A program made the position numbers and the translations under genes. Positions 1 to 64,000 of a stretch of 64,000 bases of DNA are shown here, piece after piece. Source of the DNA: Octopus sinensis (Eukaryota); NCBI RefSeq assembly GCF_006345805.1, contig NW_021831847.1:1-64000 (forward strand), in the 5' to 3' direction. Under the pieces are notes generated by a model. The model did not search any database and had not been told where the DNA came from. It saw only the letters and a list, made by a program, of their open reading frames with translations. Each line of letters opens with the position of its first letter. The first letter of the stretch is position 1.

Positions 1-1313
1 TCCTTTTTGCTTTGCTGTCTGTTTGTTTGATTTGTCTTTTTGATTTGTTCAAGATATCTTAAGGCAAATGCACGCATGTAAATTGAGTCAAGAATATCGA
101 TGATTGCTTCGCGCGATGAATTTGTCTTTTTTACATTTTCGATTGTAGATCAGTCGATCTTTTCCAGACTTTTCAACGACTAGAGTTAAGTTTTCGTTGG
201 AACTATCGGTAACTGTATTGATCGATTGAGCAAGATTTGAGGAAAGGTTTAATTATGTCTTTTTTGTGGATCTGATAGGTCAATCTTAGCAAGTTGTTGG
301 TCATTATTTGAATACTTTATTCATGGAATTTGATGTTTAAGTCGAAGGCACTTTCCTGTGAAGTATGAGTTGTGCTGAAAAATCATAAAAAAGACAATAT
401 GAGAATGTCCACTAAAATGGGTAGAAACATCACGGTTTGTATTTAATCGAACGCCTTTTTACAAGTAAGACAGGTTCGGGATCACGAAAGCTGGAAAACT
501 GTGAAAGGAGACATTATGAAATTCATTTGCAAATCCACTTTGACTTTTAATGATTTCAAAACTTTGATTTCTAGACAAAGAAACATCCGCAGAGGTATTG
601 ACAATAAGATTTCCTCTTAGACTTCCTTGCCTATTGTCAGCAATATTTCAAAAATTCGTGCTTTTGACGAGATTGAGTGCTAAGATTGCAGAGCTACTTT
701 GTTTGTAGTTGTTTGCTAGGACATAATCTAAAGTTGTGAGGGTTCACTTACTCAATTTTAAGTCTGCATTTGCTGTGCCTAATGCAGCGCTTTGGCTTAG
801 AGCTTCTAGCAGGACTATCTAAAGTGATCGCGCAGGCACTGCAACATTGCTGGATTTTATAGATTGTGTTAGGAGCACTAAAATTCATATCATGAAGAAT
901 GATAGGTAAAGCTGCTGTTCGAGGATCTGTTGCAAGAGTGACTGTTGCATCTGCAACAACATTAAACGTTACAGAATCCTGATTATCAGAGTAATTCCAG
1001 GAACACATCCAGTTTCCAGTTGTTTTTCCAGTTTCCAATAGAGGTGGAAGGCCCAAATACTATCGGAGCCGCCAATTCATAAAATCACATTATGCTTGTA
1101 ATCATACTTTAATTTGCCAAAGGAACGACTGTTTAACGAGAATGGATTGAACATTTAACCATTATTGAATATTAAAATAAAGTCTGACATGTCATTTCAA
1201 TGTATGGTATTCGACTTGGATCAATTTAAAGAGTTATACAAAATAAGTAAAATTTTTTAATTTTTAATATTAAATTATAAATTTATCTGTAGATTAATAT
1301 AGTTAATTTTAGC

Positions 1314-2831
1314 ATGCTTTTTGGTCGTTTGTTTACACGACTTAGTAAATCTTCTATTTCAAAAAATAACCGATTTTACAAGCTATTTGGGAGCTCAATT
1401 CCGTGTCTCGTTGGAAGTATCTGCGGTTATTTCTACTACGATAACAGTCCTTACATACACATGACTGGTAGTATTAAAGAAAACTTTGAAAATGGGGAAA
1501 ATAGTAGCAAATATATTCAAAAACTACCAAATCACGTGCAATATTTGCTGATCGGAGACGGAGTGGAAATATTCTCCGCCGCTCAGGCGATTCGTGCCTC
1601 GGATGTGACTTCAAAAGTTGCAGTGGTGTGTCCCCGTGGTCACCCGCCTTACATCAGGGACGCATTTGTTAGGGAATTTGTCGACTTTGATCGAGACATC
1701 TCTTCTAGACAAGAAATATACAATGTTTTCAAAAAATTGTTTTTTGAGCAACCCAATTTTTATTTGGACATTTCGGATTATTCAAACATCGAAAATGGGG
1801 CAATTTTCATTGCAAACAACTTAAGAGTCGATTCAGTAGACTCGGAATCCTGCACGGCAAAGTTTGGCCCAGAAATTGTGAAATTCGACCGCTGCCTTGT
1901 CTCACCCTCCGCTGTTCCTAAAATCTCTCGGAACCTAATTCACAACTTGTCTACATTTGACGATTTTTTGGACATTTTTTCGGTCTTGTCGGAGGCTAAA
2001 AATGTGATAATAAGTGGAGATTCGATAATGGTTGCACAACTTATTTCAATCCTTCAAACCCACCCTCAACGATTGTTCAATTTAACTTATGTTCGTCGTT
2101 CAGATCGCCCTCTACTGTCGGGAGTTCTTCCTCTTCATTTGGCTCAAGTTGTGGAGAATGAACTGGAGAAATATGGTCTAAAAGTGATTATCACAAAAGA
2201 AAACACAGAGACTGTCTGTCCTCACGGCGTGAAGGTTAGTCTGTGTTTGGAAGATGGGGTCACTGTTGAGGGGGACCTATATATTGAAATTTCGCCAGAT
2301 TCCAGAATAAACCATCTCTTCGGGACTTCTAGTAGCGAAGAAGGGGAAGTTATGGCCGACAAATATTTGAATGTTAGTCCAAATATTTGGGCGGTCGGAG
2401 ATTCCGTATCTGTCGAGAATTTTTACTTTGGAAAGAGGTCATTTCAAGGATATGACAATGCATTCATGTCAGGAAAATTGGCGGGTCTGAATATGACAGG
2501 ACATGAAATGATTCACAGAATCATTCCTATGTTTTGGTCGTATGTGGGTCCCATAGAATTGGAAGGCTGCGGAGTCCTCGATCCAGTTTTGAGAACAGTC
2601 TCAGTATTTGAAGACGAACAAGCAAAGAGCATTTCGGAACGACGAGGAGTGATATTTTACTTGAATGAAGACAGTGTTATTGTTGGAGTATGCCTTTGGA
2701 ATCCAACGAGAAAATCTTCTTCTCATTTATTACGACAAGTGGTTGCCAGTAAAATTAAGGAAGATGATATTCTGGGGGTTAGCAAGTTAATCAACCTGTT
2801 TGATGTTGAAGATAATAATGACGAGCCTTAA
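1314..2831 (+). CDS. AIFM1: Apoptosis-inducing factor 1-like mitochondrial flavoprotein (505 aa, single exon)
   Basis: Basic N-terminal presequence plus TM segment. YLLIGDG...AAQAIRA, HPPY, IWAVGD, YDNAFMSGKLAGLNM, PMFWS, RGVIFYL and VGVCLWN align with the AIF FAD, NADH and C-terminal domains. Confidence 0.9.
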   Translation: MLFGRLFTRLSKSSISKNNRFYKLFGSSIPCLVGSICGYFYYDNSPYIHMTGSIKENFENGENSSKYIQKLPNHVQYLLIGDGVEIFSAAQAIRASDVTSKVAVVCPRGHPPYIRDAFVREFVDFDRDISSRQEIYNVFKKLFFEQPNFYLDISDYSNIENGAIFIANNLRVDSVDSESCTAKFGPEIVKFDRCLVSPSAVPKISRNLIHNLSTFDDFLDIFSVLSEAKNVIISGDSIMVAQLISILQTHPQRLFNLTYVRRSDRPLLSGVLPLHLAQVVENELEKYGLKVIITKENTETVCPHGVKVSLCLEDGVTVEGDLYIEISPDSRINHLFGTSSSEEGEVMADKYLNVSPNIWAVGDSVSVENFYFGKRSFQGYDNAFMSGKLAGLNMTGHEMIHRIIPMFWSYVGPIELEGCGVLDPVLRTVSVFEDEQAKSISERRGVIFYLNEDSVIVGVCLWNPTRKSSSHLLRQVVASKIKEDDILGVSKLINLFDVEDNNDEP

Positions 2832-2959
2832 AAATATTATAAATGTTTGTATTTTTAACTATTTTTTTCATAATCGCTATAATAAACTTTACAAATAAAA
2901 GGTAATTAAAACACTAATATAAACCAATGCGGTCATTTAAACACTAATCATGAGTTAAA

Positions 2960-3340
2960 AACCCAAATATAATTTTCAAGTAAGCCGGGATGCCGTCTGT
3001 TCTCGAACCTGTCGGTTTGGACAGAGGTGACGGCAAACGCCCTGACGGCTTAACTACATTCCTCTTTGAGCAGGGAAAATCCCTTATATGGGATTCTACC
3101 TGCTGTGACACATTCTCGAACGGGAACCTAGCCATGTCGGCCGTCGACCCAGGCTTTGCTTCCAATCGCGCCGAAGATCTCAAAATCCTAAAGTACGGTC
3201 ACCTCTCCAATTTCGTTTTCATGCCGTTGAGACCTCTGGGGTCTTTGGCCGCAAGTCGCTTTGTTTCCTACGCGGTTTGGGGAGAAGAATCGCCAAAAGG
3301 AGGGACGACCCGAGAGAGTCCTTAACGACTCTCCATTCCC
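2960..3340 (+). mobile_element. CRE-like non-LTR retrotransposon 3' fragment (restriction-like endonuclease)
   Basis: LEPVGLDRGDGKRPDGLT...LIWDSTCCDT...AEDLKILKY is the PD-(D/E)xK RLE signature; degenerate downstream. Confidence 0.8.
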
Positions 3341-3399
3341 GTAATCCGCGGCAACTGCAGTGCGCCTTAAACGCTCTGATGGAACCCTCGTATCGGACC

Positions 3400-3720
3400 C
3401 GGTTGAGATGGCTGAAATATTTTCAACCCACCTCAATAACATCTCTGAAACTGACGGAAGTCAGTAAAAGTGACTTACATGATTCAGAAACTCGTTACAA
3501 ATGCCAAGCCTACGCTAATATAGCACGTTTTTACAAAGGAGAAGAAAGATGTTTAACATGCGGTGGTCCACATGATATGAAAGAATTTTAAAATCCCATA
3601 GCAAACTTTAAATGTTGCATTAACTGTGAATCATCAGTGCACTGGATTACATATGGCGGATGCCCCTCAGCTAAAAATAACAAAATTACACAAGTCAATT
3701 TACTTTCTGAATCCGGATTA
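3400..3720 (+). mobile_element. LINE ORF1/gag-like zinc-knuckle remnant
   Basis: YKCQAYANIARFYKGEERCLTCGGPH and CINCESSVH are degenerate CCHC knuckles with frameshifts. Confidence 0.65.
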
Positions 3721-4831
3721 AACACAGTTTGGGAGAAAGCCCCAAGTGTGACTTTATATTGGACAAACAACAAACTTTGACTTCAGTTTGGAAGAATCGT
3801 TTGCCAACAAAAGTTTTGGAATGCAATGTATCTATTAGAACCCAAATGGATAATCATATGACTCAAAATATAATGACAACTATACGCAGGTCGTCTCAAA
3901 AAAGCTTTCCCCGTTAAAAAGGAACTCAATATGTTGATAGACAGGTCACTTAAATCAAATGAGGCGGAAATCATTAAATTTGGATCTAAATTCTGAATAG
4001 CTATCTTTTGACTGCCGAAAAGAAAACCGAGATGGAAAAATCCTGGGAGAATATTCGATCGAGAAATTTGAAAAGCCAAATCATTTTTCGTGCCATGGAG
4101 ATGATTTCTTAGGGATTTTCCTAACTTCATTCGTATCAAAGCTTCTATGTATATCTCAAAGAAAATATCGTTTTCATTATAAAACCGCAAAAAAAGACCG
4201 GGCCGTTTATAAGATATTTATTTTTCCACTTGAAACTCCAGTTTGATAGTCCAGGAGAATGAAGATGCAATAGAAAGAACAGATAACACATTAGAAGTCT
4301 GTTAAGAAATTTAATGGAGAATAACTCTGCAAAATCTACTTAAAACAAAAAATCCTAAATGTTTCTGGGTTCTATGAAAAAACATTTTTTCAAAGAATAG
4401 ACTTACGTACGGAACCTCTTTCAGCAAACGACAGAACCATATTGAAACGTTGCCTGATCGCGGACGAAGCAGCCCTTTAAGTCGGTAATGAAACGAATGA
4501 TCTATCTAGAGCAAATATAACAATAAATAGCAGTAAAGTAAGTGTGCTTAATCAGTCACTAAAACCAATCGAATACTCTCTATGGTCTTTATTCTGTCCT
4601 AGTTCCTCGGTACACATTCATCAAAAATTACTCATCACATAAACACAGAATAAATACCCACTGCGGAACTGGATTTTCTAAAAGGGACTCACACGCAAGA
4701 AAAAAGAGCAAGGATCATTTTCTCTGTCCTCAATTAATTAACATTGCGGTCTTTACTTAAATAAAGTGTGTTTCCTGCCAGGGCTATAAAGTACTATGAC
4801 TCTCGTGATAAGAAAAATAATAATAAACATG

Positions 4832-5538
4832 TTAGTCACTGAGCAAGCAGTCTAACTCTGCAATATCCATATCATCGAACAGTCCCTCTTCAATGCAGTA
4901 ATCTTCCTCATCTTTTATCCCTGCAAAGAACTCCTTGCCTACACACTCAGCACATTTATTACCCGTCATTCTCACAATACACTCCTGACTCTCACTCATT
5001 TCTTTCTCAAATTGTACTTTCCAACGAGAAAAAGACTCGACGGTCACAGGCGTCCCCCACCGCTCTGGTTCGTCACCAACAGTCTCCCCCTCCACGCACA
5101 CAATCCTCTCACTGACCTGTCGACTCCCTCGAGAATATTCCTTCTCAAACTCGGGTAGAAGACTCAATAGTTCGAATATCATCGGAAGTCCCTTCAGTTT
5201 GCTGGCCTGTGACATTTAATCACTTTTAGAGCACGTGAAGGCTGAGAAAGTCCTCAAGTTGAGTAGCAAACTCCTCGGAGAGATTAGTGAGATCCGCCAC
5301 CTTGAAGAATGGGGGGACATTCGGATATTCGTTGGGAAGTGAGATGCACAGGGAAAATGAGGCTGTGGTTGGAAATTTTGATGTACCTTCAAGGAGAGCG
5401 ATCCTATTCTGTAGTTGGAGTGAGAATTTGTAGACGGGAGGAGTGGAGGATATGACTACTCTCAGTTATATCCAAATTACTGGTTAGATTGTCGGGGTAA
5501 ATGCACTCCAATGATAATAACTCCTCCGCGACGCTCAT
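4832..5538 (-). CDS. RWDD1: RWD domain-containing protein 1 (GIR2-like), with micro-introns
   Basis: MSVAEELLSLECIY, LPNEYPNVPP, GLPMIFELLS, GTPVTVESFSRWKVQFEKE, TG..K.FF and an acidic tail ending LFDDMD. Confidence 0.85.
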
Positions 5539-5620
5539 TTCTGCACTAAATAATTAAACATTATTCATTTAAAAACATATATTTTAAAAATCTATTAATT
5601 TTTGTTTTAAGTTTAAGAAC

Positions 5621-6085
5621 ATGAAAGTGACCCGTTGAGAGATGCATACTGGGGAAGCTTCCGCCAATTTTCCTTGGAGACCATTTGGACAGTTCACTCA
5701 CAGATGTGTCGTTATATTTTGAGACCAAGTCTCAGGTATACATAAAGCCTTAAAAACTTTTTCAAAATTATAAAATGTCTGTCCAAGCTCTCCAGAAAGT
5801 AAACTATCGTGTCATCGTTGCAAAAATCGCATTTCTGAAAAAGTAATTTTACCCTTTTGTCAAGGCTCGGAATCGCCAATTGAAATATGATAGAGTGGGC
5901 AAACGTACAGCAATTTAGTAATCTATAACTAATTAATTAAGAGATTCTCAAGGCGGCTTCATCCATGATATCGTGAGTAAGATCGCATTCCGCTATTGTG
6001 AGCCTCCAGAATCATCATGGCCCTGGCAGAGAATTTCGATTCCCCGGAAACAGCTAAGCTATCAAAACAAGAAACATGTTTCTTA
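5621..6085 (+). other. Possible spliced gene of unknown function, head-to-head with RWDD1
   Basis: ATG 82 nt from the RWDD1 ATG and several GT-AG micro-intron candidates. Every model I built had an in-frame stop, and no family was recognised. Confidence 0.25.
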
Positions 6086-6269
6086 GAATAAATTATAATT
6101 CTTTTACGAATAAAGTCATGTGATAAGTATTAGTCGAATATTCAAACATTTTGGAAATTCAGAAGGAGTGTTATTCTCACACGCCTATTTAATGAAGTTT
6201 GCAGTCTGGCCGTTCAATGTATTTATTCATTGAGCTGTAATTACATTACATTTACATTAGGTGTATTTC

Positions 6270-6540
6270 GCTGGTTCTTCAATGGGATCCAATAAATGGG
6301 TCGTGTTCTTCCAGGTCTGGCGTTCCAGTCCCCAGCAATGAAGCACATGTATGAAGAACTGAGGGTGTTGTATAAATGTGTAAGGTTTGCAAGGACTCTG
6401 ACACCAGTCGGCGTGTACACAGTGATGATTGTGATCAGAGAGTTAGGTCTGGTTCCTTATTTGAGTTGGAGCACCACTATCTTGTCCATGACGGACCACA
6501 CCCAGGATACATGCTTTTGTCCTGATCTTACACTTTCTCA
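6270..6540 (-). mobile_element. LINE apurinic endonuclease fragment
   Basis: Minus-strand reading ITIITVYTPT...CFIAGDWNAR (APE GDxN motif). The listed + strand ORF is its shadow. Confidence 0.7.
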
Positions 6541-6569
6541 AAAATTGAAAATAATTAATTTGTTTATTT

Positions 6570-7830
6570 AAGGAGGGCAAACTCAGGCAGCTCTATCTGC
6601 AAGATTCAACTGTTCTCAGTCTCAGGTTTCACGGATTTTGAAGAATAGAGATAAGTACCTATTCGAGTCGCAAATGAACGTAGAAACTGCATTGTCCGTC
6701 TTGTTTGCTCAAACCAGGACCAAAACCTACCAATAAATGGTCACATACTAACCCACAAAGCTACTTGCTTTGCTAAAATTATGAAAATGGATGACTTTAT
6801 TCCTACTTCAAGTTGGCTTATGCGTTGGAAAGAAACAAAATATCATTTAAACGTATTTATGGGGAGAAAAAAGATTCCGATTTAAATTCTGTTGAATACT
6901 GGTACTAATGGACATTGCAAGATCTTTTAAAAGATTCTAAACCGGAAAACATTTATAATAAAACAGCACTCATATGAAATACTGATCGAAAGTAAAGAAA
7001 AATTAAGGATAGAATAAATGTAATGGCATCCTGCAACATGACGGGTTCGGACAAACACAAATGAAGGTGCTTCAAAGGAATTTAAACACTTCCAGTTGAC
7101 TACATTGTCAATAAGCTATCACGTCAATTTCAGTAGAATTGTAGAATGCATGGATGACATGACGCGTTTTTAAAAACTGGTTATCATGTGTTAACAAGAA
7201 AATGATATTGCAAAAAAGAAATATAGCCATAGTTTTTGACAATTGTGCTGCGTATTCATAAGATCCTGGAAAAAATCAATCAAATGTTAAATTGTCTTTT
7301 ATCCCCATGCATTCGGCCATGTGATATGGGGATCATAAAAAGTCTAAAGCACAACTACAGATTGGCAATTTTACAAAAATTGATTGTTGTAATTAATTCA
7401 GACGATAGTTGTCGCAAATCTGTTGTGAATTTTACCACTTGCTTGGATGCGCTACACATTCTCAAAATGGCTTGGAGGCAAGTCAAAATAACAATTTAAA
7501 ACTCTTTCCGTAAGGCGAGATTCCATGAGGAAGTGTGGGAAAATACGTTTAGTAACGTTAAATTTGACAAAACATGTTGAGGATGAAGAATGTATTTGAA
7601 TCATGTCCGATGAAGAAATATGTTTAATGTCAAGAGATATTTCTTGCAAAGACGATGGGGACGATGAAGATCCCATGCCCCTAAAAACAACCAGTTCGGA
7701 AGCTATGTTGATACGCCAGTTTCTTACTAACAGCTATTTAACAAATAAAATGGATATGGAAAACTTTAATGAATCAGAAAAAAGCGTCCTACGCCTTTGC
7801 CAAAAGACTAGGAAGTACAGACCACAATGA
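6570..7830 (+). mobile_element. Degenerate Tigger/pogo transposase
   Basis: psq-type HTH QAALSARFNCSQSQVSRILKNR, WLMRWK, PCDMGIIKSLKHNYR and LDALHILKMAWRQV (DDE_1), with many stops and frameshifts. Confidence 0.8.
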
Positions 7831-8709
7831 GGATTTCCCTTAACGCAGAGGAACTTGACGATTTCTACTCGCCCCTATGATCGGCTTACTCATCACTGTC
7901 CAGCTCCGACATTCTCCTTATAGTTGGAGATTAAAACGCCAAAGTGCAAAAAGCCTTGACGAATCGAATTGTTTGGGCAGTTACGCTCGAAGGCACTCAT
8001 ACTATTCTGTAAGTCGTTCAGACTGTTTCTCTGTAACAAGACATTCCGACATACAGCTCGACATGCTACGACGTGAACAGGCCAGAAAAAAGACTGCTAT
8101 GGAAATCTTGTTCATATATTCAATCAAATCGATTACATACTATGCAGACAAACTTCCGTTACTCACAGACTTCCGTAAGTACAGTGGCATGATTACCTTG
8201 AGTAATCACCGTTTCATTGCACCTTGTACACAGGAAAGGAAATTGGCCGTGGAGACCTTTTGTGTTTCAGATAATATTCATATAAAGTATGGCGAGAAAT
8301 AATCAAAATGCTGCACACTATTAAACTCATATAGACTACTATGGAAGTATATTTCGATCAGAGTTAAAAAGACTGCTGAGAGGAATTCGTCCAAGGACAT
8401 TCAAGGAAGTTTTGACAAAGAAATAGACAAATTAGCAAAAGAACAAAAGAAACTCCATCGATTAAATGAATCTTAAAACACAATCGACCTCACTGATTTT
8501 TGACTGTACAACTCAGAATTCAACTTTACAAATGTCGATCCGATCCTCCTCTACAACTCTAACCGCTAAAGAACAGAGACAGATAAACTATTTTCACATA
8601 AAAGTCTATAAGAAATAAATAATATTATTTCCAATATTTATGAATAAAATTTATCTAATAATTATATGCTTATATAATAAAATTAAGTTTAATTAGAACA
8701 ACAGTGTAG

Positions 8710-9330
8710 ATGGAGAAGGCCTTATTTGCAATGTCCTGATTTTGGGGTCCGGAGGCACTATTTGGGTGTGTCTCCGGCGTAATTAGAACGAGGGTTGGGT
8801 TTACTGGTGGGAAAAAGCTCAACCCTTCATATCACAATCTGTAAAATTAGTTAATAAATTCAACAGAGGAGATCATACTGAGACTGTCGAAATTGAGTTC
8901 GATTCAAATATAACATCCTATGAAAAACTTGTCGAAATGTTTTGGGAGAATCACGACTATAAATCATTGAGAACACGGCAATACATGTCTGCCATTTTCA
9001 CTCTCAGTCACAAAAACTCGCTGTGGCCATGTCTTCTAAAATCAATCATGAAAACGTCGGGGTGGTCAACACAGTCGTAGAGAACCAGCCGGAAAATTTT
9101 ATGTAGCGGAAAAGTAATTACTTAACCTAATTGTGGTTAGTTATCATCAGAAATATATATTGCGCACATGTTCAAAGATTTTCGACGCTTTGAAGTTGAA
9201 TGACAGCCAAGTAATTGAATCACATGCGGCCTGTAGACTGAACGGTTATCTCGCTGGATATGGGAATTTAGAAGCTTTTGACAAAGTTTTATGGATACAC
9301 TTAACTACTTCATTATATTTTCAGAAATAA
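8710..9330 (+). CDS. msrA: Peptide methionine-S-sulfoxide reductase A with in-frame TGA at the catalytic position (candidate selenoprotein; frameshifted)
   Basis: MEKALFAMS-TGA(8737-8739)-FWGPEALFG..RTRVGFTGG, GDHTE, FWENH, RQYMSAIF, FYVAENYHQKY and RLNGYLAGYG. Micro-introns near 8845-8870 and 9114-9140; frameshifts near 9003 and 9080. Confidence 0.85.
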
Positions 9331-9572
9331 TCACTATTCAAATACTACCACACTTCATGGCTATATACTTTCCGACAATGTCTTGCAATGGACCTATATA
9401 TTGATCTTATGTATGCAAAAAATTAATTCTTATTTTACAAAAAACAGTACAATTCTTTGCTTCGTGGGCAATTATTCTCTTTGAATAACCACTGCGAGAG
9501 AGTAGATAGATGTGCATTCGGTTCCTTCATACATAAATGTAATAATATATGAGCTGGTTTATTCAAAAAAGG

Positions 9573-10567
9573 TCAATTAAACTTGCAAGCATACAACCCA
9601 AGGAGTGATTCCATTGTCTGACTGACAGACTGGAAGACGGGCCGTCTCGAGGACCTTTTGAATCGAAAAGTTTCCACTCCGAGATTTTTGGCCCGTCGAA
9701 GTGTCAGTTGTTCAAAATTTTGGGGAGAAGAAATGGCGGGAATGATATAGACGCACTCGGAACTGAACTCGTGAAGTACATTGTGACCATAAGGAGTGAT
9801 GTAACACAATTTGGAAGAGGGGAATATATTGGTGGGACATTCAGCACTAATTTGGAGACACGTGCATTCCAGAAGGGACGTATAATTCCTTGTTAGAATG
9901 CGGTTGAGATTTCCCTCGAGACTACCCGTGACAGGATAATTTACTTTGTACTGCACAACTTTAGTTTAATGGGGACGCGGACAGTGAGAAGTTGGTGGTT
10001 GATGACTTGCACCAGTTGATGCACCAGCCAGTCCATTTTGGCTGAATTTTGCTCAAAGGACGAGTCAATGCAGACTGTCGGGGAGATGTGCGATATGTAA
10101 CGACTCCGCTGAATACTGCCACTGACATTCACCTCTTACCGTTTAATGTCACTTGGGGACAGCCGTCGGATAAGTCGAGACCCTTGATTGACCAACAGTT
10201 TCCTCTCATTCGGGACTGGTCGTACTTTCTCCTTCTTATTCTGTTTTTTGACCCAGTAGGCAATTCTGTAAATGACTGGGATTGCTCACAGTTTGTCACG
10301 TTGTGCCTTACTGCCTGCAGCCAATGCAGCTGCCCAGTGACGGGTGTCGAGTTGGACGGTCCAATTGCCTAGATAGAGTGCATGGTTCATACTGTAGGCC
10401 TTCCGGATCTCAAATTCCAGTTTGAGTCTGTCTAGTGCCTCTCTCTCCTTGTCGGAAATGTTCTTCATTGCTTCAATGGCTTTAGCAAGGTCATCTTTGT
10501 CGTATCGGTAATTCGTCAATAGTCGGGACAAATATCTTTCAGAGATGACACGAAAACAAGACAACAT
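9573..10567 (-). CDS. TRMT10C: Mitochondrial RNase P protein 1 / tRNA m1R9 methyltransferase 10C
   Basis: C-terminal SPOUT segment IFPSSKLCYITPYGHNVLHEFSSECVYII...TLRRAKNLGVET resembles Trm10; the N-terminus is presequence-like; spliced. Confidence 0.7.
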
Positions 10568-10599
10568 ATATTATTTTAATTTTGATTTAAATTAGAATA

Positions 10600-11322
10600 G
10601 AATTGTTTTTATTACCCAACGAACCAAAACCCACAAAATAACCAAAAATCGTTAACGGGGAGATAAAAACAAGACACCGAAATGTTTCTCTCAGTTGTAC
10701 TCCGTAAGCAAATTTCAATTCGAAACGCCTTTTCCAAATGATCCAAAAAATAGTCACTTTCCTCGAACCAGCTTTCGTACCCAAATATGTGGACTGGCTG
10801 TACACACGTTTTGTACACGTAGATGTACGTTTCAGGATTTCCGGATCCAGATGAAACCTGGCTAAGCTTTTAAGGATCCTTCCACTCCTCTTTCTCTGAT
10901 TTGCTACGTGGTTGGCGTACGGGCCACAACAGTTGACAATTATTCCAAGATAGAGTAAATTAAAGCTCTTGGAGAGATCCATACCATAACCACTCAAAGC
11001 ATAACTTTTTGACCGGGTCTCAGGTTCTTTGGGTTAAAGGAATTACAGGGAAATCAAGCCCAGCAAACACAGCAGGCAGAGGAGTATTTCCATAGCTCGT
11101 TGTGTTCTAGATTGGGAAATAGAACCGAGCAAACAGAATTCCTGTAAACCGAGGTGGAAAAAAATAGCAACAAAGGGCCGGTCCGCGAATTTCGATCTCC
11201 CCAATACGTTTAGTTAGGCTCGCATGGGTAAAATCGTCTGCACGAATGTCGACAGGGGCGTGAGGGTCTTTGCTGCGAAGTTAGTTGATAAACGCATTTT
11301 AGCAAGTCCTTTCCGTTTAGAC
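10600..11322 (-). mobile_element. Non-LTR reverse transcriptase fragment
   Basis: DIRADD (xADD-like motif), TQRAMEILL and FNLLYLGII, with multiple frameshifts. Confidence 0.65.
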
Positions 11323-11425
11323 CAGTGGTTCTCAACCTTTTTTGGTTGCGGACTTCTTGTGAGTGAATTAAAAAATGCGTACCCCAACATATCTTTGCAA
11401 GTTTTTTTTCAACGTTAGTTAGTAG
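11323..11425. mobile_element. Truncated hAT (SPIN/Buster-like) MITE end
   Basis: TIR CAGTGGTTCTCAACC preceded by target-like GTTTAGAC; partner end not found. Confidence 0.65.
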
Positions 11426-12092
11426 CCCCGGACTGCCCGACATGCAGGAATCTATTAAGCGACGCACAGCCTGGGCCGGTCCCTCCCAAAGATCCCGAAG
11501 TGCTGCGCATGGTAGCGAAATTACCGATTCATTTATATTTTTGATATTGTACTTTCGGGATATGAATTCTACTATAGTGGCCATATGATTTTTCTTTGAA
11601 TTGACGACCCGTAGAATTTCCTCTCTTCTTAGGCAGTAATCGGCTTTATGCTCCAAGTCATGATAAAATTGGAATAGCATTCGTTCAGATTTGTTACTGA
11701 CACACTCAAGACCACTTCCAAGTTTATTTCTTGGTAAATAAAGTCTTTCTTTGTTTGCCGGTCGCATGTGAATATGGCTCTCCGTAAGAATTCTGCGGAC
11801 ATTTTTGTCAATTTGTTCAAATTCCCCTGCTCGATATCAATCAATCCAGTATAGTAGTTATATATTGAGAGTGAAAATTCGTTTATAACCTTGAATAAAT
11901 TCAGAGTTTAATTCCGTTTTCGTAAAATTCTTAATCCGCGTAGATGCCTCATCATAAATTTTCTCCATAATTTCTTTTTTAAGGACATTTCTGTTCTTAT
12001 CTTCAAGAACTCCTAGGTATCGGTATCCGTTTAGTCCAGGGTTTCTTAACTGGGGGTACATGTGCCTAGTGGGTACGCGAGAAGATCCAGGG

Positions 12093-14186
12093 CAGGGGTG
12101 GCCAACCTTTTTCACCGGCGAGCTACTTTTCATTTTGCGATTTTTTGGAGATCGACTTATATATTTTAATATCAAAAATTTTATTTTACAATTAAAAATT
12201 AATGCGATTTTTGGCATTGTAATTCACTTGCGATTATTTCAAATTCTGGCTCGTATAAGCTTATTGCTATTCTCATGCAATCCCCAAGATGGTCATCCGT
12301 TAAACGTGTCCTGTATTGAGATTTTATCATTTTCATACTTGAAAATGATGTTTCGGATAAATATGTGCTTCCAAAGCATGAAAGAATTCGTTGATACGAA
12401 TCAATCAAAATTGGATATTTTTCCTGAGACATAAATTTCCACATGTTGACATTTGAATGTAATTTTAAAGTGATGTCATTTTTTAGATTTATAATTTCTA
12501 TTTGACTTTTTCTTCGATCAACGTCAAAAATCTTGCTAAATTCTTCTGAAATATTTTCGATGTCTACATCCATGAACGGAGAAACAAAGAAACTGCATAA
12601 TATAGTAATTTTCTTGAAATCGCTAAATCTGTTATTAAACTCGTTCATTATTTTTTCTAGTACCATAGCAAATTCATTGACATAATGATTTTTATTCACA
12701 AGTTGTTTTGTGAATTCATCTTCAATGTTAGGAAAATGGGTAAAATTTTCTTTTCTAATTTGAGATATCCATAATTCCAACTTCATTATGAAAGCATTTA
12801 TTGAACTGATCATATCGATAATATATCTATTCTTTCCCTGTAATTCTAAATTGAGTTCATTCAGTTTGCTGGTAATATCGGTAAAAAATGCCAAGTTTAT
12901 TAGCCAATCAGGATTTTCAAGAAAATGCCAATTCTTGTTGTTTTCTTTAGAAAATTCTTTAATGTATGATAATAATTCTCTGAAACGACTGAGAATTAAT
13001 CCCTTGCTTAACCATCTTATGTCACAATGTAAAGGTAGATCGCCATAGATTGCATCGACTTGTTCTAGAAAAAGTCGAAATAATCTTCTTTGTAGGGGCT
13101 TGGCTCGGATGGAATTAATAATTTTAACTGTTGTCTCCATAACATAGTTGAAATTTAACATTTTCCCACATAATGCATGTTGGTGAATGATGCAATGATA
13201 TGATAAAAATTTCGGAAAATGTTCATCTTTCCGACAAAATGCAATAAATCCATTTTGATTCCCAATCATTGCAGGGGCTCCATCTGTTGTTATGGATACA
13301 AGTTTCTTCATTAACGGTAATAATTCGAATGATAACAAAAACGTTTTGAAAGAATTATAAATATTTTCACCAGTTGTTCTTTCTTTCATAGGTATAATAG
13401 CAAATAACTCTTCCTTGACAGTTAGATCATGGAAGATTAAACGGGAAAATACACATAGTTGGGCGATATCAATAGCATCGTTTGATTCGTCAAACTGTAG
13501 AGAAAAACACGAACATGCGTAAAGATCCTTTTTTAACTGCGAAAGAAGATTTTCAGAAATGCTTTCAGCCCTTCTGACAATTGACTGTTTTGAGAGCTGA
13601 AGCTCTTTGATGCAATTTGAAATTTCCTGTTTATTTTTCATACCATCAAATAGTGAATCGGCAGCTTCCAAAAAACAAGATTTTAAAATTTCCCCATCAG
13701 TAAAAGGTTTTTTGTGTTTTACGAGGAGACGAGTCACTCGCAATGATGCAATTGTTGCAGATCTGGACGAATTAATAAACTTTTTCAAAATTGTATGTTG
13801 TGAAAAAAAAGATTTTTTTAATTGTTCAACTTTCTCTTCCCGTAATAAGGAATTTAAAGGAAAGTGTTTGTTGAACTCGGGATGTAAAGAATTAAAATGC
13901 CGACAAAGATTTCCCCTTTTTGGTAATGAAATGATTTTATTGCATAGCATACATGTGCATTTTTCCATGTGCATCGTAAAAATATAGTCTTTTTCCCATT
14001 TGGCATTAAATTTATATGATTTGGACTTTTTGTTACACCTCATAACAAGACACGTGAAAAATACTTACTTTAATATTGATAAATATTTTTTTTATAATAA
14101 TTTAAATACAAAAAAAATAATTAGCAATTTATATATCGAGCGATCGACCACGAAACATGCCGCGATCGACCGGTTGGCCACCCCTG
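12093..14186 (-). mobile_element. Intact autonomous hAT transposon (2094 bp)
   Basis: Perfect 15-bp TIRs CAGGGGTGGCCAACC and perfect 8-bp TSD ATCCAGGG (12085-12092, 14187-14194). Confidence 0.95.
12199..14043 (-). CDS. hAT transposase, GTF2IRD2/EPM2AIP1-like (614 aa)
   Basis: BED finger CMLC...RHFNSLH, catalytic FDES, TTDGAPAM and TYLSE, plus HCIIH, RWLS and a C-terminal dimerisation region; uninterrupted ORF. Confidence 0.95.
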   Translation of the reverse strand: MRCNKKSKSYKFNAKWEKDYIFTMHMEKCTCMLCNKIISLPKRGNLCRHFNSLHPEFNKHFPLNSLLREEKVEQLKKSFFSQHTILKKFINSSRSATIASLRVTRLLVKHKKPFTDGEILKSCFLEAADSLFDGMKNKQEISNCIKELQLSKQSIVRRAESISENLLSQLKKDLYACSCFSLQFDESNDAIDIAQLCVFSRLIFHDLTVKEELFAIIPMKERTTGENIYNSFKTFLLSFELLPLMKKLVSITTDGAPAMIGNQNGFIAFCRKDEHFPKFLSYHCIIHQHALCGKMLNFNYVMETTVKIINSIRAKPLQRRLFRLFLEQVDAIYGDLPLHCDIRWLSKGLILSRFRELLSYIKEFSKENNKNWHFLENPDWLINLAFFTDITSKLNELNLELQGKNRYIIDMISSINAFIMKLELWISQIRKENFTHFPNIEDEFTKQLVNKNHYVNEFAMVLEKIMNEFNNRFSDFKKITILCSFFVSPFMDVDIENISEEFSKIFDVDRRKSQIEIINLKNDITLKLHSNVNMWKFMSQEKYPILIDSYQRILSCFGSTYLSETSFSSMKMIKSQYRTRLTDDHLGDCMRIAISLYEPEFEIIASELQCQKSH

Positions 14187-16288
14187 ATCCAGGGGGTACG
14201 CGAAACAATTTTTGTGATTATTCAGATATGTTTCAATTCTTGCACACTTATGGAATTTTGAAGTAAAATGATTCCAAAGTATTCGTTATTGACTATGGTT
14301 AGTATGCAATATTTAATTCCTTATCCAACAACATATTACTAAAAATAAATCTCGTAATCGATTAAAAGTTGGAGATGATATGCGAATCGCTCTTAGCAAC
14401 ATGGATTCGAATATTAGAAAACTTGTTGCAGAAAAGCAACAACAAATATCTCGCTAGAATTAAATCTTTTACACTTTTTCGGCATAAAATATTTTATTGA
14501 TTTTTTAGTTAGAAAATAATTTATATTTTATAATTAAATCATTTATCTCAAAAAAAGATGTGTAAAAATTTAAGAATCGATAGGGGGTACACGGGATCCA
14601 TTTTTAACCCCAAGGGGTATAATTTATCAAAAATTTGAAAAAGGTTAAAAACCGCTGGTCTAGTCCATCAAGCAAACGGGCTTTATCAGACAAAGACTTC
14701 ACATTTGTCGCAGATTATCAAAATTTCTTTCAAATCCAGCTGCATCGAAGAATGATTCGACTTCTTCCAGCATTTTTTCCATTTTATCACTTTGATAAGA
14801 AAGCAATTTAATATCATCCATAAATAAAAGGTGATTTGTTACATAAACAAGCTGACCGTGTCTCCAATTCCCCATTGTTACTTTCGGGTATTTTCCATTT
14901 AACATTCGATCCAAAGGGTCCAATACCAACACAAAGATCTGTGGCGACAAAGAGTCTCCTTGTAAAATTCCTCTTCTTATTTTTAAAAAATTTTTGTTAA
15001 AAAAATTCTAGACTCCGTCACACCCGCATGCTTTCCAATTAGGAAGCATCTTGATAATATTAATAATTGCCTCATCCGTAAATTCTGCACGAATATTCTC
15101 TGATCCAGTCACTTTGGTGACCAGAAAATTGCTATTCTTGGATTCATGTTGATCCCAGATTTTGCTCCAGAAAGGGAGGCATTCCTCCTCATTGAAATTA
15201 ATTATCTTTCTCTTATTATCTCCACTGATGTTTCTATAGAACCTTCTCCTGTTCAATTCAAAAGACCAGTTGGCTTTTCGGAACCCCTTCCTTGATTCAT
15301 AGACTCGCAATTTTTTCTCTACAATTTTTATTCCATCTCGGATTAAGAAAGCAATTCTTTCGAATTCTCCCCTCTTCGATTTTTTAAATCCATATGAGCA
15401 CAAAGTATTACGCGTTTCTTCATCAAATTGCTTTTTTTCTTTCATTTCACTAGCAGTTTTGATTTGTTCAAGCTGCTGTTTTAGTTTAATGAGTTTGCTC
15501 TTCATTGATTCTTCCCAATTACTCTTAGTTCTAATTTTCTTGGTAAGGCTCTCATATGTGCACTGTCCTGCATAGATGATATCAGTAATATCGTTGATAT
15601 TTAAATTGTGCACAGAATCAATATATTCTTTAATTGAAGCATTGATCCCATTTATAATTTCCTTCTTAAGCAATTGTCTTGGGATTTTTCTAGTCGTGTT
15701 ACGGAGGTTCCTTCCCGTTATACGTATTTTCTCAATTTGGGAACAAAACTTTTCAAAACAATTCTCAAAATTGGAAATCTCAGCCTTCTGGGACTCCTCC
15801 ATAGGTAGACCACAAAGTGGTTCACTCGATTTGACAGAAAGCAGTCTCCTGACATTGACAACAGATTTCGCTGTCTCGAATTTGGAGTTAAGAGCATTTG
15901 TAATGAGAGACCACCCACCGCGGGGAATCCTGCCGAATCTGGATCTTGCGGACTCAACGACCTTCGTATAGATAAATTTTCAAAATCCAAATTTGTAGAT
16001 TTTCGGTACATTTTGCGTACATATTATATTCGAGTTTATTTAGTAGGTTAATCTTACCGATTTCATCAGTTTCAATTTCATCATAAAATATTTTGTCCTC
16101 TTCTCGATTGAATAATTGTTTGTTTTCCACAATTCGTTAAGTAACATCCTCAAGTCCTCATCCGTCAGTCTACTTTCAAAATGCACCAAATCATTTCCTT
16201 TCTGATTAAATTTTGGCCCGAAAATTTATTATAATTGTTTCTTCAAATTGAATATAGCCAACAATTGCAACTACGCGAGATCTAAAAA

Positions 16289-16355
16289 GGTTGACTCAGG
16301 GGATTAGAACTCGGATTCTTAAAATAGTAATATCAGAGTAGGGTTACATGAAACC
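16289..16355 (-). pseudogene. tRNA-Gln-like pseudogene or SINE-head remnant
   Basis: Minus strand GGTTTCATG...ACTCTG...ATCCGAGTTCTAATCC...AACC followed at once by TTTTT. B-box-like motif present; A-box and cloverleaf degenerate. Confidence 0.35.
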
Positions 16356-16399
16356 AAGTTTGTTTTATACATTTAAATAAATTATAGTTGTTTGATGAG

Positions 16400-16930
16400 A
16401 CAGGCCCGTAGCAACAGATAAAAACCGAACAAAAGTCACGTGATCCCCATGTACACAACCAGGGTTCGTTTCCTCGGTCGGTGATCTTCCCACGAGCCCA
16501 CACAAGATCGTACCGGGTATTGGCAAACATAGTTCTGCTTAATCAGGTCTTCCAGCGAGGCCGGTCCGGAGCGTTTGTTATCAACGTTCGGTTAATCTGT
16601 GAGCCTTTTGTGGGCCTCTTCGATTCGTTTCCTGTTGTACCACGATAACCGCGGTCCCATGATGAGTAAACGTAGGACGCTTCAAATTATTACCGGGTGG
16701 GAACCGTTTTTCCATAAACCGGATAGGCTCCTGACCACATTGTTTTTTTCTCACATCTACAGAGTAAGGAGGATCTCTCTCAGTTGGCCTTCAAGGTAAC
16801 CCTTCTCCTTCGTCCAGGACTTAATCCCAAAATACTTCAAAAATCTGGAACAAGAAAAGGTCGCCATCTGTTTACTAAAAAGACGAAAATAACAGAACAT
16901 TCCAAGATAGGAGATTACCCTCCCAACGAC
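16400..16930 (-). mobile_element. Probable Ty3/gypsy pol remnant
   Basis: VISYLGMFCYFRLFSKQMA resembles the gypsy RT thumb motif (SFLG..YYRRF); many stops. Confidence 0.4.
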
Positions 16931-17183
16931 TACGGCCGGGGTTTATAATCGGTGGCTTAAATAACCGGGGAATGGAAGGATACTAACAGTGGGACAAGGA
17001 AAACTTAATTAGCTTATGATTTCCGTTACTTCTTAAATATTAAATTAGCTGCGGTTAAATTGACAATTTAATGACTAATTTGGAAGTTATATTATTTCCT
17101 AAAGCTAACTAATTAAATCAAGTCACTATAAAATAGATATTTTAATCAGTTTTATTTATTGAGGCTTTTTCTTGTGGTGCATA

Positions 17184-17923
<740 letters not shown>

Positions 17924-17974
17924 TAATTTATTTCGTTTAATATTCATTCAGGTTTAACATATGGATCATTATTT

Positions 17975-18463
17975 ATGGGACTAAGTTGTGAAAGTAGGTT
18001 TTGTTCATGCGGTTGGAATGTGACACTCATTTTTAATTGGGTCATCACATTCGGCTAATACTTTTCGATTTCTCACATTTCGTCTTTCATATTTAGTGAA
18101 GGAAGAAGCACGTAACACCCCAAGGGCGGCATGTTTGACATCCCTGCTTTGGATGAAGGCCATCGATTGCTACCCCCATTGTAAGAAGAAATGAGGATCT
18201 CCTCCGTAGATACCTTCACATCCAGTGTGGATTCTGTAAAATGGAACGACCACGCATTCGTCGGAGTCGACGGGTGTTGGCTATTTAAATAGGTCTGAAA
18301 TCGCCTACTTATAAAGGCTCACGAGGCAGCTTTTGCCATTGAGGTGATATCATTTTACTTGCTTTGCGTCACCAGAATATTACAATTCTAGCATGGCTTT
18401 CCAATTGCTATTCCTTATCAGGATTTGTCTGCATTGCAAATATATTTAAAGCAGATTAGATAA
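17975..18463 (+). other. Possible small spliced gene of unknown function
   Basis: Coding-like composition and GT-AG micro-intron candidates; strand and frame not resolved. Confidence 0.2.
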
Positions 18464-18915
18464 TTATTCTTGGAGTGTTATTTCCTTGATTTGGAATTCA
18501 ATTTTGAGTTTGATTTTCCTGATTGCTAACTCGATTTCATGTTGGATTGACTTGAAGTAATGTCGGCACACATCTCTCACCACCAGGGCAATATCCTTAA
18601 TCATTAGACCACTACCAGACTTGACGGATTGAGTGTTTGTCCACACTTTTTATACGTTGAATAATCGTTTCCAACCTGCTGGCCATTTCTGTCTTCATGT
18701 CTTCACATTGGGTCTCCAATTCGTTCAATTTGGCAGTGAACTCTGATCGAATCTTGACTAGCTCGTTTTCGTACTTCCATTTCTGGAGTGTGATGGCCTG
18801 TGAGAGGGGAGGGATAGTCCTCACTGTCTCAATCAAGAGTTGGACGGATATCGTTTGTTGCTCCTTCTCCTTAGAACAAACATATTCCACCAAATTTCGA
18901 ATCATAGACTACCAT
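18464..18915 (-). CDS. Hypothetical coiled-coil protein
   Basis: Two ORF pieces join in frame across a 25-nt GT-AG intron (KHSIRQ|DIALVV); heptad-like LNELETQCEDMKTEMASRLE. Confidence 0.55.
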
Positions 18916-18940
18916 GGATACATTTTTATTTTGAAAACAC

Positions 18941-19428
18941 TTAGTAAGGAGAAAATTCAAGAGCCTTGATGAGTTTGTTTGCATTCCTAACTCGTCTAAA
19001 CGCCTGGATGATGTGAGTCGGGCGAATTGGGCCATCCGTCCCCGCCTTCTCACGCACGTCGAGGGCTGGAACAACGAAATAGACCAACCTTCCTCGACGA
19101 TTTCCCCCACAAACAACTTTGTGATCCCGGAGAGGGCGATTATTATATTCTGAGTGGGCATTGTCCCCAAGATCTTACTGACCACCTGAGGATGGCCTGA
19201 GTTGGATACCTTTTTAATGGAAGAGCGGAGGAATGTGGCTCTTCGATATTGCTCATATCGATCAAGTTGTTCTTCACTGAAATGTGCAATGAGACACCTA
19301 ATTGTAGGCTTGTGTAAATACTGCAGTTTGGTGTCATCGGAAATTGAATTCATGTCCACTTGGGTGGGTTCGTTGGGGTGTTCTGTTGTTTCAGAGTTGG
19401 ATTGTTTGTAGGATGGAGATAAACTCAT
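18941..19428 (-). CDS. TAF11: TFIID subunit 11 (histone fold), 3 micro-introns
   Basis: FSEEQLDRYEQYRR, IIIALSGITKLFVGEIVEE|ALDVREK...PIRPTHIIQAFRR after splicing. Confidence 0.9.
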
Positions 19429-19549
19429 ATAGGACACCACATCAACTATATACGAATTTATTTATTAAAATGATTTTTAATCTTGAATATATATTAAAAA
19501 TATACAAACAGAACTGCATCATTGACTAGAAGAGGAACCATGGATGATC

Positions 19550-19740
19550 ATTCATCACATTGCAAATGCACTGGGATTTGTGATAATGAAATTGAAATCA
19601 GTGATTCCCCGTTTTTGGAGCATAAATGATCGGATTTGGGTATTTCTGATTAGCAAGACCAACCCATCTAAAGCTTGTTCGTATCCCAAAACGTATCCCA
19701 CAGTGGAGGGATTAAAAAAGACCCTGCTGAGATAGACTTG
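19550..19740 (+). mobile_element. Possible Tc1/mariner (maT-like) transposase C-terminal remnant
   Basis: SKACSYPKTYPTVEGLKKTLLR resembles the maT C-terminus. Confidence 0.3.
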
Positions 19741-20049
19741 TCTGTCTACCAGATTGATTACATGATCTTTCGACCTAAAGACGAGCATTTTTCATTGACG
19801 CAAAATCGACAATGATAAACATCAGGCACAAAATAATACCAAAGGGGCACATGTTATTCACAGGCGAAAAAAAGTCAAATTTCATTACAACAAACGAAGG
19901 ATAATTACAGGAAATTCCTTGATACGTATCTGAGAAGTTTAGAAACAAGTCAATCAATAAAAGTCACTGTCATTATCTTTAGAAGCTGGTATTCCTTAAC
20001 TAGGGATGATCTTCTTATGTCATTGGATTATCGCAAGTCTATTTACAAA

Positions 20050-20700
20050 GGATATGAACAGTAAATCATATATTTTGACTGGAATGTTATCAATGAGGAG
20101 AGATTGTTAAAGCAGAGGAAGATTGTGTTTGATTTCACGTCCATCCAAGCCCTGCCAATCCACGGAATAGGATCCAAGATAGAAATTTTTGCAAGTGGTG
20201 TCGCATTGGTTTCTGTGTCCATTTGACAAGAAGTGAATCAATCACCAGTAGTCTCTGTACCTTTCTTTGAATGACCGAATAATTCCTTGATCCAGTGGCT
20301 GTAGGCCATTTGTTGCGTTAACTTGAAGAAATTTGGAATATTTTACGTTTGCATTATCCAAAATAAGAAAATTAAGAACAAGCAGTACAATAAGATTGTT
20401 TTGACTTGTTTAATTTATTGTGATAATTATCTCTAATCGAAAAGGGCACAATAGAATAGTCCGGTTTTGTCGCAGTTAAATATATTCTCTTATCGATATC
20501 TCTCAATTAGGAAAGGTAAACGTTTCATTCAGCCAGAAACAACATCACTGTCGACATCGTCTTTTCCCCATTGATACAGTACGACTGGATTGAGTAACCT
20601 AGTTTCTCTTTGCTTAAACCCCTTTCGTTTCACGTTGAAAACTTGTGCGATTCTGTGTGATGAAGGTTTGAGATTTGATGTTTAAGAATGACTTTGTAAT
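20050..20700 (-). mobile_element. Degenerate Tigger/pogo DDE_1 fragment
   Basis: ILDNA, LQPLDQGIIRSFKERYR and ISILDPIPWIGRAWMDV on the minus strand. Confidence 0.75.
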
Positions 20701-21499
20701 CAATTAGGTAGTAGGAGAGTTTACTTACAAGATTTTCTTGGCAATTAGATAGAGGGTAGATCCCCAGATCTTTCCCCATACGCAGCTTTCATAAGTTTTT
20801 AATGAAATAACTACAAACCATAATCAAAATTTTACAGTCCGTATAAATAGTCTCACATTCGTTGACTTTGAACTCACAGTCTAATCATTTATACAAACTA
20901 TAGTAAATGAAGAAGAATCAACCAATAATTAAGCAGTTGTTTCATTTACTCTCCTGTATATAATGCACAAATAAAGTCTCCTACAACATGATCATTGACA
21001 TTATTTGGTGTCCTTGTTGTTCAGAACATAGCATCCCGACAGCGTAATCGCAACCCTGCTTATACCTTGCGAGCAAGAAGAAAGGGTTCTAGGAAACTTC
21101 TTCTGTGCATTCAAAGACATTGATTGGACCGGTGTTTGAAACTTCAAAATAAATTTTCCTTTAGGACAGTTACTTCCTTGACTGATTACGTCTCGACATT
21201 TTTCATCTTTGTATTCTAGTAAGAAAGTTGACTCCTCTGAGACGTCAACTGACACTCCCAGTTCTTCTTTAGCGATAAGACTATTTGTTTTTTTGCAATA
21301 TGTTGTTTTTCAACCTTTCTGCTATTTATGTGTTCTGCAACTATTCCTCCAACGTTTTATTGTCACTACTCAACTCATGTCAATGTGACAATAACTATCG
21401 TGACTTTTGCTGTATGAATCTGTCCTTACCGTAACTTCAGGAGAGGCCGACTGGCTTTAGAGTAGAAGGGGAACTTTCCGACTCCAGAACTAATTCTTC

Positions 21500-22550
21500 A
21501 TGAAGTCGTTTATTTTTTGGGTTATTTTTCTGACATATATTTGTGCAAACTTTAAAATTCAAATCAAAGTTAATAAAAAAAGAAAAAATTTAACTAGTTT
21601 ATATTTATATGACACAAAAAGTAATCAGCGATGGGAAGAGTTCACTAAAAAATTTGGTTGGCACTTAAAATATACAATTTTTAGCGACAAAAATACAATC
21701 AGACAGATAATTTGGCTTTGATTGATAGACACAATTTGGAATTTAAAAGAAATGCCATGTCCTTCCAACTAGAAATAAACTCGTTCGGAGATATGGTTGT
21801 TTTGTGTTAAAAATATTCCCAGACTGAGAATGAACTTCCAAAGCTACACAAATTAAATTATTTCGACACAAGTGACTACGGAACATCTTTTTTTCTCAGA
21901 AAATAAAAGAGATTTTGAGGAAAACTATGACATTCCATTATCTTTTGACTGGAAAGATAAAAATGTAGTTACAAATGTAAAAAAATTAGGATAATTGTGG
22001 ATCATGTTAGCGCGGTTTGTAAATAAATAATTACTCTCCAGATTGCCAGTCTAGAAGGTCAATATGCGATTAAGCATGACAAGTTGGTTAGTTTTAGTGA
22101 ACAAAACGTGCTTGATTGCTGTGAGCATTGTCGATGTAAAAGCGGATCCCCGTATTACGCTTATGAATATATCATTCAAAATGGGGGAATCAGCACAACT
22201 GAACAGTACCCTTATCTTGAAATGGTTTATGAAACTGTACTTTGTAATAGAAAAAAGAACGCAGGTATAAAAACAATCCAATAGTAGTCACAGATTATGT
22301 CAATACTTACCATTTTTTGGCATTAAGAACTTTACTGAAAATTGGTCCTATTGGGATTACAATATATTTATATTCGTATTCAGGAGGTATAATTTTGTAG
22401 CATTATTTTTGATGATCCAGGATGCAACAGCGTACATGCAGCGTGTCTCGTTGGATATGGGGTAGATAATGGAAAAGAATACTGGCTCATAAAAAACAGG
22501 CATCGAAATTAAATATAAAAATAGTTGGGTTCGTGCTTGGGGGAAGTTTG
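21500..22550 (+). pseudogene. Cathepsin L-like papain protease pseudogene
   Basis: Signal peptide, FDWKDKNVVTNVK, (Q>stop)DNCGSC(W>stop), SEQNVLDC, YAYEYIIQNGGI and HAACLVGYG..EYWLIKN; stops and deletions. Confidence 0.85.
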
Positions 22551-22700
22551 CTGCAGGAACCAGTCCTGAAATTCGTTAGAAAATTTTCAGAAACAGGTTT
22601 AAGATCATTTTCTGACACAAAGTTTGTGTCATCTGCATATATAATTTCACTTAAATTAATTCTCCAGAAATAGTTTTGAGAGCTTTCAGTAAAGCCTCGA
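22550..22700 (-). mobile_element. Short non-LTR RT fragment
   Basis: EIIYADDTNFVS on the minus strand. Confidence 0.5.
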
Positions 22701-22881
22701 AATTACTCTTGACACGTGGCATCTGTGGGGTCAAACGGCATTTTTGGTAGAGCGACCCCTTCTGAATCCACTCTGTCCCGGCTACAAGAAATCTAAACAT
22801 GGAATTGTAAAAAAATAAATAATTTATTTAAAGCTAAATACTTAACATATTTTAGTAATAAAATACAAAAGTCCGTAGTTA

Positions 22882-27405
<4,524 letters not shown>

Positions 27406-27690
27406 GCTTCTCTAATGTCCTCACTTCCCATAGATGATGATTTCATTCTTTTTTATTTTCGATTTGTCTGTCAATAGGCCAGTTTCTAAAATACGGGCGA
27501 CCTATTATAATTCAGGGACTGCAAGCAATTCATCAGGGAATATTAATAGATTAGTCATTATTGTTTTTAGGGGTCATATTTTTGTTGGTAATTATAATTT
27601 TTATTTGTGAATTGGTTGATTAAATATATTATTAAATTTAAACCGGGATTGATACTTTCTTGTTTGTTATTGTGTTTTAGTGGGTTTTTA

Positions 27691-28198
27691 ATGAATTCCA
27701 TCACAATTCCTGTTCTCTACCCCGACGGATCAACAAAAAAACTGACGATAGCGGAAAAGTGACATTTACTGATAATTTTAGTCAGTTCATTTCAGATCTT
27801 TTAGAACTGGCCTGCAGTTTGGGCTCACTCGAACGGAAGAATCTGAAATTCAACCTTTCCCTCACCCAAATTTCAAACATAGATTCTACGTCGCAGCATC
27901 CCCCTTTAAACAACGGCCATGAACCAAAAAAGAAGAACAAGAAATGGGTGGGGAGTGTTATGATCAACGACAGTGTGGCTTGATGGGCAAACTGAATGTT
28001 TCGAGGAAGAAGAAAGTGAGACAGGAGGAGAACGAGCCCCCGATGGTGTCCACCCAGTCGTTCGTGGAGACTCCGAATCCGTGCGATGACAAGTCGGTTG
28101 GTCTCGACGATGAGTCTGCGAAGCCCCGTCCGTCCTGTGATGAGCATCTTTTGAAGTTCTTTGCGCCAAAGCCGTACTCTTTGAAGAAAGGAGTTTGA
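27691..28198 (+). CDS. Hypothetical protein of about 150 aa with a possible ubiquitin-like (RA/FERM-F0-like) N-terminus
   Basis: Two GT-AG introns (23 and 26 nt) give a continuous frame: IPVLYPDGSTKKLTIAENQFISDLL, then basic NLS-like segments. Confidence 0.55.
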
Positions 28199-28564
28199 AT
28201 TGTTTTTTTTCATTGGAATTTGTTCACTGATTAATTTGGTTTAGTGGTTGATTATCAGTGGTAATCGATAAGGATGTAAATTCCACTTGTCGTCGCAGAT
28301 GTAAACCTGTTAAAATCGATTTTATAATCTTATTTATTTCCAAGATCAGCACTACTGGTTTACTGAGGTCAAGTTCTCAAAGGGAATCCTCAACTTGTAA
28401 CATTCGGGTAATGAATTATGTAATCATTCCAAGTCTTCCTATTAGTCACGGTGTTTTATGACTAATAGGATCACTTGGCAACAAATTTAAATGAAATTTT
28501 TATGAATTTTGTTCTTTCCAAGTTTCTAAAATCAGACAGTGGAACTAAATTCAAAAACTCCCAT

Positions 28565-28825
28565 GTGACAAAAGTCTATAATGGGTTCTGTATTCGTCAA
28601 ATACTGGCAGACTAAACAACCCCCGATTTATTGAGTTGTTGAAAGATCTAATCAGACCCAAATTAAAGCATCATTAAGAAAACCGCCTTTATAAGATAAA
28701 ATTTTCTAGAAATTGAAAAATATGGCCAATTTGAGAGGGTTGAGTGTATTTAAATACGCCAAAATTCTCTGGATTAGATTCAAATAATTTTTCAAAATAC
28801 ATTTTTTATATACTCTAAAATACTT
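28565..28825 (+). repeat. Internally deleted copy of block 34650-35549
   Basis: Four collinear segments match 34650-34743, 34955-34983, 35231-35250 and 35416-35549. Confidence 0.9.
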
Positions 28826-28829
28826 GTCG

Positions 28830-29986
28830 GAAGAATAGAAGGTGCCATATGAACTTTAAAGAAATTAAATAATTAGAATTTTATTGATAAAATATTATCA
28901 ATGTTGACATCGAAGGATTTTTAAATGAATTTCAAAATTTATCCAAGTCCTATACTCCTAATGAAATTTATAACCTTGATGAAACAGGGATTTTCTACAA
29001 ACTAATTCCGTCTAAAAGTATTTGCAAGACTCAGCTTGGAGGATATAAAGATTTTAAGGATCGGGTATCTGTAATGTTGTGTGCAAATATGTCTGGGAAT
29101 CACAAACTAAAGCCTGTTTTAATTGGAAAATCAAAGATGCCAAGATGTTTTAAAAATTAAGACTATCAATGCTCTGTTTCATATTACAATTCAAAAAGGG
29201 CTTGGATGACGGGCCAAATTTTTAGTGATATGGGTGATTAATTTTGACAAATTTTTGACGAAGGAAAAAAAGTCAATTTTGCTTTTGATCGATAATTGTC
29301 CTACTCATTATACCTTGTCATCTTGAAAATATAAAAATTATGTTCTTTTCTAAAAATGCAACAGGAATAATTCAACCAATGGACTTGGGAATTATCAAAA
29401 CATTTAAAGTGCACTAAATAGGCACAAATTATTTATCTCACTAAAATTTTGGAAACGGACAAAGTTTCTGTTTATGAATCCTATAAACATTTAAATCTTA
29501 AGGACACTGTTTTTTATAAAAATGGCTTGGGAAGACGTATGCTTGAAAATTATTGAAAATTGCTTCAAAAACTGAAAAAATAGATTTTGATGAACAATAT
29601 ACAAATAAAAATTTAATTGATGAATTGATAATTAAAACAGATACATGATCCGTTTAATTATCTATTTTAATGTATTTATGATTCTATTCGAAATTGTTGA
29701 AAACGAAGATCTGCGTTTAATTACTTCAATTCGAAGATTCGAGAAAAAAATCAAAATATTAAGAGACAACAAACGGGACTGGAATATTACTTTGATAAAA
29801 AAGCATAATTCTTTGTTAAAATCAAATTAATTTTTTCAATTACGTCAATTTTGGCTATTTTCGAATTATTAAACAGTTCTACTCACATTCAAAAATTATT
29901 GATTATATTCTGAAATTCGTTATTTCTCAAATTCGTCGCTGAAAATGACGGCACCAAAAATGGCAAATTTGGGAGTATTCACTGTA
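28830..29986 (+). mobile_element. 5'-truncated Tigger/pogo element
   Basis: YNLDETGIFYK, KDRVSVMLCAN, LKPVLIGKSKMPRCF and QPMDLGII; right end ...GAGTATTCACTG followed by TA. Confidence 0.85.
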
Positions 29987-30002
29987 GTTTAAAATGGGCT
30001 TA

Positions 30003-30330
30003 ATGGATATTAAGGATAACTATTTATTTGATTATACGGCTAGGCAACTGATTGGTTGAAAACCCGTCGGTGACTTTCTTGGTTTCGTGCTTGATTCTCA
30101 GACGCTGGAACATCGAAGACGACTGTTGTAGTATATGTCGCATGTCTTTTGAATCATGTTGCTTAAAATGTTTATTTCCCGGTGACCAGTGTCCTATCGG
30201 TCTTTAATTTTTATATTTTGATTAGCTTGGAGTGTTTTCCAGCATTACTTTCACCATCATTGCATTGAAAAATGGATCTTTTCTCAAACCAGCCAACATG
30301 TCCTCTGTATTGCAAGAAATTGTGACATGG
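30003..30330 (+). pseudogene. ANAPC11: APC11 RING-H2 pseudogene
   Basis: [32 protein letters not shown]|AWSVFQHYFHHHCIEKW; Zn ligands changed (C>F, C>Y) and a frameshift before CPL. Confidence 0.75.
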
Positions 30331-30560
30331 TAATGTAAAAACACACTTTCCTGTTTTTGAAGTCGGTCGATTGTTCAGTAAGCATAGGTTCTAAAAACCA
30401 CGCAAAAAAGACAATTTAAGAATAATAGAAAAAATTACTTAACAAATATTTCTTGGTTTTAAGGTTAAGTAAAAAAAGCAAACTTTAAAAAATTTTATTC
30501 CTAGAAACATTGCCAAAAAAATTTATTGAGAAACCCAAAAAATCAATAAGCAACAAAATT

Positions 30561-33525
30561 CTAAAGAAGTTCAGCTGCCAAATCTTTCAATTGGTTGAGT
30601 TTTTCTGAGTCAAATCCCAACCTGTCCATCGCTTTTCGATAGATGAGTTTTAAGACTTCACGTTTATCTCCAAACATATTCTCCATCAGCACCAAACAAA
30701 AAACAGTGAAAAATTCTGTATCACTGACTCCAGAAGCCTAGAATAAAACGCTTAGCGAAACCTCTGATTTTATATTATAAGATTCTTTGTTGACATACTT
30801 CATAGTTTCAAAAAAGTCATTTGTCGGAACAAAAAGTCCGTCTGATCGTTGCATTTTTATTATTTTTATTAATTCGTTCTCAGACTGTCCTTTATTGCTA
30901 TCAACTTGAGGCTCTGAATCCGTTTCAGACCAGCCTTTTTGTGATTTATATAAAGTTGGCTGAGAACTACCGACTGAGCGAGAAGCATTGGAAGCATACA
31001 TAGATCCACTTGCCATACCAAAACCGCCTTGTGATGCAAAACACAAAGGTGGCTGAGAACCAACGAGTGAGCGAGGAGCATTGGAAGCATACATAGATCC
31101 ACTTGCCATACCAAAACCGCCTTGTGATGCAAAACACAAAGGTGGCTGAGAACCAACGAGTGAGCAAGGAGCATTGGAAGCATACATAGATCCACTTGCC
31201 ATACCAAAACCGCCTTGTGATGCAAAACACAAAGGTGGCTGAGAACCAACGAGTGAGCAAGGAGCATTGGAAGCATACATAGATCCACTTGCCATACCAA
31301 AACCGCCTTGTGATGCAAAACACAAAGGTGGCTGAGAACCAACGAGTGAGCAAGGAGCATGGAAGCATACATAGATCCACTTGCCATACCAAAACCGCCT
31401 TGTGATGCAAAACACAAAGGTGGCTGAGAACCAACGAGTGAGCAAGGAGCATTGGAAGCATACATAGATCCACTTGCCATACCAAAACCGCCTTGTGATG
31501 CAAAACACAAAGTTGGCTGAGAACTACCGAGTGAGCGAGGAGCATTGGAGGCATACATAGATCCACTTGCCATACCAAAACCGCCTTTTGATGCAAAACA
31601 CAAAGGTGGCTGAGAATTACAGTCAACTCCGTCAAATGAAGTGACTTCCTGGTACAAGCATTCTTCGTCAACTCCGACAAATGAAGTGACTCTGCTGATA
31701 ATGTTGGCCTTGAGACTAATCTCAACCGCTTTTGACTTGATTTCGTCTTTGTTGTTATCAAATTCATCGTCTAAAGAATAATGATTAATATTCCACCTTT
31801 GTAGTTCGCAGCTATTCGTGCAAGAAATTCCTTTGCGGCATATCTGAACACAGCAAAGTCCTCTCGTTTGGGCAACACGACTACTGGAAGTTGAGACACA
31901 CTCTCCACGAATTCTCCATTTGAAAACCCGGAATATCGGATATGCACACTTTCCATGTTATTCAGCTTTAAATATTCCAAACTACCACAAACCTTACAAG
32001 TATTCGAAAGAGTGTAGAAAGTGGTGTAAAGAGCATGATTTATATAGACGGTCCTTTCTCTTGGAATGAAGGGAATTAATCCATCACAGTCGACGTGGAG
32101 TTTTGCATTAGTTAGATTACCACGTGTTGCCTCGTTCACGACTTTGATGACTTTGATATCAATATTGGTTGATTTATCATCAACAAATTCGCTGGTTCCA
32201 TTTCCTGCAGACGCCATATTCTCAATCAATGCAGAGGAAACTCCACTTCCAATACCAATTGTGAACACTCTAAGAAGATGACAGAATAAGACTACTGGTT
32301 GTCCTCGGAAAATCTTCTTACAGCATTAATCACTTCCCGGTCGTTGGCTACGGAGCCATCAGATATGAGTATGATCTATAATGACATATTTGCACGACCT
32401 TTCGATTGTAGTGTGGCACAGTCGGCTGATCAAATATGCTAAGCAAAGGTTGAAGGATTTCTGTCCCGCCCATGTCTGCATTCAAATTATCGATATAACT
32501 CAACGCCTTCTTTTTGGCATTTTCGTCGGCAAATGGCAAAGAACAAAATCATTAAAAACCGCTTACTTTGTGAACAAATATTCAAAATGACTCCCAAATC
32601 CTACAATATTGAAGTAAGACCGGGGCGGGAGACTCAGAACCCCAATCGTTAGAGCTTCTCCCGCTCGTTTAATACTGTTTCCAATCATGCTCCCTGATCT
32701 GTCGACCAAAAATACAAATTCTTGTTGCATTTCTGTAATTTTTTTTTCTTCGAAATGTGGGATGTGGGTCAGCATGAGAACATTAGTCTCCCCCTCTTCC
32801 AGAATTGCTCTTCCAAGCTCATTCTCAGCATATTTAATGTAAATATGTATGTCTTGATGCTTGAGAGGGAGTTGAATAAGTTTGAACGTACGTGGTTGGT
32901 GTTCGAATGCCACTTCTTTGACATTCGAATAAATTCTTTTGATATTTCCAGTCATACAATCAATATTTCCAGTAAAGCTCATCAAGTTCAATGTTTTCTT
33001 ATCTTTTAAATATATTTCATGTGGTGCAGTGCTGTGTATAGGCACATAACGAGGGATCAGTTCGAGAGGAAGAACAAAGGAGGAGATTAAGTCCTCGTGG
33101 TTGTATGATAGAGGAACCAAATAACGAAATTTGACTTTAACGGCTTGATTCGGCATTATGTTGCCCACTTTTAGGGATATTATGTCATCGGCTTTGTGGA
33201 AACCCAAAAAGGCCATTTTTTTCTTTGAAATTGCTTCTTCGTATCTTTTTTGGGCCTCTTTTTTTTCGATGCATTTTCCTTCGACTGTCCTATCTCCTAT
33301 TTCTGCCACGAATCGGTAAACTGAGGCTGAACTTTTTATAGGAAACGAGATTGCGCTGTCCATTGTATTTTTGAGTTTGTTGTTGTAGGTTATGGAGTAA
33401 CCCACATCTGCAAACATGTCCATAATGTTTGCTTCACAATCAATAGACGTAGGTTCAAACTCATCTGGTGAGTTAAATAAATTTCCAGAATTTATGTCAA
33501 TAATAATTACATTAGTAACCCACAT
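30561..33525 (-). CDS. vWA5A-like VIT-vWA protein with an internal 31-aa repeat array; frameshifted at 31360
   Basis: VIT domain (FPIKSSASVYRFVAEIG..EAQKRYEEA), MIDAS FLVDRSGSM, SYFNIVGFGS, DMGGTEILQPL, LISDG, FTIGIGSG, AVEISLKANIISRVTSFVGVD and LIKIIKMQRSDG. Start approximate. Confidence 0.85.
30956..31622 (-). repeat. Tandem array, 7 x 93 bp (GMASGSMYASNAPCSLVGSQPPLCFASQGGF)
   Basis: GATCCACTTGCCATACC recurs at spacings 93, 93, 93, 92, 93, 93; no unique spacers. Confidence 0.97.
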
Positions 33526-33685
33526 AGAGAGAAAATTTCAGATCTATTTTTTAATAATTCCTATTGATATAGGTTAACCAATGTTTAATGTTTATTCCAA
33601 AGCCGTTATTACCTGAGTATATAAATGAGCAAATTCTTTGATCATAAACAAGTTTTTATATTTCTTGAAACTAATTAAAAAAGAA

Positions 33686-34389
33686 ACTATACCTTTCCAA
33701 GTTCAATATGGGAATTTCCAAATTCAATATGGGATTTCCAAGTTCAAAGTGGTATTTTCCAAATTCAATATGGGATTTCCAAGTTAATTTTAAAATATTT
33801 AAAAAAAATCATGACTCATTTAAATCAAACAAAAAAATTAAAATGTTACGTCCTTGTAATTTAATAAAGAAGGCAATAGTCCTTGGATTTTTATGGTATA
33901 CATAAGCGAATCAAGATGCAGGCGAACGCACTCACCTGACACTTTTATTCCGTACTTATCTTGGATCTCTGCAGCCAATTGTTTGCAAGTAATTTTCGGA
34001 TTTGACTCGACCATTTCTTGCATATAATCTCGTACGGTATTTGAAATTTTTGAATATTGAAAACCACCTCTTAAATCATCCTTAAAGCCTTCTTTTATCC
34101 ACCTGTGTGCAGTTGTTCTTTTTATTCCGAGAGAACATGCAACTTGATTCCAATCCCCATCATTTTCGTAAACGGTCAACAATTTTTTTCTTTTTTCAGC
34201 TAATTCTTTCTTTTTATTAACGTACATTTTGTAATGTAAGGCGATTTTAAATTAATAAATGAATTCAATAACCGACTTGAAAATCCTTGAACTTGAAAAT
34301 TCCATATTGAATTTGGAAAATCCCACTTTGAACTTGAAAATCCCATATTGAATTTGGAAATTCCCATATTGAACTTGAAAAGGTATAGT
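33686..34389 (-). mobile_element. Non-autonomous IS630/Tc1-like element with about 100-bp TIRs built of about 20-bp subrepeats
   Basis: Left ACTATACCTTTCCAAGTTCAATATGGG... is the inverse of right ...CCCATATTGAACTTGAAAAGGTATAGT. Internal 129-aa ORF (33838-34227) has two HTH modules and no DDE. Confidence 0.85.
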
Positions 34390-34581
34390 TAATCTTGGCC
34401 AAAATTTTTCCAAAAAGTCCCAAAAATCTAACTAAATATTGTCTAATTGTCTAAATTATGAGATAAAACATCAAACTAACAATTTCATGAAACTAACAAT
34501 TTCATGAAAACCAAAACACCTTCTTAAATCCATAAAAATCAAGCGAAATATCATTAATAAGTGAGTGCAATATAATTAATA

Positions 34582-34611
34582 GTGGTGCCATAACTTTTTG
34601 GGCCCACTGTA
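34582..34611. mobile_element. Solo Tc1-like terminal inverted repeat
   Basis: Reverse complement reads TA-CAGTGGGCCCAAAAAGTTATGGCACCAC. Confidence 0.45.
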
Positions 34612-34649
34612 CAAGTTTGGTGTGCCACTGAAGCGGTATGGTGATTTGA

Positions 34650-35885
34650 GTGACAAAAGTCTATAATGGGTTCTGTATTCGTCAAATACTGGCCGACTAA
34701 ACAACCCCCGATTCATTGAGTTGTTGAAAGATCTAATCAGACCACCACAATGAATTTATCAAAATCATAAGTTTGGATAACAAAAAAGGACAAGTCACAT
34801 AAGAAAATCTGGGTTTTTATACAATCAAACGCCTCACTTATCCACAGGAGAAGTGTTTTAATTTTTTGCATTTTTTAAAATTTTTCCAAAAAACCATTTG
34901 AGTTTTTAAAATTTACTAGTTTAAGTTGTTGTGCAAAAAACATAGTCTTACTAGAAATTAAGGCATCATTAAGAAAACCGCCTAAATATTAGACCCTAAA
35001 TAAGATACCTCTAGACTCAATCAAATCCATCCATTCAACCAATTTTGCAGCAAGATCAGGAAACTTAAGATTTGATATTTTTTGAGGCTAGATTGTGTAT
35101 TTTGCTATCTTTGAGATGAGAATCTTTTTTCAAAAGAATGTTGTTGATTGTTTTTCGAGAAATTTTTTTATTAAACAAAAAAGAAAATCTTTCGGCCAAA
35201 TCCTGGCACAAAAAATGAGGATTCTCCTCTTTATAAGATAAAAATTTCTATTTTCTGATTAAAATTCAGGCGAGAAGACATGTGGGACAAATTTTACTAA
35301 TAAAATTCAAATTTATTAAAAAAATTTTGAAGAATAAAAATTATAGTACAAAAAAATTAAAATTTGTGACTAATTTGAGAATTGGCCATTTTGCAGAGTT
35401 TTTTCAATTTTCAAGAAATAAATTGAAAAAAATGGCCAATTTGAGAGGGGCCAATTTAAGAGGGTTGAGTGTATTTAAATACGCCAAAATTCTCTGGATT
35501 AGATTCAAATAATTTTTCAAAATACATTTTTCATATACTCGAAAATACTTAGAAAAAAAGAAAAGTCAAAAGAGATATTTAGTCGCTATATCAATACATT
35601 AAAGATTTTCTTTAGCTTGAACCATCTTTCTGTTCCGGTCAAAAGTGAGCGTATGATTAGAATAGATTTTCTTTATAATGGGGCCGTTGAATTAAATCAA
35701 TTATATCGGCTCGGTGCCTTTAGAGTCTAATTCTTTCATACCTCGTAGCTTTTTACAGTAGTTTAAAATGTGGCTTGATGGATATTAAGGATAAATATTT
35801 ATTTGATTATACGGCTAGGCAACTGATTGGTTGAGAACCCGTCGGTGACTTTCTTGGATTCGTGTTTGATTCTCAGACGCTGCTT
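34650..35885 (+). repeat. Longer copy of the duplicated block, ending in a 5' APC11 fragment
   Basis: Matches 28565-28825; 35758-35882 matches 29984-30108. Confidence 0.9.
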
Positions 35886-36696
35886 GTGCTAGAAGCTACG
35901 ATCGAGTTTACGAGTGACGGCGTCATAGATATTTCATTACATGCAGATTCGAAATATAAGTTTGACTCCGGATGAAATGTCACGGCCTCTCTAGTATTTT
36001 TTAGCCGCACACCAATATAAAGAAAAAAGACAAGATGAAACTCATTTCGGATTAATTAAAATAAATAGTTACGTGTTCTCTTTCTTTTGTTAAAAATGAC
36101 TGTGTTGCTGGTACAAACGGGATCTTTGTCAACATGACGTTCTTTGCTCCCGTGAAAGTGCTATTAATAATAATAATATTGGCTCAGTGATTTTTTGTGA
36201 AATTTTGCAATAAAAATTTTGTTTAGTCTGATCCATTGTTCTGTTCCGGCCACAAGCGACCCTATGATTAAAATAGATTTTCTTCTTAGTGGAACCATTG
36301 AATCATAACAATTATATCGGTTCGTTCATTTTTTGCAAAATTTCAAATTCGTTTGCTAAACTGTGTGTTTAAAAAATATAAGAAGATCACAGATTGTAGA
36401 CCGCAAATTTTTTGGTCTAATAACTTTGATTGGCCGAGTCCGACGGATGTTAAGTCTGACAGATGGTTGAAAAAATCTCAGAGTTTATTGTTGGTTTCAT
36501 TCTGTCATTTTTTTCTTGTTCTTCTCAGTTATTAAAAGAAAAGCAATTTGGTAGGATTAATTTTTGGTACATAATAATTAAATAAATGCTTTATTGCACG
36601 AATAACAAATTTAATTAATAAAGTGACTTAAAAAACGATTATTATTCTCATCCTCATTCACATACTTAAATTCTTGATACTATTAATAAGCGTCCA

Positions 36697-38644
36697 TTAT
36701 TCACAAACCGAGCCAGTGTAAACTCTCATTTGTTCTTTAGTCCAGAATAAACTAATGAACCGTAGCCAACGAGAAGAATATATTCTTGTAGTGGGCATGT
36801 CATGAGTCAACAGAGAGGATATTACTCTGCTAATCGTAAACTAAACATACTGGTTATTCATTCTCGAAAACTGGCCAGGGTCTTCCTAAAACTTAGTTTG
36901 AGTAAAAAAACGTTATTTAGAAATAGTGAATTCTCGGAGGCACTCGTGCCTTTCCTTAAATATTTTTATGTTAAAACAAATACTCTATGGATAGAATGTC
37001 CACAAGAGAAGCTGTGGTTAGGCCAGAGAAGAACACCGTCAATAAAACGATGACAAATGTGGTTGAAAGAATTGCAGACTTTTCATATTGGTGATACTCG
37101 ACAGCAAGAGCAAAGGACACAGACCCGCGCAAACCTACACTAGTGAACCACAACAAGAACCAGAGATGAACAGAAAATGCTGGAAATTTCCAGGAACTAA
37201 CTTGCGACTTTTTATATTTGCTAAAAACGAGAGAGGGTAAATATTAAGGAATCTCCCTGCGATGATGCCAACCTTCGGACTAAATAAGAACCAACTAAAC
37301 CAGTGAAGCAAAAACCAGCCAAAAATCCCAGTTCATTCGGACAAAGGCAGTCGATCCAATATATACGAAAATAAAGTTTTCAAACAAAAAAGTAAAAAAG
37401 GCAAAAATCTGAGCTTAACCAGAGGATTAAAAAACACCTGTTTGATGGCTGCTTTACCTTCCGGAGACAAGTTTTTGGCAGTGTACTGAGCCTGTGTGAT
37501 TCCGCAAAATAGCATCGAAATAATCCCTAAGTAGAGTTTTCTAAACCAGACCCCAAACCTGACATTTCGCACAACTCTGCTGCCATGAACGACGACAGAG
37601 AAAGCAATATAAACACCGAAACCTCCATTTCAAGATTTTGGGACAAATTGGTAAGCTTAGTCAACTATTAATCTCATTTTAGAAGCAGTACCAGAGCTGT
37701 GAGCACAGCAATCATAACTCCAATCAAAAAAGAACCCAGAAATATTCCAACGAAGATTGAGAGGGTGTAAAAGACTTCTGTCTCGACGTTAACGTATTCC
37801 GATTTGCCCCTGAACTGTGTGATAACTCTAAAACTCCCCGTCTAAATTCAACCTCGAGAGAACGACAGAGACGGCATCATTTAAGACACTTTCCCCAAAA
37901 ATGAGAGCGAACAAACCCTGATCCACCTTAATGTCCTCAAAAAACGTCAACACGGTGACTTGGAGTAACAAACCACCGCAAACCCGGGTCGGTTGCGGAA
38001 ATGATGGACCCGAAGAAGAGGGCCTCGCTGTACGCCATTCGATACTGCGTGACAAATGACCCCAGGTAATAAATGACTGCACTAAACACGTTTTGAAGGA
38101 GAGTTGCCTGCAGGTGAATGCAGAAATGGTAGTCCCCAAGAAGGCGTAGAGCAGAATTGGAGTTGAGAGGGGAATGAAGGCTTTCTACATTGGTCACCAC
38201 GCGTGTACAAGTTTGAGATTGAAGCCGCCGTTGAAGATTATTGGGGGAAGCAAAAAATTGAAGAAAATCGAACTTTGAAAAGCTATCTTTAATTCAATGT
38301 CAAAATTGGCAAACTAGTGATTCAATGTTGTTTGGTGACAGTTCTTGCAATTTGTATGTTTTGTTGATTGCGGGAGGAGATAAATTAAGGGTTGGACTTT
38401 CGGCCAGGTTTCTCGAAACAGTAATATTCTGACTTTCAGAGTTTGTAGTTCCCAGAGTGGTGTGGATTATAGCAGAAAAAATGATTCCTAAAAGAAGTAA
38501 TAAAACCAAGTTTTAACCGTATAGGATGGCAAATGTCGTGTAGTGGGTATATCGAACACGGAATTTTTTGAATAGCCACATTGTGAAGTACACAGCCAGA
38601 AGTAAGAAGAAATAGAGAATGAGAACTATCTTGACAAAATCCAT
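36697..38644 (-). CDS. Na+/H+ exchanger, endosomal NHE6/7/9-like (SLC9A), many micro-introns
   Basis: MWLFKKFRVRYTHYTTFAILYG, FFNFLLPPIIFNGGF, FFGSIISATDP, LFALIFGESVLNDAVSVVL, FCGITQAQY and GLRGSVSFALA. Ends approximate. Confidence 0.88.
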
Positions 38645-39375
38645 ATTGACCTAGTCTAAGTAATGACAGTTTTTTATTAATATGTTTCATTATAATTTAC
38701 ATACTATTATAATGAATATATCCAAATTATTATTAAATGATAAAATCATAAACTCAAATATTGCAAATTTTGTTTGTTTTTGTTTTATTTGATCAATAAT
38801 TCCTCAACATTGCTAAGATATCGATCTCCAATTAAAATGTCAGTCGGGCTTTGTATAAACCGACGAGGTCAAAGGAGCTGATTTATTACATATTTTAAAT
38901 GGTGAGGCTGTTTGAGGCTTCTGAAACCACATTCTCTTTGTACAATTGTTGACGTTGGCGATTAAATTTTCTGATTTCATTTCCTCTATCGCGAATAAAT
39001 CTATAATTTCTTTAACATTAATTTTGACTTAATTAGTTTCTTTTTACAGAACAACTAAAATTCGAAGGAATCTTCAAGAGCAAGCAAACAAGGGGAAATT
39101 ATAAGATAAATTTATCACCTAAGAATGTCTTTGTGAAATCCCCGACATCTCCTAGTCGTTCGCAGAGGTCCCTGATGGACCTGGTCAGGAAAGGGTGAAG
39201 GACATCATATTTTGAAAGTCAGTTTTGACAGGTCTCTCTCTCAAAACAATGTCTAATGAGTAGTAGTGGTCACAGTCTAACTGCACGAAGTTAACCGTGG
39301 AAATATTCCTCATATTAGATTTCTCAAGGCCACAGTCGATGATCTTACCCCAGACTGGGTTTGAAAATAAAAATA

Positions 39376-40881
39376 CAGTCAACCCTCTCTATAATGAACA
39401 AAATGTCCACGTCAAAACATCATGTTCACTATTGTCTATAGTGAACAAAAGGAATCAAAATAACAATAAACAATATTAAAGTATAATTACAAAGATTATT
39501 TAGAGATTTAATCATGTAATCGGTGATTTTTTGAGAATGATTAGTTTGATAATTTCTTAAAATTTTTTGTATTTCGTATACTTTTCCTTTTTGTTCATAA
39601 TCATTCTCAAGAAACCATAATTCAAGCGCCTTCGCATATTCACTAGCTTCATATAGTGTCGGAACATAAATTTTTTCATCTTCCTCTTCAACTTGGTCTT
39701 GCTGTTTTAGTTTTCTCGAAAAGTTTTGTATAAAGTTTTCGTCGTCAATTTGATCATTTTCATGAATCAAAAAATTTTCATAATCTATTTCTTCTATTTC
39801 TGTCAGGTTCTGTATTAACGCATTTTCAAATGCTTTCTTGAAACAATTTGTAATTGTTAATTCCGACACTTCTAACCAAGCTTGATTTATGAATATCAAG
39901 CAATTCAATAGAGTGAATTTCTTCAACTTTTCCGTAACTTTTTCGTGATCTACATTGTCATCATTAGTATAAAATTCAATCAAGTGTGCACATAAGAGTT
40001 GTCTATACCTGTCTTTGAATGATTTTATTATTCCTTGATCAAGGGGTTGTAACTTCGATGTTGTATTTGGAGGGAAAAAAAGAGTTCGATGTTACTGAAC
40101 TCTAAATCACGTGAGTGTACAGTCGCATTATCAAGTAGAATTAGAATTTTTCTTTTTTGCAAAATCATTTTTTTGTTCAATTCTATGAGCCATTCTGAGA
40201 AATAACCATATGTCATCCATGCTTTTTTATTTGATTTGTATTCCACTTGTAAATTATTAATTAAATTTCTTCTTCCTTTAAAGCAGCGTGGATTTTTGGC
40301 TTTTCCAATAACAAATGGGTCAAGTTTTTTTCCCATCATACTAACGCAAAACATAACAGTTACTCTTTCTTTTATCGGTTTATTAGACAGAATTTTGTCC
40401 TAGTCAACAGCTAATGTTCTGTTCGACAAAAGTTTAAAAAACAATCCAGTTTCGTCCAAATTAAAAATATTTTTGAACAATATTGTTCTAATTTTCTATT
40501 GAGGCTTCTGTAAAATTTTCAATCACAGAGGTTTCAACAAATTGATTTTCCCCACATAAAGCACGGGAAGCAATGCAATATCGATTTTTAAATTTCTCAA
40601 GCCATCCATTTGATGCTTGAAATCCTTGAATATTACAAACTTTCGCCATTTTTAGAGACATGGACTTCAAAAGATATCATTGATTGTAAATCCAAATGAT
40701 CGTTTTTAACGAACCATTCAAATAGATCTCTGTTGAATGGTTGAGACTTGGGCAAGTAAATTTTCTTCTTTTTTTTGGTCATCTTGAACATTAAGTATTC
40801 CTTCAGAATTTTTCAAAATTTTGTTTATGCAGCCCAGAGAAACATTGAAATAAAGGGATAAATCGCGCTGTGTGTAATGTC

Positions 40882-40915
<34 letters not shown>

Positions 40916-41160
40916 TGTAATGTCTATTTTTATGATAAAATTCGATTATTTCCTTCTTTTGAAAAAATGACAGGCGTTTTCGATTTTCCACCATGCTAAC
41001 AACTGTAGAACGTGTAGTTTATTCATTTTAAAGAATGTTAAATATATATGTAAAAATATAAATTTAATATTTTTATGTTCACAAAAATTTGACGTTCACT
41101 ATTCTTTAATAGTGAACCCTGTTCACTATAGAGAGGGTTCACTATAGAGAGGGTTGACTG
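39376..41160 (-). mobile_element. Tigger/pogo element with both ends (1785 bp), transposase decayed
   Basis: TIR CAGTCAACCCTCTCTATA(A/G)TGAAC at both ends with TA flanks; FQASNGWLEKFKNRY, NLDETG, KKAWMT and ILLDNATVH. Confidence 0.92.
40871..40931 (-). mobile_element. Poly(A)-only retro-insertion with target-site duplication
   Basis: TGTGTAATGTCTATTTTT is duplicated on both sides of a T run (31 T in total, 40884-40914). Confidence 0.8.
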
Positions 41161-41247
41161 TAAAAAACCCTTAAATGGTAGTTAAAAGAATTAAAATAAT
41201 TCACATTTCAAGTAAGAACAAATATTAAATTAGTAGGCTAAAAGTAT

Positions 41248-41827
41248 TTATTTAGTGGAAACCCTCGTCCGCTTGTTCCACGAGAAATTATGGGAGTAGG
41301 ACTTTGGCTGGAAACGTGACTCGTTGAATTGCTTGACAGTATATTTCCAACCTCACAATAAAATAACCCAACCAACCATTTCTTACACAAAAATCAACAG
41401 CAGAGGCCGAGTCAGAAAAATTGAGCACAATCCCGGACAAGGAGTCCCCAGAAGAGGTCCACCCCATCAAAGGATTCTCCCAACGCTGTCTGTTGTCAAA
41501 GACAAGCCTCCATTTTTGTGAGTTCGCAGTCCCCGACTGCATCACATTCCTGGATTCTCGATATATCAGGCAAGAACGACCGGAAAAGTGATTTTTGCTC
41601 AATCCTGAGACAAAACTTACGTCCAACTAGATTATTGACACGAACACACCCTCGGGACGTCTTGTGTTTCCATGGGTCCTGTTTGGGGTTTCGTGGTGGC
41701 AGTTCTCGGGGGTTTGTACCCGCCCACAATCTCGTTCCTCATTAAATAGGGGGTGGTTGAACTGGGATTTTAGGTTGGTCTTCAATTACATGTTATGTTT
41801 AGTTAGTTTTAAACATGAGCGCAACAT
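41248..41827 (-). CDS. NDUFS4: NADH dehydrogenase Fe-S protein 4 (complex I 18 kDa), 3 micro-introns
   Basis: RNVMQSG, RWENPLMGWTSSGD and, after splicing, KSYSHNFSWNKRTRVSTK-stop. Confidence 0.95.
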
Positions 41828-42099
41828 GAACCAAGATGTTTAGATTTTATTTAAAATTGTATTACTTTTTGTATTCTGAATAAATCAAAAAACTCTAGTA
41901 AGAATATAACTTTATCTTGATTGTTTTTTTCAAAATGCATTTTATTATTATTAATTGCACATCCGCAACAACAAGAAAGTTACAATCTTCTCATCGCTTG
42001 TGCCACACCCCGTAAGATTTTGTCTGTTAGACACTTCCACGCTCTTTTTGAGATTGCGATTTTCGGAGGCTGTCTTTCGTCTGTATTTTCTGATAGCAA

Positions 42100-43100
42100 T
42101 CCGACATGCTTAAGGTCGGTTTTTAAGATTAGTGGCAGTGTTGCCTGCCTCGAAAAATCCCAAAGCATTGAAAGTATGTTTCCATGATGTCATTGGCAGG
42201 AACTGAGGAATCCATCCGCAGTATGTGACCAAAGAGTCCCCATCGGTTCTTAGTGATAGTGCATTTAATTGTTCTGTTTTGAAAGCGGAGTATAAGTCTT
42301 GGTTCTTGATCTTCATTGGATAGTGTATTTTCAGTAATGACCTGAGTTGCTTTCTGTGAAAAGCATTGAGATTTTCTACTCATTTCTGAATAGGATCGGA
42401 GAGCAGCTTCCAGATAGATGACGAATAACAGTGATTTTCGCAGAGATGTTAAGAGAATTATAGGTCGGAGATTTTCTACCGCTCCAACCGGCTTCCCTGG
42501 TTTCTGTGTAGGAATTAGGACTCCTTGTCCGACTGGAACGTAAATATGCCGTTTAGTATGTCGCATAAGCGAGTGAGTATGGTGAGTATTTGAGAGTTCT
42601 CCATTAATACCATCAATCCAACCAATGTTCAATTTCCGCAGAGCAGTTTGCATCTCAGTGATAGTAATTGGAACAGTTCAACTTCTAGGATCTCCAACAA
42701 ACTGAGATATGTATTCATTATCATTTCTGAAAAGGGACTCGAAGTGAGTAGCAATTCTGTCGCCATCTCTTTTTTATCAAACATCCTCCTGCCATAGTCA
42801 TCGTGTAGAATTAATTATTTGCGCCTGTTCGTTGTGTTTACCAATCGAATAGCTCTGAACATTTTTTGGCCATAACTGAGCTGTTCAACTTCTTTGGCAT
42901 ACTTTTCAATTGTTCTTTGATGGAGTAGGCGTACTCTTCTCTTTATATCCCGTAGAATGGAATTCCTTTTGTATTTTAGTTCTATTTTAACGTCCATATG
43001 CTTTGAATTATACAAAGTCAAGATTTTTCTGTGTTCTGGATAGAAGGTCCATTTTTTGTCATATAAACGAATAGTTTTCGGCTTTCCTGAAACATCTTAT
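42100..43100 (-). mobile_element. Internally deleted non-LTR RT remnant
   Basis: GQGVLIPTQKPGKP..ENLRPIILL, VIYLEAALR and RWGLFGHILRM. Confidence 0.8.
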
Positions 43101-43599
43101 AGCAATGACCGTCCAATATTTTTAATTCCGTTTGAGATTAAAGTCTATCGATCATCAGGTGGGTATTCAGAATTCAATTTTGAGAAAAATGCGTCGACTT
43201 TTGAACTGAATATATAGCGCGTGGCATCGTTTGCAAGTAAGCTTTCCACTGTCGACGAGATTCGAGTACAAATTTTCAACTTCTTCGGGGCATTGTCGGT
43301 GCACATACAATCGTCATAAGTTTTTTTCCCAGCATTAAACATTTTGCCATTAAATCTCTGATTACAGTTTTTTATGTCCTATTAAACATTTTGGTGTGCA
43401 AATTTTTAATTTCGGTAAAAATAAAGAATGTGATTATTCTGAGTGTATTCTATTCGGGCTGTGACACAGAACAACAAAATTGTGTTACACAGGTGAAGAA
43501 TTTGTATTTTTACCGAATATGAAAGAAAGCAAACCAAAAGCCCATAAAATTATTCATCAAAGTTAAGTTATAGAATTTGACGCCTCCAAAATCTTTGAA

Positions 43600-44720
43600 C
43601 AGTAGGAAATTTGATATCCTGTGTGATTTTTTCTCGAACTACTTCCACTGCATTAAAATGAGTCAGGATTGTGCCAGGGCCTTCCCAAAGTGGCTTTGTT
43701 CCCATTGCATGTTCGTTTGAAAAAGAGTTTTTTATAACTAAAACTTCACATTCCTAATTTACCAATACACACTCCGAGGGGCATAATGAGATTTTGAATC
43801 TATACCGCCGATATGTCTCAATTAGAATTCTGAAACATGTTAGATTTTAGCCGCCGGTGGCTTGTCCACTTTAATCAAGAAATCAATACGATCTAACTGC
43901 AAAGAAAACTGGGCGAAAATGTTTTGCTTTTCTTTTTTCAGCCTAAGTCTGCCCATTACCAAACTCTCACTTGATTTAAAATTCTATTGTCATCTATTGC
44001 GATTCGTCCATTAAATCTATGCTTGGCAGTGAGCATTCGTTATCTGCCGACACTTTTCCAACCTCTGTAGCCAACCTCAGGAAAAGAGTCCCCTTTAAAT
44101 TTATATTCTGAGATTTCTCTACTGCACTGAGGATTCTGAGTTCTGACGACTGAATTGGTTGTGTGAATGAAAATACCCTCAATGTGCTCTGCGATACACA
44201 CCCATCACGCCCTGTCCAATTACGATCGATTTGTCAGCTTAAATACGCCCTTGTTAAAGTCATAAAATACAAATTATTTCGGAGTTTAAAGTCTTTCCAT
44301 CCAAGCAGTAGTGGTGGTATCGACGGACTACGCTCAAGCCACATTAAGGATCTATTATCGGAGGAGAATCTTGGAGATGCTATCTGTGAACTAATGAATC
44401 TCTATATAAAAGAAGTCTTATCCATTTTTTCTGTTCTTTGTTTTCTCTGGGAACTTAACTGTATTGTATAAACAAGATGACGGAATCGACCAATCTTTGT
44501 TGTTAATGTATTTAAAAGGCTGGCCGCAAAAATTCCGTGTGCAAAATCATCTATTCTCTTTCTACAAATTTTTCAAAACATTAAGTTGGGCGTTGAAGTT
44601 CAACGGGGTGACCCTTTCGGGCCACTACTGTTCTCTTTGGGAGGCAAAAATTTTATCGTCCAGCCGATAGTTTTGGAAACTTCGGAATTTTTGACCATCG
44701 ACTCTTTCTTTCGTCAGAGG
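43600..44720 (+). mobile_element. CRE-like non-LTR retrotransposon remnant (N-terminus and RT)
   Basis: WLCSHC, SSGGIDGLRSSHIKDLL, KQDDGI and GVEVQRGDPFGPLLFSL. Confidence 0.75.
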
Positions 44721-45133
44721 GTTTGTTTCGCTGATCTCTGCATGTACACAATTATTTTACGGCTAGGTCATGACTGGGGAATTTTTTCGTTTGCAAGGGC
44801 ATTCAAATATAGTCTTTCTAAAATCGCAAGAATTATAAAAATTCTAGAAAATGCCGGATAACAAAATCCATAAAAAAGGCCTTGCTTATTTCATTTAAGC
44901 CAATAGCCTCATTAACATCAAAATTTTCGGATCGATTAAAAAACAGATTATTCATAAAGCCTTTTTTAATCATTAAACCTTGATTTTTTAAATATAAATT
45001 CTTGCTAATATATTCGATTGGTATTTTAACTCCGAACTTGTAGCTTAATATAGTTTTTATTCGGCTTATTCACAAAAATTTTGAATATAATTGAATTTAC
45101 GTACTTCATTAGACCTCAATAAATCAAAAAACA

Positions 45134-48100
45134 TTAAAGTGATCTCTCAGTAATTTCCGCCTGTTCTTCATTGCAATTTCTCTGCAAAAATTCATTAAAT
45201 GTCCGATAGGTTAATCGGTTGTGCAAAGTACGTAAAGACATTAGTCCTTCCTGGCGAAAAGAAATGTGTGGAAATTGCTCATTTGTTACTATACATTATA
45301 TAAGTTGATAAAAAAACTTGAATTGATGTATGCCATGTCTTTTTCGTTCCCAGACAGCTGGTCCATAACAGGCGGGACCTCACATGCGTTTATTCCAGGT
45401 GACACGTGGATCTCAATATGAAATCTCTCAGCATCTTCCAAAGGTTTGGTGGAGTCCTCGTACATCATGATGGTTAGTTGCGACAAGTATGACCAAATGG
45501 AAATCGTTTCAAGGTAGTCGACAACAGATTTCCAGATCTCGTCATTTATCTGTCAATCCACCAATTAAACAAACCGGCAAAACTTCGTCGTACTTGATGC
45601 AGTTCAGAAAGCCCTGAATAATTCGTTCAGTTGTAAAATAGTAACGAGACCTCACAAACCGGTGAGGGGAAGCAATGTTGTTCGTATACCTGGAATAGGC
45701 TCAGTCCGACAACCTGGCGTCGAGACGAGTATAGCCTTCGTGATGGATAGAGGTCTCAATGTCGGATTGCAGTTTTTTGTGCAAATCTGACGAGAGTTGT
45801 CTTCCGATTTCTAACTTTTCGTTCCTAGTAACTCCAAATTCCTGGAAAGTCAACAAAATATAAGTCTACATGTGACGTAACTACAACTGTGAGCTCTTCT
45901 GATGAAACAAACAGTTCTTCGGTAAATCGTGCTTTAAAAACATTTTCATTGTGCTGAAGGTCAAATTTAATGCAGTCGTAAATGTCGGGAATTTTTGACA
46001 CATCGAACGAATCAGTGTCCGCCAAATAAAAATCTCGATGCAATTTCGACCATCTTCTCATGACATACTCGATTCCCTCGCCATCAAACAGCAAGGTCGA
46101 ATCTCCAAAAAAATATAAACGACTACCCGGATGGAAGTTACAGTATGACTGGAGCAATGAAATCACTTGAGCTATCAGTTCATAAACTCGGCGACAAATC
46201 TTTTTTGGGTTTATTATAAATTTTAAGGCGTCAATTATAGCTTTGGACCCAGTGGGAACATACTACCAATTACATGCAAACCCAACTTTAAGGTAATCTT
46301 CTTCAGTTAGGGTTCGGTCAATGTTAATCAACTTCTGTAACTTGTCTCGAACACTTAAACGTCAATAAGCATATCCAATTAAAAAAACTGTTCTGGCGTT
46401 TGGTAAGAAGAGGAATCGCTGTCCAGCAAGCCTGAGGGCGGTCGCTTTACCATTTGAACTAGAATTGGAGCCAATTTTCCTTCAAGGTCCAGAAGGCCCT
46501 GAAAGTGAACTAAAAAACTACTTTTGTAAATGCTGCAGCTGTAAACTGAACTCTTCCTTCATCTGATGCATATATTTTCAGATCGTGCCTGTAGGTGCTG
46601 TGCAAGCGCAGGAAACCAAGCCCAACTGTGTCCGAATGTTCTAGTCCAGTACAGGTTATTTTCATACGTCCTGGTGGGTAGAGGAGACGATAAGAATGTC
46701 CCAGTGCCTCTGCTTGTTTGCGTCCTGTGCTGGTCAATTCCCCTCCCCACTTCATTATTAGCAGAATCCCACCGGAGGCATTCCTTCCTTTAGTTTATGG
46801 AAAAAACTTAATACTTTTCATTTGAACTTTCCTATTAAACCCAGAAAAGAATTCATACATTTCCAGGACGTTTTTTAGCTGTTCCAATTTGTGGAAGGGT
46901 TCTGAAATTTCCTGGGAATTGTAATTGGAGATTAGATGACGAGAAATGTCGAGTATTTCCTGCAACTGGAATGGTTTTTTGAGCTTGATTTGATTCTGGT
47001 TGCCAATCCTGTACTTGTTGAACAAGTCGAGGAACCTACAAAATATCATCAAATGTTACATGAAATAACAGGTTATCATTTTTAGTTTTTGTTTGGGCGT
47101 TCTATCCGCATGTCTTATTACGGCAATGACGGACCTCAGTTCCATCACAGTCCCCGTCGTTGTAGGCAAGAAAGGAATGTCTTGAGGAAGATTTGAAGAG
47201 TAGGAAAACGAGATCGCATCGTTGAAATAATTCAAAATTAGGCCTCTGCAAAAATGATTAAAAAAATAACGCAATCACAGTCGCGGCGTCGTCATAATAT
47301 TTCACAGAATTCTTGACGAGCGAAAATCCGTTGACATCACACACATATGACTTCCCGCCAGACCTGAGCAAATCAAAGCCACACACAGTTTGCTTAAAAC
47401 TTGACGTCAGATCAGAAACCTTGAAAGCAAGACATATTTTTTGCGCAATGATTTTTTCTGCGGCACTAAGAATGACGGGATAGCGAATTTCTTTTCCTGC
47501 TTCATTCCGCATGACTTTGCCGTCAAGCATTGGAGACTTCCTGGCCTCGGCGTGAGCATATCCGGGACCGATCGCGTAAACCAGGTACTATCAATAACTA
47601 AGAAAACTTTAATGTCGAGGCCCTCCGTGGGCAAGAATTCTTCATACAAATACTCTGAGCCTCTTCTCAGCCCCATGTCCTCTTCATATACACTAGAAAT
47701 GTCTCCGATTCTGGAAAAAAGTCAATTAAGTGTTTGTACTTCCTGAAGAGTTTCTGACAGCCTCCACCGGCCGCGGGGGGTAAGTAAATGTTGATGTTGT
47801 GGTCGTTCGCAGAGACTGGTTTTTCCACGAAGGGTTTGTTCAAAACTTGGCCGTTTATTTCGATGGCCTCGTCGGTCTCTTTTATATTGCCAGTTGAAGT
47901 GAACATAAAGTTTGGACGGGGAATTCCATTTTCCGTCAAAATTTTAAAGATTTTCCGTCTAAAATGGGAAAACACAAAAACCTGTCTTGCATGTCGACTT
48001 GCATGTGCAAATCGTTTAGAAGAAACGGCTTGCGTAGATTAGAATATTTGATTGCCTTCTCTAAGGGGAATCCCAGTGAGTAATATGCGAGGAGACAATC

Positions 48101-48294
48101 GCATAAAGGCCAGCACTCCACTTCCGAATGGAGAATGGTCTCCTCTTTGAATACTACAACCTAAATTGACATTTTGGTGAGACTACTTTAAAGTGTTCAA
48201 ACGAAGACAGTCGGAATATGATTTCCTGCATACGATATGTTGAGGATTTTTTATGCATTGAGCAAATTCCGATTATTATCATTGATTTACTCAT
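45134..48294 (-). CDS. PPIP5K: Diphosphoinositol-pentakisphosphate kinase / phosphatase (VIP1/PPIP5K), many micro-introns
   Basis: [114 protein letters not shown] and [12 protein letters not shown]. Confidence 0.95.
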
Positions 48295-49338
48295 TAAAAT
48301 GAACTACTTAAATTTTAATCAATTCAATTAGCCTAAATTTATTACTTCACAAATTGTACAAAAACCGAATTATAGATAATATAATAACTATTTTAATGTG
48401 AAATGAGAAGGCTAATAATAATGCATCACAACTAAAATTTCTATTGGAGATACGCTATCTGTAGGTGATCAGCAACCTATACGCTACATATAAATATGGG
48501 GACCACTATAAGAAATGCTCAAAATATGCTGAGAAAATATCCGGCCGCCCCTGTAACGACATAATGGAATCGCCTTTTCTAGTCACATTCCAGCACTTTT
48601 TAGGTCATTCTGTATGGATAGTGGCAGGTTTGGGCACTGAAAACTAACTGAATGAATATTGGTATTTTTCAGCCGCTTCCCAAAAACCGGGTCGAGTTTC
48701 CTTTGATCTAAAAACCGACAATTTGTTCACGGCTCATATTCTTTATACAGCTTTTTGTTTGAAATTTTTTTGGTCATTGAATATTGAGTATGGTTAGTGG
48801 CTGTGCCCTATGGAATGAGCACTCCTTTCCAGTTATTCTTTGCTCGTCAAAGTTGTGAAGAGAATAGGACAAATAAACGTTTCAAATATTCCCAAAATCA
48901 GTTTTAGTGAGATGTGTGTTTGTTTTTTGTTTCGCATCTCTAAAGAAGACAGTAGAAAGTAGTTTTCTTCTGCAAATATTCTCCAGGTCGTCAATGAATG
49001 ATTCAAGTTTTTTCATAGTCTATTTTCGTGTTTCTTAAAAGTGTGTTTGCACATAACTGGTTTTTAAATATTCATTGTCACGTTCTATTTTCAAAGCGAA
49101 ATCTCGGGATTGCAGAATCCTAATTGGAGTTTGGCGTGTCTCCCCAATACCGGATTGAAGTTAGACAGGGCCTTATTTCTGGTTTTTTTCTGTGTAATCG
49201 TATCAAAGGCAGGGATAATGTCCCCACCGAAGCCTTGGGAGAATCACACGTTTCTTTCTTGGCTGCAGTAATTCTGATTCAAGGAGCCATCATTTAATTA
49301 TTATTATTATTTAAGCCAAACAAAATCACTGTCTTAAC

Positions 49339-52300
49339 CAGGGTTTCTCAAGTTTTTTAACGTCGGGGCCAAATCGATAATTAACCATTGTCTTCGGGGC
49401 CGCAGAATAAATTAAATTAAAACTTCATTAACTTTTAACTAATTTTTTTTTAGATTCATTTTTATTCAGAAACCGAGATAGTTAGTCTTAATTAATTAAA
49501 GGAAAATGGACTAAAACGAAAAATTGTTAACTAAAACGAAAAATTGTTAGCTATTTTAACTAATGTTAACCTAATTGTCATAACACGGAATATAGGAGGC
49601 ACATGTAGATCGCAAAAGCTGGCATAAGTGATTATCAGTCAATTTATTTCGATATTTATTTTATGTGAATCATTTACTGAAAATTGACTCACATAAATAA
49701 GTGGATCCGAACATTGAAGCATATTATAAGCATTTATGAGTATATTCGGATATTTTTTTTGGGAAGTGAACTATAAAATTCCATTAAATTTTCAATCTTT
49801 TGCACTGAGGTAAATTGCACATCTGATTGAAGGTCTATCAATTCTAATTGGAGTGATGGCGGAGCATTCTTAGGATCTATATTGAATGGTGCTGCAAAAA
49901 TTTTCATTGATGGCAAAATTTCATCAAAATTCTTAAAATAAACTAAATTTTAATAAACCTTAGAACGTTTTTCAAATTCAACAATAGGTGACTGATAATG
50001 GTAGTATATTTTTCAAATGAACCGTTAGCTTTATTTCACTCAAACAAGTAAAATGAATTGTATCTTGAGCATATTTGATCCCTCCAAAGTTTTAATTTTG
50101 ATATAAAAAAGAAGCAATAGATCCATAGAGTTGATGGCAAAATTTATATTTCCCCTGTAATTCACAATTTAACGACGATAATGAGAGGTTAGATCTACCC
50201 AAAAAGCTAAATCGGCAATCCACTCTTTACTGCTCAACAAATCATGGTATTTGTGGTCTTTAACAAATTCTCTTATTTGGGAGGAGTAGTAGTTCATAAA
50301 ATCTAACTTCTATTCAAGCAAATATACCTTTTGAGGCACGCGGCACGACTCAACCATCGAACAGTTCAAGTCTCCATTCTGAATAAAGTCATGAAACCCT
50401 TATTACGACCAATCATATTCGCCCCCCCATCAGTACATATGGAATTATTTTGGAAGGATCAATGTCAAATTCTTTAATACTTTCAAGGAATTCGTTAAGT
50501 ACATACATTCTTTTGTAGTGCCTTTTAATGAACGAAGAGAAAAAAATTCTTCAGAAATTTTAAAATCCGAAGTAGTGACACTCTAATGCATACGACCATT
50601 TGTTCGGTATCAGAGATATCTTTACTCGTGTCGACAGCAAAAGAATGAATAAAAAATCTTTCGATGTTCTATAAAAATTATTTTAATAGTAAAGAACTTG
50701 ATTAGCTGACGGGCAAGGTCCTCAAAAATACATTCTATTCTTCTTGTAATAGTATCATTACTAGGGCAATTTTTTTCAGGCACTTAAAATTTATTTTTAG
50801 GACCTTAAAAATAGGCATTTTAGGACTTTATTTAATTTTTAGGACTTTATTCTACATTTTTAGGCACATTTTAATAAGGTATTAAATCAAAAAGTCGTAA
50901 AAAATTATTTGTTATAGTAAGGTATTAAATAATTTTTGACATTTTCCGCATTGAAACCCTATCTTTAGTAATTAAATTTTTTAAGCATAGAAAATGCTCT
51001 TTCAACGGTTGATGATGTACACTGACATTCTTATTAGTCCATATTCTTCAGGGGAGATATTACTTTCTCCATTTCTATAATTGATTCTATGTCATTTTTG
51101 TGTAATCTTTTTTGTATGTATTCATTATTTCTGCATTATCAGACGGAAATTTTAACAAACAAAGATCTGAATGTGCATCATTTATTGTATAACTTGTGGA
51201 TTCCATTTTTTTCAATATTTGATTAAGTATCTGATAATTTTCATTTATTTCCATTAGACTTTTTCTTAAGGTTGGCGATTCAATTGCTTGTTTTACTTTT
51301 TTAACTATATTCCGTCGTCTTTGAAATTCTCCACAATTTCAGCAATTGATACAAAATTATTTGCATAATAGTATGCTGCTTGCAGCCAACTACCCCATCT
51401 AGTTATGATGACGTCGGGCGGATAACCAATTGTAGAAAACATTTTTTTCTAGTTTTGTTTTTCACTATTGATGTCTTTATAGTCGCAATAAGATTATCAA
51501 CGTCCGAATAATACGCCTTTACTCTGAGACAGCAATTATGTAACAAATGTGCAACACATGTTACATGGAACATCCTAGGATAAAGCATTTTCAATGTTTT
51601 TCCGGCTAAAAATAATTCAACAAAACTACCCAAAATCATATACGGGGCTGCATCAGAAAGAAAAAGAAGAAAATTATTGCGTATAATCTCGAATTTTTAA
51701 TCTCTTCATCGATAATCTGAAGAATTGTGTTAGCAGTTACAGATTCATATAAAGGTTCACACGAAATTAAATAGGTCTTCTCTGGATAAGCGATATTCCC
51801 AATGAGAACAACTACAAACTTCTGTCCATTTACGTCACCCTCGTCAACAACCATAAAAATCTTTTGAGATCTAAAAATAATCATTTGTTAACTTAGATCA
51901 CTTTATACTGGATAATTTTTGTTCACTGATTGCAGGAATACAATTGCGACAGGCTGACTGGGAAGGAAGCGAAATATTCAATTTTCAAACAATCCCTTTA
52001 AGCTTGGATTATTGAGCTTATGAAGAGGAATGTTTGCTTCAGAAAAGGCTTTGGCAACTTCCATCGGCATACTCTGAAAGTCTTCCGTTTCGGTTTGACC
52101 GTTGAATAGGGAATCTAAGGATTGTTGGAATCCTTCATTGTTATCTAAAAAAAATAATTTTAAATTACTCAAAAGCTTTAGATTTTTGTAGATTGTCTAT
52201 GCTGATCAATATAATATTTTGATGATGCATTGACGTAGATCATACATATTTTACAATATAGACTGCCTTTAATCACTGTGAATTCTTTTACGTAAGTTTC

Positions 52301-53005
52301 ATAGGCTTTTAGAGCTTTAGACTTATTTGTAGAACGTACACGTGGCATTTGAACACAAAAAAGTAATTATAGCGTGCCTAATTTGTTATTTTTAAAATAT
52401 TTTTTTGTAACATTTAAAAATATTTGACGGACAACATTCATCACAAAAAATGGAAATAGCAGTTTTAATAATTTCTCCGTCAGAATAAGGTTTCATATTT
52501 ACAGCAAGAAGGTGGCTAATTTTATAAGACGTTAATAACTGATGCTTATTTTCCACTGGTTTAAATATAATGATAGGACTGATTTTTAAATGACGTCTTT
52601 AATATATTGAGTTTTTTTTTCCTTGACTCTCCGAGATATAAATTGTATATTTCGGAGTGCTTCTTATAATGACGTTCAATAGTATAATTTTTCAATGAAT
52701 TAATGACACAGTTGCATATCAAACAAACAGCTTTACCATTCAGTTCAACGAAAAAAAACTTTTCTTCCCATTCAATTTGAAATTCTCTATTTTCTTGAGA
52801 TAATGTTCGATATTTCTTTGATGGCATGAAAAAATACTCAACCTGAAATATATTTACAAACACGTGTAGTTAAAATATTATCTTTAATAATATTAATTTA
52901 CAATTAATTTTATATCCAAAATTTATTTTAAAGTTTGGAAGTCGGGGGCCGCAAAAAAGATCTCGGGGCCGCATGCGGCCCGAGGGCCGCACTTGAGAAC
53001 CCCTG
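49339..53005 (-). mobile_element. hAT (GTF2IRD2/SPIN-like) transposon, decayed, with a nested element
   Basis: TIR CAGGG(T/G)TTCTCAAG and perfect TSD GTCTTAAC. Remnants REFQIEWEEKFFF..VCLIC, KPYSDGE, SNDTITRRI and SLQLELIDLQ. Confidence 0.92.
50762..52380 (-). mobile_element. CGGBP1/DUF659-type hAT-like transposon nested in 49339-53005
   Basis: MPRVRS..LYCKIC, FSEANIPLHKLNNP, VVDEGDVNG, FLSDAAPYM and HVTCVAHLLH. Subterminal TAGGCA/TAGGAC repeats near 50770-50870; upstream end truncated. Confidence 0.8.
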
Positions 53006-53356
53006 GTCTTAACCATTAACTAACACGTTCAGGTGATTCCGACACTTCTCAACAGTCGAGCCATCTTATCACGGTGTTCCGACCGTGACCCCACACACTT
53101 TCTGTATGTACGGTGAATGGTTTGTGGTCCATTTCCACGATCCCCCCCATTTGCCTCTACGAGAGACTCCAGTGTTCTATGGACAATTTCCCTATCTGTA
53201 TGGTCCTTCAGTAGGTTGATAGATCTTTTTTGAATTTGCTAAAAGTAAATAAAAGTCATACTATTATAAATGATTTCAAACATATTGATGAATTCAAATA
53301 TATGTTCAAACCAAAAAGTATTCTTGTTCGGTTTGAGATGAAATTGAAAGGTGTCG

Positions 53357-54902
53357 ATGTGGAGTATAAGTGATTACGTAATCGAAAAGGAGATCGGCAG
53401 AGGTTCTTTCGGAGTGGTTTATAAAGCCCACGATAAATATGTCCTCATTTAGTATAAATCACAGAATAAAAAAGTCGCGGTTAAAGTAATATCGCGGAAG
53501 CAAATAGACGTCACCACCTCAGACAACATAGTGAGGGAGATAACCATCCTAAAGAACACTCTAAACCACGTCAATATCGTCAAACTGTACGACTTTGACG
53601 TACAACTGAACACTCAGTCGTAGTGGGACGCCAACAACTGCTACATAATGATGGAGTTGTGTGGTGGTGATTTGACACATTTGTTGAGGACACCCCTCAG
53701 TCTGGATATCGCCCGTCGAGTCCTCCAACAAATTGGTTGGCCCACGCTGAGTACTCAGCCTCCGCCACGGTGTACCTCCACGGACAGCACATCGTCCACA
53801 TGGACATGAAGCCGTCGAACGTGCTCCTGGCAGTCCGGGACGGTCTCCTCCTCAAAATAGCTGGTTCGACTGTCCTCGCCTATCAAGATTTCGGTCTGGC
53901 CAAGACCTGCGGAGAAAAGGGGGTTGGTGGTGGGACGCCTATGTATATGCCCCCCGAGGTGGCCAGGGGGGAGTCTTGTGACACGCGTGCTGATCTGTGG
54001 TCCATTGGCATTATTTTTTATCGTATTTTTGTGGATTAACGTCGAAGAATGTATTTTGGGGACGACTCCCTTCGACAGAATGAACAAAGTACAGATTTTG
54101 TCAGAGTTGAGGAAATGCAGGGGCATAGTGGTGAGTGTTGTGTAGTAAGGACAGATCCCCCCTGGCGTGTCTCCCCAATGCCGGAATGTCCTCTCCCAAC
54201 TGCTGGTGGCTGACCCGAAGAAGAGGATGTCCCATGATGTGTTGGAGAGACACACTTTCGTGGGTGTGGAGTACTCCCCCAATGCAGAATGCTACCACAA
54301 GGGGGTTGTGGGGTTGTTGGATTGTTAGATGAGGTACATCAAGGAGGGTCACCCTGACAGTCTGCTTAAGGGAGTCGAGTATCTCCGATCTGCCTTAATC
54401 TGTGTTTTCTGTTGATTTACTTAAGACGACCGGAGAGAACAGGGCAGGATTGAGGGAATGGTAGGACTGTCCTCTATTCCCAGATTGCTGACTGTCTTAG
54501 GAAGCTTACTCCTTCGTTGGAGGAGATAACTCGCAATCTGGCGAGGGCGTCACGACTGGTTGAGTATTTGAGGTTATAAAAGGAGAGGGACGAGGAGTGG
54601 GCTCAGGCTGTGGATGTCTATAAGCTGTGGTTGAGCAGACTGGAGTATTTAATCAAGGGTTGTGCTTCCCACATATTGTAGAGGAGAAGAATGAGACGTG
54701 TCGTGTGAGATTAAGGAAACTTGTTAGTGTTCGATTCTCACTTTAGTTGGCTTATTATTTGGACTGTGCCGAAAATTGTGTTAGGAATATAAAAAGGGAG
54801 GAGGTGGTTGAGGAAAGGTCTTTCGTCGGGGCATTTCTAGTGAGACTAAAGGAATTTGGTACTTTTTATTGTCTACTCGTAGCTAGCTTTATGAAGTGGT
54901 GA
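53357..54902 (+). CDS. ULK3: Serine/threonine kinase ULK3 (kinase plus two MIT domains), many micro-introns
   Basis: IGRGSFGVVYKA, VAVK, DFDWDANNCYIMME, HMDMKPSN (ULK3-type non-RD), IADFG, GTPMYM and DLWSIG; two helical MIT-like modules. Confidence 0.8.
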
Positions 54903-55033
54903 TTCACCCTCTCTATGTATACATTTTATTGTAATATTCGAAACTAATTCTTTTGAACATGATAGGTGTGATTTAATTAGATAATCATCCAGAAAAAGTA
55001 GTATTCAATTTAAGCAGATATTAAGAACAGTTA

Positions 55034-56700
55034 TTAAAGCATGTCTTTAATCTCATCCAGACTTTCCCCGTCTGTACAGGATATGATGTCATCTTCACTC
55101 GAGCATATGACTGAGGCCGAATCAGTACTTTGTGCATCTGCTGGTCTTTTATCACTTGATTTTTGGTTTAAAAGCTGGATACATTCTTCATAAAAGTCCA
55201 ACAGCATTTGCTCGTCTTTGACGTAGTTTAATGTTAATGTATGAAATATTTCCTTAACAAACTCTACTCTCATGGACTCTCCTCTAAAACTGACTCAGTC
55301 ATATTACGTCACTTCGATGACACCCCTTTGGGGGTGTTGTATTCTAGTCTCCGTTATGGAAGCGATCTTGGGGAACAAATATTTTTTTTCTAATAATGAC
55401 ATAAACGACTGTTTGCTCATTCGCACTGACTTTACTGGTGGGATAAAACTGAATCAATACTGAATGAATTTTGCTCGTTTTCGGTGATAGCTGTCGGTTC
55501 TTGACATTGAGAGGAAATACCCCTGACCATATTGATTTTTGGAGTATAAATGTATCAGAGTCTGCAAAAATTGAGTCTGAATTTACATTGAGATTTTTCT
55601 CAAATTGGTGTGGTCTTGTATTTTAATACAAACTGATTAAATGACGATAAAACATATTTAACCGAATATCCTAAAATAGAACGGACGTAGGCAGTGACGG
55701 GAAATTCTGATAATATCGATATTCTTGTGAATTTTTGTTCTGAGAATTGCACGACTTTATGTTTATTTAATCCATAATTAGTCAACAATTCTTGAATGTT
55801 TCCCATGAATGGTACTTAAGTATGCAGTCAATAAGTGGAAATGTTTATAATCTATTCTTTTATTTCATTATATGCATCATTACATGCAGACATTCTTGAG
55901 GAGGCATAATTATTATATAAGTGGATCGATTTAAAGAAAGCTTTTGATTCATTTAGTCATTAAAGCCTGTTGTGAGATTGGAAAACAGTTAATATTGAGC
56001 GTGGGATTTTTCAATTTATGATCACGTTAGTTATTTGTGCATTTAACAGCATTTAATTTATAAAATTTGTTAATTATTAATGTTGAAGTTAACGCCTCAA
56101 TCTATTCTATAAATTATTTTTTATACGTTGATGATTAGATCTTTTTTAGAGAAGGGTAGATAGTGCGCATACAATGGAAGATGTGAAAATCTAATCTACA
56201 TTATCTTGTGCTGATAATAATGTTTAAAAATCACGCCAAATTGCTATTTGTGATGGTTCATGGCGACTTAATTCAAGAATTAAATAGTTATTGTTCTTTG
56301 TATATTCAGTGTTTCAGTATCCATTAAAATTGTCTGAAAACGTCTGTTCCAGTCATTGTACTTATCATTAAATGAACCTGACAAATTTGGAATGTTTCAG
56401 ATATCCATCAAACAAATACGAAAAGTTGATAAGTATCTCTTCTGTCTGTACTATCCTATGCAATTTCAAAATATTTAAAATTCCAAATATGTTTTTGAAG
56501 ATTTAAATTAAAATTTCTTCTCCTTTTCTAGTGAAAGTTCTCGGAGATAAGCAGATAGATTATAAAATATTTTTTTGATAGAAAATAAATTTTTTGTCGC
56601 TAAAATTAGGCATTCTTTGATAGATTCGTCGTCTGTAAATAGCTTTATTCGTTTTGCAATTTATTTTTGAAATTTAGAAAATAGTACGAGTGATATCGTC
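55034..56700 (-). CDS. Hypothetical multi-exon protein
   Basis: Terminal exon RVEFVKEIFHTL...DEIKDML-stop and upstream coding-like exons with micro-introns; family and 5' end unresolved. Confidence 0.35.
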
Positions 56701-57212
56701 ATTTTTACAATTTAAAATATTTTATTTGATAATTGTTTTCTGTGGATAGGGAGAAGACCAAAACAGAAGAAAAGGTGATGAGATAAGTGGTCGCCAACAC
56801 TGCAAAGGTTACAGAAAGGAGAGATTAAGTCATCCATGTTAATGAGTGATGACCCGAGCGGAAACAAGCAAGGTTGATCTGAAAGGAACCCTCCAAAAGC
56901 ATTTCAGAGAGATGAACTTTCGATGGAAATTTGTTGAGAACGGAGTTAAACGTTAGTCTTATAAATAGGGACGTTAAAAAAAATTTGTGAATTTTTTCAT
57001 TGGCTGTTAAAATTGGTTTGGGCCATTGATTTTAGAGTTTAGCAATGACTCAGGAGTATTGTTTTGCGGGCGTATTCTTTAGTGAACTGTCATTGTCAGG
57101 CATGTTTGCCTTATCCGAAGTGTTGGAGGACATTTTTAGATCGAAGGTAATTCTGAGGACAGTGGGATGTTTGGATAGCAAAGGTCAGAGTCAAAGAGAG
57201 ATAGCTTGGAAT

Positions 57213-58328
57213 GTATGATTCTCAAGCTTTTTTAATTAGGGGCCACAAACACAAAAAAATTTACAGAGGCTACCAATATTTTTTTCGTTTTCCATAAACG
57301 TAATTTCTTAGCGAATGCATCAATATATCCATAAATTTGATAATTAAGCTTATTTTCTCTTTGTAGTTCGACATTCAGGGTAAACAGATGTGCAGATAAA
57401 TCAGCATAAAATGCTAAATCTGCAAACACGTCCTTTGTCTTTTAATAATGTATTGTACACTTTATTTTCAGTGAATAAAATAATTTTAGGAATTTTTTAA
57501 ATTTCCGTTTCAGTTAAAAATGTTTTAAATTTTCGGTGATTCTAAGCGTTCGCCCAATCCAATTAACTATTCTTATTAAAACTTCAGAAATATTATTTAT
57601 TTTTATATTTTTAGAAATCAGTTTTTCCTGATTTATAATGCAATGATGCTAGAATATTGGAGTCCAGTTATGAACACATCTCTATTTTTCATAAGTGCAA
57701 AAAAACCAGTTTTACTGTAAACCAGTGATTCTCAAATGCGGCTTCTGGGGCCGCATGTGGCCCCTAGGATTTAGTTGAGAGGCTTATGTTTCTATAAATA
57801 TTTTATTTTTTAATTTAACATTTTTAAATTTTATGAATAAAAAATTGTTGATTGAGATTCAATGAGATTATTTGCATCTCCATTAATTATGAAAAGTGAG
57901 GAGGTTTCCGGCATTTACCAACTGGAATTGATTGATTTGCAAAAAAGATGTTGAACTGAAAAGTTTAGCGATGTTTGGATCAACATATGTCTGCGAATCG
58001 ACATTTAGTAAACTTGTTCGAATTAAAACAAAGTTTCACAGCAGATTGACTGATAGTCATCTAAGTGATTTGTTACGTACTTCAACTATAAAATTAAACC
58101 TAATTTTGATTATTTAGTTAATACATAATTGTTAAAAAATATTTTCGACTCCTGTAATTTTTTTTTCTAAATTTGCGGCCCCCAAGTAAAGAAGCTTGAG
58201 AATCACTGCTGTAAACCATAGAAAGGGCACCATCACTTGAAATTGAAACTAATAAAATAAAAAATACAGTAATTATAAAAACTAAGGGGTCACAATTAAA
58301 TCCTAGATGCCATACTTGAGAATCACTG
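57213..58328 (-). mobile_element. Deleted hAT element hosting a same-family MITE
   Basis: Ends GTATGATTCTCAAG (degenerate) and TTGAGAATCACTG; remnant DLAFYADLSAHLFTLNVELQ. Confidence 0.7.
57723..58208 (+). mobile_element. hAT MITE (486 bp)
   Basis: TIR CAGTGATTCTCAA and perfect TSD CTGTAAAC; remnant FGSTYVCESTFS...SRLTDSHL. Confidence 0.92.
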
Positions 58329-58379
58329 GTCTATTCCGCGTGTTTTTTTGTTATTTGATTGTAATGTTTAATCGAAAAT

Positions 58380-58870
58380 GGAATGATTTTTATGTCAAAT
58401 TTGGATTTACCCAATATAGTGGATTTGACAAAGTCAATAAAGCGCAGTGTATATGATATGCGACGTCACAATAGGAAACAAATCTGTAAAGCCGTTACAA
58501 TTAAAAGACATAAAGAAAAAACTCACCCACAAAATTTTTTTCAAAGAGAATCAAATATGATAAAACCGGAAAACTTAGCAAATTTCGGATTTAGACCAAT
58601 AAATAAACCATGTCTACTAGCTTCATATGAGGTATTAATTTTATTTTAATATCCTCAATTATTGCCAAAACAAAGTATCTCACTATTCTGGAGAAAATTC
58701 AATAAAACCTGCGCATTGACAATGGCAGAAATATTGCTCGATAAGATGCCGTACAAAAATTAAAAATGTTCCTTTATCAATAATACGAATCGAATACGAG
58801 ACATGTCTCGTGATGTTTTGGAACAACCTGGAAAAAAATGTCAAGAAAGTAGTGAACCCATCGAGTTCAA
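58380..58870 (+). mobile_element. Buster/SCAND3-like hAT transposase fragment
   Basis: HPQNFFQR, LLASYEV and NNTNRIRDMSRDVLEQ. Confidence 0.6.
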
Positions 58871-58934
58871 TTGGTTTGTAAGAACTCAAAAGTGTACATT
58901 AACGTGGATACCCCAATACGTACCTAGATTTTTT

Positions 58935-59070
58935 TTAGCACAAAAAACCCGATGTTGTGATCCACGATAAGGTCACCGGGAAGATCATTATCGTGGAGGT
59001 TGGCATCACGTAGCTAGATCGTTTCCAGGCAGAAAAGTAGGAAAACAGTATAACCTCTTTCCATACAAGC
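58935..59070 (+). mobile_element. R4/Dong-like RLE fragment
   Basis: HKKPDVVIHDKVTGKIIIVEVGIT (PD-(D/E)xK motif). Confidence 0.7.
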
Positions 59071-59179
59071 CTGGGTTGATGGACCAGTTTAAAGTCTATA
59101 TCATTCTGTGTGGATGATATGGAATGTTGCTTATTTTGCAGCAACCATTTCATTAACTTTTGTTTTCTTAAATAAAAAA

Positions 59180-59870
59180 ATAGGAACAAAATTCATTTAG
59201 ATAATTTTCTCGCGAAAATAAAAGCTTTGCCAAAAAAGCTTTGAAATCATATAGCTAATCATTAATTTATATTTTTTATACAAATCAAATTTAATCTTTT
59301 TACTAAAGAACAGAATGTTATCTTTCATTCTAAACACTTTTCTTAACACTTTTCCATAAATAAGCCACTTAGCACTATTGTATGAACCGATTTTTTTAAT
59401 TTTTAACAGACTGATCATGCCTCTCATTTCCCCTGTCATAGTAGGTGCACCATATGTGGTAATAGTGGCCAATACATTGTAACACGGTCTCCTTCACACA
59501 CTTTACTATGCATTTACTCAAGTTCAAACGTTAATCTCTTTTCCGAAATTGTAAAATCGGATTTAATCTTGCGTGTAAATATTACAAGTTGTGCAATGTT
59601 TTGAATATTCTTTACTTCCAATGTCTACTAACAATCCTCACAACATAATATATTTTATACGCTTTAAGGATATCACGGGCAGCTTCCTTTTGCGGCAAAA
59701 TAAATAAAAAAATTAAGAGTATCCTATTCCAGTGTGACTTTTAATGCTTGATAATTAAGTTAAAACGTGATGACGTCTTTCAATTGCACTAATGTCTGTT
59801 TGGTCAAATTGGTAACATTTTCTATTGTACTAATGTCTAATACACATCCTGGAGAGTTTTTACTTATAAC
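59180..59870 (-). mobile_element. hAT transposase fragment
   Basis: ATITTYGAPTMTG..MISLLK resembles TTDGAPxM. Confidence 0.55.
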
Positions 59871-59929
59871 GTTTAATGTCAGAGAAATTTCCTCCTCACT
59901 AAACACTATTTACTGAGCACTTAATTCAT

Positions 59930-60240
59930 TATCGAGTTTCAGTAGCTTGTCTTCAAGAAACTAAGCTCAACGATGATCTCGATGAGATTGTTGGGTCATA
60001 TAGGATTATTTTACTAAAACCGGAATGTAGACACAATGGACATGCAATCAATAAGCGCTATGCCAGCTCAATTCACAAATGCTGGAGAATCAATTACAGG
60101 ATATTAGTCTTAAAACTAAGACTGGGGAAAACGCTTCTGACGATCATTAACGCATATCCACCAACAATGAGTATAGCAATGAAATGTCAGAAAGAAATCG
60201 AAAATGATTTAGATTCTGACGCTACGATGCTAGGATGTAT
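59930..60240 (+). mobile_element. LINE APE fragment
   Basis: YRVSVACLQETK...LLTIINAYPPT. Confidence 0.75.
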
Positions 60241-60299
60241 CACTGTAAAATGAAACTGAGGCATACTTTTATCAGAATAACATTTCTCTAGAAAATATA

Positions 60300-60752
60300 A
60301 TTGCATGTGCTACAGACGGCGCTGCTTGACAAATGCAGAAGTTGTTTAGCATATTTAAAATCTCTCGTACTATTTATTTTCACAATTCACAGTATTACTC
60401 ACCGGCAACATTTAATTTCCAACAATTTGAGTTAAAATATTTTATGAAACATAAATATTAAAATCTGGGCCACAAGTTCGAAAAAGGTTGTTAATTGTGG
60501 AATTCCAATGACGTCAGATAAAAAATTTCAACAATTCAGATTTTGATCGCTGTTTTGAATGGGAAGACACTACTTTGATATGTATGGTAACTGTTTGTCT
60601 GGTCAAAAAAATCCCTAAAACGATGCGCATTATCTGGACAAATAATTTTAGCCATTGCATTCCTGTTGCATTACTCCACTAAACATTAATGTTGCACATG
60701 AGGCTCGCAGGCCACACCTATACATGTCGAGGACCGCATGTTGACACTCCTG
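60300..60752 (+). mobile_element. hAT remnant with right end
   Basis: CATDGAA remnant; terminal ...GGCCACA...GTTGACACTCCTG followed by ATCTAGGC. Confidence 0.55.
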
Positions 60753-61049
60753 ATCTAGGCAGCCCCCGAAAAATTCCAATCTCAAAGAGAACGTGGAGGT
60801 ATCTAACAGACAAAATCATCCAGAGTGTGACACAAGCGATGAAATGCTTATCGAACAGATAAAATTGCGGGCATTAGTTTGGCCATTTCCTTCACTCTTT
60901 AAATTTGGTAACAAAATGAACAAAACTGTGTTTCCATTTACGATGCCGGGAATTTAGTTAGTTAATAACAATTAGTATTGTTGTTTTGGTTGTGCATGTA
61001 CGTTCCAAGCAGTTAAGGAAAACGAACCTACGGGCCTTCCTGCAAATAA

Positions 61050-61750
61050 AAAGAACTTAAAAAAGACAGGACCGTCGCCTATGGGACCTCACAATGCCAC
61101 AAGAGCTAATGGTGTTAAAGAAGATCTTGTTGGTGAATGCTGCCAAAACTAACTTGCATTCTCTTTCTGCGATCATCGGAATGTCAATGTGTCTCTGAAG
61201 GCGAATGGTTGTCTCAGATTGCCCTTGCCGCGAAGCAAAGACTTGGAAGGATGCCAAGAGGGGGTTGGAACCTTGTCCTGGAGAAGTTCAATGAGAAGTA
61301 CTCGGCAAAGTGCTCCAGTTTATGCCAACTAAAGAGCATGGTAGACGGAATAACAATGTGCAAGAGAAGATGCGACTCTTCCAGAGTGAAGATGAGTGGA
61401 CGTAGAATTTCCAGTTTCAGAAATTGCCTAGAGGAACTCAAATTCCAATTGGGAAAGTTCAGTCTATTCAGAGAGACTCTCGAAAGCCAACTCCAAGTTG
61501 CAACGAAGGATGGTAAAAACTGATATCCTGGCTGGATTAAATCTGCAATTTATCATATTACAAAAGATGATCCGCCCCAAGATATAATCAAATTACCGAT
61601 ATTCTATATGCTGCACAGTGGCTTATTTGGCCTAACTACGAAAGCCAGACCACAGAGCACATGGGTGGAAAACACGGAAAAGAAAAATCTCTAAAATTAA
61701 GCAGATGAAATTGCACAGTTCGTTCCTTCTCCAAACAAACCTTGCCTCAG
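61050..61750 (+). mobile_element. R4/Dong-like N-terminal fragment
   Basis: GRMPRGGWNLV parallels GRIPRGGWSLI near 15930. Confidence 0.6.
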
Positions 61751-61949
61751 GCAGAAAAGCAAAAGGCAATGATGTGTCTCTGCCGCTTATGGATATAAGA
61801 AGTCTAAGAAGGGGGAGCTAAACAGAATTGAACTCTATTGAATGATCTAATTAGAATCAAAAGAAAACAGATATCTATCCATTCCTCGTAATTACATATA
61901 ACATTTAGTCAAAATGAACAAAGCAAGCAATAAACAAAATTATTCACAG

Positions 61950-64000
61950 TTAACTAAACATGTTTCCACGTCCTTTCAACATGCCTCGTCTAGAAAATTG
62001 GAACGTGTTACGAAGGCAGTGGAGATTGTTATTAATAACACTTATGGTTGCAGGACTGACAGTAAGATTGACGTCACTGGAGGGAGTGGTCGCCCCACAC
62101 CAATTAAATAGTTTGGCAGTGTCATCATTCTCCACATTAGCATCCATAAATAGACAATGGCGTTTCCTCACTGATTCCTCTCCATTCTCTGCCTTGCTGG
62201 CCTGTGGTTGAACCTCCGACTCGTTTTCTGACTGATCCTCGACTTCTGGGACAGGAGGTGACTCGCTTGACTGCCTTCTTCTCTTTCGACTTGTTTTGAA
62301 ATTGATGTATTTCATTCTGAGGTGGGCAGCAATGGTTGAAGGGAGCTGACTGACCGAGGGCAGTTTGACGTTTTCTGTCTCAGAGGAATCCGAGGAGGGC
62401 GGTTCACTGGAAAACAAGCCGAGATGTTTAGAGAGATCCACCGTGTCGTAAACTGTGGAGTATTTGGAACTCACTCTTTCAATCTGAGCTGAACTGACTG
62501 TCTGCAAAGCCCCCATTCGTGATTTGAAAAAGAGGAGAGCATTCTCCACAAACAACTTTTTGTTTCTCTCCCTCTTGTTGACCATATAAGCCAGATTGCG
62601 GATCTACTCCCTCACAACCCAGTCATACACTCTCCAACTGATGTCTAAACACGAGGGACCTCCGAATAGTCCTATACTGTCCTCGATAGTAGTCCCTCAA
62701 CAATTCCCGTTCGGGAGGGAAGGCCATCATTGACATATTCCTTTGACTCTACAACTAAACCACCTCCTCTACCCTCCTCTTCAGCCTCCAATACTCCGCA
62801 ATCACTCCAACCACTTTGGTGGGCACAGACAAATCCTCCGCTATTGTCTCGATATAGTCGGGTCTCTCCATCTTGTTTCCTCCCTTTCTTCGACAGTTCA
62901 GCACAATCTGCCCACACGACAGTCGGTCTCCATGCACTCTCCTGAACTGGGAGGTGTGTGTCTTGCAATACGCCTAAAGTCGGGGGTGGTCGACACCTTG
63001 AGAGACACGCCTTCCCCCTCCGCCACACTGACCATCTCCAAGTCCTCCTTGAAGGCACAATGCACGTGGAATGGCACACTACATGACTGGACTGAGCACT
63101 GAATGCAGACTCCCCTCCTTCTTCGACACAAACTGCATTTAAACTGCCATCGACATTTCTAGACATGCCCAGTCATCACTAACGGGGATCCTGTCCACGT
63201 CCACCACCGGTCCCATCTCCGTCGGACTCTCCACGCACACTTCGGGAATCCACAAAACACAACTCACGTGATACCACAGAGTGAAATCCCTAAGAATGAG
63301 AGGAACCTCCCACTTGTTGGCCTTGAATGCTCCTCCTGTGAAGCCACATAACTCGCAGGTGGGAGTGGACACATTCTGTGAACAGGGAATGCAGAAGAAC
63401 GAGTCATCCGGGATGTTGGGCACTCCGTAGCATAGTTGGTGGACAGCCAAGTCACATCCGTCACATAAAACTATTTCATTGGCAGCCTCACTGGTGGGCT
63501 GAGGGTCACTTTATGGACTTACATCCTTGCAAATAGAACAGACCGTTTCCTCGTATTCACACACATCCGACCTTCCCTCGACGGAATAGTGGGCCTGTTC
63601 TTCCAAGGCCTCCATCACTTCCTCGAATACTTGCAAGTCCAGGGCTTCTTTACCTGCGAGTGGAGACAAGGCAATACGTCTCCGTCGGTTGAATTCTGCT
63701 ATAAAGTGAGTGTCCAGGCGATCCACGTCATATCGACAGGCCACCAAGTTTTCCAGGCTATTTGGACACAGAACGTGCACTTCTTGGTCGAATTGCTCGT
63801 CCCGTTCGTGGTGGATCAGTTTGTCTGGAAGGACGAACTGTTTTGAGGGGAAATTGAGAGGATTGAAGACAAAATGTGTGGGGGGTGGGTCTTTCTCTGC
63901 TGGGACCTGCACTCCTTTGTCCCATTCTGACCGCCACTTGTCGACGAGGAGTAGATAATCATTCTCCTCTAGAGGACGGTCATCCATTTCCCGCATAGCA
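61950..64000 (-). CDS. JADE: JADE/rhinoceros-type PZP (PHD-Zn knuckle-PHD) protein, probably 5'-truncated by the window
   Basis: YLLLVDKWRSEWDKGVQVP, VCSICKD, VHQLCYG, WYHVSCVLWIPEV, GVCIQCSVQSC..FHVHCAF and YWRLKR. Confidence 0.85.

Follow-up and report, generated by a model that had tools for sequence, protein, structure and literature searches.

Near the start of a contig in an octopus assembly, the reading frame of an MsrA gene is interrupted at codon 10 by a TGA. Does this codon specify selenocysteine (Sec), and is the gene that carries it a working one? The sequence analysed (the window) was the 64,000 nt stretch at positions 1-64,000 of contig NW_021831847.1, Octopus sinensis assembly GCF_006345805.1. 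The frame begins with ATG at 8710-8712 and reads M-E-K-A-L-F-A-M-S-*-F-W-G-P-E, with the TGA at 8737-8739. The original prediction had placed this TGA at the catalytic residue of MsrA and had the frame running on into canonical MsrA sequence. Both descriptions were accurate: the letters are as it gave them and, with TGA read as C, the translation matched the Pfam PMSR family (PF01625, E 6.9e-34, profile positions 1-147 of 153) and the 'Selenoprotein MsrA helical domain' (PF20939, E 2e-5). The MsrA motifs S-U-F-W-G, GDHTE, QYMSAIF and FYVAENYHQKY were found, and 33 of 33 invariant alignment columns are shared. The damage to this gene copy, the presence of two organisms in the assembly and the compact genome's own Sec machinery had been missed in the earlier reading.

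The compact genome and its Sec machinery

Two genomes are present in the 2.7-Gb assembly: that of the octopus, whose introns are long, and a compact one whose introns measure 23-28 nt. The MsrA gene on contig C17, whose exons lie approximately 6 kb from each other, shares 94 % identity with Octopus bimaculoides. SepSecS, SPS and PSTK each occur once across 12-22 kb on chromosome-scale contigs, and each once more on small contigs, with the exons packed closely one behind the other. From intron size, host and literature, we infer that the compact genome is most likely that of a dicyemid mesozoan co-assembled with its octopus host, in place of the cnidarian at which the original prediction had hinted. 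Dicyemids are spiralians and among the most reduced animals known, with much of the animal toolkit gone. We rejected a myxozoan origin (Myxozoa are the other animals with ultra-short introns), since the host found in this assembly is an octopus rather than a fish (PMC13644364), and a ciliate origin, since TAA and TAG are used as stops.

Most of the assembly belongs to the octopus host, which has its own full Sec machinery, so a whole-assembly search for such machinery is confounded: the check proposed with the original prediction would give a false positive if run assembly-wide, and the machinery had to be sought specifically on the tiny-intron contigs. There, a type 2 tRNA-Sec was found at C6303:758,628-758,713 (76 bits with RF01852; ARAGORN tRNA-SeC(tca)), with anticodon TCA, a 6-bp D-stem and a 4-bp T-stem, distinct from the host type and on a contig that itself has tiny introns. 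SepSecS was found on C8594 (TIGR03531, E 3.7e-56) and a PSTK-like gene on C8999 (TIGR03575, E 2.7e-23, a partial match below the full-length cut-off). The eEFSec gene on C12596/C10363 had selB as its best NCBIfam match (181 bits, versus 123 for EF-Tu) and carried the eEFSec RIFT domain (PF21131, 2.6e-14). SPS2 on C9041/C10277 matched selD above cut-off (212 bits), with TGA at the Sec site (KG-U-GCKV), and a SelW gene (Rdx, 1.2e-17) has a CxxU motif (C-T-S-U) with TGA at the known Sec site. Judged by its gene content, the compact genome is Sec-competent, with its own tRNA-Sec(UCA), synthesis and elongation genes.

For other selenoprotein families, Sep15/SelM and SelK matches lay on octopus chromosomes only, plus one weak SelK match on the small contig C377. 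A compact GPx gene on C2502 is without TGA; a TGA-containing GPx on C4278 was set aside as host-like (microsatellites, isolated exon). Three thioredoxin-reductase-type matches were found on compact contigs, at C11928:95.2 kb, C12465:11.4 kb and C9082:330.8 kb, the last with TGA.

Two copies of MsrA

The window copy (copy A) and a sister copy (copy B, or MsrA-B) are borne by one contig, C8318. Copy A lies in a duplicated block of 9.3 kb at the contig start; its features are given in Table 1.

Table 1. Features of the duplicated block and of MsrA copy A, in window coordinates
Feature	Position	Strand	Remarks
Duplicated block	1..9292	+	97.8 % identical to C8318:155,525-164,785
Copy A exon 1	8710..8840	+	M-E-K-A-L-F-A-M-S-U-F-W-G-P-E...Y-H-N-L
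In-frame TGA at catalytic Cys/Sec site	8737..8739	+	Same in copy B; TGA in nearest homologues
Copy A intron 1	8841..8866	+	26 nt, GT...AG
Copy A exon 2	8867..9113	+	GDHTETVEIEFD...QYMSAIF...FYVAE; bears both frame-breaking indels
Site of 1-nt deletion relative to copy B	9014..9015	+	Frame-shifting; CACAAA-AAC vs CACAAACAAC
Premature TAG (9078-9080, shifted frame) and 2-nt 'AG' insertion (~9079-9082)	9078..9082	+	GTAGAGAACC vs copy B GTAGAACC
Copy A intron 2	9114..9140	+	27 nt, GT...AG, phase 2; junction codon AA/T = Asn
Copy A segment between intron 2 and intron 3 stump	9141..9285	+	
Copy A intron 3 stump	9286..9292	+	Similarity to intact gene ends at 9292

The two indels of copy A give a net shift of +1, so the reading frame is not restored. 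The helical domain is short by its last ~20 residues. The window contains no exon 4, no terminal stop codon for the gene and no SECIS-like hairpin of the 3'UTR; neither a fold-based enumerator nor a structural descriptor returned a SECIS-like match anywhere in it. Copy A as assembled cannot make MsrA, owing to the two frameshifts, the loss of the final helical-domain exon and the lack of a SECIS; we regard it as a probable pseudogene fragment, non-functional as assembled, a judgement that depends on assembly accuracy.

Copy B (C8318:164,204-164,864) has four exons and 194 codons, is fully open, and retains all 33 invariant family columns; its three tiny introns are correctly phased (MsrA intron sizes 23-27 nt). 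The TGA at the catalytic codon is common to both copies and stands at C8318:164,231 in copy B. Copy B, which lies outside the window, is the candidate functional MsrA gene.

The two blocks differ by 108 substitutions (Ts:Tv 70:38) and 11 indels of 1-30 nt. Block 1-9292 may represent a segmental duplicate, and so a paralogue, or else an alternative haplotype wrongly joined to the contig end. If it were such a haplotype, or if the contig end had little support, the defects of copy A would be non-biological, there would be one MsrA locus, and the window TGA would be the Sec codon of the functional gene seen a second time. The block is placed exactly at the contig start, and transposon-like sequence, at which an assembler could jump, adjoins the end of similarity. 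Substitution divergence between the blocks is 1.17 %, which fits the 1.24 % heterozygosity of Dicyema japonicum (PMC6736024), and many other loci of the compact genome are likewise doubled, including SPS2 (C9041 and C10277), eEFSec (C12596 and C10363) and a tRNA-Sec relic (C2502 and C12622). We nevertheless consider this explanation rather unlikely: a single contig holds both copies, 155 kb apart; the differences are mostly substitutions, with multi-base indels as in real variation and not homopolymer noise; the adjacent AIF-like ORF is intact within the block; and the two frame-breaking indels would be present in copy A even if it were an allele.

SECIS-like hairpins

A SECIS-shaped hairpin was picked out by the structural descriptor after copy B, at C8318:~164,866-164,945. 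MsrA-B, SPS2 and SelW each have a similar hairpin directly after the stop, in which the base preceding UGA is G (MsrA-B), G (SPS2) or U (SelW) and the canonical A is absent. In all three elements a UGA...GA quartet lies between helices I and II, the apical-loop AA lies 11-13 nt past the UGA, and a U-rich 3x3 symmetric loop interrupts helix II. The MsrA-B stem-loop spans from the stop codon to just before or at the AAUAAA signal, located at ~C8318:164,933, in a 3'UTR of ~100 nt, and consists of helix I, the UGA/GA kink-turn quartet with its G-UGA core, a 3-bp helix, the U-rich symmetric loop, a 5-bp helix and an apical loop bearing AA 13 nt after the UGA. Eukaryotic type-1 SECIS elements (RF00031) share helix I, the internal loop, the UGA/GA sheared-pair quartet, helix II, the 3'UTR position and the apical-loop AA 12-13 nt after the UGA; the present elements differ in the G/U before UGA, in the U-rich 3x3 loop within helix II and in escaping Rfam detection. 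GUGA cores (GUGA_AA variants) are known from SECIS elements of sponges and green algae (PMC3473315).

The descriptor, which was designed after the elements had been seen, matched within 439 kb only in the 3'UTRs of MsrA-B, SPS2 (two loci) and SelW. Shuffled sequences gave 0.1 matches per 439 kb, and 0.6 per 439 kb when the descriptor was derived from SPS2/SelW only and widened by ±1; the MsrA-B element requires a 2-nt helix I bulge and has one A·G mismatch. The SPS2 and SelW elements were mis-registered by MAFFT, and model-guided alignments were used: in the three-element alignment 97.5 % of cells are paired, and in six pairs both partners differ. Covariance models built from the other genes (SPS2, or SPS2 plus SelW) ranked the MsrA-B hairpin first within its locus and in the predicted register, at 7.5-10.2 bits (E 0.4-1.5 per 6 kb), scores that lie under the 12-18-bit noise of a 222-kb scan with the leave-one-out models R1 and R2. 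A match of R1/R2 at L057:4679-4760, downstream of an SRPK-like kinase, was judged to be due to chance.

Rfam cmscan with RF00031 gave no match at E <= 10 on the MsrA loci, homologue transcripts or SPS2/SelW loci, a result taken as uninformative because genes that must have a SECIS were also missed; the G/U before the UGA quartet and the conserved U-rich 3x3 loop would make such a SECIS variant invisible to the Rfam model used. A strict SECISearch-like pattern matched nothing, controls included. With the fold-based enumerator, homologue transcript L025 yielded a plausible AUGA SECIS, and no canonical SECIS was obtained after either MsrA copy.

These results bear on the possibility that both MsrA copies are relics, with Sec decoded for SPS2 and SelW, translation of MsrA ending at codon 10, and the MsrA hairpin no working SECIS; it might then be just a terminator or a stem associated with poly(A). 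The weak covariance scores would fit this, as would the competing minimum free energy (MFE) fold, which pairs GUGA and lies 3.4 kcal/mol below the SECIS-like fold; one copy is demonstrably decaying, and inactive, SECIS-less MsrA duplicates are reported from another spiralian (Jiang et al., PMC3473315). Set against this are the otherwise defect-free 194 codons of copy B, with three phased tiny introns and every invariant residue kept, and a hairpin geometry that is common to the SPS2 and SelW elements and has no further descriptor match in 439 kb. We judge the relic explanation improbable.

Ancestry of the TGA and the proposed reading

The protein collection searched held no MsrA orthologue above 50 % identity. 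The closest homologues (47-50 %) are metazoan and have a TGA at the same column in an 'MS-U-FW' context. Sequences P0001 and P0003, the nearest homologues, translate only 'with_TGA=W' and read ...MS-(TGA)-FWFPE, and NCBI 'partial' homologue models begin directly after the TGA column. Flanking residues distinguish Sec forms ('MS-U-FW') from Cys forms ('G-C-FW'), and selenoprotein MsrA homologues were found in crustaceans and echinoderms. A full-length match (residues 4-193, E 2e-45) was obtained for copy B to the structures of Clostridium oremlandii selenoprotein MsrA (4LWJ and related). The TGA stands at the one catalytic codon among ~194 and the nearest homologues carry TGA at the same column, so its placement is beyond chance. 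The comparison supports the TGA at 8737-8739 as an ancestral Sec codon, inherited by descent.

The gene would belong to the 'selenoprotein-type' MsrA class, which combines a catalytic PMSR domain with a C-terminal helical domain (CoMsrA-like subfamily). Sec enzymes of this subfamily are found widely among marine invertebrates. Selenoprotein MsrA has been described in sponge, placozoan, cnidarian, annelid and amphioxus (Jiang et al. 2012, PMC3473315), and the present gene resembles the marine-invertebrate form in its PF01625 and PF20939 domains, its 47-50 % identity, the catalytic TGA, the MS-U-FW context and the 3'UTR location expected for a SECIS. It differs in its most likely dicyemid bearer, its 23-27-nt introns and ~100-nt 3'UTR, and in a SECIS-like element that abuts the stop with a GUGA core instead of AUGA. 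Capitella is reported to have a duplicated, incomplete and SECIS-less second MsrA copy (PMC3473315), which the window copy resembles. The Clostridium (Alkaliphilus) oremlandii enzyme (4LWJ-4LWM, 4U66, 7C13; PMC4333827) shares the full-length alignment, the Sec in xUFWG and the helical domain, which is essential for its activity (PMC4333827). The bacterial gene differs in having its SECIS inside the coding region and using SelB, and in its product, which is strictly 1-Cys; four further cysteines (C20, C136, C155 and C176) occur in the present protein. Canonical animal MsrA (human and E. coli type; the octopus C17 gene) has the same PMSR fold and a GxFWG active site; it differs in its catalytic Cys, the resolving cysteines of its GYCG...C tail and the lack of a helical domain, and similarity to it reaches only ~E 1e-22, in the catalytic domain.

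The original prediction had taken the end of Rab1 as a sign that UGA is still a stop, and the wider survey agreed. Rab1 ends ...GGA TGT TGC TGA TAA (17912-17926), with TGA directly after the CC motif; stop usage was TAA four times, TAG three times and TGA twice, and TGA also ends copy B. No in-frame TGA was present in long conserved ORFs (512 and 621 codons) or in the SepSecS and eEFSec exons, and the in-frame TGAs that were observed all fell on known Sec positions. UGA is thus still a stop in the compact genome and global reassignment is unlikely. Decoding of the UGA as Cys or Trp, by reassignment or near-cognate read-through and with no selenium involved, is scarcely tenable: the MsrA frame is open but for the TGA and table 4 gene callers give W at the homologues' TGA site, but TGA terminates both Rab1 and MsrA-B, is confined in frame to known Sec positions and is missing from the long ORFs and exons named above, and the genome possesses both a dedicated tRNA-Sec and a pathway for Sec synthesis. 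Nor is there any appreciable likelihood that a TGC/TGT Cys codon was turned into TGA by a sequencing error or by a recent nonsense mutation; one third-position change would suffice and the window copy has further lesions, but the TGA also stands in the otherwise intact copy B and in the closest homologues of other phyla, and its flanks match the Sec and not the Cys forms.

The explanation we favour, and hold to be probable, is that the TGA is the inherited Sec codon of the compact genome's MsrA, recoded in copy B, and that copy A is a damaged duplicate or haplotype. The UGA of copy B would be recoded to Sec through the stem-loop 3' of the gene, which has SECIS architecture with a G-UGA core instead of A-UGA; here we infer Sec insertion from the gene models, homology and hairpin. 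Of the original proposal that a reduced lineage kept, or recently lost, a Sec-dependent repair enzyme, the part concerning a Sec codon by descent in a reduced, Sec-decoding animal was borne out, and the copy on which it was based proved broken as assembled. Overall, the sequences point to a genuine Sec-MsrA lineage in a reduced parasite able to decode Sec.

Whether dicyemids retain a complete Sec system, a selenoproteome reduced to a minimum (SPS2, SelW and MsrA at least, possibly TrxR) and a lineage-specific SECIS, with copy A a decaying paralogue or segregating null allele, is an evenly balanced proposition. If true, copy A would be a selenoprotein loss caught in progress, and the SECIS variant would measure ~60-80 nt and abut the stop in 3'UTRs of ~100-150 nt. 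For practical purposes, the octopus assembly holds megabase-scale contigs of a probable renal parasite, so whole-assembly presence/absence tests can be satisfied by the wrong organism. Sec-MsrA of invertebrates has been known since 2012 and the enzyme itself is not new. No selenoprotein report for dicyemids was found in the searched literature, and what is new is that the data point to a Sec-competent state with a tiny selenoproteome in a dicyemid, together with three concordant examples of compact non-AUGA SECIS elements missed by the Rfam model, which may help selenoprotein annotation in fast-evolving genomes. Sec has been kept by flatworms and lost by many nematodes and insects; the dicyemid state would bear on why some reduced parasites keep Sec while others lose it.

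MsrA copies and the ancestry of the UGA codon

The methionine-sulfoxide reductase (MsrA) gene in the window (copy A) was re-read, and its codon 10 is TGA, as in the original prediction: the ATG lies at 8710 and the TGA at 8737-8739, in the context M-E-K-A-L-F-A-M-S-*-F-W-G-P-E. Translated with Cys at the stop, the product matched PF01625 (PMSR, E 6.9e-34) and PF20939 ('Selenoprotein MsrA helical domain', E 2e-5) in Pfam. The introns are GT-AG and very short. Canonical homology continues downstream of the TGA as predicted, but the reading frame in the window is spread over three frames.

A PF01625 search of the whole assembly identified a second MsrA copy (copy B, MsrA-B, locus L007) on the same contig (C8318), ~155 kb downstream of the window copy. 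Copy B has introns of 26, 27 and 23 nt, a frame that is open throughout and a product of 194 residues (see table). Its residues 4-193 align with the selenoprotein MsrA of Clostridium oremlandii, whose structure is solved (E 2e-45; 4LWJ and related entries), which confirms the last-exon model. Relative to copy B, copy A lacks one nucleotide after 9014 and has two extra at ~9079-9082, with a net frame shift of +1 and a premature TAG at 9078-9080.

BLAST of both regions placed copy A in a duplicated block: window 1-9292, which is where the contig starts, is a duplicate of C8318:155,525-164,785 (97.8 % identity). The similarity ends at 9292, within MsrA intron 3, so that copy A is without exon 4, stop codon and 3'UTR. 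The blocks differ by 108 substitutions (Ts:Tv 70:38) and 11 indels (1-30 nt), a pattern of genuine divergence rather than of homopolymer noise. The block would be either a paralogous duplicate or an alternative haplotype wrongly joined on at the end of the contig, the two being indistinguishable because the substitution divergence (1.17 %) is close to the heterozygosity of Dicyema japonicum (1.24 %; PMC6736024). Under either reading, copy A as assembled would encode no more than 93 residues of MsrA, after which 21 residues would be read out of frame. The truncation alone would inactivate the product, since the helical domain is essential for activity in the C. oremlandii enzyme (PMC4333827). 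Copy A is also without a SECIS (the 3'UTR hairpin that recodes UGA), because a structural descriptor found no SECIS-like site in the whole 64-kb window. The most fitting description of the feature is a non-functional duplicate of a selenocysteine (Sec)-type MsrA gene, or an allele of that gene which is null or mis-assembled. Transposon-like ORFs start directly past the breakpoint (window 9293-16000), and a mobile element may lie behind the truncation or the assembler's jump. Elsewhere in the window, the region of the RNA polymerase gene is GC-rich (46-52 % vs ~35 %).

The TGA is an inherited Sec codon: homologues carry TGA in the same MS-U-FW context and Sec-MsrA is documented as widespread among marine invertebrates (PMC3473315), which makes a recent nonsense mutation or a miscalled base very unlikely. 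The nearest relatives (47-50 % identity) came from a sponge, crustaceans, an annelid, an echinoderm, mites and spiders, all with the helical domain. In the homologue alignment the best matches read ...GMS-W-FWFPE, and NCBI 'partial' models start directly past the catalytic column. DNA look-ups reproduced the records of homologues P0003 and P0001 only 'with_TGA=W', so the catalytic codon of these nearest homologues is TGA. The MS-U-FW context is common to Sec forms and the window gene, whereas Cys forms read G-C-FW. Its domain architecture, the context of its active site and the conserved UGA place the gene in the invertebrate/CoMsrA-type selenoprotein MsrA subfamily. Capitella is likewise reported to have a second MsrA copy that is incomplete and SECIS-less (PMC3473315).

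Coordinates of features in the window and of selenocysteine-related loci elsewhere in the assembly (C-numbers, contigs; L-numbers, extracted loci)
Feature	Location	Strand	Details
AIF-like flavoprotein	window 1293-2831	+	512 aa, intron-less (AIF_C + Pyr_redox_2), intact within duplicated block
Copy A intron	window 8841-8866	+	26 nt, GT-AG
Copy A intron	window 9114-9140	+	27 nt, GT-AG, phase 2; junction codon AAT = Asn, giving FYVAENYHQKY
RT-C-terminal-like ORF	window 11210-11836	-	no Pfam match; ~76 % similar to C8318:173,011-173,324
hAT transposase	window 12199-14064	-	621 aa, intact, with dimerisation domain
Unannotated ORF	window 15008-15979	-	323 aa
RNA polymerase largest-subunit gene	window 23080-27200		Rpb1-family domains 1, 2, 5; tiny introns
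Tandem amino-acid repeat	window 30738-31957	-	units like SQPPLCFASQGGFGMASGSMYASNAP; all three frames open
VIT + vWA-domain gene	window 32563-33537	-	repeat 30738-31957 upstream of, or fused to, gene
pogo/Tigger-type DDE_1 transposase fragment	window 39429-40091	-	
MsrA copy B (L007)	C8318: ATG 164,204; TGA 164,231-164,233; stop TGA 164,862-164,864		4 exons; MEKALFAMSUFWGPEALFGCVSGVIRTRVGFTGGKKLNPSYHNLGDHTETVEIEFDSNITSYEKLVEMFWENHDYKSLRTRQYMSAIFTLSHKQLAVAMSSKINHENVGVVNTVVEPAGKFYVAENYHQKYILRTCSKIFDALKLNDSQVIESHAACRLNGYLAGYGNLEAFDKECGDWGLSESVLEKVREIIK
SPS2 (L054)	C9041:~42-45 kb		
SPS2 (L053)	C10277:~18.5-20 kb		
SPS2 (L052)	C7755:113.4 kb		
SelW (L057)	C9495:~200.9-201.3 kb	-	M-S-H-K-L-S-I-F-Y-C-T-S-U-G-Y...; Rdx 1.2e-17
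Degenerate tRNA-Sec, C6303 type	C2502:274,178-274,262		1-nt D-arm deletion, acceptor 3' strand disrupted
Degenerate tRNA-Sec, C6303 type	C12622:186,467-186,551		1-nt D-arm deletion, acceptor 3' strand disrupted

Two genomes in the assembly and their selenocysteine machinery

The assembly (G000) comprises 2.72 Gb in 13,516 contigs. The PF01625 search also returned an unrelated MsrA, on contig C17, of the canonical Cys type (…GYCGLGGTGVSCP) with long introns and exons ~6 kb apart; the bulk genome is octopus, since this protein shares 94 % identity with Octopus bimaculoides and 85 % with Argonauta. C8318 and further unplaced contigs are gene-dense, with introns of 23-28 nt and ~37 % GC, and C8318 also bears LINE-like and DNA-transposon ORFs. 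Large examples are C8318 (429 kb), C6303 (959 kb), C1794 (1.29 Mb), C7755 (854 kb), C2502 (669 kb), C9002 (500 kb), C7757 (488 kb), C10363 (421 kb) and C9495 (350 kb). The only animals for which such short introns have been reported are Dicyema japonicum and myxobolid myxozoans (PMC13644364); D. japonicum inhabits the renal sac of Octopus sinensis and has a 67.5 Mb genome with 36.7 % GC and 49 % repeats (PMC6736024). All named best MsrA matches were metazoan. A ciliate origin was ruled out, as TAA and TAG act as stops. The second, tiny-intron animal genome is most likely that of the octopus's dicyemid renal parasite, and we infer that dicyemid and host were assembled together and that the window belongs to the dicyemid. 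Loci present twice on separate contigs, namely SPS2 (C9041, C10277), eEFSec (C12596, C10363) and eRF3/HBS1-like (C4944, C9004), suggest unmerged haplotypes of the compact genome. In presence/absence analyses on the octopus assembly, the wrong organism may supply the answer.

UGA is still a stop in the compact genome, as had been argued from Rab1, which ends GGA-TGT-TGC-TGA-TAA (17912-17926). Across ten gene models, of which nine had a clear C-terminus, the stops were TAA (four), TAG (three) and TGA (two). The in-frame TGAs seen in compact genes were all at known Sec positions, and none was found in the 512-codon AIF-like and 621-codon hAT ORFs.

Because octopus has Sec machinery of its own, a second, compact copy of each gene was sought, and compact-contig copies of tRNA-Sec, SepSecS, eEFSec, SPS2 and PSTK were found (PSTK as a partial match). 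RF01852 matches were of two sequence types: octopus chromosomes C24 and C3 vs C6303. The C6303 tRNA-Sec (76 bits; ARAGORN tRNA-SeC, anticodon tca) has a 6-bp D-stem, a long variable arm and a 4-bp T-stem, and the adjoining P450-reductase-like gene has ~25-nt introns. ARAGORN made no call on the C2502 and C12622 copies, which are probably tRNA pseudogenes. SepSecS was found as a host-type gene across 22 kb on C2 and as a compact 1.2-kb gene on C8594 (TIGR03531, E 3.7e-56). SelD/SPS has a host gene on C1 and compact genes on C9041 and C10277 (selD, 212 bits); together with C7755, these read ...LTKYTELKG-TGA-GCKV..., the TGA being at the canonical SPS2 Sec position. The C7755 locus is a transposon-interrupted 5' fragment followed by reverse-transcriptase-like sequence, and one exon of the C10277 copy reads otherwise than in C9041, which may be a frameshift. 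PSTK has a host gene on C2, and a compact P-loop kinase on C8999 best matched the eukaryotic PSTK equivalog (E 2.7e-23, partial). The compact eEFSec gene (C12596 and C10363; start MASFNVSVGILGHVDCGKT...TAAFDKNPQSKERGITLDLGFS) best matched selB in NCBIfam (181 bits vs 123 for EF-Tu) and contains the eEFSec C-terminal RIFT domain (PF21131, 2.6e-14). The highest selB-family score of the whole assembly (190 bits) belongs to a stop-free 457-aa frame on an octopus chromosome (C5:118,666,591-118,667,448, minus strand), possibly one large exon of the host's eEFSec or else a copy without introns.

In the compact SelW gene, CxxU (C-T-S-U) appears once a 28-nt intron is removed; a SelW-like paralogue (L058, C7757:318.6 kb) lacks both Sec and Cys at its redox position. 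Pyr_redox_dim matches on small contigs (C11928:95,218-95,454, minus; C12465:11,387-11,611, plus; C9082:330,755-331,021, plus, the last containing a TGA) could include a thioredoxin (glutathione) reductase with C-terminal Sec.

SECIS-like hairpins

Rfam detected no SECIS after MsrA-B, nor in TGA-containing homologue transcripts or after SPS2 and SelW, so its negative at MsrA-B carries no weight. A stable hairpin lies directly past the MsrA-B stop (L007:1661-1752, dG -24.2 kcal/mol, z -3.25), with an AAUAAA signal within its 3' arm. For the SPS2 3'UTR, a fold of type-1 SECIS shape lies at most 1.3 kcal/mol from the MFE (GGAGUCAGAU-UAUG-UGA-U-UAU-UCU-UCACA-AAGUA-UGUGA-UUU-AUA-U-GA-UUC-AUCUGACUUU), and the SelW 3'UTR shares this architecture (AAAGGC-CUGU-UGA-C-UGA-CUU-UGACA-CAAAAAU-UGUCA-UUU-UCA-C-GA-AUU-GUCUUU). 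The MsrA-B hairpin can adopt it (...UUCCCG-AUG-UGA-C-GAA-UUU-GAACG-CAAGUU-UGGUC-AUU-UUC-U-GA-AAUA-CGG(AU)GAA...) with one A·G mismatch and a 2-nt helix I bulge, 3.4 kcal/mol above the MFE.

A model built from SPS2 only recovered the SelW element in the predicted register (14.4 bits) and gave the MsrA-B hairpin as top match in the 3-kb MsrA-B locus (7.5 bits, E 1.5). The SPS2 + SelW model likewise put the hairpin at the top of its locus (10.2 bits, E 0.37 per 6 kb), a score below the 12-18-bit noise of a 222-kb scan. The structural descriptor (UGA-N, 3-4 bp, 2-3-nt symmetric loop, 5-6 positions, AA-bearing apical loop, N-GA, helix I of at least 6 bp) was run on both strands of 439 kb of compact-genome sequence and matched exactly four sites, all in 3'UTRs on the sense strand: one each at MsrA-B and SelW and two at SPS2 (two loci); shuffled sequence gave 0.1 matches per 439 kb. 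A descriptor from SPS2 and SelW only, mechanically widened by ±1, returned the same four sites (shuffles 0.6), and MsrA was lost when no helix I bulge was allowed. In the three-element alignment, which was model-guided (fitted to structure, n=3 sequences only), 97.5 % of cells pair vs 32-50 % with partners slid, and six pairs change on both sides. Overall, MsrA-B is likely to be followed by a functional SECIS. GUGA_AA SECIS elements occur in sponges and green algae (PMC3473315); the SelW core is UUGA, with an unusual U before the quartet.

The transcript of the nearest Sec-MsrA homologue (crustacean-like, public run) contains a plausible canonical AUGA SECIS (L025:1119-1160) with a perfect 8-bp helix I, ~300 nt past the stop; Rfam returned nothing for this candidate at E <= 1.

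Probable selenocysteine use in the compact lineage

A Sec-dependent MsrA in a reduced lineage, as originally proposed, is supported by the conserved UGA of the Sec-type gene; the candidate functional gene would be copy B and not the window copy, which is non-functional as assembled. Two by-products may prove useful: the SECIS elements, which are compact and of a non-AUGA type, and the contigs of probable dicyemid origin within the octopus assembly. In the literature searched, no prior report of a Sec pathway or selenoproteins in dicyemids was found. On the sequence evidence, this lineage (most likely Dicyemida) seems to have kept the Sec pathway, together with three or more genes for selenoproteins.
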